DNA from: Macrostomum lignano
Lineage: Eukaryota
Length of the DNA stretch: 64,000 bases
Assembly: GCA_002269645.1 (NCBI GenBank)
Contig: NIVC01002120.1
Span: 1 to 64,000, forward strand
Reading direction: 5' to 3'
The number at the start of each line of letters is the position of its first letter. Position 1 is the first letter of the stretch. The notes under the pieces are model-generated. The model did no database searches and was not told the origin of the DNA. It saw only the letters and a program-made list of their open reading frames with translations. A program made the translations under genes and the position numbers. This document shows positions 1-64,000 of this stretch, piece after piece.

Positions 1-1474
1 GATTTCCAATGGGAAGATGACCCGATTATTACAAAAAATTCCGAAGGAAGGGGCTGTATTGTAGAGGTGGATTTGCAATATACTCGGAAGCAAAAGCAAA
101 AACATATAAATATCCTTTAGCTCCAGAGCATTGTTCAGTTAATGAAGATGATTTATCACAAACACAAAAAGATTATCTTAAAGCAGATAATGCAAAACAT
201 CTAGCAACAAAAAATTAATATTAAATTTACATGATAAGAAAAACTATGTAGTGCATTATAAGCTTCTACAATTTTATGAAAAGCAGGGATTAAAAGTGTC
301 TAAAGTACATCGAACAATATCGTTTATTGAGGAAGATTGGTTAGCTAAATATATTGACTTTAATTCAAATCAGAGACAGATGTCAAAAACAAATTTGAGA
401 AAGATTATTGGAAATTAATGAATAATGCTTTTTATGGAAAAACGGTTGAAAATATTAGAGATAGAACCCAATTCCATTTAGAAAAGGATATTGATAAAGC
501 AAAGAAATATTTCTCAAAACCTAACTTTAAAGACTTTATAAAATTTGATGATAACTTTATGGGTATTCATATGAGAAATAAAACAACAAAATTTCTTAAA
601 CCAATATTTATTGGAATGGTTGTTTTAGATTATGCAAAGCTAGTAATGTATGAATATTATTATGATGTTATAAATAAAACATGGCCAGATAACTATCCAA
701 TATATGCAGACACCGACAGTTTGGTATTTAAGGTTGAAACAGAGGATCGGGCAAAGCCCGCGAACCAAAGGTTCGATGTCTATAAAGATATGGAAAAAAT
801 TAAGGATACATTGGATACCTCCGACTATCCGGATAACCATCCTTTAAAATCAGATCAAATAAAAAAGTTGTACTTAAAATGAAAGATGAATTAAATAGCA
901 AAATCATAACCGAGTTTATAGCAATAAGATCAAAATGCTATGCATTTAAGGTTTTAGGACAGGAGGGAGAGGTAAAAAAATAAAAGGGGTATCAAGAGCA
1001 GCAGTAAAAAGATAACATTTGATGATTATAAAAACGTACTTTTAGATTACCTTAATACAATTGAAAATTATCATGCTCCACAATATCGATTAAATTCAGA
1101 TAAGCATCAGATGTTTGTCATCGAGACAGATAAAAAAACATTAAGTCCATTTGATGATAAAAGGATATTTAGATGATAAAATTAAAACATATCCATATGG
1201 TTTAAAAGAAGAGATAAAAAATATGATAAAAGATAAAAAACAAAAAGAAGATATAATAAGTAAATATAATGAATACAAAGCGGCAATAAATAATTATTAT
1301 TACGATTGTGATTGTGAATCCGAATGTGATTGTGAATATAATACATTTCTAGAATATGAAAAAGATATAGATAATTATTATTCAACATTTCCAAAAGAAC
1401 TTAAAAAATTAAATAAGGAAAAAGTCTTGAATAACTGGAAGAGATTAACAGAAAAATTACTTATCGGTCTGTAA
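1..1474 (+). pseudogene. polB: Protein-primed family B DNA polymerase, C-terminal part, with multiple frameshifts
   Basis: Motifs NNAFYGKTVEN and YADTDS in ORF 418-882. Reading continues across single-base slips as KMKDEL..ITEFIAIRSKCYAF, then SPFDDKR/YLDDKIKTYPYG (ORF 1151-1474). Confidence 0.9.
745..777 (+). repeat. 30-bp double-hairpin element, copy in polB
   Basis: gat CGGGC-aaa-GCCCG c GAACC-aaa-GGTTC gat. Confidence 0.9.
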
Positions 1475-1815
1475 AAAACTAAAGCATGTAATTGTTTGAG
1501 CAAATCATTAACTTCAATTTCATATATTATTGAGCACCAATTATCCTCACAGTCGGCAGGGTAACTTAAACAATCCTTTATTTTTTTCCTAAGTTTTTTT
1601 ATTTTTCTAACCAATCTATCTATTTCAATTTCAATTACTATTTCAGCATAAACAATATCTTGTCTTAAAAAACGTTTTCTTTTATCTATCTCATATCGGA
1701 TGGGAAACATATCGTCCCCATACTCATGATATTTCTGAGATATAATTATATTTATTTTTTTATTAATATCATTAAGTTCACGCTCTTTAGTGATAAGGAT
1801 TTTTATCGTATCCAT
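1378..1815 (-). CDS. Hypothetical viral protein, 145 aa, Lys/Ile-rich, probably coiled-coil
   Basis: ATG-started ORF in the AT-rich element, converging on the polB end; no recognisable motif. Confidence 0.5.
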   Translation of the reverse strand: MDTIKILITKERELNDINKKINIIISQKYHEYGDDMFPIRYEIDKRKRFLRQDIVYAEIVIEIEIDRLVRKIKKLRKKIKDCLSYPADCEDNWCSIIYEIEVNDLLKQLHALVFYRPISNFSVNLFQLFKTFSLFNFLSSFGNVE

Positions 1816-2726
1816 TTTCTTATAAAAAATTTACTTATTCGTCGTCATCCTCCCAAACAGCCGCCAATTTTACAGTCCTATCACTCTTTTTATTATTTGT
1901 TTGTTTTAGTTTAAATTGCAATCCACCCTCGTTGCAGTATTTCATAACAAACGCTTTAGGTTTATTAATAACTAAAACAGGAAAATTTTTAACATCATCT
2001 CCGCTTAGACATAAAATTTTTTGCCCATCTAATTGTAAAAATATGATTGAAGCCCAATAAATTTAACCTGTCTCAAACATACAATATTATATTCTTTATT
2101 CTCCAACATATTGGGTGTGAGATAATTAATCACATTAGAATCGGTTTTGAACCAGCTCTCCATTTTTAATCTAAAAAAATAACAAAAAAATGAAAGACAT
2201 TTATGTTTGTAATAAATGTAATGTGACTATGCACAGAGGCAAACAGCAAACGGAGATATATATCATATGTGTTATTCATGTTCTAAAATATATCAATTTG
2301 AAAAAACAAAAAAGATTGAAAACTCATATTACTATTTTAAAAACACAATTTTAAGAAATCTTACAAGAGACATTTCTGATCCAATTTTAATTCCCGGAAA
2401 TAATGTTTATTTATATAATAACTTTTTCCATTTAAATAAAGGAAAGGGATTAAGTTCGAAAGACCGAAAGGATTTTAATTTTAGTTGGATATTATTTCAA
2501 TTTTCTTATTCGAGAGAATACAAAGTTTATAAGGATAGGTAACATACCTAACGAAATGTTACTGAAAAAGTCATTGGAATTTTTATGTATTGATAAAAAA
2601 TTTAAACCTAGATCAGAAGAGAGTTACCACTTTGGGAAGAATATATAACATATGCATTAAAAAACTAAACAACATTAAGTTCTACGCACTTCCTGACCGC
2701 GGCTTTGTGCCCCAGTAGCAATAGTT

Positions 2727-3309
2727 TCAGGTTCGTAAATGCCTAATGTTTCTATCGGTGGAGCTTTGGGTTTGTCCAACTTCTTTTAATTCCATATCGG
2801 TAAAAGTTTCAACATCTAAAATTCTATTTCTATCTTTTAAATATTTTTCATATAATTCAACCGCGGTTGATAATTCATGAATCGTTATCTCTCCGTCATC
2901 CAATATTTTTTGCACATATAAATATAATGATTTTTATATTGTTGCAACATCTCTTAAGATTTATATTTTCCTTTCTTTTTTTAAGATATAATTTAATTGC
3001 TAAAAGTATTGATAAGTTTCTGATCAATTCAAAACCTGATATTGAGCCAATTGAAATACCTAAAAATAATTGAGATAAATTAAGAGTTGGAATAGATTGT
3101 AAAATACCTAAAACGATTACACATAACATTGATAAGCTTCCAAATCCAATATTGAAAAAATCCATATTTCTTATATGGTTTGAAACTCTTCTTACTTTTT
3201 TAGTATATAAATCATAATCATAATTTATTCGATCAACATTACTTAACATCTGACCTTTACGTTGGTTGAACCGGTCGCGTTCCCATTTATCTGCTTCAGA
3301 TACCGACAT
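2727..3309 (-). pseudogene. Membrane protein of the element (two hydrophobic segments, then ILDDGEITIHE), split by one frameshift near 2900-2915
   Basis: ORF 2896-3309 holds the TM segments. Overlapping ORF 2727-2915 continues as QKILDDGEITIHELSTAVELYEKY. Confidence 0.55.
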
Positions 3310-3622
3310 TCTCGTCTATTTTTAATAGCACCAAAATGAATTCCCCACGCTCTTTGGGGATTTGTCCCGAGCTCAATAGGTATTGTATTGGAGTTATTCT
3401 TTCTTTTTTCTCCCATTTAAATCCTATTTTCCAAAACTCTTGAAGTATAATATGATTTTTTAATAACTTAATTAATTCTTGAAGCTTCTTATTATCCTGA
3501 ACATTTACAGTACTAAATAAAAATTTGGTATGAGATTTGAATGTTTTTATATTTGATTCTTGTTTAGGAATAGGAATAATAACATTATTTTGCCGCATCG
3601 ATGGAGTTCTACTAAAAGCCAT
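3296..3622 (-). CDS. Hypothetical viral protein, 108 aa
   Basis: ATG in the TATATAAAATG context shared by the element's genes. Confidence 0.55.
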   Translation of the reverse strand: MAFSRTPSMRQNNVIIPIPKQESNIKTFKSHTKFLFSTVNVQDNKKLQELIKLLKNHIILQEFWKIGFKWEKKERITPIQYLLSSGQIPKERGEFILVLLKIDENVGI

Positions 3623-3637
3623 TTTATATATAAATAT

Positions 3638-5682
3638 TTAAGTTATTTCGGTTTGTGGCCGTTCCAAATATGCGGTCGCAGCAAAATCATATCCTGCTGA
3701 TGTGCTACCACAAACGGCTGCACCACGAATAAAATGTGCAGCATCCGATCCTCCAGTTCGAGCACCAAAACCCATAAGAGTTCCCGTTTTATCTAAATTC
3801 CCCAAGTTCCGCTATCATATGTAAAAAAGTTTTGCCCAATTAGCGTATATGTATTAGCTGATACATTGTATGTGCTTATTTGATACCAAACTCTTTGATT
3901 TAAAATATTAATTTCAAAAAGATGCCAATCGCCGTTATCAATATTAGCATAGGTTATAGTTTGATCTGCGTCATTAAGAACATCATTACGAACTGTTGCT
4001 CCGTCTGATTTTATATTGCTCCAAACAACCCCAACTCTATCATGCCATTCACTCGCAAACACAATCAAGCCGGCGCGGGTTGTTAACCCGGATCCAAATT
4101 CACTTGTTGGACGTTCGTGACAATATGCATAAAACCAAACAGCGTCAGCTCCATCTCCTGTAGCATTAGCAACTCGGAAATAGAAGGAGGCGGAGATATT
4201 ACGAAAATGGGTGAAATTAAATTGCAACGCTCCAGACTGACCACTTGCTTCATCAGTAATTCTAACTCCATTTTGATAATCAATATAAGTAGCGCTACCA
4301 ACAAAACTTCCAGTTGGAAAAATATCACCGGCTGTGGTTGGGTTTTGATATCCAGTCCAATTGCAAATTACAGGCTCGTACAAAGCGGCATCGATTGCAG
4401 GTATTCCATCCAATTTTATTTTATCGTTAAAAGACATTCGGCCATCCGCCGTTTGTGTTACTCGCGTATCAACATAACCTTTAGTAACAACAGAACTGTT
4501 ATTGTTTATAGTAGAGATATTAGTAATTGTATTACCTCCCATATCAATTGATTGATTAACCACTCCCAAATTTAAATCAAGAATTGTAAACGTCTGTCTA
4601 TAAATCTGGAAGGTTGACAGACCCGGGTTGGTTGAACCCGAGGTTGATGTAAGACAGAACAATCTGAAATATGAATATGTTTTATCAAAATTTTGTGTGA
4701 CATTAATTGTTTGAGTTGAGTTATTTATTGCTACAGAACTATCCGCAGGTATTAATACGTCCCAACTTGTATTGTCATTACTTCCCTCAAATCGCCATGA
4801 TGCTGGGTGCTCGGTTGAAGGTGATGGCCTACCACGTAAATCAATTTTATAACACATTATTGCGGAAGGGCATTGGACTTGAATCCAATAATCGGTTTGA
4901 GTATTATTTGTTGCCCAATCTGTTGAATCATTTCCATCAAACGCTTTCCAACTTGCAAAATCAGTTGTATTAAATGCAGTGCTTGCGGTTATTGCAAAAC
5001 CATTTCCACTCCAATCTGCCATGGTAGGTATGTGACCAGTTTCAACCGTTTGGAATCGATCTTGTTTTGGGGCTCCACCCCCAACTAAATTATCAACCTC
5101 CGTTTTGGTATAGGAATCAGTTATATCTCTTTTTAAATTTAAGGAATTATCAACTTCAGTTTTGCTATAAGAATCAGTTATATCTCTTTTTAAATTTAGG
5201 GAATTATCAACTTCGGTTTTGGTATAGGAATCAGTTATATCTCTTTTTAAATTTAGGGAATTATCAACTTCAGTTTTGGTATAGGAATCAGCAACATTCC
5301 GTTTTAAATTTAGGGAATTATCAACTTCGGTTTTGGTATAAGAATCGGCCGTATTGCGTTTTAAATTTAATGAATCATCTATTTGAGTTCGAGAATAAGA
5401 ATCAGTTATATCTCTTTTTAAATTTAACCCATTGTCAACCTCTGTTTTTGTATATGAATCGGCTACGTTCCGTTTTAAATTTAGGGAATTATCTATTTGA
5501 GTTTTGGTATAGGAATCTGCAACATTTCTTTTTAAATTTAATTTATTATCAATTTCAGTTTTTTTATAACCTTCATCCTCATTAATATATCGGTTATCTC
5601 CGAATGTAACACTTATTCCACCAGAAGTACCACCACCAGTACTTGATGTTCCGTTCCATGAGGGTGTTCCAGAAAATAACAT
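3638..5682 (-). CDS. Fibre/receptor-binding-like protein: 19-aa repeats, F5/8 type C (discoidin)-like domain, TKGYVD linker, ConA/L-lectin-like C-terminus; one frameshift at about 3800
   Basis: ORF 3793-5682. After a missing G in a G-run the frame continues DKTGTLMGFGARTGGSDAAHFIRG... to TAA at 3638-3640. WKAFDG..T.W..WIQV and WRFEGSND are discoidin-type motifs. Confidence 0.7.
5095..5560 (-). repeat. 57-bp coding tandem repeat, about 8 copies (KRNVADSYTKTEVDNSLNL)
   Basis: The period is visible in both DNA (5111 to 5168) and protein. Confidence 0.95.
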
Positions 5683-5692
5683 TTTTTACTGT

Positions 5693-6163
5693 CTATTTTA
5701 TAGAGTCTAAAATCGTGCCATCGGCACGCATGCTTTGCATGATCATCTTAAATACTTCGGGGTTTACACGAGCTTCATTCGAAAGTCGATATAAAAAATA
5801 CAACGCCGCTTGCCCGCAATAACTTTTATCAAATGTTTGAAATTGTTCGTGATAATCTCCACATAAACGATTTTTAGTATGATTAAATTTATCTTTTATT
5901 TCCTGTAACGGAGGAAGCGCGTATGAATCAAAAAAATAAACAAGTTTTGGTTTTGAATAAACTGCTGACCAATGAACACCATTTTCTTTTGTTGTTTCAA
6001 TATTAACAATGAAACATCCATATTGTGGTAAGTCTTTTATCTCATCTCGCATAACACATCTAAATGGTTTTATTTTTAACTGCCGCGCCCAATTTGTTAA
6101 TTCGATATTGCTTGTTGTGTCTGTTCCATATCTTTGTTTAAAATCATCCCACGTCATGGTCAT
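5693..6163 (-). CDS. Adenain-like cysteine protease (Polinton PRO)
   Basis: NGVHWSAV (His), YFFDSY (Asp), Q..DKSYCG (Gln/Cys) in adenain order. Confidence 0.9.
   Translation of the reverse strand: MTMTWDDFKQRYGTDTTSNIELTNWARQLKIKPFRCVMRDEIKDLPQYGCFIVNIETTKENGVHWSAVYSKPKLVYFFDSYALPPLQEIKDKFNHTKNRLCGDYHEQFQTFDKSYCGQAALYFLYRLSNEARVNPEVFKMIMQSMRADGTILDSIK
5712..5744 (-). repeat. 30-bp double-hairpin element, copy at the protease C-terminus
   Basis: Minus strand: gat CATGC-aaa-GCATG c GTGCC-gat-GGCAC gat. Confidence 0.9.
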
Positions 6164-6164
6164 T

Positions 6165-6377
6165 TTATGTTCCTGAAAAACTTTTGGTTTTAGTTAGTTT
6201 AGTAGGTGTGGGTTTTAACAATTCCTTTCTTATTTTATCAGCTTGTAACTGCCTTAATTTTGCTAGTTCTAGTTCGTAATTATCTTCAGCTTTTTTAACT
6301 TTTTCTGATTGTTTTTTTAGTAAATTATTATTATTATTATCGTGCTTTGCACGCGAACATGTTGTTCGATTACCCAT
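6165..6377 (-). CDS. Small basic protein, 70 aa; N-terminus encoded by a double-hairpin element
   Basis: ATG in TAAAAATG context; sits tightly between the mCP and protease genes. Confidence 0.55.
   Translation of the reverse strand: MGNRTTCSRAKHDNNNNNLLKKQSEKVKKAEDNYELELAKLRQLQADKIRKELLKPTPTKLTKTKSFSGT
6338..6370 (+). repeat. 30-bp double-hairpin element, copy in the small ORF
   Basis: tat CGTGC-ttt-GCACG c GAACA-tgt-TGTTC gat. Confidence 0.9.
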
Positions 6378-6382
6378 TTTTA

Positions 6383-7212
6383 CTATAGGAAACGGACAAA
6401 GTCCGCGAACCTTCGGTTCGATAAAGTTAAATCCTGTTTTATACGTAAAATTACTGTTATTGATTGCCCACCAAAACTTATTAATCTATCGCTTTCATCT
6501 ACAATCCTAATATAAATTGATTGAACATTATATTGATTTAATGGGTAATATATTGGGGTTTGAGGTGATACAATCATTTTCTCTCCAATTGGAACAGCAA
6601 GAAATGGGATGAATAAATAATTCCACGTTGAACCAAAACTCCATTATTATCTGTTATATAACCACCGTTTGAAATGTCGGTTGTTATATTAATTGTATTT
6701 ACTCCACCCTCTATATTTCCAACTGTATCACCGGTGCTTGATGTGGTAACTATTCAGGAATTAAATCCAAGTATGGTTCTGAGTGAATTTGCAATTGTGA
6801 AATCAACCTGATATCCGGATCCTAGTGATAGTGTGAATCTGCCAGACGGTAAATCAACACCTATAACAATTGCTCCTGCTACCCAATCACCATTAGTTGT
6901 TAATTCTCCTTCTATATAAGCATTCAAATCAGTATAGCTATACGCTCCTGGGTTAACGCTAAATGTTGTCCAATTGGCTCCGGAATCTTTAGAATATCTA
7001 AATTGATTATTTGTTGCATTAATTAATTGAGGCATGTTGAAAACCGAAAATAGAATTAAACCTATTTGATAACTTAGGCTTTGATCAAGTTGTAATGGAT
7101 CGCGCAATTGAATCCGTTGCTCGCTGGTTGTCATTATAAACTGTAATGTTGTACTAAATTTTGAATTAGTTCGATCTACCAATTGTTTTATAGCATTTAA
7201 ATTTGTAGTCAT
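6383..7212 (-). pseudogene. Minor capsid (penton) protein, broken by TGA at 6754-6756 and a frameshift near 6610
   Basis: QIGL..FSVFN, NNQFRY, PGAYSYTDLN and TILGF, then VNTINITTDIS, VPIGEKMIVSPQTPIYYPL and IYIRIVDESDRLISF match the Polinton mCP pattern. Position next to the ATPase also fits. Confidence 0.8.
6390..6422 (+). repeat. 30-bp double-hairpin element, copy at the mCP C-terminus
   Basis: aaa CGGAC-aaa-GTCCG c GAACC-ttc-GGTTC gat. Confidence 0.9.
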
Positions 7213-7229
7213 TTTTATAGTGGGAAATT

Positions 7230-7250
7230 AATCGGACGAAGTCCGCGTGC
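7230..7250 (+). repeat. Partial double-hairpin element just past the ATPase stop codon
   Basis: aat CGGAC-gaa-GTCCG c GTGC; the second hairpin is truncated. Confidence 0.75.
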
Positions 7251-8044
7251 TATGTCTCTTCTTCCTCATTATCTTCTTTTATCAAATTTGTTAAAATTCT
7301 ATGTTTCCTTTCTAACCTCGGATTGATATAAATATGTTTGTATTGGCTATCATCCCAAATTTTTTTACACATACTTTTAAATGGTTTTGCATCCAACCCG
7401 GGATTAAATCTAGCGTGAATATTTTGTAGATCATAGTTATCTAAATCAAACATTACACAACAGCTAGCATTCTTTTTTATAATCGATTCTAATTCTCTAA
7501 AGGATTGAGTAAGATAAAAAGCTCCAATTCCATCTCCTCTACCACTAACAAAAATTTCCTTTTGCAATTCTTGATCACCGTCATTAATACAATCATCAAA
7601 AATAATTAGTGTTTTATCATGTTTTGGAATTTGATCATAGGCTAATCGGGTTGATACTCTAACAGTTGGGGCTCGATCGGACGAAGTCCGCGACCCTTCG
7701 GGGCGATCGGTGATGTTTTCTGGCTGTTGTGCCATTGTTTTACATAAATCCTCAATGTCTGCTAGATTAAATCGCGGTTCGTCATCATCCTCATATTGCT
7801 CATATGCTCTTAACATTCTAAACAAGACATCTTTTTTTAATTTGTTTTTTAATCCATGTTTAAGAAATTCATAATATTTTATTCTAGGTTTGTTAGTATA
7901 AATTATTAAATTATTATAGTCTAACATTCCATCTGTTGTTAATAAATCGTAAACAAAGTGTGTTTTTCCTTTACCTGATCCTCCGATTACTAAACAAAGA
8001 AAAGGATCATTTGGAAATATCTTATCGTGTTTTGCCTTTACCAT
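7250..8044 (-). CDS. A32/FtsK-like DNA packaging ATPase, 264 aa
   Basis: Walker A GGSGKGKT, Walker B LIIFDD, and an SGRG...YLTQ motif. Confidence 0.93.
   Translation of the reverse strand: MVKAKHDKIFPNDPFLCLVIGGSGKGKTHFVYDLLTTDGMLDYNNLIIYTNKPRIKYYEFLKHGLKNKLKKDVLFRMLRAYEQYEDDDEPRFNLADIEDLCKTMAQQPENITDRPEGSRTSSDRAPTVRVSTRLAYDQIPKHDKTLIIFDDCINDGDQELQKEIFVSGRGDGIGAFYLTQSFRELESIIKKNASCCVMFDLDNYDLQNIHARFNPGLDAKPFKSMCKKIWDDSQYKHIYINPRLERKHRILTNLIKEDNEEEET
7675..7707 (+). repeat. 30-bp double-hairpin element, copy inside the ATPase
   Basis: gat CGGAC-gaa-GTCCG c GACCC-ttc-GGGGC gat (one mismatch in stem 2). Confidence 0.9.
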
Positions 8045-8095
8045 TTTTAAAGAAATAATTTAAATAGGCGCGATGGTCGGAGACCTGCACTCATT

Positions 8096-9570
8096 TTACA
8101 ATGGCGCGTCCCGAACAATCGTGCCATCAGCTTTAGCAATTGACATATATTCCTCTAGAAACAATACGTGGGCGTCAAGTGCCTGATTACCGGTTTTATT
8201 AATCTCTAACATATAATTAAGTCCAATATTGGCTACGTTTTCTTTCTGTGCCGTTAGATCATAAACAACCACTGGATGAATGTTTAGAAACTCTGTGGGT
8301 GTGTACTGAGGGACGGCATATGCTTCATTTTTGGCATAATCGTGATAATATTTTATAAAATCATTAACATCATTATTTGCAATATTTAGATTAAGAGGAT
8401 CTTTAACCGGATAGTATTGGTCATCAACCTGCAGGCGGATATTCTGAACATTAAACTCGTTAATAGCTGCAGCCGCATTGTCTGTTGCGGTGGCTGCTTG
8501 TTCTGCTATGGCACCGGATTGAAGCCAATATAAATCCCCATTTGCTCTTTTACTCCTTCTATTTGTTATCTTAAACCAAACAAAAATATATCTCACCCGA
8601 CGTTTTGATGTCAGTATTTGCCACTGGAATGAATCCTGGTTATTATTAATGGTTCGCATAAAATGTCGACGATTCAAATAAAATATTTCCTGATCATGCG
8701 TTAACTGATTATCGATGTGTTTTAAAAGTGGGGCTGTTACCTCAATAGTTGGTACGACTAATTGAATTGAATCTATACGAACTGCTATATCGGTTGAAAT
8801 TGAGGTTCCATAAAGTATCCTAGGCTGATATCCACCAGATATTTGCAACTGTATCCCAAATTTTAATCCTTTCCATACCCGATTTGGTGAAAAGAACCCA
8901 AATAGTGGAAAGATTGAAAAGTCTTTGCTCATATGCTGTTGCTGTGGTTAAAACCGCTACTGGGAATTTATTCTGACGAGCTATAAAACCTGTATTAATA
9001 TCTTTTGTATTAGTCATGGTGGTTACAACTGGAACTATGTTTGTATTAAGGTAAACAATTAGCGCTGCAGTATCTGCACCGGCTGCGTTTTGTACATTAG
9101 GGAAAACTACTGCTTGTCCATTACCCCTTATCAGGCATCCACCCAACACTATCACCAACTTGTTTTGATAAATAAGTATAATTTAAATGTTTCAAAACTC
9201 CATTAATCTCTGCGGGGTTTGATGATGTCTCAACCTCAGCACCATTAACAGTTAGTTGAGCTTGGGAAAAACATTTATAAAACCAATCATTTTCTATTAT
9301 TATTCCGGATCGATCTGCGATATCTCCGGCTGCAAGAGCAGTTCCATCATTTCTAGTATACAACCATCTAACGCGGAAAAACGCATTTTTCATATCCAAT
9401 ATAGTGTTGGTTGCGCCGATGTCAAAAGTTACCGTTCCAGTAGTAAAGTTATTTGAATTATCACTTGTTGGTAGGGTATAATTTAAATCTCTTGCTCTGA
9501 CCTCATTAATATACTGTCGGTGCTTTTTGAAATGAAATTTATCACTCCACATAGTTTTTGTTTCAGCCAT
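8096..9570 (-). pseudogene. Major capsid protein (double jelly-roll), about 490 aa, in three frames (slips near 9123 and 8933)
   Basis: ORFs 9121-9570, 8820-9158 and 8096-8932 join. Motifs FSQAQLTVNG..VE, FPLFGF, IQLVVPTI, RYIFVWF, IRLQVDDQYYP and VYDLT. Size and position next to ATPase/mCP fit an MCP. Confidence 0.8.
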
Positions 9571-9604
9571 TTTTTTAAGTTAAAAAAGTTTTTTATGTTA
9601 AAAA

Positions 9605-10276
9605 ATGAGTCAATTTATGGACGTTGATGGAGAGTTAGCGATTTATAAAGAGAAGCAAAGATATTCTGATTTTGTTAGAAATTTACAAAAAAGAAAGTTA
9701 GGAATACAATTAGCGGGTGAAAGATTTGCTGCTCCTTTTGTTAATCCTATTACTGGGAAAATTAGTGAACTAGAAAAAACAGATAAAGATCTTCTGGAAA
9801 AAATTGCTACGAATACTGAGCCAAAAGAGGATGAAATTTTGGATGAGCCGCCTGCTTATGATGTTGATCAAGCTCAATTGAGAGTTGCAGAGATTAGGGC
9901 TGCAGAAAGGGGTGGAGTTGATGAATATCCGAGAGCTGCACCAACTAGTATTGCTGTGACAGATTTAGGTAATAATAATTATCGAATTGGTGGAGTTGAT
10001 AAAAATCGAAATGAACTATATAGAGAATTGGGCGGAGCATATAATATTATTATGAACCCTAGGGTAAAATTTAACCCTGAATTATATACTAGGGATGAAT
10101 TAGTAAGTGCAAAAATTTTTTATGATGAGTTGGGAGTAAGAGCTGTTAAAAATACAAGTTTGTATAAAAGAATTATTATTTCTATAAATAACAAACCAGC
10201 TGTTGGAGAAGGATTTAAAACACCGCGAAAACTTGTTTTAGCTGCTGCGAAAGCTGCTGGACATACTGGAGTTTAA
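9605..10276 (+). CDS. Hypothetical Polinton protein, 223 aa, divergent from MCP
   Basis: Clean ORF with TAAAAAATG start context; function not assignable. Confidence 0.7.
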   Translation: MSQFMDVDGELAIYKEKQRYSDFVRNLQKRKLGIQLAGERFAAPFVNPITGKISELEKTDKDLLEKIATNTEPKEDEILDEPPAYDVDQAQLRVAEIRAAERGGVDEYPRAAPTSIAVTDLGNNNYRIGGVDKNRNELYRELGGAYNIIMNPRVKFNPELYTRDELVSAKIFYDELGVRAVKNTSLYKRIIISINNKPAVGEGFKTPRKLVLAAAKAAGHTGV

Positions 10277-10304
10277 TTAATTGTTAAATTTATTTTTTTA
10301 TAAA

Positions 10305-10934
10305 ATGGAAACTAAAAAGATTTGTAGTCGATGTAAAGAAGAGAAACCAATGACTAAAGATTTTTTTAGATGGAGAAATGATTCAAAAAAATTTAGAAAT
10401 GATTGTCGATCTTGTGAGAAAGTTATATCAAAACTGTGGAATAAAAACAATAAAGAATATATAAAAAATAAATATCACACTGATGAAAATTACAAACTTA
10501 TTATCACCTCACGAAATAGAATAAATCAACTATTAAAATCAAATAATGCTCGAAAAAATAATCATACTATTGATTACCTTGGTTGCTCAATTGAATTCTT
10601 TATTGATTGGTTAAATTTCACAAAACATTATTATGTTCCAAAAGACTATGGTGGTGCTTTACATATTGATCATTTTATTCCTGCTTCTTCATTTAATTAC
10701 AAAGACGAAGATCATATGAAAAAGTCTGAACATTGGACAAATAAAAGATACTTAGCTGCTATTGATAATAAAACTAAATTTGTTAAACAACCAACAATTG
10801 AAGAATTTGCAAAACAATTGGTGCTATCATGTATTTTTAAGGCTATAAAAAATGAGCAATCATGCGACGCATGCGAACCAAAGGTTCGATCGGACGAAGT
10901 CCGCGTTCCTTCGGAACGATCAATTAGTATTTGA
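10305..10934 (+). CDS. Free-standing HNH/EndoVII-like homing endonuclease with N-terminal Zn ribbon
   Basis: CSRC...CRSC zinc ribbon; YLGCSIEFF..WL; LHIDHFIPASSF...HWTN...DN. The ATG at 10305 (TAAAATG) is preferred over the TTG at 10281. Confidence 0.8.
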   Translation: METKKICSRCKEEKPMTKDFFRWRNDSKKFRNDCRSCEKVISKLWNKNNKEYIKNKYHTDENYKLIITSRNRINQLLKSNNARKNNHTIDYLGCSIEFFIDWLNFTKHYYVPKDYGGALHIDHFIPASSFNYKDEDHMKKSEHWTNKRYLAAIDNKTKFVKQPTIEEFAKQLVLSCIFKAIKNEQSCDACEPKVRSDEVRVPSERSISI

Positions 10935-12492
10935 AGGAGGATTTTTAGATGTTCAAAAAGGATTAACAAGCTTACCACCAATATTTACTACTGGGAGGTA
11001 TACGGGTGAGCTACACCTACCATCAATGAACTTCACAGGTTATCCCGTGGCCTGAGTGAGGAAGGCAATGTCCTTGCTAGTCACTATTTGTGGCGACATC
11101 TCCAAATTGCGTGAAACCCGTCATACAGCTTCAAGTACCACTTCAATTGAGAAATCTTTTGAACGAACAGAGGTAACTCCTCTTCCCAAAGGTAAAAAGC
11201 TTGAAGACATGGTGGCAATGCGCAGCCAAGCTCCTAAGTATTTTAAATATAAGGAGAAGGTTCAGAGAGCAGACGGAGATGGGCGGTAATTATCGCCGCT
11301 TAAGGTGTGCTCCAGCCTCTTTCGAAAGATTGAGGGTAAACTACCCGGCACTCGCTTAGATTTGAGATTAAATCCTGACAATACTCCAAAATCTGATTCA
11401 ATTCCAATAAATGGGATTGATTGGTTAGCATACTATCACGACTTAGCATATAGAGATGCTGACAAGAACCCGCCCGAGGAAGCATTAAGATTAAAACATG
11501 AAGCCGATCAAAAAATGATTCAAGGATTAGATAACTTGCAGGGATTATCGGTAGGGCAAAGATTAACTAGGTGGATGGTTAAAAAGATTTTGCAGTCTAA
11601 AGTTAAATTTGGTTTGGGAATTAATTATAATCAACATGGAAATAATTGTGTCGAGTGTTTATTATTAAGTGGTGGTGGGTTAAGTTCTGATGAGGCAAAG
11701 ATTCTTCATAAAGAATATCGAAAACCTAAATTTTATAGAAAAATCATGAACTTCAAAAAGAATGAAATTTGGTATGCTGATTTAATGTCGATGCCGAACG
11801 AAAGAGGATATAAATATATCTTAACCATATTAGATGGTTTTACTCGATACGCGTGGGCTGTTCCTTTAAAATCCAAAAAGGGAGAGGAGGTTGCTGCTGC
11901 TTTTAGAAGTCTTGGAGAAAAAAGCGAAAGATTGTGTGTTGATGAAGGAAAAGAATTTTACAATCCTCATATGTATAAATTGTATCATTTTGAAAAAGGA
12001 AAAGAAAGGAAAAAAGACGCGAATGGGGAGTATATTAATAAAATTTATTCTATTTATGGAGAGAGTAAAAACGCATTAATAGAAAGATTTAATCGAACTT
12101 TAGGTAAGAAATTATGGTTTCAGTTTAGTCTTAATGGTAACCAAAAGTGGGTAAAAATATTACCAGACGTAGTGAAAGATTATAACAATTCATATCATTC
12201 AGCTATAAAGATGACTCCTCAACAAGCTTATAACAATCCTGAAAACGTTAAAGTTACTTTTGGAAAATTTGAAAAAAATAAAAAGAAATCTTTTAAGGTT
12301 GGTGATTCTGTTTATATCTATAAATGGAAAGATAAGTTTGAAAAAGGAAGAAAAGGATATTGGAAGATAAGTGAGAAATTTACTATCAGTAAAGTTTTAA
12401 ATACCAATCCTACAACCTATATAATTGCTGATAAGGACGGTGAAGAAATATTGGGTTCGTTTTATGAGAACCAACTAATATCAGCGAACTAA
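10852..12492 (+). CDS. PLA2-integrase fusion, 445 aa after splicing (exons 10852-11040 and 11344-12492)
   Basis: Joining the exons restores ELHLPSMNFTG|PGTRLDLRL...YYHDLAY (parvovirus VP1u-type PLA2). The rve DDE core follows: WYADL, CVDEGKEF, IERFNRTL. Exon 1 is 189 nt and exon 2 is 1149 nt, in frame. Confidence 0.88.
10858..10920 (+). repeat. Two tandem 30-bp double-hairpin elements in the HNH / PLA2-INT overlap
   Basis: aat CATGC-gac-GCATG c GAACC-aaa-GGTTC gat CGGAC-gaa-GTCCG c GTTCC-ttc-GGAAC gat. Confidence 0.92.
11041..11343 (+). ncRNA. Group I self-splicing intron (IE/IC1-like core), 303 nt, no internal endonuclease ORF
   Basis: P1 CAGGU/GCCUG with U.G at the 5' splice site; P3 CATCTCC/GGAGATG; P4 TTGCG/CGCAG; P7 GAGCA/TGCTC; P8 GGCGGT/ATCGCC; P9 with GAAA loop; P9.0 AG/CT. 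Conserved blocks AAATTGCG, GCAGCCAAG, GTTCAGAG and TTAAGGTGTGCTCC. Confidence 0.9.
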
Positions 12493-12502
12493 GTTCGAAC
12501 AA

Positions 12503-12727
12503 TTACTTGAGACAACATGGTAGTAAATTTTTTATAACAAACAAAAACAATATTATTACTATAATTGTTACTAATATTATTATTGACATTTGTTCAACTG
12601 TTATCAAACTTAAATTTTCATTAAGTTCATTAATCGGCACATTTCCGATATAGGAATAGTTTACCTTCATTTTTTTATATATATTTTTCATAATAAAAGT
12701 CGTTTCTGTTATAGAATAATAATTCAT
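12503..12727 (-). CDS. Small protein with one C-terminal TM segment, 74 aa
   Basis: Hydrophobic stretch IIILVTIIVIILFLFVI; TAAAAAAATG start. Confidence 0.55.
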   Translation of the reverse strand: MNYYSITETTFIMKNIYKKMKVNYSYIGNVPINELNENLSLITVEQMSIIILVTIIVIILFLFVIKNLLPCCLK

Positions 12728-12743
12728 TTTTTAAATATTTTTT

Positions 12744-13058
12744 TCACATAAAAATTTCACTTTCATTCTCTGAATCGCTGGTTTCATATGAACTATTTGT
12801 TGATTCGGAATCTGTTGATCTAACCTCCCAATCATCCGAATTTAAATACTCTCCAAGTTGAAATATTAACTCACCCTCTTGTTCTAAATCATACATCTCA
12901 TCTAGCTCTAATGGATAAAGTTTTAGGTCGTGCTTGTCGTCATATTTTAAATAAACTTCATCAATTATTCCATTCAAAATATGTTGTTTTATTATCTCTG
13001 CATTTTTAGCAACAGTCTCAAAAGTATCACTAACAGAAAAGGTGTAAACTCGGGTCAT
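12744..13058 (-). CDS. Small acidic protein, 104 aa
   Basis: TAAAAATG start; acidic Ser-rich tail. Confidence 0.6.
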   Translation of the reverse strand: MTRVYTFSVSDTFETVAKNAEIIKQHILNGIIDEVYLKYDDKHDLKLYPLELDEMYDLEQEGELIFQLGEYLNSDDWEVRSTDSESTNSSYETSDSENESEIFM

Positions 13059-13114
13059 TTTTAGTAACAGAAAAAGACCCTTCGCGCCTGCGGCGCGGGC
13101 AGGGGTTATAGAGT

Positions 13115-13383
13115 AGTAGTATAGAAAAAGACGCTTCTAGATCAGACCTTATTTTAATGGCCGTTTGTAAGGTCTTAAGAGGGGGGACGCGAGGGGGGTG
13201 TTGGGGAGTGTTTGGAAGTGTTGGGAAGTGATTTTTATTGTTAGGGGTGATTATGGGTGATTAGATGTGTTAAGGGTGTTTAGATGTGTTTTTTTATTTA
13301 CCCCCCCGTGTCCCCCCTCTAGACCCTTAAAACGGTCATTAAAAAAGTGCTCTGGGTCTAGAAGCGTCTTTTTCTATACTACT
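13115..13383. repeat. Terminal imperfect inverted repeat: arms about 85 bp, outer 27 bp perfect, G/T-rich spacer
   Basis: AGTAGTATAGAAAAAGACGCTTCTAGA (13115-13141) is the exact reverse complement of 13357-13383. Confidence 0.92.
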
Positions 13384-16279
13384 GGTATTGAGTATGCTCA
13401 ATATATTCTCTGGTAACAAGTAACAATTTCTTGGCTCATAAAGCAGATGGACCCGATTAAATTAAAAAACTAATTTAAACAAAATTTGACGAAATTATCT
13501 TTTTCTATTTTAGATCTACTAAAACAGGCTGGTAAAACAGGAAAAAAACTTGGTGCGCAGAAAAAACATTTATTTTTACTTGTGTACTCATTGCATGATG
13601 TATGATAAGGCCAACCATCAGATTTGACTGCAATCTGCGCCCACTGGGCTGAGGCAAGAAAAGAAGAATTTTTCGCATAAACTACACATGTGGGTTTTGA
13701 CCTTGTTCAGTAGCTATTAAAACACAGCTGTTGAGCCTAAGATATCGGTATTCCTCCCTTTAAGTCAATGGCGTAACCCTAACTCTCCATTTCATCTACT
13801 CGTACCTTTTGGCTTGGCCACCAACAACTTCCAGTTGGCCCTTGGCATCTCAGCGACAGCAATTCCTCCCAAAGTTCCTGGGTCTTGAAATCTCAACAAC
13901 AACACCCGTGAGCCCTTGATATCTCAGCTGTTTATTTGACTATAAATGAAGCAGGGATTTATGAAAATCGACGCCTGCAATTGGATGACTGGACCTTGGA
14001 ACTTGGTTGTCCAATAATTGGTAAATTGGTAGAGTTGCTGTCAAGCTAGCTGGGTAGATCTCAAATTGCCTGGCTGGCCACGTGAGTCACAGGAGTTTAT
14101 TTAGCGGGGCAAGATTTGACTACAGGCAAAATAATATTGGCTGCCCTCCATACGAGTATAGCACACGCACGGGTATGGGTGCTTTAGCCAGTCCCGCGTC
14201 TCCCTCTGGAGGAGCCAACTTGTCCATTATCAAAAGAGGATCTTGTAGATTGAGAGAGAGCCTTAAGGTCGCCGCTTTGCCGGGTTGAGAGGCGGGCAGT
14301 GCGGGTTTTCGCTGGCAGCCGTACTTTTCTCCCAAGCGCCCGCGTGCGTTCACCCGGGGGAAGGTCGCGGGGTAAAGGAGGGGGGGGGAAGAGATGAGGA
14401 TATTAAATCTCGCCCTTCCCTGCCCTGGCCTCTACCGCGCGCTCCCACGCTGGCCAATAAGTTTCCCACACAGCCCTTCACGGCTCTCGTCTCCGTTCAC
14501 CTCTGCCCCCCCCCCTGTACAGCGGAGCCAAGTCAGAGGGCGGGGGCGCAGGCTGGGGAGCCGCATGCAGCGGCAGCAGCAGTACTGTACTGCAGGCATG
14601 CGGGCGGCCCGGGTTAAGCCTACCCCTCCCCCCCCCGCGGCAATGCCTCCCCCTCTCTTTTCTCTCTCCCTCGCCGAGCCACACAACCTCAACAGACGTG
14701 GAGAGAAGCGGAGAGAGAAAAGACAGGAAGGCCCCACAGCACTGCTGAGCAAGGGACGACAAGCTCGACATTGCGCGGGCACGCGACACCCCAACCCCCT
14801 CGCAAGTCACTGCGCCGCATGAGACTCGCATTGATAACTGCTGTGCGCGCCGGATAGCATAAGGACTGGCCTGGTCGGGGCTCAAACCTCAGCTGCGTTC
14901 GACAATTCGAGCCATTCGCAACCAGCAGGAAGACTGCAAGACCGCCAGGGTGAGAGTGACGACTGGGAAAGTCGAGATCGGCTGAAACATTTCTGGTTAG
15001 TCGAATAACTACTTGTGTAACTTTTACAATAGAATATTGAAAGTGATGAAACCCTGGAGCAAAAACAGGGAGCACTCAGAGCGTCACTCCTTTGAGCACT
15101 CCACAGGGCAGTACATGTAGCACTCCGAAGAGCACTCCGAAAAGCACTCCAAGGGGCACTCCAAAAAAGAGCACTAGCTCGTAATTACCAATCAAAAGGG
15201 GCTCTAAAAACCGTAGCGCACCACCTGAGTTCGAGTCCTGCCGCACCGCAGCGGCGCAGTCTCTCAGCTCAGCGTTCCGTTCTTGGCTAGTCGCTCAGAA
15301 AACATTTCTGAGTTCGCTGGCACGAGAGCTCAGTGTTCTGTTCGAGCAAGTCCGCTACAGTTTCTGCTCTCGAAGCTGCAGCAGTCACCGAGCGCACCAG
15401 AATTCTGGCCTGGGGAGGGGCTCTGCAGTTTAACAGAAATTTGCATGGAATCAAAATTCTTCTTCATCAACAGTAAAATTAAGCCTGTAGAATAAGCGGG
15501 TCAGACTGCAGTGCTGCTGCAGTGCAGCCGGGGGCAGGCGGCATCGCTGAGTCATTTCCGCCTCCACTGCGGCCGCTGCATTCTTTGCTAATTCAAGACT
15601 GCTGGCAGCTCGATTTGGATAATTTATATCCATGCAGGGCGGAGACGCTTGCAGTTGGCGCGAGTCCGCCTCCAGTCCTTGCAAAATGCCAATGCCAGCA
15701 GTCCAGAATCCCCTGGCTTGAACTGGCCCGAGAGGGGTTTAATTGAGCAAGCGAACCGGGGCCGATTCCCCAGCTGCATCTCGGCCCGGCAACCCGGCAT
15801 CCGCTAATCTGATTGCCCAGCAGCCACCGCAGGCGGAATAGCAAATTTGAGCGTCCCAGAAGGAACGATCGAAAAAAATGGACCCATCAATTTTTATTCT
15901 TCTCATCATCGCTTTCCACAGGTTTCACTTTCTTAGAAACGGCCAAGGCAGCAGGGAGGCTGGGAGGCCATGACGTCATCGCTCACTCCGCTTTTCTCCC
16001 GTCCCGTCTCTCCCGCCTCATTCCCGCTCGCGTGCTGCCAATGCGGGAAAGCAAAAAACGCTAAGGACGTCTGAGCACCGCAGCTCACCGCCCCCCCGAT
16101 TCCCGCATCTCCACAGGAGGAAAGAAAGGAGAAGAAATCCTTCTGGAGCCCGGGATGGCCTCATCAACTCTAGCCGGCAACTGTCAGCAGCAGAAGCTGC
16201 GATGAGGCGGCCCAGCGCTTCTCGGTAAAAACACTGCAACTGCCGACCCGACGAGACAAGAAGCCCTCAGCTCACCGGC

Positions 16280-19200
16280 ATGCAGCGGCCGAAATCCCTG
16301 CAGCTGACTCTGCCCACTGCCGCGGCCTCCGCTGCGGCCGAATCCGCACCCGCGACCACCTCAGCGCCGGCTTCGGCGTCGACCTCCGCCGCGTCGCCTG
16401 GCGTTGAGGCCATGGAGGAGAACGAACCTCTGACCTCGCCGGCTAAGGCGGACGGCCACGGCGGCTCCAACGGTGAGCAGTCGGTCCGAACGCCGACCAA
16501 CGACATCACCAACATCGCCGATTCCGGGCCCGCGGCGACACAGGCCGCGCCGCAGCAGCTTCAATCGCCGCCGCCAGCCCAGACCCAGCCGGCGCCGCCC
16601 TCGTTGCTCCTCACGCCGCCCCCGCCGCTTTCACTCCAGTCAGCTTTGCCGGCTCGGAGGCCGGCCAGGCCGTCATCGCTGCTGCTCGTCACCCCCGCCG
16701 GCCAGTGGGCCCCGCCGGCCACGCCCCAGCAGCCGGCGGCAACCACGGCAGCCTCCGCCGCCGCCTCCCCGTCCCGGCGCCGGTCCGCGCGCTGCCAAGC
16801 CGGCGGCCGACCTCCCTCTGCCTGCCTTCTCGCTGGACACCCGCTGAGGCCGCCAGCCAGTCGCCGCAAGCTGCAGCCGCCTCCCCTGCGACGCCGACCC
16901 AGCCGACGCCCTCGCCGCTAGGACTGCGCCGGCCGTCGCCGTTCCCGGAGCTTCCGCCTGCCGTAAAGCGGCTTCGGCCAAGCGGCGGCGGCAGCGGCCT
17001 TGCATTTACGCCGGCGGCAAATTTTCTGACCCAGGCACCGGCCGCCACGCCGAGCTCCGAGTTGCCGCCGTCGCCCTTTCCCCCGCCGACGCCTAGCAGC
17101 ACCCTGACGCTGTCCTCGTCCTCTTCCCCATCCACCGAGCCGACAGTCGCCGCAGTTGTTGCCGCCGCTAGCGCCGCGGCCGCTGCCGTTACGGGCGCCG
17201 TCGAGGATGCCGAGATGGCGTCTCCGACCGCCTCCACCGCCTCCTCGACCCTCAGCTGCAGCTCGCAGCTCGGCTTCGTCAAGCCCTACTGGGTGCCGGA
17301 CCGGGACGCCCCGCTCTGCATGCGGTGCGGCGCCAAGTTCACCGTGCTGCGCCGGCGCCACCACTGCCGCGCCTGCGGGCGCGTCCTCTGCTCCGCCTGC
17401 GCCTGCCACACGGCCCGCTTGGCCTTCCTGGGCGGCGCCAAGGCTCGCGTCTGCGCCGCCTGCCACCAGCAGCTGACGCTGCCGCCGCCTCCACCTCCGC
17501 CTCCGCTGCCACCTCCATCGGCGCCTCCGCCACAGCGGCCGCCTGGAGTCCCCCGCCCCGGACTGGCGCCGCAGCCGCCCCGCAGCGTGGTCTTCGAAGA
17601 CGGCGTTCGACCCGGCGCTGTCAGCCCCGACCGCAGAAACGGCCTGGAGCCGAGCCTCGCCCCGCTGGACGGCTCGCAGCTGCCGCCGCTGTGCAGTCAT
17701 GCGCCGCCTCTCGAAGATGCCGAGGCCGCCCTGGCAGCGGGCCGGACGCTGAGCTACCGAGTCTGCCGCAGCGTCCGGGTGACCGCCCGCCTGCTGCAGT
17801 CGCTGCCCTGCTGCACCCCGGCCGGCTCGGCCTGGTGGCTGCTGCTGAGCCGCGGCCTGAGCACCGTTGGCCAGGCGGAGCTGTTCCTGCTCATTCAGCG
17901 GGACGACGGCGAGGCGCTGCCGCCGCCGCACGCCTTCGCTCTGGTGTACTCGGCTTACGAGCGGGCCTACTCGGGCGGCTGGCTGGGCCATCTGGACTTC
18001 CTGCCGGCGCCGAGGCGTCTCGGCCCGTTGCTAGGCGACCGGAGCCACGCCGGTTTGTTGCTGTTCCGGCCGGGTCGCCTGCACTGCACGCTGCACCTGG
18101 GGCTCCCGGCTGAGGCCGGAGGGCAGCCGCCGCTCTGTGGACTGCTGGTGCTCAGGTGAGGGGAATTTGAAGCTCGGGGAATTTGAGGCTTGGGGAATTT
18201 GAAGCTTGGGGAATTTGAAGCTTGGGGAATTTGAAGCTTGGGGAATTTGAAGCTTGGGGAATTTGAAGCTTGGGGAATTTGAAGCTTGGGGAATTTGAAG
18301 CTTGGGGAATTTGAAGCTTGGGGAATTTGAAGCTTGGGGAATTTGAAGCTTGGGGAATTTGAAGCTTGGGGAATTTGAAGCTTGGGGAATTTGAAGCTTG
18401 GGGGGAACTTGAAGCTTGGGGAATTTAAAAGCTTGAGGGGATTTGAAGCTCGGAAAATTTGAAGCTTTGGGAATTTGAAGCTTGGGGGGAACTTGAAGCT
18501 TGGGGAATTTAAAAGCTTGAGGGGATTTGAAGCTCGGAAAATTTGAAGCTTTGGGAATTTGAAGCTTGGGGGAATTTGAAGCTTGGGGAATTTGAAGCTT
18601 AGGGGAATTTGAAGCTTAGGGGAATTTGAAGCTTAGGGGGGTCTGAAGTTTAGGGGAACTTGAAGTTTAGGGGAATTTGAAGCTCAGGGGAGTCTGAAGT
18701 TTAGGGGAACTTGAAGTTTAGGGGAATTTGAAGCTTAGGGGAGTCTGAAGCTTAGGGGAATTTGAAGCTTAGGGGAATTTGAAGCTTAGGGGAATTTGAA
18801 GCTTAGGGGGGTCTGAAGTTTAGGGGAACTTGAATCTTAGGGGAATTTGAAGCTTAGAGGAATTTGAAAGGATTGTGAAGTGTAAAAGCCAGCGAATTTT
18901 GGTGTGATCGGAAGTGACCCAAGTCCTTTTTAGTCGCATTTTGAGGTAAGAAAATTGTAAATAATTGTGGCAGCTTTTAGCGAATGGCGTCATATATTTC
19001 CCCCAATAAATTGTCAGCCTTCGGGGCAAAGCCTTCAGCTTCCGAGCGCGCAGTTTCCACCGGGAATTCCACACCCCCAGGTCGTTCGCCGCGAACGCTA
19101 ATTCGGGTCAATGGAAGCCCAGCCTGATGGAGCGCCCAGCCTCCCCCTGCTTACCTCGCTTGCCCCGACAACCCCCACCCCTGATAAGACGCGTCGCCAG

Positions 19201-22200
19201 TGCTGCGGTCAGGCCTGGGTGGCTGGCGGTGACTCAGCGACCTTCGCTAACCCGACATCAACCGGCTGCCTGCCTGGGCCCAGAATCTCCCCAGATTAAA
19301 TTTACTGCAGCTCGCGGATGCTGGAGGGGGGTTGGGCGGCCGTGTGTCACTTTTACGATTTTCAACTGCTAAAAGCTGCAGAAAGCAGCAATTCACTGCG
19401 GCAATGCGGCGGTCTGACTCAGACCTCCTCTGCAGTGCTGCCAGAAAGCATAACAAACTTTGCCTTCCCAAACTGCAATGAAAGTCGCGGTGCACCCACG
19501 CTTCCCATAAACTAAAAATTCTTATCTGGGGCTGTATCTGTTTGCCAGACCGGAATCAAGGCAGCTGCGTTCTTGCCACGAGAGCCACTGCCACCACCTC
19601 CTGTGCGCACTTGCTCTCTCTTGGCTGAAGTTCAGTACTGTTTAATTCCAAAATGCAGAGACTTGCTGCCAGATTTCGAATATAAGTAACAACGTTAGAG
19701 CCTTCAGGATGATTAGAAGCATCCAAGTGAAACCAGGCAGGTAGAAATCAAAACTTCATCTGAAGCGTCAAGGAGGGTTTAATCTAATTAAAGCCTCAGA
19801 GGTTCAGAAGTTAGAAAGCCTCATGGAGGTTTATAAGGCTAAGAAGGTAGAAAGCCTCATAGAATGTTCATTAGGTATTGAGCCTCATAGAGGGTTCAGA
19901 AGGTATAGAGCCTCATAGAGGGTTTATTAGATGTAGAGCCCCATAGAGGGTTCATTAGGTATAGAGCCTCATAGAGGGTTCATTAGATATAGAGCCTCAT
20001 AGAGGGTTCAGAAAGTAGAGAGCCTCATAGAGGGTTTATTAGATGTAGAGCCTCATAGAGGGTTCATTAGATGTAGAGCCTCATAGAGGGTTCGTTAGGT
20101 ATAGAGCCTCATAGAGGTTCAGAAGGTATAGAGCCTCATAAAGGTTCAGAAAGTATAGAGCCTCATAGAGGTTCAGAAGGTATAGAGCCTCATAGAGGGT
20201 TCATTAGATATATATAGAGCATCATGGAGGTTCAGAAGGTATAAAGCCTCATAGTGGGTTCATTAGGTATAGAGCCTCATAGAGGGTTCATTAGGTATGG
20301 AGCCTCATAGAGGGTTCATTAGATATAGAGCATCATGGAGGTTCAGAAGGTATAGAGCCTCATAGAGGGTTCATTAGGTATAGAGCCTCATAGAGGGTTC
20401 ATTAGATATAGAGCCTCATAGAGGTTCAGAAGGTAGAGAGCCTCATAGAGGTTCAGAAGGTATACAGCCTCATAGAGGGTTCATTAGATATAGAGCATCA
20501 TGGAAGTTCAGAAGGTAGAGAGCCTCATAGTGGGTTCAGAAGAGCCTCATGGAGGTTAAGAATATAGAGCCTCATAACCTAATATGAGTCAAGAATATAA
20601 TTAATAGCAGACATTTAATATCTTTTCTTCTTTGTGTAAAAAACCTACTCATCATTCAACTCTTATCATCAGGTGGGAGGCGCCCTGGGCCGAGCTGTTC
20701 CCCATGCGGCTGCTGCTGCGGTTGGGCTGCGAGCACCGAGTGTACCCCTGCCCGCTGACGTCGGTGCGCCGGCGCAGCCCCGTGTTTGGCGAGCTCAGCC
20801 GCTCCCTGGCCGGCATGCTGGTGGACACCAAAAATTTCTCTCACGGGTTGCCGAGCCCGCCGGGTCTCAGCGTGCGGCTTCGAACCGGCTGCACGGTGGT
20901 GCGCTGCCCCGTTGAAGCCTACGACTGCGTGCAGAAGGCCCTGGCGGCCGCAACTTCGGCGTCGTGCGGTGCGGGCAATGGCAGTTGGGTGCTGGCGTTC
21001 GGTGCGAGCTTCTGCCCGGCTGCTGACGCCCACCTGGTCTGCCATCAGAACCTCGAGACAGGTTGGTTGCCTAAATATACCTGCCTGGCGATTCCTTAAG
21101 GGTAGATTCCATCGCCGGTAGATTCCCCCGAGGGTAGATTACTCCCTAAGGGTAGATTTCCTCGAGGGTAGATTCACCCGAGGGTAGATTCCCCCGAAGG
21201 TAGATTCCCCCGAAGGTAGATTCCCCCGAGGGTAAATTCCCCGGAGGGTGGATTCCCCGAAGGTAGATTCATTCCCCCGAAGGTAGATTCCTCCGAAGGT
21301 AGATTCCTCCGAAGGTAGATTCCTCCGAAGGTAGATTCCTCCGAAGGTAGATTCCTCCGAAGGTAGATTCATTCCCTTGAGGGTAGATTCATTCCCCGAG
21401 GGTAGATTCCCCGAGGGTAGATTCCCCGAGGGTAGATTCCCCCGAAGGTAGATTCCCCCGAAGATAGATTCCCTCGAGGGTAGATTCCCCCGAAGATAGA
21501 TTCCCCGAGGGTAGGTTCCCTCGAGGGTAGATTCCCCGAAGGTAGATTCCCCCGAAGGTAGATTCCCCCGAAGGTAGATTCCCCGAAGGTAGATTCCCCC
21601 GAAGGTAGATTCCCCCGAGGGTAGATTCCTTTGCTTTTCCCAATACGTATATAATCCCATTTCTCTAGACCTGGATCCCCAGACTAGGCTAATGTCCCCA
21701 AGGCTAGATTTTCCCAGACTGACAGGTCTCAACCCACACTCCTAATGAGGGTCCTCATGCCCGCCTCTGGATGGGCCATTCGGGACACCCGAGTTCAGAG
21801 AGAAAGTGTGCAGCTAATGCTCAGCAACAGCAAAGAGGACAATTTGTGAGCATCATTATTGCATTGGGGCAGAGGATAATTGATGCAAATCAGGGTCACG
21901 AAATCAGGGCCATGCTTGAGCAATGGAGGAGTCGATTTATCGGGAACGAGTTCTCCGCCCTCATTAACAGCATAAGGCTCTTGACTTCAATCGATTTCCC
22001 AATGCAAGTAGATGTCGAAGGGATCAGTGTCCGTTAATGCACTGACTGACTCATCCCGCCGTGAGCAATGAAAATCAACCAGCTACATCGCAAAGTTTTG
22101 GCTGCATTCCAGCCGCAGTTCACACAACACCCACCTGCCGCGTCACCCGTATCCCTGCTGCTTTTACGCACACGTGTTTTTGCAGCTACCGGTCTGAATG

Positions 22201-23959
22201 CCGAGAGGGCTGGGCAGAGTGGAGCATGACTCATTCCTTCCGCCAGCCCTCGCCCTTCCCCCCTCTCCTCTCTTTCCCGCTCCTCCACTGCTGCTCTCTC
22301 CCGCAACTGGAGCAGTCTTGTTACCTCCCGTGCAATATACGTCCTCAGCTAGTCAGTCCTGTTCTCTCACCAATGATTATCATCTGGATGGAGATAAGGT
22401 GTGAAACAGCAGGTAAGTGGAAAAGATTGCAAATACAAGGTAATTTGTATAACTACAGCGCTCTGACTCATAGGATGAAATATTGCAAAGAGAAGAGGCA
22501 ATTGATTGTACTATTACTAGACAGTCAGTGTCACCATAGACGACAGCCAGCCAATCAGTACTCACCCCAGTCAGACAGCCTAGCCACCACCCCATCCAGT
22601 CAGCCAGCCAATCAGCGCGCACCCCAGTCAGCGAGCTAACCAACCGCCACCGACCACCCATCACAGGCGAATACGGCACCCGCGCAATCAGCATCGAAGG
22701 TCGCCAGCTGTCCATCACGGCTGCCTCCTTTGTGGTATTTAACGGTGGCGGCGGCACATTCGCCCAGAATCGGGCTAGCATCGTAGAGGACGGCGTGCTA
22801 GTGCAGCTCACCGATGATCAGATGGCCCGGCTGAGAGATGCACTCAGGTGAGGCCCCAGCTCAAGCTCGCAAACTCCACAAACCCCACCCCACAAACCCC
22901 ACCCCACAAACCCCCACCCTACAAACCCCATCCTACAAACCCCACCCTACAAACCCCATCCTACAAACCCCATCCTACAAACCCCACCCCACAAACCCCA
23001 TCCTACAAACCCCATCCTACAAACCCCACCCCACAAACCCCACCCTAAAAACCCCACCCTACAAACCCCATCCTACAAACCCCACCCTACAAACCCCACC
23101 CCACAAACCCCACCCTACAAACCCCAACCTACAAACCCCACCCTACAAACCCCACCCCACAAACCCCATCCTACAAACCCCACCCTACAAACCCCACCCT
23201 ACAAACCCCACCCCACAAACCCCCGCCCTACAAACCCCACCCCACAAACCCCACCCTACAAACCCCACCCTACAAACCCCATTCTGCAAAACCCACCCCA
23301 AAAACCCCACCCCACAATCCCCACTCCAAAACCGCGCCCGCAGGTCAATGCGCACCTGGTCGGCCGTTTGTTCGGCCGCCGACTCGGCCGGCGATCTCGT
23401 CGAGTTTGTCTGGCAGACGCGCCAGGACGACGACAAGGAGCGGCGAACTTCGCCGTCTGAGGCCGGCTGCGAGTTCAGCAACTCGGAGCGCTGGATCAGC
23501 CTGGTGGACGGCCAGCCGCTGACGGGCTGCCGGACGATCCGCCTGGCACCTGGCGGCCAGCGGACCGTCCGCTGCACGCGGTTGCACGCCATCCGGGAAG
23601 GCGACCTCTCTGAGGGCAGCCCGGCCGACTGTCTGCGCTGGGCGAACCGCCTGGCCGGAGCTGTCGTCGCCGCCGTTAACGAAGCCGCCGAAGCCGCGAG
23701 CGTCGATGAAGAAGATCCGACAGACGACGGCGAGGCGCTTGGTGGCGGCTGCCCAGCCGAATTCGCCGTCTGCGTGCGCGCCGGGCTGGCCGAGGGCGCT
23801 AGCTGGACGGCCGGCCAGCGAATTACACAGCCGGCGCTGCTGCGGTCGCTGGAATCGGCGCTGCGGCCGCTGCTGGCCGAGCTGGACCGCCTGCTGGCGT
23901 CCGAGCTGGCGCTGGAGCTGGTGTTCGCCCGGCTGCCGGCCAAGGGCGGCGCTGACTGA
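16280..23959 (+). CDS. ZFYVE9: SARA/endofin-like FYVE-domain protein; exons ~16280-18155, 20673-21061, 22667-22847, 23344-23959; apparent 1-bp slip near 16770
   Basis: FYVE motif WVPD..C..C...F...RRHHCRACG..C..C...RVC..C. C-terminal SARA (DUF3480-type) sequences WEAPWAELFPMRLLLRLG...YPCPL.S and ASIVEDGVLVQL. GT-AG junctions keep the frame. ZFYVE9 versus ZFYVE16 cannot be resolved. Confidence 0.85.
18160..18875. repeat. Intronic minisatellite, 16-17 bp (GGGGAATTTGAAGCTT)
   Basis: Direct tandem repeat starting right after the splice donor. Confidence 0.95.
19840..20575. repeat. Intronic minisatellite, about 28 bp (AGAGCCTCATAGAGGGTTCATTAGGTAT variants)
   Basis: Direct tandem repeat with two alternating variants. 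Confidence 0.93.
21098..21630. repeat. Intronic minisatellite, about 15 bp (GAAGGTAGATTCCCCC)
   Basis: Direct tandem repeat. Confidence 0.93.
22870..23330. repeat. Intronic minisatellite, about 14 bp (ACAAACCCCACCCT)
   Basis: Direct tandem repeat filling the last intron. Confidence 0.93.
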
Positions 23960-25073
23960 CAGCAGAAACTCCTAGAAAGCAGAAACAAACAAATAAAGAG
24001 ACACAATTAAGCCTGATTGTGATCGATAAAAATTCGATTCCATTCAAACTCGCGCCAAGATGACAGTAGTAAAACAAAACGAAACACAGAGTGAAACAGG
24101 AAGATTTAAAGTGGTTTTAGGGTTCTTAAGGACTTTTGTGGGGCGTTAAAAAATGTTCAAAAACGCGTATTTTGGCGCGAATTCAAATTTAGCTTAAGCT
24201 ACGTGAAATACTTGAAGTACTGTTGAGTCACAGAGATCTTAAACTAGCAGCAGCTGCATAATTATTTAATCAAAGCTTACCACATCTTGCGCACCAAATT
24301 GTGTCATCTGATGATTCGTTCGCTCACCTGCCTTCTATCGCTGTACTCAGGCCACTGCTGCACAGGCTGGAAATGTAGCCATTGCTCAGCTGCATGGAGC
24401 AAATTTCTGCAATCGACGTAATATCGACATTTTTCTGGTCTTTTGCAACTCATCGATTTATCCCAATTTATCCCCACTTTGCCTACTCAGCGGTTTCTGC
24501 CTCATCTTCCCCCTCTTACTTGACTTAGCTGCAGGGGGCTCCGTGCGTCCGGAAACAGCGAGGAGGCGTTGCCGCCCATTTCGCTAGCCCCATCTTCCCC
24601 CTCTCTCTCTCTGTTGTAATTCTTGAGCATTCGCGCACCGCCCATAGCAACTGAAAACCCGAGCACACCGAAGCCTTCAAACCGCCTCAGTCTGTGATTC
24701 GCCGCCGCAAATTCTTTTATCCGTCGAGTCAGATTTTTTTTGCAAATAAGAATTAAGATTTTACTTATTCGTTTCCTCATTTTACTACTCTTTCAAGTTA
24801 TAGTGTGAGTAGTGTATGTGGGGGCGATAAGGCCGAAATTCGCAGATTTCTCTATAGTAAAAAATCCTCACATTTATAAGCTGACTGAGATTTTCCTCGC
24901 TCATGAAATTCGTGACTTTATCAGAAATAAAACTGTGAAAGGCCGCTCGGTGGATGCCCGCAGCTTCATCGGCAGACTTTCGCTTTGGATTTTTGCCCGC
25001 TTTGGCAAACTTTCACTGCTCGTTGTTTGATTTTCATCAATTCTAGTGCCTGGAGTTTCTTAGTCACGTTTTC

Positions 25074-26005
<932 letters not shown>

Positions 26006-26529
26006 TCGGAAGCGCAGGCGGAGTGGCGCACTGCTGCATTCACGCCAAGCACGCACAATGTGACGCTGCAGAATGCTTTCCTAAACTGTCGCTCAGTCCT
26101 AAGTTAGTCTTCAGCAAACTGCAGCAAGAACTCAGTCGAACTCAAAGCCATTGTTCTCAGAATTTTCAATTGTTATCGCGGACAATGCGACAGATTTAGA
26201 AAGCCAGCTGAGATGAACAGAAAAAAAGTTTATTATTGCCGATAGGCCGAGGTAGTGAGAATTTTATTATCGCTTTTAATAACAGTCATCAAGTAAGCAG
26301 CAAAAGTCAGGGGATGTAGAAGCAGCTGAGGTGGCAGGTTGTTGCTGGGCTTCTATTTGGAGCAATGGGCGGCATGGTTATCGCATTTTCGATTTCATGA
26401 GAATCAGCATGGACAGAAGAGAATTAGGTAATAAAATTTTAGAACGCATTTTGTTTCCAAGAAATGTAAAGCTTCATTTAGCCATGGCCTGCTTGGTTCG
26501 GCGAATGCGAGCAGCCTCGTTCAGGCGGC

Positions 26530-27998
26530 TCACGCGCAGGCGGATGCCGCCCCGATCAGCTGGATGCTGACCCGCCCGGCAGCCTGGCTGTTGCCCCCCG
26601 CCGAGCCCTGCACTGCGGTGGCTCCGGAAGCCGCGTAGCTGCCGCCGCCGCCACCACCGACTGCTCCGTTGCCGCTCGTCCCGCCACCCGAGTAGCCGCC
26701 GCCACCGCCGCCGCCGCCAGGCTCGTTGCCAGACTTCTTGCCACCCCCGCCGCCTCCACCGAAGCCGCCGGTGCCGGCCTGGGCGGTGCCGACCCCGCCG
26801 GTCCAGCCGCCTGCGCGAGAGACGCCGCCGCCGCCATTGTTGCCTCCGCTCTGCGATCCGCCGTCCGACAGCCAGCCGGCGCCGCCACCGCCCGAGCCAC
26901 CGCAGCAAGCCGCCGAAGCTGCCGGAGCGCCGTTCCCTTCAGCACCGCCGCTGCCGCGGTAGCTGTCCGCCACCGCCGAGGCGCTTCCGTTCTGCCCCAC
27001 GGCACCCGAAACTCCAGCCGACATCTCGGCCGCTCCGCCGCCTCCGCCGGCCGCCAACAGCAGCGCCAGCGACCCAGACTCATAGACATAACTCCCGCCG
27101 CCCCCGCCGGCTCCGTAGTTGCTGCCAGTCGCGTCGCTGCCAGCCTCACCGACGACCACCGTCAGCTGTGCGCCGCTGAGCACGAAGGTCGCCTCCTTGT
27201 GGGCGCCGTTACCGCCGGGGTTCGCGCCGGAGTTCGAGCCGCCCCGGGCGCCCCACGCTCGGATTCGGTAGCAGGCGCCGGGCACGGGCGGCGAGTAGCT
27301 CTGGGGAGACGAGCTGCCTGCGGCTGTTTGAGGACGTTGGAGAAGCGCGGGAGTGGCTAACGAATTTGAGACCTTTGCGAATTTGAGAATTTCAATGGGC
27401 AGAAAAGTGCGCAGCTTACAGAAGTTGCGGTAGGCCGCCTCTGGTGCGACGGTGGAAATTTGAGCATCTAATGTCGTTGTTGGAGTTGTGGTGGTCGTTG
27501 TCGGAGTTGTGGTGGTTGTTGTCGGAGTTGTGGTGGTCGTTGTCGGAGTTGTGGTGGTTGTTGTCGGAGTTGTGGTGGTTGTTGTCGGAGTTGTGGTGGT
27601 CGTTGTCGGAGTTGTGGTGGTTGTTGTCGGAGTTGTGGTGGACGTTGTAGGAGTTGTGGTGGTCGTTGTCGGAGTAGTCTCAGCCGCGTCTTCCGGGCAG
27701 CCGGGCCGATCCGCCGCCACCCAGGTGCTGCAGTCGCCGCCACCAGATGCAGTCCAGAGGCTGCGCAGGTCGCAGGCGGTGCCCATTCGGCACACGGAGG
27801 CTCCGCTGTCAAACTCGGCGACCCCGCAGGCGGCTTCGACGCCGCAGAGGAGGGCGCAGGCGGCCGCGCTGACGGCCTGCCTGGCCGGGAGGTGGGCGGC
27901 CGAGGCGTTCGAGCAGCAGAGACCGCGGGCCGGCAGCAGCCGCAGTCGAGTGGCACTGCAGCTGGGCTGGGCCGATGAGGCCGGGTGGAGGCTGGGCT

Positions 27999-28030
<32 letters not shown>

Positions 28031-28056
28031 GGTTGGAACAGGAGCTGGAGGCTCAT
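26530..28056 (-). CDS. Secreted protein: signal peptide, PAN/apple-like Cys domain, Thr/Pro mucin repeat, ALK/LTK-type glycine-rich domain
   Basis: Leu-rich N-terminus; C...C..LC....C....F......C pattern; (TTTTTP)n; YRIRAWGARGG...LTVVVGEAG...GGGGGSYV...LLLAAGGGGG. A possible in-frame intron lies at about 27320-27419 (GTAAGC donor). Confidence 0.75.
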
Positions 28057-30813
28057 CTTGTTGTCCGATGGGGATCGCTCTCAACAAGCCTCAGTAACAG
28101 GAGGCCTATCATATGTCTATACATGCGAGGGGTCAGTGCGAGCCCTCATGGAGCGCGATTGGCTCAGGCAGGCCCAGTTGTGCAAAATCCAGTCAATTAA
28201 ATGAGTCCAGGTGGCATCTCCAACTCTCTCCCCCCTCTACTTCCTTTTCTATCGCATTCTATATTTGTCCCTTAATTAGCTTGCAGTATCTGCATGGCCA
28301 ATTGCCCAGAAAAGCAGAGCTGCATGTTAGCTTGAAAAAGAAACATTATGCAAACAAAGAGCTCAGCCATCGCAAATTAACTTACTATCATGCTTGCATG
28401 CTCCGTAAATTAAATCATAACCATTGGTGCCCTGTGCACAGTTTGTCACACCCTGCAGTTCTCAGTTGTCCCGCGAGCCCGTGCTCTGCGAAGCATTGTT
28501 TCCAAGCATTTGATCCCTGTGGAAACTCTGTCAGGGAATTCCACTTTCTAAATATAGGCTGCTGAGACTCTTCACGTTCATCAGCATTAATAACTCGTGA
28601 TAATAATTGCTGAGACTGAGATGCAATGACAAAACTGCAGATCAATTGCCTATTGAGCTTTGCCAGCTATATACTCATTTACTATATACGCATATGGTTT
28701 ATGGTCTAATGGTCTATTGTTATACTGTATACACAAATTCAGTAATTAATGTGATTATTAGTGGAATACATGTATTTACGCAATATTGAATGTTCCGAAT
28801 CTTTGATTATTAGCAGCAGCAGCCGTCAGAGCGTAATTAGTGATTAGAGAATCAAGCTAAATCAGTCGAAAAATCCTTTCGCCTTTCTTCTCTCCCAATC
28901 AATCAACACAGTCCTCAGTCTTGTATGTGGGCCAGATAAATCAGTCCATGGGGGTGATACCTTATACTCGTACTTATACCAGTGCGGGGTCAAGGGGGCT
29001 TGACATTAAGAACGTTAAGACAATTTTTTAAAATGATTTGATGTCTATGGTCAATAGCAGAATTTCTATACCATTATATTCTGCAGATTAGGACATGCGG
29101 TGAATGTTTCAGACAATTCTCGTAGCCAAGTGAGCAGTTAGAAGCAGCGTTTTATTATTGTCTTTGGGCGAGTGAAATAAACCGTTTATCTGCACCGATG
29201 CAAGTAAATGAAATCTACACAGAGACCAGAGACGTTCGCCCAGGGCAAGTGGGGGATACTGGGAGAGCCAGAGTGCAGTTTTCTACAAATGTCCAAATGA
29301 CTTTCTTATTGACAATTTCCTTATGGTGAATTTTGAATTGATAGCTTTGCCTCAACACCCCTGCACTCAATGCGATCTGCTCAGGTCAACATGTACTCCG
29401 CATAATGTTTCGAGGTTAAACTTAATACCCGCCGAATTCAGTTTTCTATGATTGAAAGTCTTTGACCCACATACATGTATAACCAAAGATAATTTATACA
29501 AGATGGGCCACCCATTAACCACTATGCAGGTGGCCCTGAAGCTAATGTGAAAAATTTTGCAATAAATAGGAATTGGCAAAAATCAACATTAAATTAATTT
29601 AATTGAACAACGCGTTTCGCACGATACTGTGCATCTTCAGGTTTATTTTTGAGCGAAAGAAACGAGTGACATCGGCAGTAAATAAATACGAAATTTTGGG
29701 GTGAATTCAATCATATTTTGCAATAATTTTGCAACAAGGGCGAAACTCAACTACTGAACTCAATTTCGTCAGTAGTCTCTCTGCAGTGCATGCATCATTC
29801 TTAGTTTGATTGAGTAGCTTTTTATTTAATCTATGAGATCTCAATCTCAAACTTCGGCAAGCAAAATTTCGCAAGGAAAGCTCGGCAAGCAAACGTCGTA
29901 CTCCCGGAAATCTCCTTCGGAGAAGAGGGGAACAACTGCCATCGCCAGAATTGCATTCTCTGAAATACATCAGCTGAAATTCCATATCTTGAATCCCATC
30001 TTCCAAAATCCAAATCGTCTCCAAATCCTCTTCAAAGCCTTTCAAATGCCATCTCTTGTTTTCCCTGTTTGCAAAACTGGCTGCCATTGTCCAGACTCAG
30101 ATTCTCCGGTCTTTTCTCTCTCATCTCTGCGCTCCTCCCTTACTTCTCTTTCCCCTCACTACTTTCTTCTCTTAACTCTCTTATCTCTGATTTCTGATCT
30201 CTCTTCTCTTTCCTCTCACTCTTATCTCTTCTCCCTCGTCTACTCTCATACCTCCCCTTTCCTCTCTTCATTCCCGCCCCACTCTCCTTAATTCTCTAGT
30301 CTAATCTTTCCTCTCACAACTCTCTTTTCTATCATCTCTCCTCTCCTCTCTGCTCTTTACTTTCATCTCCATGATCCTGACTGAAGATGCCAAATCCATC
30401 GAAATCCTCTCCGTGAAACAGAGACCCATCAAAATCCAGAAAGGGGAAGAACTCCCATTGCCAGAATTTCATTACCTGAAATCCATCAGCTGAATCTCAT
30501 CTAAATTCTTTAAAATCCTCTCCGTGAGACAGAACTCCATCAAATTCTCTTCATGAGACTGAACTTCATTAAAATCAATCTATCAAGCTGCAATAAATCA
30601 ATATGATCAATAGTACGCTCGTATCTCTATCAAATTGCAGTAAATCAAGACTCCCTTTAATTTGAAATCTATAAAATGATGCAGCCTGAGTAACATGGTG
30701 TTAAGCTAAGCACAATTGGGCGGGGTTTATAAATTATTAATACGTTTTTAATAATTATTAGCACTAACTTAGCGCAAGCAAGCGACGACTGGCAAGCATC
30801 AAACAGATTTGGT

Positions 30814-30829
30814 GGCCCTGAAAAGGGCC
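30814..30829 (-). promoter_or_regulatory. Histone 3' stem-loop of H4
   Basis: AAAAC-GGCCCTTTTCAGGGCC-ACCAAA on the minus strand. Confidence 0.95.
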
Positions 30830-30937
30830 GTTTTAACGTTCAGTAGTGATTGAAATAAATTACGAGCAGAACTTAGGCATCATTTTGCCTAGCCTAGCCC
30901 GCCTGTACACAGTACAGGGCACGGAGTTGAAATGCGC

Positions 30938-31258
<321 letters not shown>

Positions 31259-33425
31259 CTAGATTCGCTTTGAAGAAACTGAGATTAATAATAACCGATA
31301 TGATATGATAGAAAAGCATGTTTCTGTTCACTTTATCTTTATAAGCCCCAAGATCTACCAAGGCTGCTCGTTCCTCATTGGCTGACGCTAATACACCAAA
31401 AATATCGATCTTAATAGAATTTTATTCTTCAGTTGTTCATGTTGGCAAAATTTTAAGAAGCGGTTAGTTACAGTTACAGTTACAGTTAGTACAACAAACA
31501 AACATATTGGACATAATGTTACAATCTTTTGAATTTCGAAAATCTCTATTTCAGAATATGGGGAAATTTCAAAAGGCAGAAAAGACAAGAGGTAAAATTC
31601 TCTGTGGCCAGCTGAAAATGACGAAAATGATAAATTTGAAATTAAAAAGCAACTCTTTCTAGAGTTTTTTAGAGAACTCACGACATGCAAATTTTTCGAG
31701 TCAGTTTTAAAAACTCCCTGTCTAGGCTGTTGCCACATCGATTGATGCAAACTTTAGTTACACGTAAAAAATTGTCTGAGTAAAACGGCCCTTTAAAGGC
31801 CACAAAGACTAATGTGGATTAATAAATGTTAGTAAAGTCTTATAAAAAGCTATTTCATTTTCCTTACCATTTATATTTAATATTCTATCGAGGTATCTGC
31901 ATTTACACGTGAAACTGAAAAGCAAAACAAAAGGATTAAATTAAAATGAGAAATGAGAATGCTGCTGGTCTTTTGCAAAATTGAATGCCATCCCAGTCTG
32001 CGGCAACAATTGTTAGAACTTAGTACCAGTAGTAAAGTTAATTTATCCGGTGCGAAGCTAATAGATCTAATTTTGGCTGACAAAATATAGTAAAGACTAC
32101 AACTAAATGACTCGGAAAGCATCTTGGGCTCAATTCTAATTTCACTAGGTAAAACGGCCCTTCTAAGGGTCACACGAGGGCATTTGAATTTGCTCGAACG
32201 TTGAAGTTGAAATCTTAATCGAAAAATCATTTTGATCTACAAAGCAAAAAGCCAAAGCCTTTTTAATTTGTATTTTAACTTTCAATCTTTTTTACTGATT
32301 TAAAATATATAATTACCGTTGAGAAATATAGCTTTTTATATAAATGCATGCACTAATGTACGTGACACCATTGATCAGTGCCAGTCCGTGGTTACTGACG
32401 GGCGTTCGAAACGTTGATTTTAACACGAAGCCAGAATCATTGCCTATCATTGAGAAGTCGCAATCTTTAAAGTAAAAATCGAAGAGTGTAAACATAATCT
32501 AATTTAAGTGAAGTTAACTATTCCCACGTACGACACAGACGTTCTAGACGTTCCAGACGTTCTACTGTCAGTAGAGCACTCCGCACAGACTCATAAGGCG
32601 TGAAACAAAATCTACCTTTGCTGATGCCTGCCTACTCGTGTTGGTTACATGTAGCTTAGCTAGTAAAGTATAGCTTCGATCCGTTCCTATCTGATCGATT
32701 GTCAATTTCCATTGTTCACATATGTACAGTGTATGTACCGTTCCATGGAGCAAATAATGACTCGAATGAGAGCGTACATGTATATATTCAAGTGAAACGA
32801 GATTGCCTGGCAATCAAATTGAATTTCCGTGCAAAACTCTGCTAAAACGGAGACACTTAGTAGAGACGGCGGGCGGCCGTGTCAATTTTGGAGCTTATGG
32901 GCATGTCTATAGGCCCTAATGAACGCACACATGGTACTGTTGCTTTTAATTTGGGCAATAAAGAGAGTAGAGGCCGCCGACCTGATCTGCAGTGTCGGTT
33001 CTAAATTAGGGACACGGCCTTCACGGTCTTCAAGTGTGAACCCATTCGGCCATTCAATATTAATGACACGGCCGCTGGGCGCTGTGCAGGTTTTATTGAC
33101 ACGGCTGCTGTCTCCGTGTGCAAGACGCATTCTATATTATTGTATGTCGCCGACGCCCGACGCGCCGTGTCAGCTATAAGTATAGCCTGAGACACTGTAG
33201 AGACACGGCCGCCGTCTCTTTGTGTGGGCGTTGCTAAATCAATAAAGTATAATAACAAAATTACCTATTAAATTGTCAAAGAAATATTTTTATGATTATT
33301 ATGAAATAGAACTGCGATTATTTACACAAACGTAAACAAATTACAGACTTCCTCTCAACTCATATAGTTTTAACACTAAGAGAATCAAATCGCTTTCCTA
33401 GAAACTAAGCTAAGTCAATTTCCTG

Positions 33426-36400
33426 ACACATTTGTTTCCCCATTGATATTCGCATTGATATTCGAATTTTAACAAAAGCAAAATACTAAAAGCAACCCGT
33501 AGCATGAAACTTTACACAGAGTAAACTGCAACCGCGAAACGACTATTGGTCAAGTTTCAGCTCGATATGTAACTTTGGCTCTGAGCAGGAGCGATTTTCG
33601 ATGTGTTCCATTTAAAATACATGTGATTCCAAAATTCGTATTGATATTCGAGTACAGGTACTTCTGCTTCACTGATCTTGACGAAACTTTACACAGAGTA
33701 AACTGCAACCGTGAAACGACTATTGGTCAAGTTTCAGCTCGATATGTAACTTTGGCTCTGAGCAGGAGCGATTTTCGATGTGTTCCATTTAAAATACATG
33801 TGATTCCAAAATTCGTATTGATATTCGAGTACAGGTACTTCTGCTTCACTGATCTTGACGAAACTTTACACAGAGTAAACTGCAACCGTGAAACGACTAT
33901 TGGTCAAGTTTCAGCTCGATATGTAACTTTGGCTCTGAGCAGGAGCGATTTTCGATGTGTTCCATTTAAAATACATGTGATTCCGAAATTCGTATTGATA
34001 TTCGAGTACAGGTACTTCTGCTTCACTGATCTTGACGAAACTTTACACAGAGTAAACTGCAACCGTGAAACGACTATTGGTCAAGTTTCAGCTCGATATG
34101 TAACTTTGGCTCTGAGCAGGAGCGATTTTCGATGTGTTCCATTTAAAATACATGTGATTCCAAAATTCGTATTGATATTCGAGTACAGGTACTTCTGCTT
34201 CACTGATCTTGACGAAACTTTACACAGAGTAAACTGCAACCGTGAAACGACTATTGGTCAAGTTTCAGCTCGATATGTAACTTTGGCTCTGAGCAGGAGC
34301 GATTTTCGATGTGTTCCATTTAAAATACATGTGATTCCAAACAACAACAACAACAACAGAGTACGCTGCCAGTTCACAAAAGCAGCGTCAGATGGCGCGC
34401 TTCGAAGCTTGGGCGCGAACAAAGGCCGCAACGCCGGCAGAGTCCGGGGTGCCGGCGTAAGCCAGCAGACAGTCGACGTAGCGCCGAGTCCTCGCCTGTC
34501 CCCGCCGGTAGGGTGCCTGCAACGTAAGTAGCAGCACCTCCTGCACCGGCTCCGGACAGTAGGCCTCGGTGCGGATGACGTGGCCTGCTAGCTGAAGTCG
34601 CCGACGGCGCAGCAGATCGCTAGGACGGGCCAGGCCGGCGCGATGATAGAGCGCCGTGTTGGTGACTCGCTCGTTGCCGATCTTGAAGGCGGCGCGCAGC
34701 AGGCCAGCGTGCGCCGCGTCGACTTGAGCCTCGAGCGAGTCTATCAGCGTCCAGGTCTCGGCGTTGTATAACAGGACGGTCTCGATCACCGCCTGGAACA
34801 GCGCCGCCCTCTGGCGGTCCGGTAGGGCCTCGGACTGCAGGACTGACCTTATAGAACGAAAGGCAGCCCAGGCAAGTCCTCGGCGACGCCGCAGATCCTC
34901 GCGGACGTCGGGAACCAGACCGCCGAGGTAGACGAACTGCTGACATCTTGGAAGCTCACTCGCCTGTCCATCAGCGCCTCGGCAGAAGATTGCAGCCTCG
35001 GTGTCGTCCGGCACGCATAGCACGACGGTCTTCTGCGTGTTGACCACCAGGCCGACGCTCGCCGCAACGGCAACCAGTCTATCCAGCTGTCGTTGGGCGC
35101 CCTGGAGGGCGAGGTCATCGGCGTAGCCAAGCACACTGAGCCGTCTCTCCGGTTGGCGTCGACCCACGCGTCGCCGCAGCAGGAAGCTGTCGTCGTTGGA
35201 AGGCAGAGCAGTCCGTAGCACCCAGTCAAGCACCAGAATAAATAGGAACGGCGCTAGCGTATCTCCCTGGAGCACCCCGGAGGATGTCTCGAAGAAATCC
35301 GATAGGCCGTCCGGTGTTTAGACAGCAGCCGTCGTGCCGTGATATAGCGCCATGACAGCAGAAATCAGCAGGTCTGGCACGTTGTACGCACGGAGCACCT
35401 CTGGGAGCGCGTCCCTCACGACCGAGTCGAAGGCCTTCCTGAAATCGACGAAGATCAGGATCAGGGTCAACTGGCGGATGCGCGCCTCCTCGATGACTCG
35501 CCGAAGAGCCAGGATCTGCGTCACTGTGCTGCGATGGGGCCGGAATCCGTTCTGCTCAGGCCACAGGTACGGGTCCAGCACAGTCTGTAACCGCGATAGC
35601 AGCATGCGGTTGAACAGCTTCGCGGCGCAGGACTGTAGGCAGATGCCTCGATGCTCCTCGAGCTTGGTGGTGCCCGGCTTCTTTGGAATGGCGACGATGT
35701 GCGCCGTGGTCCATTCGTTTGGCGCCACCTCACCGGAAAGCACGCGGTTCATCACTCTGGCGACCTCAGTGGCCACGCAGTCGATCCGCAGCGCCTCGGT
35801 GGGCACCTCGTCTGGACCAAGCGCTTTGCCGCCCGGCGACTGCCGAGCGAACTTCACAACGTCGGCTGTGCTGACTGGGGCAACGTTGAAGCTCTCCTCC
35901 GCCGGCAACGGCGTCTCCGGCGGCAGCCTCAGATTTTCTGGAAGCGGAGGGGGCGGCGCGTTGACAATGGCGGCGAAGAACTCGCGCAGCTCGTTCCTGC
36001 GCTCATCCGGAATGTCGCCTGCTTGGTTGAGCGCGATGCGCCGCTTTCGCCCCGTCAGAGTGTTGATGACGGACCAGGCCACGCGCCCTCTGGCATCGGG
36101 CCCTGCGGCAGAGACGGCTTGGATGGCGTCATCGACAGCGGACTGCTGCCGCTGCAGGTAGACAGCCGCCAGAGCCTCCTCCGCCTCGCGAGTTTGCCGC
36201 CCACTCAGACGGAGCCTCTCCAGATCTTCCCTCGCTTCGTCGATCGCGGGGTCGTCCTGCCAGACCGGCTGCCCGCGCTGGGCCGGTCGCATCAGCGGGA
36301 CTGCTTGCTCCGCAGCGGCTCGAACTGCAGCGCTCACCTCCGCGTACTCGGCTCCTCCACGCTTGTCGCCCAGCGCAGTGAAAAAGACACCGGCAAAGCG

Positions 36401-37616
36401 ACGCCGCGTCTCGGCGTCCCTGAGCGCGCGGTAGTAGCGCCGCGGTGGCCGCTTTGGCGGACGGTAGAGCGGGTCCCGAAGCCGAAGGTCGCAGATGAGC
36501 AGCCGATGGTCGGACAGCAGAGCCAGCGGCGTAATGGTGCGGCAGTTGGTGACGCGGCGGCACTCACGAAAGCGCATAAGCACGTGGTCGAGCTGTGCCA
36601 GCCTCCGCGTAGCGTTCCGGCCGCGTGCGTTCCGCCGCCTCTGCTTGCAGCCGACGAAGGTCGCGAGCCTGCCCGGTGACTTGCGGAATCTGGTGTTGGC
36701 CGACACCATGTCCTCTCTCTCCAGGAAGTCCTCTAGCGCTCCGGTGTTGCCGTTCTCGCGAGCTGTCACAAACAGCGATCGCTCGGACCTACGCAGAACT
36801 GCGTTCAGGTCTCCGAGAATGACCACTGTGTCACGTTGCGCCATCTCCTCCACCTGTACTCGAATATCAATATGAATTTTGGAATCACATGTATTTTAAA
36901 TGGAACACATCGAAAATCGCTCCTGCTCAGAGCCAAAGTTACATATCGAGCTGAAACTTGACCAATAGTCGTTTCACGGTTGCAGTTTACTCTGTGTAAA
37001 GTTTTGTCAAGATCAGTGAAGCAGAAGTACCTGTACTCGAATATCAATATGAATTTTGGAATCACATGTATTTTAAATGGAACACATCGAAAATCGCTCC
37101 TGCTCAGAGCCAAAGTTACATATCGAGCTGAAACTTGACCAATAGTCGTTTCACGGTTGCAGTTTACTCTGTGTAAAGTTTCGTCAAGATCAGTGAAGCA
37201 GAAGTACCTGTACTCGAATATCAATACGAATTTTGGAATCACATGTATTTTAAATGGAACACATCGAAAATCGCTCCTGCTCAGAGCCAAAGTTACATAT
37301 CGAGCTGAAACTTGACCAATAGTCGTTTCACGGTTGCAGTTTACTCTGTGTAAAGTTTCGTCAAGATCAGTGAAGCAGAAGTACCTGTACTCGAATATCA
37401 ATACGAATTTTGGAATCACATGTATTTTAAATGGAACACATCGAAAATCGCTCCTGCTCAGAGCCAAAGTTACATATCGAGCTGAAACTTGACCAATAGT
37501 CGTTTCGCGGTTGCAGTTTACTCTGTGTAAAGTTTCATGCTACGGGTTGCTTTTAGTATTTTGCTTTTGTTAAAATTCGAATATCAATGCGAATATCAAT
37601 GGGGAAACAAATGCGT
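33426..37616. mobile_element. Foldback-type element with long modular TIRs (177-bp subrepeats) and 8-bp TSD ATTTCCTG
   Basis: 33426-34340 and 36852-37616 are inverted copies; ATTTCCTG occurs at 33418-33425 and 37617-37624. Confidence 0.85.
34339..36853 (-). mobile_element. 5'-truncated RTE-clade LINE (partial endonuclease plus RT) with one in-frame stop at 35318-35320 and a (TTG)n tail
   Basis: ILGDLNA and LDHVL (APE); RGICLQ, QNGFRP.RST, FVDFRKAFDSV, VLQGDTLAP and GYADD (RT); (AAC)n at 34339-34357. Confidence 0.93.
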
Positions 37617-38829
37617 ATTTCCTGTACTTTAGGAATATGGCTTCAATTTTCTATGCGGGTAGTTAACATAAAAAACACTATTTAGTATTTACCAAGGAAG
37701 GCAATGAAATGATACCTACATTAGATTACTATTTTCAATAGTCTTGTATTCTTATCCTTTAGTCAGTATATTCTACTAAGTATATCAAGTATGTTATTTG
37801 CAAAAGGCAAGCTAGTGGAAATTTATTAAATTATCAATTAAATAGGCCTAGTTTCAAAAGGTAGATCAGTAAAATCACCATTTTAAGTCAATGACTCAAT
37901 GGCTACTATGATTTTATTTTCTAATATCTCAGCGTCAGCTGTAACATCCTGGTTGTAACAAATTTGTCTCCCAATGGTTCAAATGGAAATTTAAAGTTTA
38001 GGCCTAGTTCTTATTTTTTAGCTCTATCTTTAAAAATGCATTCAATAAAAGGGATCTTTATACTTCTTTGTTAAAGTTTCAACAAAGACAAAGCCAAAGG
38101 CTAAAAGTAATGAATAGTAGTAGTAGTTTGCCAACCATTTTTGAGTATATTTTGAGTGAATCTTAGCTAATAAGTTAAATGAAAATGCTATAAAACCTTT
38201 GTCCTTATTTTTTGATTTCAAATAAATCATAAATAATAAATTGGCTTTTTGTATAAATAGGCCTACACCTAATTCCCATAGTCCATTTCACACTTAGAGT
38301 TATGCCAGAAGGAAACTGATGAAATTTCATCATTCATGTTAGACTTAGTCTATGTATTATGTATTAATTAGGTCTATATATTAGTAATAATTAGGTCTAT
38401 ATAATATAGCTATATGGGCCTATTATGTCTGAGGTATTAAGTCTAAGGCGCATGACCAAGATGGCCACACACCAAGATGGCCACAGCTCTGAATGGCTGC
38501 TTGGATAGGAATAGGTCTATATATTTCCTCATTTCCTATTGGCTGTGATTGGGGTGGGGTATGACATAGCTTCAAGTCTTGGAGAAAACAGATTTCGTTG
38601 GTGAAATTAGACTAAGTAAAACAAAAAACACTTCCCTTTACAGCAGGTATTACTACGTACTAAAGCTAGTAGCACTACTAGCACAAGACATTTAATTTTT
38701 GTATCATAGATAATAGTTTCAAACCTATCTCAATATACTAAAACTGACATGTTTTTTGTATATGTTAAAAGTTAAAGGTAGAGTGTAAAGGTATTAGTTA
38801 TGATAGAAGTAAGCAAAAATTGGAGTGCC

Positions 38830-39440
38830 CTCTTGTCTCTCATCTTTTCTCTCATCTCTGCACTCTCGTCTCTTATCTTTTCTCTCTCTCTCTCATCTCT
38901 GCCCTCTCCTCTCTCATCTCTTGCCCTCTCTTCTCTCATCTATTCTCTCTCATGTCTGCCCTTGTCTCTCATCTTTTCTCTGTCATCTCAGCCCTCTCGT
39001 CTCTAATCTTTTCTCTCTCTCTCTCTCTCATCTCTGCCCTCTCCTCTCTCATCTCTTGCCCTCTCCTCTCTCATCTATTCTCTCTCTCATGTCTGCCCTC
39101 TTCTCTCATCTTTTCTCTCTCATGTCTGCCCTCTCCTCTCATCTTTTCTCTCTCTCATCTCTGCCCTCTCCTCTCTCCTCTCCCCACCTCTCTCCTCTCC
39201 TCTCTCCTCTCCTCTCTCCTCTCCTCTCTCCTCACCTCTTTGCTCTCATCTTCCTTTTCCTCTTTATTCTCTTCTCCTTTTCCTCCTTTCTCCTCTCCAT
39301 TAATCTCCCTTCTCCTCTCTCTCCGCTCGTATTTAATCTCTCTTCTCATCAACTCTCTTCTCCTTTATTCCTTTGCCTCTCCTTTATCCTATGCTTGTAT
39401 TTCTCTTCTCTATTCCTTACCCTCTCTCCTCATCTCTGGC
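38830..39440. repeat. CT-rich low-complexity tract (similar tracts at ~30110-30370, 39630-39920, 40050-40220, 40960-41490)
   Basis: Polypyrimidine composition; the Ser/Leu ORFs over it are artefacts. Confidence 0.9.
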
Positions 39441-42403
39441 CCGCTCTGTCATCAGGACTCCTCGCTTCGCTTTGGGGGCCAACGAAGCGGACTAGAAGGG
39501 CAGTCATGAGCTGGGTTCTCAATCGAGGTAAAAAGTTTGCCAACCCCTGCACTAAAAGCACGTGGCTTAGTCACATTAGATAAAAACTACATGTATAGTG
39601 GAATGGGATTGAGAACAACGTGAACTAGCCTCTCTACTCTCAACCTCTCTACTCTCAGCCTCTATCTACTCTCAACCTCTCTATTCTCAGCCTCTCCACT
39701 CTCAGCCTCTTTCTACTCTCAGCCTCTATCCACTCTCAACCTCTATCCCCAGCCCCTCTCTACTCTCAGCCCCTCTCGGCTCTCAGCCCCTCTCTGCTCT
39801 CAGCCTCTCTCTACTCTCAGCCCCTCTCTGCTCTCAGCCCCTCTCTACTCTCAGCCCCTCTCTGCTCTCAGCCCCTCTCTGCTCTCAGCCTCTCTCTACT
39901 CTCAGCCTCTACTTTCATCTTCTCTCTCAGCTCAGCTTATATCTAGTTCTAAAATCTGAAATCATACTCGAACAAAAACTTGTCTTTCGAAAACATGTAT
40001 CGGCAAAATCTCTGGCCTGCTGTCTCTCTATGTCCCTCAGATCCTTTGAAACTTCTATCTTCTCTTTTGTTTCCTCTCTCTCTCTCTTCTCTCTCTCTCT
40101 TCTCTTCTCTTCTTTCCTATCTCCTCTCTCCCATCTTCTCTCGTCGATCTTCCCTCACCTCTCTTCTCTTTCATCTTTGCTCTCTCTTCTCATTTATCTC
40201 TGGTCTCCACTCTCTCCCCTTAGGAAAGAAGAAAAGATAGGAAAGATAGATAGCAAACATAGGAAAGAAGCCTATGTTTGAAAAAGTGCCCGACTTGTAC
40301 CAGCTGAGGCCAGCTAGAAGGCAACGTGGGAGAGATATTGTTGTAGAGTATCCAATCAAGAATGTGCCCACCCACCTTCTGGTAGATGGGGGCAGTGCGC
40401 TGTCTTTGCTAAGAGCCAGACTATTCTAAAAAAATCACTGGAAGGAGCATGGAGGCCTTGGAGCCCCCATGTGTGAAGGCCGTGTCATGTCATTAAAGAT
40501 TATAGGACTGAGAAAATTTATTTATTAGGAGTTAGTCTCCCGTTTGACCCCCGCTGAGTGGCAGAATGGTAGTCAGCCTGTGATTGCTTAATCCCCTCCC
40601 AATTAGTGTATTGAAAGTTTGCTCGTGTTGCCCCGTTGGATACCGCTTTTCGCTTATTTACGTGCGCTTTCCATTATATTCAAACTATGTTGTGACTCCG
40701 TGCTCATGTGGCGATGTTTAAATATCTAGGATTTGAGCTCGAACTTTGAACTCAAATTTGAGCTCGTACGGTATGTGTTTATTCCCTATAAGTCAATAAT
40801 ATCTTGGAAACCGGAAAAATTTCTATGGGTCTGCCCCGCAGGAGGTCCTGCCCTGCTGTTTAAAATTTTGTAGGAACAATGGAAGTCTGGGACTGTTAAA
40901 ATTAGCACATCGCAGTTTGATTTCTCGTGTTTGTTCGCACCTCGTAGGTCAGTGCGAAATTCTCTATTCTATCTCCTCTATCATCTCGACCCTCTCTCCT
41001 ATTATTTATTTCCTGTCTTAACTCCTCTCTCTCATCTCTCATCTGTACTCTCCTTTAACATCTCTGCTCTTTTTTCCCAACTCTCCCAACTCTTCTCTCA
41101 ACTTTCTCCCCTTTACTCTTTCACCTCCCCTCTCTACTCTCTCCTCCCTCTCATCTCTCATCTCTCCTGCTCTCCCATATCTCTTCTCCTTTCTACTTTC
41201 TCCCTTCTCCATTCTTCTTTTTCCTCTTATCTCTCTTCTCTCCCTTCCCCTCTCTTCCTGTCCTCTCGATTCTCCCCCTTTATTCTCCTTTCTCCTTCAC
41301 TCCACTTCTCTTCCATTGTCTCTCATGTCTGCTCTCACACATTTCTCTTCTCTCCCCACTCGTCTCTATAATCTCTTCCCTCTCCTCTCTCCTCTGTTCT
41401 AGCTCTACTGTCGCATTTCTCGTCTCTGCTTTCTCATCTCTCCTTTCTCCTCTTTCATCTCTCCTATCTGATCTCTTCTCTCTTCTGTTTGTATCAGACT
41501 TGTATCTGTACATGTATTTAGAGGTTCGGCTTATTTTGACGAGATTTCAGAATTGTTAGACTTTGATTGAAGCCTTGCGTTTCTTGGGTATCAGTACTTG
41601 CTGAAAAATACATGCATCTCATATCTGTGCAAATTTGCCACAGTGCATAAAGAGTACAAATGATATTTACATAAATAAATCTGAGGCTTCATGCTAAGTG
41701 CTGTATGCAAAGTCACTATATTGAGTTATTTATTTATAGCCAAATTGTTATTATGGTTACCAACCATAGCAGTTGGCTAAAAATGTTAAAACTGAAAAAA
41801 GATTGCAACGAAAAATAACGATATGGCTGATTTGAGGTGAGCTGTTTTATATAGATAGATTTTTATCTCCACGCAAGCCAGTCAGTTATTTAGACTGTAT
41901 TTATGACTTCCAATCGTATCGTATCAGTACAGGCCACAATTGAAAAAAATGTTGCTCTAGGGTTGGCTTGAGTGTAACGATCCGTGAGGCATCACCACCA
42001 CTAGAGGAGCAGTGTGAGGACTGTTTGACCATAAATTAACTCTGCTCATTCAAGCTTGAATTGACAGCAACCCTGCCTACCTTTGTATTCAACTCAAACA
42101 ACAGAATACGGCTCGTATGTGAACTCAATACAAGTGGAAATCAAAAATAAAAAACTGCATCAGTTGCCACCCATTCACGATATTTCATATTATTTCTTGA
42201 TACCAACGGATTGACAGCAGTTTGTAGCAATGAATAAATTGTTTTTCTATGAAATCTTTCATCAGGCCTGTTTTGCGAACGTGGGTGCAAAAGGTATCTC
42301 ATATCTGCATTTTAATAGCTTGTATACGTAGCTCATATAATATCAGGCATAATGATGGGGATGATGGGATGATGATGAATTACGGAGGCAGAAGTGCACT
42401 GAG

Positions 42404-43378
42404 TCACACAAACATGCAGTGACTAGCCCAAGTAAAGGCTTCTTGCTCTGTAAGTGCGACGCAATGAACCCCCCATCCCAAATTTGAGCGTAAAACAAAG
42501 TGTAATATCTGGCAAGAAATGTGCACGGTGATTCTTAAATATGCTCCAGGGCTATATTGGGTGCAGCAACTAAGTAAGTGCAGATTTTTTGGCTTTTTTA
42601 ACTCGTTATGATCTGAAATGGCAATAAGGTACGGGTGGCATGGATAGATGACATGAAACAACATGCGCTTTGCTCCCTCCTTTACCTCCTTTGCTGCCTT
42701 TCTCTTCTGAGCTGGCCGATCAACTGGATCGCACGTGTGCGGAGCAAGGGCTTCTATGGTTCCATCAGCACGGCAGACTGCGGAGCCATGACAGTGCAGT
42801 GATAAACACTTAGTGCAGCGATAGTACGTGTTGCCATTTCGCCGCGTTTTTGCATCCATCAGATGGCCAAGGTCTCGTTGGGCATACTGCACTAGAAGGT
42901 CTTTTCCGTGACTGCATCCTGCACCTGTAAGAATCTCAAAGGGCTGGGGAGGTGGGCTGCGGGGCAGTGCAAGCTCTGCTGGAGGAATTTGAATGGATTC
43001 TTCCAGAGCTGGATCAGGGTCATTGAAATCTGGATACTGGTAAAGAAAATTTTCTGCTTGTGCCGGAATCAATTGCACTGGTTCTGGATTTTCAGCAGGC
43101 AGAGAAACAGCCGCTGGTCCAGAATTCGGGGCTTGTACATGTACCACTGCAGCATCTGCAGCTTGAGACACTGCTAAGTTACCTGCAGGAGCCCGTCTAT
43201 TGCATTGATTGCAAAGCCAGAAAAACTCACCAACATTTCTCATTGCAGAATACTGATCGATTGTGACGCGACTATCACATGCATGGTGCTGCCAATTCAA
43301 GCATTGAGAACACTCAATTGCTTCTTGTCCATCGCAAACTGGCTGCAGACAGACCACACATGGATATGCGCCTGCCAT
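42404..43378 (-). CDS. PHD-finger plus FLYWCH-like zinc-finger protein (N-terminal part of a MULE-type transposase gene; 3' end uncertain)
   Basis: CVVC...CSQC..WQH..C...WLCNQC (PHD); YYRCTKC....C.GSA.......HTC. No DDE core was found downstream. Confidence 0.65.
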   Translation of the reverse strand: MAGAYPCVVCLQPVCDGQEAIECSQCLNWQHHACDSRVTIDQYSAMRNVGEFFWLCNQCNRRAPAGNLAVSQAADAAVVHVQAPNSGPAAVSLPAENPEPVQLIPAQAENFLYQYPDFNDPDPALEESIQIPPAELALPRSPPPQPFEILTGAGCSHGKDLLVQYAQRDLGHLMDAKTRRNGNTYYRCTKCLSLHCHGSAVCRADGTIEALAPHTCDPVDRPAQKRKAAKEVKEGAKRMLFHVIYPCHPYLIAISDHNELKKPKNLHLLSCCTQYSPGAYLRITVHISCQILHFVLRSNLGWGVHCVALTEQEAFTWASHCMFV

Positions 43379-45639
43379 TTTGTATCTAAGTGCTTAGACT
43401 GCTGTCAGTGAATGAGACAGATGAATTTTGAACAGGGCATGAAATTTACCCAGTTTTTATCCCTTTAAACAAGTAAATTAGTCTCGACCAATAAGAGAAA
43501 TGGAAAAAAGCTACACCAGATTTTATATGAAGAAGAGATTTGTTTAATGCAAAATACGTTTATACCTCTTAGGGCCCTACTATAAGTAGGAAATTAAGAC
43601 TCGTGACCATTTTTGTCTTTAGCCCTGCAATATGCTAATAAAATCTTGACTGCCTGTCTAAACCCCCCCATTGCAACCCCACATCTCCCCACCCGAAGCT
43701 ATCCAATAGTAAACCAGCTGTCATTTTCCGTGACCCCCACCCCAGCTGTGGCCATCTTGGTGTGTGGCCATCTTGGTCTTACACCAAGTCTAAGCATTAA
43801 GTCTAGGTATAATGCCTAGACTAGGAATAGGGATATGGGGCAGTTTATGCAAATATTTATCATATTTCCTGTAGGCCTATACTCAAAATCTCACTGCTGA
43901 GTTACCAAAGTTATGTTAGGGGTTAACTACTATCTCTACAAATAATTCCAAAATGTCACCAAAGTTATCACAGGGCTTAATTTCTATCTTTATAAATGTT
44001 GGTAGCTGCTACCAAGACTATATTCCATTAATAAATTATATGTTTATTAATCTTAGAATGTCTGAAAAATGTTTCTTAGAATAAGTCTAAGTATATATCT
44101 GAGCATTTGTTTAAGTATATTTGAGAATTTGTTTGAGTATATTGTTCTTAGAATACTATTTAGCCCTTACAAGTATTATTCTCCTATTATTCCAGTAGCC
44201 TTTTCTATTATTCTAATAGCATTCTATTAGTAATTCAGCCTAAGCAGTATATTAGTCTACTAGTATATATACTTTATGTATTTCTAGTATTTCTAGTCCA
44301 GAGTGTTACCAAGATCAGAGGGTCATAGCCTCTAGTTATTCTTACATGTATTCATTTAGGATCTACTTTGAATTCTCTTACTACTTCCACTTCTCAGTAT
44401 AGTATATATTGAATATACTTCTGTCTACTTTACTTCACTTTAGAAAATAAATCAACTTAGAAAACAATCTTTAATAACCTTTACTTGGAACTCTTACTAT
44501 TCAATATTGGCTTTATTTCTTAAGGAACTGCAAAGCACAAGGTTGGTCTCTCCTCCATTGTTGTGAGACTATACGAATATGTTTCCAGTACAGTATAAAG
44601 TTAGTATAAAATAATGTTTACTAATGTAGCTTCTTCTGGAAACTTCTGCACTCTCCCCCTAGCTATACTAAGAATAGCATTCTAGAAACTTCTCTCGCAC
44701 ATCCCCAAGGCTATAAATCGAAATACCCATACTGTACTAAAACCAAGACTATGGCTCTCTCTTCTTTGCGTCCTAATCCCTTACTGCTACAAATATACTC
44801 TTCCTTGTTGCCAAGCATTCTGTCGGCCTGGTTAATCAGCAATTAATTCGAGGTCTCTGTTCATTCTATTACCAGAGATACAAAATCCACCAAAAATGTT
44901 TTTATTCATACTAAAATTTACTGCTAGTTTAAACAAAAATTAGTTTGCATAAAATATTATGAAGAATATATGTATTATAAAAAATATGTTTTTCTAGATT
45001 TGGCATGCATTCAAAATAATTTATACTAATATCAATTTTGTAAAAGAATCAAGAGGTGCCCTACACAAACTTTTTAAATATATAAGTTAAAAAAATATAT
45101 AAAAATTTTGCATTATAGTATAATTTCTAGATTTGAAACTTCATTTTAACTTTATATAAATAATAAAATTTTATAGTTATTTAACTTTTCTATTTTATTC
45201 AAATATGAAATATGTTACACAATTTTTTATATGGCAAAAGATCATATAGTTATTTTTTATGTTAGCCATTTATTCCAATCCATTTTTAACCAAATCGTAT
45301 GCCAGGGATTTATGCCAAGGCTTTTTTTCTCAATTTATACTAGTCATTTTCTGGTACAATTGTAATGAAATAGACAGGGTCTAATTCTTAAAGAACAAAA
45401 ATTTTTGTTATCTTTAAAAGTGTAATCTAGAGATTTTCTAAGTATGAGTTTCTTGTGGAATGACCCTGGCATTTGCTCATTATGTGGTTAAAATAAGACA
45501 GGTTAATGTTAAGAAGAATATTTTTATATAATATAAATGGCAACAAAAAGACTAAAAGATTGACAATAAGATAGCATGAAACAAGATCAAAGATAGGAGA
45601 TAGGCTTAGACCTTTAAAGGAATTAGCAATATTACTAGC

Positions 45640-46680
45640 TATCAAAAATGCAAAGTGACATGATTATAATATAGATTAGCTAACCTCAGGATGTATAACC
45701 TAGTATGATATACTTTTTCTACAACCAACAGCTTCTACTACAGCTGTGGCACACCAGAGTCCATTACCAAAACAACATTTCTAACCTTGATTACATGATC
45801 AAACATTTGGCTTTCCTTCCTTGCCAAATGCTTGCACAGGGCTATTTTGTACTTATGAGTATTTAGCATAACTATTCTTACCAGAATTTAGTCAGCAACT
45901 GCCACACTTAGCTCAGCTACTCTAGAAGAGGTAGAACTGTTTGGCTCTCTAGATTCACTTCTGGTTCTTTTGTCAGCCAATTAAGAACAAGGAAATGACT
46001 TAGCATGATTACTTCTATATGCACTTTGGACAAGATCAACCCAAGTAGTCTAGAATCAACAACTGCTTCCACTATGCACACAAACTGTTGTCAACTTGTC
46101 TAGGGTAAGAAAAGCATTGCAGACAGTCTTCTTCAAAGTTGACTTCACAACACCAACCAATGGCTCATAGAATTTGCCTATCCATGGTGCTTTTTCTGGG
46201 ATAAATGACTAGCAGATTCTTTTGTTGGCTAAGAACTCTTGAGCTTCTGTGGTTTGAAAGGGATCCATTTGGGCATCTAGTAGCCACCCTGTTGAGTGGA
46301 AAGTCTAATTTTTTTAGGAATTATTGACAGAATCCTGCAATAAGCACAGAAGCAACAAAGACTAAAAAATGATTGAGTAGTCAAATCTGTGGTCACTTCA
46401 AGATAGACCGCTTGGGTGCTCATGCAAGCAAAAAGTAGGATGTCAGGCTTTTGGCCATCTTCCTCCCCGTAGTAGAGAAGTGGACCATAGTAGCCTAGGC
46501 CAATATGCTAGAATGCTCTCAGCAACTTGACTCTTGACAAGAGCAACTGTGACTGCTAACCAACTTTGTACAGCAAACCCTAGATCTAAAGTGATGTGAC
46601 AAAGTGGAGGGCACGCTGACACTCGGAGAAGCCTCTCTAAAGTTATGAACTTCTGCAAGTCTATCACTTTGTCTATCTAA
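45640..46680 (-). mobile_element. Degenerate BEL/Pao LTR-retrotransposon integrase remnant
   Basis: Manual translation gives ILLFACMSTQAVYLEVTTDLTTQSFL and FIPEKAPWIGKFYEPLVGVVKSTLKK, interrupted by stops. Confidence 0.65.
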
Positions 46681-47344
46681 ATATGAGGTTCCAGAGGGCT
46701 ACCAGCTTCCACAGTTACACAATGAATAGTGGGCTATGAATATAATTTAATTTAAACAAAGTTTATACATAACTGTTTAAATAAATTAACAAAAATATTT
46801 ATACAACAAAAATAAATTGCAGGTATACATATACTATAAAATACCTTACACTAAATTTCCAAATTAAACGCGATACACAATTCAGTCTCAACAATACTGT
46901 CTCATGCAGGCTATCCCACCAAGTACCACTAGAGTATTTACAGTCACTCTATCCATCAGTATGTGCCATTAAAGTGATGGTTTGTTACTGTTCTTATCTT
47001 TTATGGCTTAAATTTTCAGAACTAACTAAGAAGCTTAGTGGGCTATAAATACATAAAATAATATTTAAAAGTTTAACAGACATTAATTAATTACAACTGG
47101 TGCTTTAAAATAACTTTGTTTCAGGGTGCTAAAATATAGCACCTGCGGCACTAAAATGAATGCTTACAATGCCAAAATGAGCACTGACAATACCAATTCT
47201 CAAAATAATGTACATATAGAAATTTAGTCATGTACATGTAGAGATAACACACTGCTTTCGAGTGAAATCAGTGCATCGACATCATTGGCTAGAATTTTGT
47301 TTTTACCATAGAAGCATGCGGCAATGTACTGTTTTGCTATGGAT

Positions 47345-47545
47345 ATGCTACCTATCCATCAGCGGGTGAGCTATCTGTCCATCAGCAGGTGAGCTACCTG
47401 TCCATCAGTGGGTGAGCTACCTGTCCATCAGTGGGTGAGCTACCTGTCCATCAGCGGGTGAGCTATCTGTCCATCAGCAGGTGAGCTACCTGTCCATCAG
47501 TGGGTGAGCTACCTGTCCATCAGTGAGTGAGCTACCTATTCATCA
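47345..47545. repeat. 23-bp tandem repeat (GGTGAGCTACCTGTCCATCAGTG)
   Basis: About 8 direct copies. Confidence 0.9.
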
Positions 47546-48257
47546 GTATGTGCCATTTAAGTTGCACACAAAGTTATTAAAAGAAGAAAACAGAAGAATG
47601 GAAGGCAAAAGCACTTTCGAGAATAAACTTGAAAAGAAAACATAATCAACGGACAATGGTAAAAATGTATGTTACACATTGTCAAGAGTGCGGAGTTGGT
47701 TGGTTTCTCGAGAGGCCCATCAGTCGAAAACACTTTCTTTTCTTTTCTGCAGGTCGATCTCGACAGAGTGTCAATAGAAATCTGAATATCCAAATCAGTC
47801 ACCAGAACTAAGCTGAATGCAAGAAACTGGCCTCGGGAAACAGCCCAAGTACTCTCCGTCCCTGACGACAATAGAAATTGCGCTCTTTCAACTGCGAGTC
47901 CAATTCTGTTCACAAAAGTGCCATCAGCTAGGAACATACTGAACCTGTACAGTCAACAGAACTGGCTCCTCAATTTGTTACATCGTCGAGCGCAAAACTT
48001 AGCAAACAAAAAAATCCTGCCGCAGCATATAGTTCAACCTGCGCCATGGTAAACTTGCTATCCGATTTTCGAGTCACAAGGCGTGGAAAATCAAAACAGA
48101 GCACAAAAGCCAAGTTGCAGTATTTACTGTAGATGGATCTCGCGAAACACCTTTTGCCCATTCCATTTGGTGCATTAATGACGCAGATTTTAATAGATGT
48201 AGTTTCACAAGATGATCCAGCAATAGACAAGGTTCTTTCAATATAGTCATCTGAACA

Positions 48258-48455
48258 GCCGACTCTTCTCTAGCCTTGAGTAACTGCTTTGAGCTGCTCG
48301 GCAGACTCTTCTCTAGCCTTGAGTAACTGCTTTGAGCTGCTCGGCAGACTCTTCTCTAGCCTTGAGTAACTGCTTTGAGCTGCTCGGCAGACTCTTCTCT
48401 AGCCTTGAGCAACTGCTTGTAGCTGCTCGGCAGACTCTTCTCTAGCCTTGAGCAG
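48258..48455. repeat. 43-bp tandem repeat
   Basis: CAGACTCTTCTCTAGCCTTGAGTAACTGCTTTGAGCTGCTCGG, about 4.5 copies. Confidence 0.9.
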
Positions 48456-48990
48456 CTGTGCCTGTCTCCATTTGGGCGCCATGTAGTTGAATTAGAGTCA
48501 ATTTAGGGTTGATCTTTACCGTCGCTGTGCTGTTGTAGCGGCTGTGAAATGAAAAAGGTAGAGCTAGCAAAATCACTCCAAGCTAGAAACAAAATCACAC
48601 TGAAAGTGATATGAGCGTAGTGGAGAAAATAAATGAGCGTAGGCAAGATTAAAATAAATAGCACTTTCTGCCACACATGTTCAGTGGGCTTTAATAGAAT
48701 GAATTAGCATGGATTGGTGCTTTTCTTTCAATTAATTGCCAGTTGTATTCTGCTTTGTGCTAATAGTTTACTCAATACTGAAATAGAAAAACAATTCTCA
48801 GCCAGTTGCTAATCTCTCTTTTCTGCATGCGGCCAGCCAATCAGAAGCAGCCAGGCTTTGGCCTCGAGCCCCCGCTCCCTTCTCCCCTTTCCATGGCCCT
48901 CTTAATCCAGCTTTCCAAATCCCCATAGCAAAGTTCTGCTAGAACTGCTTCCTCTTCGTCTGCCCAGACCTCGCCAGCTGGTCAGTAGAT

Positions 48991-50919
48991 ATGGGATCGA
49001 AATCCTCAAAGCTGAGTCCAGAGCAGCTGCACGACCTCGTGGAGCAGACGCAGTTCACCGAGGAGGAGCTGCAGGACTGGTACCGCGGCTTCATCAAAGA
49101 CTGCCCGAATGGCGAGCTGAGCAGGCCCGAGTTCCAGAAGATCTACGCCAACTTCTTTCCCTATGGAGACGCCTCCAAGTTTGCTGACCACGTGTTCCGC
49201 ACCTTCGACCGGGACGGCAACGACCGCATCGACTTCCGCGAGTTCATCTGCGCTCTCAGCGTCACCTCCAGGGGCCGTCTGGAGCAGAAACTGTCCTGGG
49301 CCTTCTCCATGTACGACCTGGATGGAGACGGCTTCATCAGCAGGGAGGAGATGCTGGAGATTGTGAGGGTGAGTCGCTGCAGGATACTGGATATTATGTG
49401 AAGGGTGAGTGCTCTAGGGTGCTGGAGATTGTGCGGAGGGTGCTGGAGATTGTGCAGAGGGTGCTGGAAATTTGCAGAGGGTGCTGGAAATTGTGCAGAG
49501 GGTGCTGGAGATTGTGCGGAGGGTGCTGGAGATTGTGCAGAGGGTGCTGGAGATTGTGCAGAGGGTGCTGGAGATTGTGCAGAGGGTGCTGGAGATTGTG
49601 CAGAGGGTGCTGGAGATTGTGCAGAGGGTGCTGGAGATTCTGCGGAGGGTGCTGAAGATTGTGCAGGAGTACTACATAATAAACTTATTTATCTAGAGCA
49701 TGGGTAGACTTACTGACTGAAGAAATTCCACACAATAATATCGTGCGCTCCGCTCATTTTATTGATTTCGCCAATCAAAGGGACAATGGAGCGGGGCGCC
49801 TATGAGCTGCAATTGCAGAGTTCCCAGGTGCGGAATCAGTGCAGTTGCTGGCCTGTGCTAGCATTGCTTGTCACAGCTGGTTTGTCTGGGCCGGCTGTTG
49901 TTCTGTTTTCCAACTCCCGGGATTAATGGAGTCACCCGGCAAGGGAACCGGAGGCGGTCTCAGCGGAACCCAGAGCGAGCGGCTGCTGGGTGCCGGTACG
50001 GCCGGGGCAAAATGCGAAGACACAGGGGAAATCTCTGCGGAAATCGATAATTCTCTCCCAGGAGGCAAATACAGGACCTCTTGAACCCTTATTGATCCGG
50101 CAGGTTCCGCGGTACTCAGCGCCTCATTACAGGTCCGACACAGGCATTTTGAGCGGCATTGCGTTTTGTTTTAACGTTCCAGCAGCAGGACATGACTTCT
50201 GCCCATCCTGGGCGGATACTGTATGCAGGCACGCACATGCTCGTCGCTCATTCAGGGTGTACAGCGGCCCCCGACTGTCTAATTGTCAGGCATTTACACC
50301 CTGTGTCTTGGAGTTAACCCTCATGGCTGTGAATTTCACGACAACCCCAGGGCCACCTCCCGAACGAAAAATCCTTGCCGCACCACTTAATCATGGCACT
50401 ACGAATGACGCCAATCTTGTGTGATCCGTGCTCATGTCTGCCGTTGCTGAGCTACCAACCAGATTGCATTACGATCGAGTCAATCCAACTTGCATTTATG
50501 TTTTTTTTGAAATAAAAATTCTGATGAGGCATAAAAATTTAGATAGCAAAATGGGCATTCATATGCCCAAAAGACAGTAGAGTAAACGCATTTTGCAAGA
50601 AAATTTTAATGACGAGGCATAGAAATTTAGATAGCCATGCGCATTCATATGCCCAAAAGACAGTAGAGTAAACGCATTTTGCAAGAAAAAGCTGCAACTG
50701 GACAGTCACTGCCGCCGCCCGCAGGCCATCTACAGCATGGTTGGCATGGTGATGCGCATGCCGGAAGACGAGGCGACCCCGGAGAAGCGGACGGATAAAA
50801 TATTTCGCCAAATGGACAAAGACTTGGACGGCCGGCTGTCGATGGAGGAATTTATCGAGGGCGCCAAGTCGGATCCGAGCATTGTGAGGCTGCTGCAGTT
50901 CGATCCGAACCAGCGCTGA
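48991..50919 (+). CDS. NCALD: Neurocalcin/hippocalcin-like neuronal calcium sensor, 190 aa; exons 48991-49368 and 50725-50919
   Basis: MGxxxS myristoylation motif; [62 protein letters not shown]; GT-AG phase-0 intron. Confidence 0.93.
49419..49667. repeat. 21-bp intronic tandem repeat resembling the exon end (GTGCTGGAGATTGTGCAGAGG)
   Basis: About 12 copies; compare the exon end ATGCTGGAGATTGTGAGG|GT. Confidence 0.92.
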
Positions 50920-51569
50920 CTTGGCGGTTGCTGGGGGAAGGGGATTCGGCGTGTAAAAATTAGTTTTATCAATTTCTGCTGGTGTCAGTCTTGATTGGTT
51001 CTCTGCTAATAAACTCCCTCTTAATTCCATTTTTTATGCCGTTTATATTTTGCAATCAAACCCCCCGATCGCCTACTTACGTGCTTACTGTTCAGTAGTG
51101 TAATGCAGTCTACTGTGCAATCGATAAAAAATGTGCAAAGTGTCTCTGATTGGCTGTCGTGGCTTCCGTCAAGTCCGTACGCTTTTTTTGTGTGCCGCCG
51201 TTCAAGCAAGCCAATCAGATTAATGCTCAGCAGCTCAGATACTTTCCTGCAGTTATTATGCACTTTTTATTTTCCCACTTGTATTATTCGGTATCACGGA
51301 TTGCAAATTCCATGCCTGCTGGTTGATTATTCTTTACCAATAGAATCTGAACGCAAGCCATCTGATTTTGTGTGTCCGCCTGCTGTCTTCTGTGTTGTTG
51401 ACTTTGATGCCAGTCTCCGCTTTTGTGACCCCGCTTAGTGGCCGCCTCCCCTTGTCTGTGTCCTGTGTGTGTCCATCTGTGGCAGCACATTTGCGCCCTT
51501 TTCTGTTGTGCAGTCTTTGTCTACAATTGTTGCATTTCCTTGGTTATCGCTGCCCGCATGTGGGACCAC

Positions 51570-53110
51570 TCTGATCTTCTCTCCCTTGAATCTCCCTGCC
51601 CTGATCCTCCCTCTCCTGATCCTCTCCTGATCCTCCCCTGATCCTCCCCTGATCCTGCTCTGATCCTCTCCTGATCGTCTCCTGATCCTGCTCTGATCCT
51701 CTCCTGATCCTCCCCTGATCCTCCCCTGATCCTCCCCTGATCCTGCTCTGATCCTCCCCTGATCCTGCTCTGATCCTCTCCTGATCCTCCCCTGATTCTC
51801 CCTCTCCTGATCCTCTCCTGATCCTCCCCTGATCCTCTCCTGATTCTGCTCTAATCCTCTCCTGATCCTCTCCTGATCCTGCTCTGATCCTCTCCTGATC
51901 CTCTCCTGATCCTCCCCTGATCCTCCCCTGATCCTGCTCTGATCCTCTCCTGATCGTCTCCTGATCCTCCCCTGATCCTCCCCTGATCCTCCCCTGATCC
52001 TGCTCTGATCCTCTCCTGATCCTCCCCTGATTCTCCCTCTCCTGATCCTCTCCTGATCCTCCCCTGATCCTCCCCTGATCCTGCTCTGATCCTCTCCTGA
52101 TCGTCTCCTGATCCTCCCCTGATCCTCTCCTGATCCTGCTCTGATCCTCTCCTGATCCTGCTCTGATCCTCTCCTGATCCCCCCTGATCCTTCCCTGATC
52201 CTGCTCTGATCCTCTCCTGATCCTCCCCTGATCCTCCCTCTCCTGATCCTCTCCTGATCCTCTCCTGATCCTGCTCTGATCCTCTCCTGATCCTCCCCTG
52301 ATCCTTCCCTGATCCTGCTCTAATCCTCTCCTGATCCTCTCCTGATCCTGCTCTTGCGGTAGAGAAGCACTCTTAACAGATAATAGTAAGACAAAACTCA
52401 ATATTGTTTGCGACGCGTTTCGGCTGAAACTGGCCATCTTCAGGCACTATCGTTAATAGGTTGAAATAAATTCTGTTCGATAGTGCCTGAAGATGGCTGG
52501 TTTTGGCCGAAACGCGTCGCAAGTAGTATTGAGTTTTGTCTTACTATGATCCTGCTCTGATCCTGCTCTGATCCTCCCCTGATCCTCTCCTGATCCTGCT
52601 CTAATCCTCTCCTGATCCTCTCCTGATCCTGCTCTGATCCTCTCCTGATCCTCTCCTGATCCTGCTCTGATCCTCTCCTGATCCTCTCCTGATCCTCCCC
52701 TGATTCTCCCTCTCTTGATCCTCTCCTGATCCTGCTCTGATCCTCTCCTGATCCTCCCCTGATCCTCCCCTGATCCTCCCTCTCCTGATCCTCTCCTGAT
52801 CCTCCCCTTATTCTCCCCTGATCCCTCCTGATCCTCCTCTGATCCTCCCTGATCCTCCCCTTATCCCTCCTGATCCTCCCCTGATCCTCTCCTGATTCTC
52901 CCCTGATCCTCCCCTGATTCTCCCCTGATCCTCCCCTGATCCTCCCCTGATCCCTCCTTATCCTCCCCTGATCCCTCCTTATCCTCCCCTGATCCCTCCT
53001 TATCCTCCCCTGATCCCTCCTTATCCTCCCCTGACCCTCCTCCCTCCCTAATCGCCTTCTCGTCCTCCCTCCCCTCATTCTCCCTTTGATCCTCCCTGAT
53101 CCTCTCCTCA
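51570..53110. repeat. (CTGATCCTCC/CTGATCCTGCT)-type satellite, interrupted at 52354-52547; related tract at 63350-63585
   Basis: 10-11 bp units. Confidence 0.95.
52383..52547. ncRNA. 70-bp inverted repeat, each arm carrying a minimal type I hammerhead motif (Penelope pLTR-like)
   Basis: CTGAAGA-[stem II]-GAAACGCGTC at 52487-52518 (+), mirrored at 52412-52443 (-). Confidence 0.65.
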
Positions 53111-56100
53111 TCTCTCCCGAGCCTCCTCATCCCGTGATGATTCTCATTCCCTGAACTCTCTGATGTCCTGATCTCCCCTACTCCTTGAGTGTTTATCTTT
53201 TTTCCAGTTGTGCTGTCTGCTGTCGCTTTATAATTATTTTGATGAAATATTTATGAAAAATGCAATGCTGTTTCAGAATCGAAACTTGCAGCTGCTCTTT
53301 CCTTGGTATCTCGTGTGAGCTTAGTTTTTTAAACCCTGTGTTAAAATTTAATTATACAAATTGTGCAGAATTGTGCTGTTTTATTGCGATTACCGTGCCA
53401 GAATGGCCTGAACATGGCCTATGAGTAGTCAGTCCTGTCTGCGTTACTTTACTTTCCTCATTTTTAATGCACATTTTTTAGAATTTGGAGCCTCAAATTA
53501 TGTGCATCTTATTTGCATAATTTTTTATACCGAGAATTTGCACTCTCCGCTGTGACCCATCTAGCTGACCAGCTGCCGCTGCCCATGAGTGCCTTTGCTA
53601 TCGATTCTTCATTCGATTAGATCAATTTTCGTATATCTGATTAGTCTCCCACTATTTTCGAGTTGAATTAATACAAGCAAGCAAAGCAATACATGTACAA
53701 TCAAGAACGCAGCCTGCAACAGTTGTCATACGAGTATCGGTTGGATCAAAATCGGAGAGAATCTTGATGCGAGCGTACGAGTACATGCCGTATAATTTGA
53801 TTTAACGATCGATTTTAAAATAAAATCTACTGTGACGCAACTATTGAATTCTAACTATTATTTTTAGAAAAGTTCTAACTTAGGAACAAGATCTCGGTTT
53901 CCGAATCTAGGATTTGTGAATTAAAGTGAAATTTTGCGAGTTTTTTTAACACGCAGTCATAAACGTTAAACAACGAAATACCAAGAACAATTAACAAGAT
54001 GGTCGAAAAATTGTCGAGACTCAAAGATCTATTCTAAGATAAGATCTATAGTGAGATCTAAGTTTAGAATGGAGCTGAAGTCGATCGGCTACGCAGGTAC
54101 GCGCTGGCGGGCAATCGCATAAATTGACACCGAAACAAACTTATTGCTTATTAAAATACAGCTTTTTAAAAAATTCTTTTCTTCTTGTTTCTAGTCTTAA
54201 ATTGTCTAGATAATCGCGTATTTTTGTTTTAAATTACCAGTTTCTTCCGGACCTTAGTAATGATCAAATCTAATCTAATCTAAAATTAGCTATAAGCACT
54301 GTCGGTTTCGGTTTCGCTGATTGGCTGGCTATGCTACTAGGAGACGACGACAGGCCTTAAATGGGAGTATAGAATGAGCTATCGTGACTCAATCATTTTC
54401 TATGCGCAGAGTTTGAACTCTAGACGCAGTTGCGGCTTTAAGTGTGTCTGGACACTGAGACTGATCTGATGTCACAATCGATAATGTTCGATCCATTGTG
54501 TACTACCGTTAGTTTTTTACTTTTTTAGTTCATCTATTAATGCTAGTTAAGTTAGCTGTACGAGCGTAGTTATATTCATATTTATTCCTATCTGTAATAT
54601 ATAGCGTCGTTAGTTCTATGCCTAGATAAGAGGCCTAGACCTAATTGGATCATGGTATATTACAGTTGTACGCACATAGTATTTTTACCAAGTGCCAAGT
54701 GGTCGAAAACAACTATCCCCTTTCGGAATTTGGTTTTGTAGTCATTCAAAACTAATAGTCTAATATAATAATATAATTTTTATTAAGAATATATAGGCCT
54801 ATTATTAATTGAAACTTAAAATTATGGCCTATGCTATAATTTATAAACTATTCAAGCATTGATTTAGAAAATTTAAGATGGGCAACCGACATGTACTATT
54901 ATTATTATTATAGTCAGAGACTAGGCTATACTATACTATAGTATAGGCAAGGATCCAGAAAATATTGAATAGAGCCAAAGCCAGACAGAGGGATGCAGAA
55001 TAGGCCTATTACTAGGGTAAAGGTAAGGTTAGGGTATATTTGTTTTTTATTCTAATTTATTTGATAATATATTACTTGGGCTAGGCCTATACTATCCAGT
55101 ATACTGGCTATATTAATATAAAAAGATAAAAAACTTTAATTCAAAGAAAAAAGTAAGGCCCTACCCTTTGTCTAAATCTATTACTACAGTTCTACTATAG
55201 CTGTGGCCTGTGGATATGGCTATAGAAAGTTAGGCCTTACAGATGGGCCTACAAAGCTTTTTTGGCAAAACAAAGTTATTTATAAATATAGGCCCCTAGT
55301 TTGCTAGTTATAGTATAGGCAGCTTGGTGGGTATTAGAAGTCTACATTTTGTCAACTAGGCCTATTCTGCACAAATCTGTGCTTAGGCCTATACTTGCCT
55401 TTTTATAGTATTTTTATAGTAACCTAAAATTATGGCTTACCTAGGGTTGTTATAGGCCTAGTTTGTTATTATTTATATAAGTAATGAAGTGAAAGAACAT
55501 ATATTTTCTATAATTAGGATTACATCTATTTAATATTACTCAACTAAAACTTAAAAGACCATTAGACCTATTGACTATTGATTTGTTTAATGGAAGTAGG
55601 CTAATAAGAATAAATTAATATTACTAGTTTTAATGTAAAGAGATTTTTTAAATTCCTAGAAGTTTTCTGTCATAAGGAGAGTCCATGTACCAAACCATAG
55701 CCTTAGCCATAAGCAAAACTATGGCTTATTCCAATTTTCTATTCCATAGCTGTAGGCCCTAGGAACCTTAATATTACTATATTCTTATAGTTCCTATAGC
55801 TGTAGCCATAGTTTTAACAAAGTCTAGAAAACAAAATATTTTTAATCAAGAAGATAAACTAGCACTTAAACAACTGCAAATTAAGTTAGAAAATTAAAGA
55901 AATACTTGATTATCTTTGTAAGATTATATTTCATCTTTTAACAATACTTAATCCATATACTAAAAATGAAATTGCTACTAAAAGTAATAATACTAAACTT
56001 TTTCACATTAATGAAAATTAGAGTTTGTTAGTGTTTTATTGTACTTTATTAGATATATTCTATAAGTTTCTAAGTTGATAATACAGTTTATTAAAGTATC

Positions 56101-57736
56101 TTTGTTTAACTTTACTGTTTCTAATATTTTTTCAATTTTTTAAAGTAATAACTATGGCTATGGGAATCTACAGAATGTGATAGCAATTACCATAATTCTG
56201 TAGTCGTAGCCATAAGAGCAGCTAGCTACCATAGGTATATCTATAGCTACAATAGGCACCTATTTTACCATATTTGCTCTAGGATCCTATAGCCATAGCT
56301 ACGGCTACAATGGAACACTACCCTAGAATTTGAGTCAAATAATAAAGATTTTTAATGCTATATCAATATTGAATTTGGGTAATAAAGGCAAAAGTCTAGA
56401 TTAATATCTTCATTTTCAAGGGGAGCTCTTAAGTCCTTAGGGTTAGGGATTTAAATAATGGTGACTAAACATTTTATCAAATGGCAATTTGGCATTTTGT
56501 CAACTAGACATTATGGCAACTTAGCAAATTATAGCTGATTATTATAGCTGCACTAGCCAGAGAATATGAGAAATAGCATTGCAATGTCAAATTTGTTTAA
56601 AACATGTACATTTCTTAAAGCCCTATTGGAATAGAATTTCACCAAAACCCCTGAATGCCACGCAGGCATACTTCAAACGGTCACACCTATGTAGCCCTAT
56701 TTGAATAAATGGCTTTGGCATTCCTGTGCAAAAGACTAAAAAGAGAAGTTATTCAAGTGACTAGGTAAATAGCAAGAATAACTAAGACTATCTTATTAAA
56801 GCTGAATGCCTTATCATCTAATTAGTACCTTCTCTATATTCTTTTTGGGTAGGCATTTTTGTGACTTATCCCTGGTCTACCACAATTTATGGTAGCCAAA
56901 TCAATCAGGTTGGCCAGCAATTGGCAGTTGTGCATATGTGATTTCTAGAAATTATTGATAGTAACAAATTTTATTAAGTAACAATTGTACTATATTTACA
57001 TTTATAAGTAATTATGGGTAAATTTTGGTAGCTAAGTATTTAGTGCATTAGATAAAAATAATTTATAAACAATAAAACTATTTGGCCAAGAATGTTGAAT
57101 GTTAAGACTTTGAATTGGCTTCCTGCAACAAGACAATCTGGTGACAAACAATCCAGCAACAGTCAGCTTGGCAATAGACAATCTGGTGACCGATTTTGTA
57201 ATGTAATCATATATCTGATTATGAAACTAGTATGCAGCCCTTAGTAAAAATAAAGAAAGAAGATATCTATTTATAAATGCAGTTTCCCTTTTTTAAAGCA
57301 ATATTATCATTATAAGAAAAGAAGCTATTGATCAAAATCTGTACATTTTGCACCCCCTAAATTCTAATCCTTAAAATTATTTTTGCATATATTCTAAAAA
57401 ATAAATATCAATAATAATAATTAATAACAATAATATATAATTAAAACAATCAAAACTCTCTCATCTGTTTAAATGCCAAAAAACTGAATTAAATATAACA
57501 GCCTTTTATTATACTTTGTCACCAGATTGATTGTTGCTGGATTGTCTGTCACTAGATTATCTTGTTGCAAGATTGACTAGAAACCCTTTGAATTACACAC
57601 ATTTCTAGTTTTCTAAATTTGCCTTTTTATTTTGTAAGTTTAGCATGGTCTATGCTCTTATGTGCATGTGCACCCACATATACATGCAGATACACTTATA
57701 AGTGTGCCTGTGCATGCACATTTTTGCGGCACCTGC

Positions 57737-58210
57737 ACCTAAATTTCACAACGCCTAAAGCACGTGATTTCACATCACCTAAATTTCATAACGCCTAGAT
57801 TTAACAACGCCTAAAATTGAAAATGCAACCTTCACAATGCCTAAATTTCACATCGCCTAAATTTCACAACGCCTAAAATTTCTGCACGCTCCTTCACATG
57901 GCCTAAATTTCATATTGCCTAAATTTCACAACGCCTAAAAATCTGCATGCTCTTTCATATCGCCTAAACTTCATATCGCCTAAATTTCACAACACCTAAA
58001 ACTGAATGTGAAGGAGAGAAGCAAAGATTTTAGGCGTTGTGAAATTTAGGCGATATGAAATTTAGGCGTTGTGAAGGATGCTGCATTTTTGGTTTTAGGC
58101 ATTGTGAAATTTAGGCAATATGAAATTTAGGCGATGTGAAAGAGCGTGCAAATATTTTAGGCATTGTGAAATTTAGGCAATATGAAATTTAGGCATTGTG
58201 AAATTTAGGT
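57737..58210. repeat. Small foldback/MITE-like structure built from CCTAAATTTCACAACG subrepeats in inverted arrays
   Basis: Left array is on +, right array is its reverse complement; no TSD seen. Confidence 0.7.
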
Positions 58211-59732
58211 CTTATGAAAGCATCCCCCTGCACCTACCAAATTTCTCAGGCACGCCAGATAGGCATCTGCAAAATGAAGACTTATTCCAATAGAGCTTAG
58301 TAGATTTTGTAGCAATGTTTGGTCCTCAATAGTGTTGCACCTTGGGCTTGGGGTTGCATCATGCAGCTGAACAATGCCTTGTAAACATTGGCAAGCTCCA
58401 AAATGCCTTGTTTGCTGAAAGGGTGTCAATGATGATAATGACAGATTGGACTGTGACAGCTATAGGAAATGGTTTCACCATGCCTTCAACATTGGTGCAA
58501 TATTTTAGACATTCCTTTAAATATTAACATGCTTAGGCACAACCTAGGGATTCACCCAGCCATTTCTATTGGCAACACACATATGTAAGTTGCTATTGGA
58601 CAGAATAGTAGTCATGTAACTGCTCTCAGCCAATAGTGACTTACATGTGTAGGTTGCCAATAGAAATGGTTGAGTGATTTCTAAGCTTGCACATGTATGA
58701 ATATTAAATAAGTGATATATGCAGGAAGGTGCACTAAATCTAAAAGATAAGTAATTATAATTGTACATATTGATTTTATTAGTCATTCAGTGCAGATGAA
58801 TAGCTAATAGGCTTAACATGACAAATGAATAATTTTGGCTTGAACCAAATGTCCAGTTGCAATAATGTTTAGTCTGGTTGACAAAGTACTAGTTAATAAA
58901 ATGCCAATTGACAAAATATCCTGGAAGCTAAACAACAGAGTTTTTATATCATATGCATATTTTTGTTGGGTAGTGAAGAAAGTTAGGATTGTTTTTTAAG
59001 GGAAACTTTTAGTCTCTAACTACTACTTATAACTACTACTTAACTCTAACTTAACTCCATATTAAAGTAGTCTTGAAAAAGTCCCAAAGTTAATTAAATA
59101 TACTGACTTATTAATATTAATAAATCCAATGTATCCTTATAATATGACCCTAGCCTAGGGACCTAGGTAGATAAATAGTTAAAATGTCAGTGCAAGCTTG
59201 TTTAAGCAATAATGAGATAATAATAATTTAAAGCAATAAGAATATGGAATTAAAGGTCAATATTAAGACATACAAAATATAATCAAATCATTGTATATAG
59301 GTTAGGGAATATTAACTATACACAAATAAAACTAAGTATAAATCATAATCAGAAAAATTATTTAATCTAATTAATAGATATTTTAGTTTAAGTTGATTGT
59401 ACAAATCATTACAGCATATATAAGAGAGTTCTTTGAAATCCATGTACAAGATTAGAAACCACCCTTGTTATATTCAACTCTGCTCTTTACTGAATGCTTT
59501 TCTAATAGCTTGATTTAAATTTAATTAACCCAAACCCTTCAAAACAATTCTTTTATTTGACAAATGACAAATGACAAATTTCAAAAATTGTATTAAAAAT
59601 GACATTCAATATTGCATATTGTTGTTTAATAGAACAACTATTTTGTATAAAAAAATCATTAGAAAATGAAACTATTTCCATTGAATAAGGTTTGGCCAAT
59701 AACCTTTATGTAGGCATTCCATCGTGAATAGC

Positions 59733-62700
59733 ATGTCAGCTGGACAGCACACTAACAGTGCATCCTCCAATGCTGGTATTGCTGGCGTGGACCTGAGTCT
59801 GGTCCGCTGCGTTAGCAACCTGGAGCTGGGGAAGTCACCAGAGCAGACACTAGAATCCCTGTTTCACCTGTTCGACACTGGCGACAAGGGCTATCTGGAT
59901 GCTGGGGAGGTTGGCGCCATCATTGGCCAGATGGTGCAGGTGGCAGCCAGTCTGGACTGGGACACTGCGGAGCTGCGGCCTGTGAGTTACAGCTGGCCTT
60001 CGCCCACACCTGTATCTGCCTGTACCTGCAGCTGACTCACCTGTATCTGACTGTACCTGCAGCTGACTCACCTGTATCTGACTGTACCTGCAGCTGACTC
60101 ACCTGTATCTGACTGTACCTGCAGCTGACTCACCTGTATCTGACTGTACCTGCAGCTGACTCACCTGTATCTGCCTGTACCTGCAGCTGACTCACCTGTA
60201 TCTGACTGTACCTGCAGCTGACTCACCTGTATCTGACTGTACCTGCAGCTGACTCACCTGTATCTGTCTGTACCTGCAGCTGACTCACCTGTATCTGTCT
60301 GTACCTGCAGCTGACTCACCTGTATCTGACTGTACCTGCAGCTGACTCACCTGTATCTGACTGTACCTGCAGCTGACTCACCTGTATCTGACTGTACCTG
60401 CAGCTGACTCACCTGTATCTGACTGTACCTGCAGCTGACTCACCTGTATCTGTCTGTACCTGCAGCAGACTCACCTGTATCTGTCTGTACCTGCAGCTGA
60501 CTCACCTGTATCTGACTGTATCTCCAGCTGACTCACCTGTATCTGACTGTACCTGCAGCTGACTCACCTGTATCTGTCTGTACCTGCAGCTGACTCACCT
60601 GTATCTGTCTGTACCTGCAGCTGACTCACCTGTATCTGTCTGTACCTGCAGCTGACTCACCTGTATCTGACTGTACCTGCAGCTGACTCACCTGTATCTG
60701 ACTGTACCTGCAGCTGACTCACCTGTATCTGACTGTACCTGCAGCTGACTCACCTGTATCTGACTGTACCTGCAGCTGACTCACCTGTATCTGTCTGTAC
60801 CTGCAGCTGACTCACCTGTATCTGTCTGTACCTGCAGCTGACTCACCTGTATCTGACTGTACCTGCAGCTGACTCACCTGTATCTGACTGTACCTGCAGC
60901 CATTATTTATTTAACCTGAGACAGTTTATTTTATAAGTCCGAAGCTCTGCAACCTGTGCATCCGCAGATCCTGACAGACCTGATGTGGCGGCTGGACTCC
61001 GACGGTGACGGCCGGCTCAGCCTGGCCGACTGGCTCCGCGGCGGCGCCTCCTCAGTGCCGATCCTGCCGCTGCTCGGTCTGGACGCCAGCGTTAAAGATG
61101 ACAGCAGCCACGAATGGCGGCTGCGGCGGTTCGTGAAGGGTCGGCACTGCAATGCGTGCCAGAGGCAGCTGACTGGCCTGAACAAGCTGGTTAGTTGTGC
61201 GCCTGCTGGCTATCTGGGGGTTGTAGCCTAGTGTTTAAAGCGTTGGGCTCACGACTGAAAGGTCGGGGGTTCGATTCCCGATGCCACTGGAACAATTTGC
61301 GTAATTGAGCTGTCGGTTGCACATCTGCACCTTAGGTCAGGTGTAATCAATTTTTGCTGCCTATGCTAATATCAGTCGTGTACATACTGTCAGTAGTATT
61401 GTATGCAATTCGCAACACCTATGTTATTGAATTACGCAATTAGGCAGCTCCATAATCATGCCAGTCGAAGTCTATCATGCCGATTTCAACTGCAGGGCCT
61501 GCGCTGCATGCTGTGCCGCTACACTGTTCACGACAAGTGCCTGGTCAGGGCGCCGGCCTCCTGCATCGCCACCTACGCGAAGTCCGGGCCTCAGCAGCAC
61601 CGGGACTGCCAGCAGCCGCAGCACCACTGGACGGAGGGCAACTGCGCTGGCGCCCGCTGCGGCAGGTGCCGCCGGACTTTGGGCCGCAGCCTCGCCAACC
61701 TGCGCTGCCGCTGGTGCCAAGTCTGCCTGCACGGCCGCTGCGCCGAGCAATGGGCCGACCAGGCCTGCGACCTCGGCCCACTCCGCCAACAGCTCCTGCC
61801 GCCAGGCGCCCTGTATCCTGCCGTGCTGGACGGCCGGCCGACCTCCCTGACCCTCCGCTTGGTGCCGCCGCCCGACTGCGTGCCAGTGCTGGCCTTCGTC
61901 AATCCGAAATCTGGCGGCCGGCAGGGTGCCCGGGTGCTGCGCAGGCTGCGCTACCTGCTGAACCCCAGGCAGGTGTACGACCTGATCAGCGATGGCGGCC
62001 CCATGGTGAGCTGCTGCAGCATTGCCAGGCAATCTTATGTGTGGTCTAAATATAGGAACAAATGGGATTCACCATTGTATGCGGTCTAAAAATAGAAACA
62101 AACAGGCTTCACCATAGTATGCAGTCTAAAAATAGAAACAAGCAGGATTCACCATAGTATACGGTTTAAAAATAGAAACAGGATTTACCATATTGTGTGT
62201 GGTCTAAAAATAAAAACAAACGGGATTCACCATAGTATGCGGTCTAAAAATAGAACAGGATTCACAATTCGCTGTGATAAGTGCGATATGAAAATGGTTT
62301 TTCCTCAGATAGTGGTCTAAAATAGTAACAAGGTGGATTCGCCATCGGGGGGACAATTCAGCATTGTGCCACCCTTTCCCCCGAAATGGCTACCAGCGCG
62401 GCCTCAGGCTGTTTCACCAGCTGCAGCAATTCCGCGTGCTGGTCTGCGGCGGTGACGGCACCGCTGGCTGGCTGCTGGAGGCGATGGACACCTTCGACTG
62501 GCCTTGCGACCGGCCCCCTGTGGCGGTGCTGCCGCTGGGCACCGGCAACGACCTCGCCCGCTGCCTCGGCTGGGGCGGCGGCTACGAAGGCGAGCCGTTG
62601 GAAGGCATCCTACAGCGAGTTGCCGCCGGCACCGCCGTCCGGTTGGACCGCTGGCGCATCGACTTCTCGACCGAGCCGGCCGGCGGGGACGCCCAGCAGG

Positions 62701-63341
62701 CGGCGGAGTCCGGCCGGCCGCCCGTGGGCATCGTGAACAACTACTTCAGCATCGGGGTGGACGCGGCCATCGCCCGCCGGTGGCACCTCAGCCGGGAGCG
62801 CCACCCGAAGCAGTTCAACTCGCGGCTGCGGAACAAGATCTACTATGCCGGCATCGGCGCCTCCGAGCTGCTCGGCGCCACCTGCAAGAACCTCCACCGC
62901 GACTTAGACATCGTCTGCGACGGCCGCGTGCTGAACCTGGCCGACGGGCCGCCGCTTGAAGGCGTCGCCGTGCTGAACATCGCCTCGGTGTACGGTGGCC
63001 GCAGCCTCTGGTCCGACAGGCCCGGCCACCGCCAGTTCGCCAGGCAGGACATGGGCGACGGCCTGCTGGAAGTCGTGGCTTTAAAAGGCGCCGTCCACGC
63101 TGGCCTGGTGGCCGGCGGCTTCCCCAGCTCCGGCCGCAGGCTGGCGCAGTGCTCGGAGATCGTCATCCGCACGAGGCGGAGCTTTGCCATGCAGATCGAC
63201 GGCGAGCCCTGGCAGCAGCCCGCTGGCACCGTCAGCATCTGCCGCGCCGGCCAGGCCGCTGTGCTGGCCGCCCCACCGCCCGCCCGGCCGTCCGGCCTCC
63301 GCCGCCTGCTCTGCCATCGTGGCGGCGGCAGCGAAGAATGA
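59733..63341 (+). CDS. DGKB: Type I diacylglycerol kinase (EF-hands, two C1 domains, catalytic and accessory domains); exons ~59733-59981, 60968-61189, 61496-62005, 62397-63341; true start uncertain
   Basis: LFHLFDTGDKGYLD (EF-hand); HEWRL..F....CNAC; HHWTEGNC; FVNPKSGG.QG; VCGGDGT; LPLGTGNDL; NNYFSIGVDA; MQIDGEPW. Splice sites in frame. The A/B/G paralog cannot be resolved. Confidence 0.9.
60007..60900. repeat. 31-bp intronic minisatellite (CTGACTCACCTGTATCTGACTGTACCTGCAG), about 29 copies
   Basis: Highly homogeneous direct repeat filling most of a DGK intron. Confidence 0.97.
61217..61288 (+). mobile_element. tRNA-derived SINE head or tRNA pseudogene in a DGK intron
   Basis: A-box-like TAGCCTAGTGTTTAAAGCG and B-box GGTTCGATTCC; acceptor and anticodon stems pair poorly. 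Confidence 0.55.
62045..62330. repeat. About 40-bp degenerate intronic tandem repeat (GGTCTAAAAATAGAAACAAACAGGATTCACCATAGTATGC)
   Basis: About 6 imperfect copies. Confidence 0.85.
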
Positions 63342-64000
63342 TCCCAGTTCACGAGTTCTGCTCCCCTCTCTGATTCCCTCTCTGATCCCCTCTCTGATCC
63401 CAGCTCTGATCTCAGCTCTGATCCCAGCTCTGATCCCAGCTCTCATCCCACCTCTGATCCCATCTCTCATCCCACCTCTAATCCCACCTCTGATCCCATC
63501 TCTTATCCCACCTCTGATCCCACCTCTGATCCCATCTCTCATCCCACCTGATCCCACCTCTGATCCCAGCTCTGATCCGATCCCAGATTAGATTAATTTG
63601 TTATTATCAAAATTTTGCAAACTGGAGTTGAGTCGATCCCGATTACTGGCCCTCATCGAGTTCAGTAGTATGTTTTGTATATTTTTTACTCTTAAATTTT
63701 GTTCAACCTTGATAATTTTGTGCGTGAGTGCACAATCTCTCTTATCCCAAGCTCTGTTCATTTATCCCCACACACGTTATTCCCGAATCGCAGTTCTCCC
63801 TCAGGCGCTCTCTGGCTGGCCAAAATTTGTCTTTGAACTCTCCGCTCATGTCAACGACAGTCCGCGTGCTGACTTTTATTGTTTTCTACTTATTTATTTT
63901 TTGTTCATTAAAATTGTTTATTCGTGAGCTTTCTTGACAGCCGTCTTATTTGCCCATCGCTGCCACGGCGCGCACAGGCAGTTTTTGAGCCCCTGCGCTT

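Follow-up and report, generated by a model that had tools for sequence, protein, structure and literature searches.

Does a free-standing nuclease gene that lies beside a group I intron serve as the homing partner of that intron, cutting intronless alleles that the intron would otherwise protect? Such a collaborative pair, placed in an animal Polinton, was proposed in a first-pass annotation of the window, i.e. the whole 64,000-nt stretch of DNA analysed here.

The element, its split gene and the HNH ORF

Positions 1-13383 of the window are AT-rich and the remainder is GC-richer. The AT-rich part is a Polinton-like element, of which one terminus is seen. By Pfam the element carries an A32 ATPase, an rve integrase and a discoidin fibre. 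Its end is presumably the reverse complement of an AGTAGT-type terminus and further ORFs are presumably capsid-like and protease-like; no profile confirmed a capsid of the element. The pPolB region of the window element is in pieces, and a Pfam match to pPolB was obtained only in a copy from a second family of elements (family 2; that of the window is family 1). ORFs in the flanking DNA correspond to FYVE, reverse transcriptase and diacylglycerol kinase, and the host is therefore eukaryotic; a PDB search with the diacylglycerol kinase ORF, aimed at the kingdom of the host, gave no match. Of the earlier label, Polinton-like holds and animal is unsupported. The accessible part of PMC12220804 describes discoidin fibres and RF00028 introns in Polinton-like viruses (PLVs) of protists, and that of PMC8502044 describes PLA2 genes in adintoviruses. 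The features of the region are as follows.

1..13383, no strand: AT-rich Polinton-like element, right-hand part (composition, ORFs, inverted repeat)
9605..10276, + strand: uncharacterised upstream gene that bounds the exchangeable nuclease slot on the left (ORF, Pfam scan)
10277..10304, + strand: AT-rich leader (TTGTTAAATTT...AAAATG)
10305..10934, + strand: HNH (beta-beta-alpha-Me) nuclease ORF, 209 aa (PHROG, alignment, fold)
10852..11040, + strand: exon 1 of the PLA2-integrase gene, last codon Gly (GGT) (intronless sisters)
10859..10920, no strand: pair of 30-nt hairpin inserts (presence varies between copies)
11038..11040 and 11344-11345, + strand: halves of GGNCC (GGT and CC) split by the intron
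11041..11343, + strand: ORF-less group I intron, 303 nt, terminal A (Rfam, intronless sisters)
11344..12492, + strand: exon 2, with the rest of the parvovirus-type PLA2 domain (begins Pro-Gly-Thr) and the rve integrase (Pfam)
13115-13141/13357-13383: terminal inverted repeat of the element (repeat scan)

Against Rfam RF00028 the intron scores 64.2 bits (E 7e-16, gathering threshold 50), and its boundaries are fixed by three intronless sister copies. Its only ORF is a 73-aa reading of its own core; there is no nuclease ORF, in agreement with its initial description as a group I intron lacking an ORF. The G-C pair of the guanosine site is present in P7, and at the 5' splice site the P1 U.G pair is formed by the exon-end U with the G of the GCCUG guide. 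The last base is A, not G, a point absent from the first-pass annotation, and P9.0, its pairing read from the sequence, fits a terminal A. A scan of the whole window at the gathering threshold missed the intron.

The ORF at 10305-10934 overlaps the ATG of the PLA2-integrase gene at 10852 and its stop lies 106 bp upstream of the intron start at 11041, as had been described. By sequence and model it is an HNH-type nuclease, for which cleavage is predicted. PHROG profiles for endonuclease VII (E 5.5e-11) and HNH (E 4e-5) match the ORF, residues H123, N146 and N155 are invariant in an alignment of 61 sequences, and the predicted model (mean pLDDT 91.9) has a strand-strand-helix arrangement. Among viral structures the best Foldseek matches are Mimivirus L246 and an intron-encoded endonuclease of Bodo saltans virus (E 1.2e-9); together with the profiles and the invariant residues, these confirm the identity first proposed. 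A Pfam search with the ORF gave no match and a PDB search with the model none at E<=0.001, a weak PDB match being the zinc finger of Hpy99I (Z 4.8, rmsd 2.8, 42 aligned). An N-terminal CxxC...CxxC zinc finger is present in the window ORF, which is longer by the two in-frame 30-nt hairpin inserts. The dN/dS of HNH is 0.45 overall, 0.33 in the catalytic part and 0.42-0.62 in the N-terminal part.

Two unrelated nucleases exchange in one slot

With the intron, HNH and exon 2 as queries, sister copies were collected at 157 distinct loci, of which 145 belong to family 1 and 12 to family 2; in the exon-2 protein search 150 of 501 candidates were scored, and family 1 was exhausted before family 2 started. 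Eight of the 145 family-1 loci were excluded (three not spanning the junction, two without the slot, three with HNH remnants only). In the remaining 137 the slot holds HNH in 100 copies and, in 37, an unrelated 167-aa Eco47II-like PD-(D/E)XK ORF, the two nucleases exchanging between the same slot borders. The intron is present in 134 of the 137. HNH copies have intron type A in 81 cases and a second intron, type B, in 16; Eco47II-like copies have type A in 30 and type B in seven. All three intronless copies (L111, L132 and L144) carry HNH, which is full-length in L111 and L132 and retains the H/N/N residues in L132. The difference between 3/100 and 0/37 intronless copies is not significant (p 0.56). 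HNH and the intron are not tied to one another in family 1. The two are not co-distributed across sister elements, a survey of which had been suggested at first reading: all 37 copies with the other nuclease have the intron, and the intronless copies all have HNH.

The same annotation had HNH as a candidate mobiliser of the hairpin elements. Hairpin motifs occur at 36/101 HNH loci, 16/37 Eco47II-like loci and 19/33 intron loci of family 2, a family in which HNH was not found; the distribution shows no association with HNH, and the idea is unsupported. Mobilisation by HNH in trans is possible.

The slot allele is weakly associated with flanking variants, and no broad linkage block was found around the slot. 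The one enrichment seen is of GYS-type exon ends among copies that have the Eco47II-like allele (15/37 vs 5/98, p 2e-6, overstated through kinship of the copies). A 155-aa slot ORF (L130, L162), considered as a third nuclease, was set aside on matching part of an alternative upstream gene, and gave no usable match in Pfam, PHROG or Atlas. A link between the terminal base of the intron and the slot allele was likewise discarded (no association, p 0.23).

The Eco47II-like allele has a PD-(D/E)XK fold and a D...ExK motif. It matches Pfam RE_Eco47II at E 3.9e-5 and 1.3e-5, with scores of 23.8 and 25.3 bits that fall just under the curated cut-off of 25.9; PF09553 is carried by three of nine homologs. 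The best fold match of the model is EcoO109I (Z 8.2, rmsd 4.4, 164 aligned). The gene is under purifying selection in both families (dN/dS 0.24), as is the PLA2 part of exon 2 (dN/dS 0.06). Among the 38 element ORFs scanned (16 + 22, the left end of the window element being missing) no methylase match was found.

A homolog in family 2 of the same genome (about 57-67% identity) is housed by a related group I intron whose codon position is the same; it occupies the loop that precedes P3, and its frame continues into the intron core. Thirty-three such loci, picked by enzyme search, have the enzyme inside the intron, the terminal base of which is G in 27 and not callable in six. When family-2 loci were picked by exon 2, 11 of 12 were intronless, and the contigs of these 11 are absent from the enzyme search matches. 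Metagenome contig L235 independently has the same intron and Eco47II-like arrangement at the same site; its intron and those of family 2 score 80-89 bits to RF00028. Among metagenome contigs there was no match to the PLA2 query, and one locus matched the enzyme alignment used as query, and the viral contig collection yielded no matching locus. In a 22-row tree, with a midpoint root only, free-standing Eco47II-like copies form one clade among intron-borne ones, which fits an escape of the free-standing gene from the intron. Leaders of the type at 10277..10304 precede both slot alleles and also the intron-borne ORF of family 2, and are probably promoters.

The HNH family of the window, judged from its proteins, can likewise be intron-borne. 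P0005, a 40% identical HNH relative from another assembly, has as its C-terminal tail a translated intron core, and the tails of P0005 and of four listed members of its cluster match the window intron core at E 1e-13 to 2e-15; as control, 20 shuffles over 185 proteins gave two matches in all. Six of 14 further HNH homologs have such a tail. The tailed proteins form a clade separate from that of the window HNH. P0005 and the Eco47II-like P0168 have the same tail, so that, as far as protein tails show, the two nucleases would also swap inside the intron. Divergence between HNH subtypes is greatest in the part presumed to bind DNA (dN 0.20-0.24, against 0.09 in the catalytic part). One near-invariant subtype (99.7% aa identity, nine copies) stands on exon-1 alleles averaging 88% identity, which suggests a recent spread.

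Depletion of GGNCC and the insertion site

The intron is inserted between the Gly and Pro codons of a PLA2 loop, which always spell GGNCC, and the intron flanks join as GGNCC in 110 of 112 type-A introns. Positions 1-13400 of the window contain no GGNCC, with 7.7 to 16 expected depending on the model; the rest of the window (50.6 kb) contains 100 vs 118 expected. Gly-Pro is absent from the 2606 aa of ten element ORFs (4.8 expected). Of 3136 patterns GGNCC is the most depleted in both families, at 0 vs 11.7 expected in family 1 and 1 vs 12.1 in family 2, where the lone occurrence is the intron insertion site. In family 1 no other short word is at zero at high expectation as GGNCC is.

Ten further elements were compared for GGNCC in their shared parts. 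The word is absent from five intron-bearing elements and occurs just once, at the junction, in each of three intronless family-2 elements; two intronless family-1 elements have one and none besides the junction sites. Three of the 33 family-2 intron loci do contain GGNCC. A third Polinton family, intronless and with no nuclease detected, is not depleted (16 vs 9.3 expected), a count from a 4.6-kb fragment in which the sites occupy 11 distinct places, several of them in a short repeat; it is the sole usable control of four, the other three being short fragments. The junction reads GGCCC in all 11 intronless family-2 copies, which may mean that they escape in part or that the specificity is narrower, e.g. 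GGWCC. Away from the junction the GGSCC class, obtained by subtraction, is absent (0 vs about 3.3 and 3.6).

GGNCC is the word cut by Eco47II-type enzymes, and it is also contained in the recognition sites of EcoO109I and Sau96I. The accessible part of PMC10305163 assigns GGNCC to an Eco47II homolog. The unique GGNCC site gives strong indirect support for the junction as the target of the Eco47II-like enzyme, at which cleavage is predicted. As far as sequence comparison goes, the strongest evidence for a nuclease target thus points to the Eco47II-like sister allele and not to HNH. Of the collaborative pair first envisaged, a partnership of nuclease and intron at this site has good support; the co-distribution of HNH with the intron is not.

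A proposed mechanism, its alternatives and known systems

From the observed slot exchange, intron-borne Eco47II-like gene, insertion site, GGNCC depletion and selection, a mechanism can be put forward. Its core, which is considered probable, is a GGNCC nuclease without a methylase, made safe by purging of the word and by an intron acting as antidote, with HNH as the rival occupant of the slot. A fuller version is held with slightly better than even confidence: a methylase-free 5-bp GGNCC cutter of eukaryotic Polinton-like viruses would have become a single-site weapon of homing and competition through word purging, a self-splicing intron would be the antidote at a site fixed by Gly-Pro, the enzyme and its HNH rival would move between the intron loop and the free-standing slot, and many of the introns would splice with a terminal A.

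In the version considered probable, the PLA2 Gly-Pro codons would be the centre of a nuclease-intron system common to two Polinton-like families of this genome. The Eco47II-like PD-(D/E)XK endonuclease would cut GGNCC, and the elements would protect themselves by purging GGNCC and by the intron, which splits the one unavoidable site and would be removed from the RNA by splicing. During co-replication the enzyme would break intronless rivals at the single insertion site, and repair from the intron-bearing element would copy the intron and the nearby slot. A 5-bp cutter could work as a homing endonuclease because its site is unique in the element. The gene inside the intron of family 2 would represent classical homing, and that just upstream of the ORF-less intron in family 1 collaborative homing, probably after the gene had left the intron. 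HNH would be a second selfish nuclease, in the same slot in most family-1 copies and in the same intron loop elsewhere, and probably spreads by cutting a longer site nearby; because no other short word goes to zero, it is taken to be a long-site or nicking homing enzyme. HNH elements would retain the intron as protection against the GGNCC cutter that their sisters carry, the intron being an antidote needed by every family-1 element, whichever nuclease it carries.

A GGNCC cutter would also hit host DNA, at the 100 sites in 50.6 kb counted here. Chlorovirus restriction enzymes degrade host DNA during lytic growth; such degradation, or silence of the integrated copies, are possibilities by which the enzyme could be tolerated.

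HNH may itself cut the uninterrupted junction and the intron protect against it, as with F-CphI and the psbA intron. This is compatible with the mechanism above, and is given somewhat less than an even chance. Relatives ending in translated intron core (P0005 with its four cluster members, and the six of 14 homologs) argue for it, as do the intron-encoded endonuclease of Bodo saltans virus that ranks high among the fold matches, the high diversity of the exon codons next to the intron site (pS 0.49 to either side, pN 0.18 immediately upstream) and the near-invariant HNH subtype on varied exon-1 alleles, as a recent sweep would give. However, the tailed relatives are known from proteins only and not from surrounding DNA, pS of 0.41 to 0.49 is also found in other analysis windows, family 1 has no short word at zero for HNH in the manner of GGNCC, and the three intronless copies all have HNH, two of them at full length and one of these with H/N/N. 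The existence of intronless HNH-bearing copies is, on the other hand, what would be seen if HNH were a free-standing homing nuclease competing for the slot (intronless homing, marker exclusion) and cutting elsewhere, e.g. in the upstream gene or the gene for the rival nuclease, and if only the shared slot had placed it so close to the intron. This reading falls just short of an even chance; the swapping of two unrelated nucleases between the same borders, the concentration of subtype variation in the putative DNA-binding part and the weak association of slot allele with flanking variants are consistent with it, but the HNH relatives that are intron-borne point to a target close to the insertion site.

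Two further alternatives bear on the depletion and on the intron. Depletion is also found in elements with neither nuclease (intronless family 2), as it would be if an outside enzyme, from a helper giant virus, a symbiont or the host, drove both the loss of GGNCC and the position of the intron, the element nucleases being passengers or degraders of host DNA; PLV methylases are proposed in the accessible part of PMC12220804 as a guard against giant-virus restriction enzymes. Yet the element has its own enzyme of a GGNCC-cutting family, inside the very intron that splits the site, and a third family of this genome shows no depletion, which leaves an outside enzyme quite improbable. The terminal-A introns, and the integrated copies that carry them, could instead be dead, non-splicing relics. 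The last base of group I introns is near-universally G and here is A, the pPolB region of the window is broken, and no joint across the intron was seen in the contigs of four of 24 runs, which are not confirmed as RNA and are uninformative on the point. Against this, 85 of the 113 callable type-A introns end in A (28 in G), on many synonymous exon variants, and behind A-ending introns codons 1-57 of exon 2, before the first in-frame ATG, have pN 0.059 vs pS 0.356. P7 is identical in A- and G-ending introns and differs from that of family 2 by compensatory changes. The hexacoral mitochondrial ND5-717 intron splices with a terminal A (PMC6545197, accessible part); with this exception the terminal A is read as a variant that does not exclude membership of group I, and relics are unlikely.

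If the preferred mechanism is correct, it is possibly a new one. Homing endonucleases are thought to need long sites for safety; here a short-site restriction-type enzyme appears to gain single-site behaviour through the make-up of a small genome, and this would make a group I intron directly protective. A single genome contains every stage, namely the empty allele, the ORF-less intron with its neighbour and the intron with an ORF, and the direction of the proposed route between free-standing and intron-encoded states is therefore testable. For competition between Polinton-like viruses GGNCC makes a sharp prediction, and one ribozyme can be compared in natural versions that end in A and in G.

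In the literature covered, which leaves out most subscription papers and bioRxiv supplements, no Eco47II-like intron endonuclease, GGNCC purging or this PLA2 intron was found. Several partial parallels exist, drawn here from the accessible parts of the sources. Nuclear group I introns have been described as confined to the rDNA of microbial eukaryotes (PMC3679873). In protist PLVs, RF00028 introns are given as Rfam matches in integrated copies of cryptophytes, rhizarians and chlorophytes, those of cryptophytes in a short gene before the capsid gene, and discoidin fibres are shared with the present element (PMC12220804). The supplement of that paper has 51 intron rows, Eco47II does not appear in its text or two supplement files, and the rhizarian introns could be of the present kind. 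HNH domains occur inside Polinton polymerases (10.1101/2023.08.22.554363), and collaborative homing in PLVs has been raised as a hypothesis only, for helicase or polymerase genes (PMC11296320, 10.64898/2026.10.13.758929). Bodo saltans virus shares the HNH fold family and has both ORF-bearing and ORF-less introns, and interference between related viruses was proposed for it; it is a giant virus with introns in RNA polymerase genes, however, and the accessible text describes no restriction-type enzyme or purging (PMC5871332). The ND5-717 intron has the terminal A in common (PMC6545197, PMC8146996) and is obligatory and mitochondrial, whereas the viral copies mix A and G endings.

With Eco47II/Sau96I-type enzymes (PF09553) and EcoO109I the Eco47II-like enzyme shares the PD-(D/E)XK fold, the D...ExK motif and the predicted GGNCC target. 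Unlike the Eco47II/Sau96I-type enzymes it is intron-borne or intron-adjacent, and has no methyltransferase match in the 38 element ORFs, protection apparently coming from site loss and the intron. In operation the system would resemble the collaborative homing of F-CphI with the ORF-less psbA intron in cyanophage S-PM2 (PMC6083498, PMC3984707, PMC2988022, accessible parts), where again a free-standing nuclease adjoins a gene with an ORF-less intron. Collaborative homing would keep the nuclease away from empty sites: HNH occurs with them in 3/100 copies (two full-length), for which allele-specific immunity is possible, and the Eco47II-like gene in 0/37 (p 0.56 vs HNH). The window HNH has the motif HIDH...N...N and, compared with F-CphI by motif, appears to lack the DHHRN of that enzyme. 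The present host, moreover, is a Polinton-like element of a eukaryote, with a slot held by either of two unrelated nucleases; one enzyme is found both free-standing and intron-encoded within a single genome, and its likely target is a word of 5 bp that purging has made unique.

Terminal base, P7 and exon junction

The type A intron, the group I intron of the PLA2-integrase gene (window 11041-11343 and sister copies), ends in A in the majority of cases (85 of 113), and in these terminal-A introns the G-C pair of P7 is unaltered. Between family 1, to which the window's Polinton-like element belongs, and family 2, a second such family with the same intron site, three P7 pairs differ, the changes being compensatory. 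The last exon base is C instead of T (GGC) in intronless family-2 copies (L174-L185 junctions) and in L111. The U.G splice pair would not form with this C, and the GGC exon end could represent a resistance allele.

A second group I intron, type B

Type B, a group I intron of about 330 nt found at 24 family-1 loci, shares its 5' site with type A.

L079:1167-1500 (also L060, L081-L083, L109, L123-L129 and others): type B intron

Its catalytic core differs from that of type A, peripheral segments are common to both, and its make-up is chimera-like. At the 3' junction the frame is exceeded by two bases, and there are two candidate positions for 3' splicing.

Hairpin inserts and the upstream slot

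Inserts forming 30-nt hairpins lie in-frame inside genes and also inside the intron, and their presence varies between copies.

Window 746-777, 6339-6422, 7231-7248, 7676-7707, 10859-10920: hairpin inserts
P5 region of L080, L095, L181: hairpin inserts within the intron

A motif search of three intronless family-2 stretches (L246, L248, L249) did not find the hairpin motif. The upstream gene differs in a divergent family-1 subgroup (L132:560-1120, L144, L218, L219). The nuclease slot just upstream of the intron contains, in L130 (771-1238) and L162, a piece related to that subgroup's upstream gene together with an HNH remnant.

Third family and other element features

The control for depletion of GGNCC, the predicted Eco47II-like target, was L262:4034-8485, a fragment of a third Polinton family without the intron, in which GGNCC is not depleted. 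Further features of the window's element are as follows.

Window 1-1200: pPolB region, split into several frames in this copy
Window 3793-5682: fibre-like ORF in which a 57-bp (19-aa) repeat unit occurs eight times; it also has a discoidin (F5/8 type C) domain
Window 13115-13383: 27-bp perfect inverted repeat flanking the element's final 270 bp

As a result of this arrangement, the terminal motif is present twice at this element end.

Follow-up and report, generated by a model that had tools for sequence, protein, structure and literature searches.

The question raised by this locus is what a group I intron is doing inside a protein-coding gene of a Polinton/adintovirus-type element integrated in an animal genome, and what keeps it there. 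The window, that is, the whole stretch of 64,000 nucleotides of Macrostomum lignano DNA that was analysed, carries one copy of such an element, and its features are collected in Table 1. The answer that we consider likely is that the intron is the immunity partner of a GGNCC-cutting nuclease devoid of a methylase, within an element integrated many times in the animal genome. The nuclease and the purge of GGNCC, both overlooked in the first-pass annotation of this DNA, are the most unusual part of the system.

Table 1. Position of the intron, the interrupted gene, the element and the neighbouring host genes in the window.
Feature	Position	Strand	Details	Evidence
Group I intron, type A	11041..11343	+	303 nt; no ORF; ends in A	RF00028; helices; intron-less alleles
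P1	11036-11043/11047-11054	+	U11040-G11050 at the 5' splice site; 3' end overlaps in-frame TGA 11053-11055
P2.1 hairpin	11080..11094	+	Equivalent loop houses the nuclease ORF in type B introns
P3	11097-11103/11275-11281	+	Encloses P4, an extension that we take to be P5abc-like, and P6/P6a (11097..11281)	7/7 Watson-Crick pairs
P7 and P8	11265..11313	+	P7 = 11265-11271/11308-11313
P9.0, P9 with GAAA loop, terminal A11343	11314..11343	+	P9.0 = AG/CT
HNH/endonuclease VII-like gene, free-standing	10305..10934	+		PHROG 1035, E 5.5e-11
Exon 1, PLA2-integrase gene	10852..11040	+	Ends in the loop Gly codon	ORF list; start conserved across copies; intron-less homologues
Exon 2, PLA2-integrase gene	11344..12492	+	Remaining PLA2 domain, then rve integrase; in-frame ATG 11515
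Element, right part, Polinton/adintovirus-type	1..13383	.	GGNCC-free
DNA polymerase fragments	21-1176		Several frames in the window copy
Capsid gene	8096-9570		Several frames in the window copy
A32-like packaging ATPase	7250..8044	-		Pfam Pox_A32, 29 bits
Element end	13115..13383	.	27-bp inverted arms 215 nt apart; ends ACTACT; host flank from 13384
Host gene, FYVE protein resembling SARA/endofin	16477..18159	+		Pfam FYVE; Atlas clusters with SARA_C, score 0.91
Host gene exon, hippocalcin/neurocalcin-like	48991..49401	+		PDB search, E 6e-63

The presence of a group I intron, which the first-pass annotation had proposed at this very place, is practically certain. The covariance model RF00028 matched positions 11031-11334 with a score of 64.2 bits (E 7.2e-16), above the gathering score of 50 bits, so that the Infernal-type comparison suggested there as a check came out in favour of the assignment; a whole-window Rfam scan with fast filters left the intron undetected. 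A base-by-base check agreed with the helices previously drawn by eye (P1, P3, P4, P7, P8, P9, P9.0, and a partial P10): P2, P2.1, P4, P6/P6a, P8, and P9 all pair, and P10 is paired at four of its six positions. P7, formed by GAGCA/TGCTC, is paired at all five positions and contains the guanosine-binding pair G11267-C11312. The compensatory change read in this helix, with its G-C pair retained, is borne out by the comparison of lineages, in which four forms were found (GAGCA/TGCTC, GACTT/AAGTC, GACTG/CAGTC, and GACTA/TAGTC), each paired 5/5. The periphery comprises P2/P2.1 and the P5 extension, with P9.1/P9.2 absent; the intron may be IC1-like. Free-energy folding of the intron gave a z of -1.84, which is weak as support because the P3/P7 pseudoknot is beyond the reach of that method.

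Both boundaries of the intron are defined by intron-less alleles from the same genome (L083, L084, and L187), in which the loop is read through in one frame, and also by the intron-less proteins P0001 and P0003-P0005. By comparison with these alleles and homologues, the interruption of the gene is precise and in frame. The intron separates the Gly codon from the Pro codon in the G-P-G loop of PLA2, where it had already been located; we take this loop to be the calcium-binding loop. The stop codon previously noted at 11053-11055 in the unspliced frame is present, and the frame said to be restored by excision is the one in which natural intron-less alleles read the same site. In two public runs, contigs that still contain the intron extend across its 3' junction, and thus the intron is not an assembly artefact. 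On the basis of P9.0 and the homologues, a 3' end at 11343 is favoured over the in-frame alternative G11334, where the Rfam match ends. A spliceosomal intron with its GT at 11039 was rejected, as it breaks the reading frame.

The interrupted gene combines PLA2 and integrase. Exon 2 gave a Pfam match to rve of 31.9 bits (E 1.7e-7), just under the cut-off of 32.6, and a weak match to PF08398, the latter reaching 36.9 bits on the intron-less allele L083; the PLA2 loop motif aligned weakly with a parvovirus VP1. The DNA polymerase of the element, of the protein-primed B type, was recognised through a PHROG match and through a sister copy whose left part matched Pfam DNA_pol_B_2 (25.9 bits), and the capsid through a Pfam match in family B, with none for the split capsid gene of the window. 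The splitting of the polymerase and capsid frames may be due to decay or to assembly error. ORF 5693-6163, a candidate adenain-like protease, had no match in the domain and PHROG libraries. Of four sister copies checked, three are bordered by 6-bp target duplications, the contigs concerned being 273, 571, and 966 kb long, and the left flank of one sister copy equals the right flank of the window copy. These duplications and the animal-type neighbouring genes uphold the earlier reading of a virus integrated in an animal genome; the SARA-like FYVE and hippocalcin/neurocalcin families are, we assume, restricted to animals. The 27-bp inverted repeat at the element end could fold as a terminal stem, and its motif occurs 147 times in the host genome.

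Exact matches to the intron core in the host genome amounted to 114 of type A, 25 of type B, and 24 of type C, a total of at least 163 cores of three types, these counts being lower bounds in which haplotype duplicates are possible. In every copy read, the three types occupy the same codon, and they have peripheral sequence in common and different cores. When 41 distinct family A stretches were compared with the window, divergence was 2.3% in the intron, 9.3% in third positions of the exons, and 1.5% in first and second positions, and P4, P6, and P7 were without recurrent change in the same copies. Such low divergence of the intron would be expected if its fold is under selection or if homing has been recent. 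The type C intron (L080-L082) has P2 and P5 sequence in common with types A and B but a catalytic core unlike theirs, suggesting domain shuffling, and its 3' exon starts differently from those of the other types. The host genome also contains 21 intron-less alleles, probably representing only two independent lineages. All 21 read GGC at the splice position, whereas intron-bearing copies read GGT, which makes it unlikely that the intron-less alleles arose by precise loss of the intron.

The intron family is common to the element and giant viruses, from which group I introns have been reported. Two viral contigs, L085 (1440-1600) and L086 (1-900), matched the type A core pattern. Both share the unusual P7 GAGCA/TGCTC, and the intron of L086 splits a gene for RNA polymerase and contains an ORF of the GIY-YIG type. 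Further scans of viral contigs confirmed none of 10 candidates obtained with the PLA2 query and gave no match to the P5 pattern or to the 3'-junction pattern. The type A core pattern had no match in prokaryote genomes and, in phage records, only a weak 48-nt match in four records.

A terminal G is nearly universal in group I introns. The last base of the window intron is A11343, and of the 79 type A copies matching the 3'-end pattern, 59 share this A and the other 20 have a G; a terminal G was found in type B introns and in the intron of the metagenome contig L097. The coral mitochondrial intron without a terminal G has its exons ligated correctly in vivo, with more than 70% left unspliced, according to the excerpted account (PMC6545197), and on this precedent the window intron is classed as an A-ending group I variant. 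Terminal A and precedent taken together make splicing of the 11041-11343 copy less likely, and still possible: we would put accurate splicing in vivo at slightly less than an even chance, and this copy probably splices less well than its G-ending sisters. Among the matches listed, contigs of four of 23 public runs (three guessed to be RNA, one unlabelled) contained no exon-exon joint, a result that is neutral on splicing, since contigs report presence only and diverged copies may escape the 88% threshold of the search. The first-pass annotation had made integrase expression depend on splicing, and this part need not hold, as the in-frame ATG at 11515 is located upstream of the rve domain. Judging from the reading frames, the integrase could be produced from unspliced RNA through this internal ATG, and only the PLA2 domain would clearly need splicing.

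Type B introns carry an ORF in the loop of P2.1 that matches the restriction nuclease family PF09553 (Eco47II; 31.1 bits), as do 15 of 16 homologues. Its predicted model has a pLDDT of 91.8, with DdmD, which is no type II enzyme, as the top fold match, EcoO109I as the second, and AvaII among the others. In family A, a free-standing gene directly upstream of exon 1 is 59-69% identical to the intron-borne nuclease; this gene lies 452-500 nt upstream of exon 2 in 28/28 copies examined, a gap that fits exon 1 plus the intron. The slot upstream of exon 1 in family A is occupied by the HNH gene in 56 and by an Eco47II-like gene in four of 60 loci, some of them repeated. The window's own element has the HNH gene in this slot and no Eco47II-like enzyme, and the search for homologues of the HNH gene returned one weak match. 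The link between nuclease and intron extends to contig L097, where a PLA2-integrase gene has an intron at the same site (RF00028, 80.6 bits) encoding a 55% identical nuclease. In addition, the tails of 10 out of 163 homologous nuclease proteins correspond to read-through of the intron core. Conversely, out of the 19 contigs with an intron-less allele, none is among the 78 contigs with a nuclease match.

More distant homologues, about 30% identical, were found on viral and metagenome contigs. Of the 54 loci with a length of 4 kb or more, 51 have an ORF with C5-methyltransferase motifs next to the homologue, and Pfam confirmed three of these neighbours. RF00028 had no match in 10 viral loci with a free-standing distant nuclease homologue, and in a BLAST of 90 distant-homologue loci only L097 resembled the intron. 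A search for C5-methyltransferases with PF00145 placed none of its 12 host-genome matches on the 78 nuclease contigs. As no cognate methyltransferase of this type was found, the element nuclease is not classed as a restriction-modification system. Eco47II is taken here to cut GGNCC, a site for which no statement was found in the literature looked up. Most likely, the element nuclease also cuts this word, and we hold it probable that the nuclease recognises GGNCC and that the intron masks its site. Among relatives, AvaII cuts GGWCC and EcoO109I cuts RGGNCCY, as given in excerpts of PMC7337904.

The word composition of the element points in the same direction. Over 19.3 kb, family A does not contain GGNCC even once, where 14.6 sites would be expected (Poisson 5e-7), and of the 512 strand-merged 5-mers no others than its two forms are missing. 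In the host flank, 100 sites were observed and 116 expected, and three related viral contigs without intron or nuclease had 16, 29, and 9 sites against 13.1, 27.8, and 4.4 expected. Family B with the intron likewise had no GGNCC (4.2 expected), a deficit that is weak when taken by itself, and an intron-less copy of family B had one site in 5.5 kb (3.1 expected), this sole site being the insertion site itself; the intron-less copies are 98% identical to the intron-bearing ones and thus do not constitute independent evidence. Gly-Pro codons always spell GGNCC, and the ORFs of the window contain no Gly-Pro dipeptide (5.1 expected). A local order-2 control under-counted GGNCC in host DNA too (33 versus 64), and because of this bias only the maximal-order figures were relied on. 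In the giant-virus nuclease loci, the most depleted word was CCNGG (0.36), with GGNCC at 0.79; methylation there would make a purge unneeded. CCWGG and CANTG are also under-represented in window positions 1-13383, perhaps as traces of other nucleases.

The model that we propose starts from the observed intron and its position and copy numbers, the family and placement of the nuclease, the absence of the word, and the mutual exclusion of nuclease and intron-less allele. An ancestor of the element, homologous in its nuclease to type II restriction-modification loci of giant viruses, would have acquired the restriction enzyme from them without the methyltransferase. Lacking methylation, the virus would have erased every GGNCC from its own genome, in which the word is indeed absent, except for one last site, that of the PLA2 loop, which could not be recoded because Gly-Pro always spells GGNCC. 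The intron, located between these two codons, would mask this site in the DNA, and its removal from the RNA would restore the reading frame. The nuclease could then attack co-infecting viruses that are unrelated or have no intron, and it could also drive homing, so that the intron would stay fixed. The window copy would be an ORF-less derivative whose neighbouring slot now holds the HNH gene. Since GGNCC occurs about every 500 bp of host DNA, expression of the nuclease would have to be restricted somehow or confined to a lytic phase. Several observations count against the model: the terminal G is absent from the window copy and from 59 of the 79 copies, the window's own element has the HNH gene and not the Eco47II-like enzyme, and the 21 intron-less alleles all read GGC-CC and are still cuttable by a GGNCC enzyme. 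Its farthest-reaching part, namely that the intron replaces the methyltransferase of a restriction system, splices in animal cells, and that the enzyme is directed against competing viruses or host DNA, is tentative, and we lean somewhat against it as a whole. If true, an animal mRNA encoded in the nucleus would harbour a functional group I ribozyme whose last base is A.

The purge could instead have been imposed from outside by a restriction-modification enzyme of a giant virus, with the intron as a shield and the element's own nuclease as a captured passenger devoted mainly to homing. Pairs of Eco47II-family nuclease and methyltransferase are common in giant-virus and metagenome loci, the type A core occurs in two viral contigs, one of them L086 with its interrupted RNA polymerase gene and GIY-YIG ORF, and family B copies without intron and nuclease are purged too. 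Nevertheless, we find this explanation unlikely: nuclease and intron go together in two families of the element and also in the independent contig L097, the nuclease is never on a contig with an intron-less allele, and no helper virus was identified. Even less probable is an ordinary mobile intron served by a conventional long-site homing endonuclease, in which case the absence of GGNCC would be a chance of composition. Introns do often target conserved motifs, and the excerpted PMC6083498 describes free-standing endonuclease VII-type homing enzymes beside ORF-less introns, which the HNH gene of the window calls to mind; however, chance accords poorly with 0 sites against 14.6, with only two missing words among 512, and with normal counts in three relatives, the kin of the enzyme are short-site restriction enzymes, and the purge itself points to a site of five bases.

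A weightier alternative concerns the A-ending copies, which might be dead for splicing or nearly so, with the integrase made from the internal ATG or provided in trans and the intron persisting as a DNA shield or a relic. The terminal A and the in-frame ATG 11515 would fit such a state, as would the frameshifted polymerase and capsid of the window copy, be it through decay or assembly error. Yet these copies are the majority type, with an intact core and low divergence, and the coral intron without terminal G ligates its exons in vivo in the excerpted report (PMC6545197). This alternative is possible, if doubtful in our view, and it can be combined with the masking model proposed above. Finally, that the element comes from a contaminant or symbiont and not from animal chromosomes is very improbable. 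The window contig does start inside the element, leaving the left junction outside it, and one of four copies is without a target duplication, but the remaining duplications are on contigs of up to 966 kb, the window contig bears animal-type genes, and all listed runs fall under one species label.

The masking model combines features known from several systems. The type II restriction-modification enzymes AvaII and EcoO109I, together with PF09553, resemble the element nuclease in family, predicted fold, and a GGNCC-type word, whereas in the element no methyltransferase was found and protection appears to consist of site loss plus the intron. PD-(D/E)xK restriction-like folds are also associated with group I introns in I-Ssp6803I and I-Bth0305I, which belong to separate groups in the classification excerpted from PMC3424549, I-Ssp6803I having a 17-bp site. 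The collaborative homing of F-CphI and the psbA intron of cyanophage S-PM2 (PMC6083498, in excerpt) resembles the mode of action proposed here; in contrast, the present host is an animal, the main nuclease descends from type II restriction enzymes and is both free-standing and intron-borne, and it seems that a word of five bases had to be purged from the whole genome of the element. In Bodo saltans virus (PMC5871332) and phage PhiPA3 gp210 (PMC11620839), the intron masks the target of a nuclease, as we propose for the element, interference with competing viruses was proposed or demonstrated, and ORF-bearing introns have ORF-less sisters as in the element, but the enzymes in the excerpts of both sources are of the HNH or GIY-YIG type and the viruses are non-integrating ones of protists or bacteria.

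The setting of the intron also has partial precedents. The first-pass annotation knew of no group I intron in Polintons; this would stand for animals, and does not for the Polinton-like viruses of the protists Paulinella, Desmodesmus, and Rhodomonas, which have RF00028 introns (PMC12220804). Like the present one, those introns, of about 300-380 nt, are in genes of integrated viruses; in the cryptophyte they are in a short gene before the capsid gene, and the excerpted text of that paper describes neither a nuclease nor a purge. In open-licence PMC and bioRxiv texts, searches turned up neither an animal Polinton with a group I intron nor a restriction enzyme that lacks a methylase and has its site masked by an intron. 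The ND5-717 intron of hexacorals is also a group I intron without terminal G in an animal protein gene, but it is mitochondrial, obligatory, and vertically inherited (PMC6545197, in excerpt). Adintoviruses with PLA2X share with the element polymerase B, rve integrase, packaging ATPase, and a parvovirus-like PLA2 gene; the excerpted main text of PMC8502044 contains no group I intron, and in the element PLA2 and integrase form one frame. A 2013 review confines group I introns of the nucleus to the rRNA genes of microbial eukaryotes (PMC3679873).

With more than 160 copies in a protein gene on animal chromosomes, ribozyme function in animal nuclear transcripts becomes directly testable. Among related sequences, the nuclease is found paired with a methylase in giant viruses, as a separate gene next to the intron, and within the intron itself, a series that may capture the change from a restriction enzyme to one used for homing or competition. 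The model makes a sharp prediction, namely that the nuclease cuts GGNCC, and a cheap screen follows from it, the search for missing short words in other Polintons.

Several minor observations concern the element and its surroundings. The fibre-like protein encoded at 3793-5682 on the reverse strand combines 19-residue tandem repeats with an F5/8 type C domain. Palindromic inserts of about 30 nt, possibly a tiny mobile element, are present in the window at 746-777, 6339-6422, 7231-7248, 7676-7707, and 10859-10920, and in intron loops of L059, L061, L065, and L072; they occur in coding genes, in exon 1, and in peripheral loops of the intron, and differ between copies. Eleven of the 12 element ORFs checked (window positions 1378-13058) have the start context AAAATG, which resembles poxvirus-type late starts and may hint at a helper virus. 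In L191 (4725-5357), an endonuclease VII domain is situated within the N-terminal part of the element DNA polymerase. Outside the element, a non-LTR retrotransposon at 34388-36895 on the reverse strand is inserted in a tandem repeat array.
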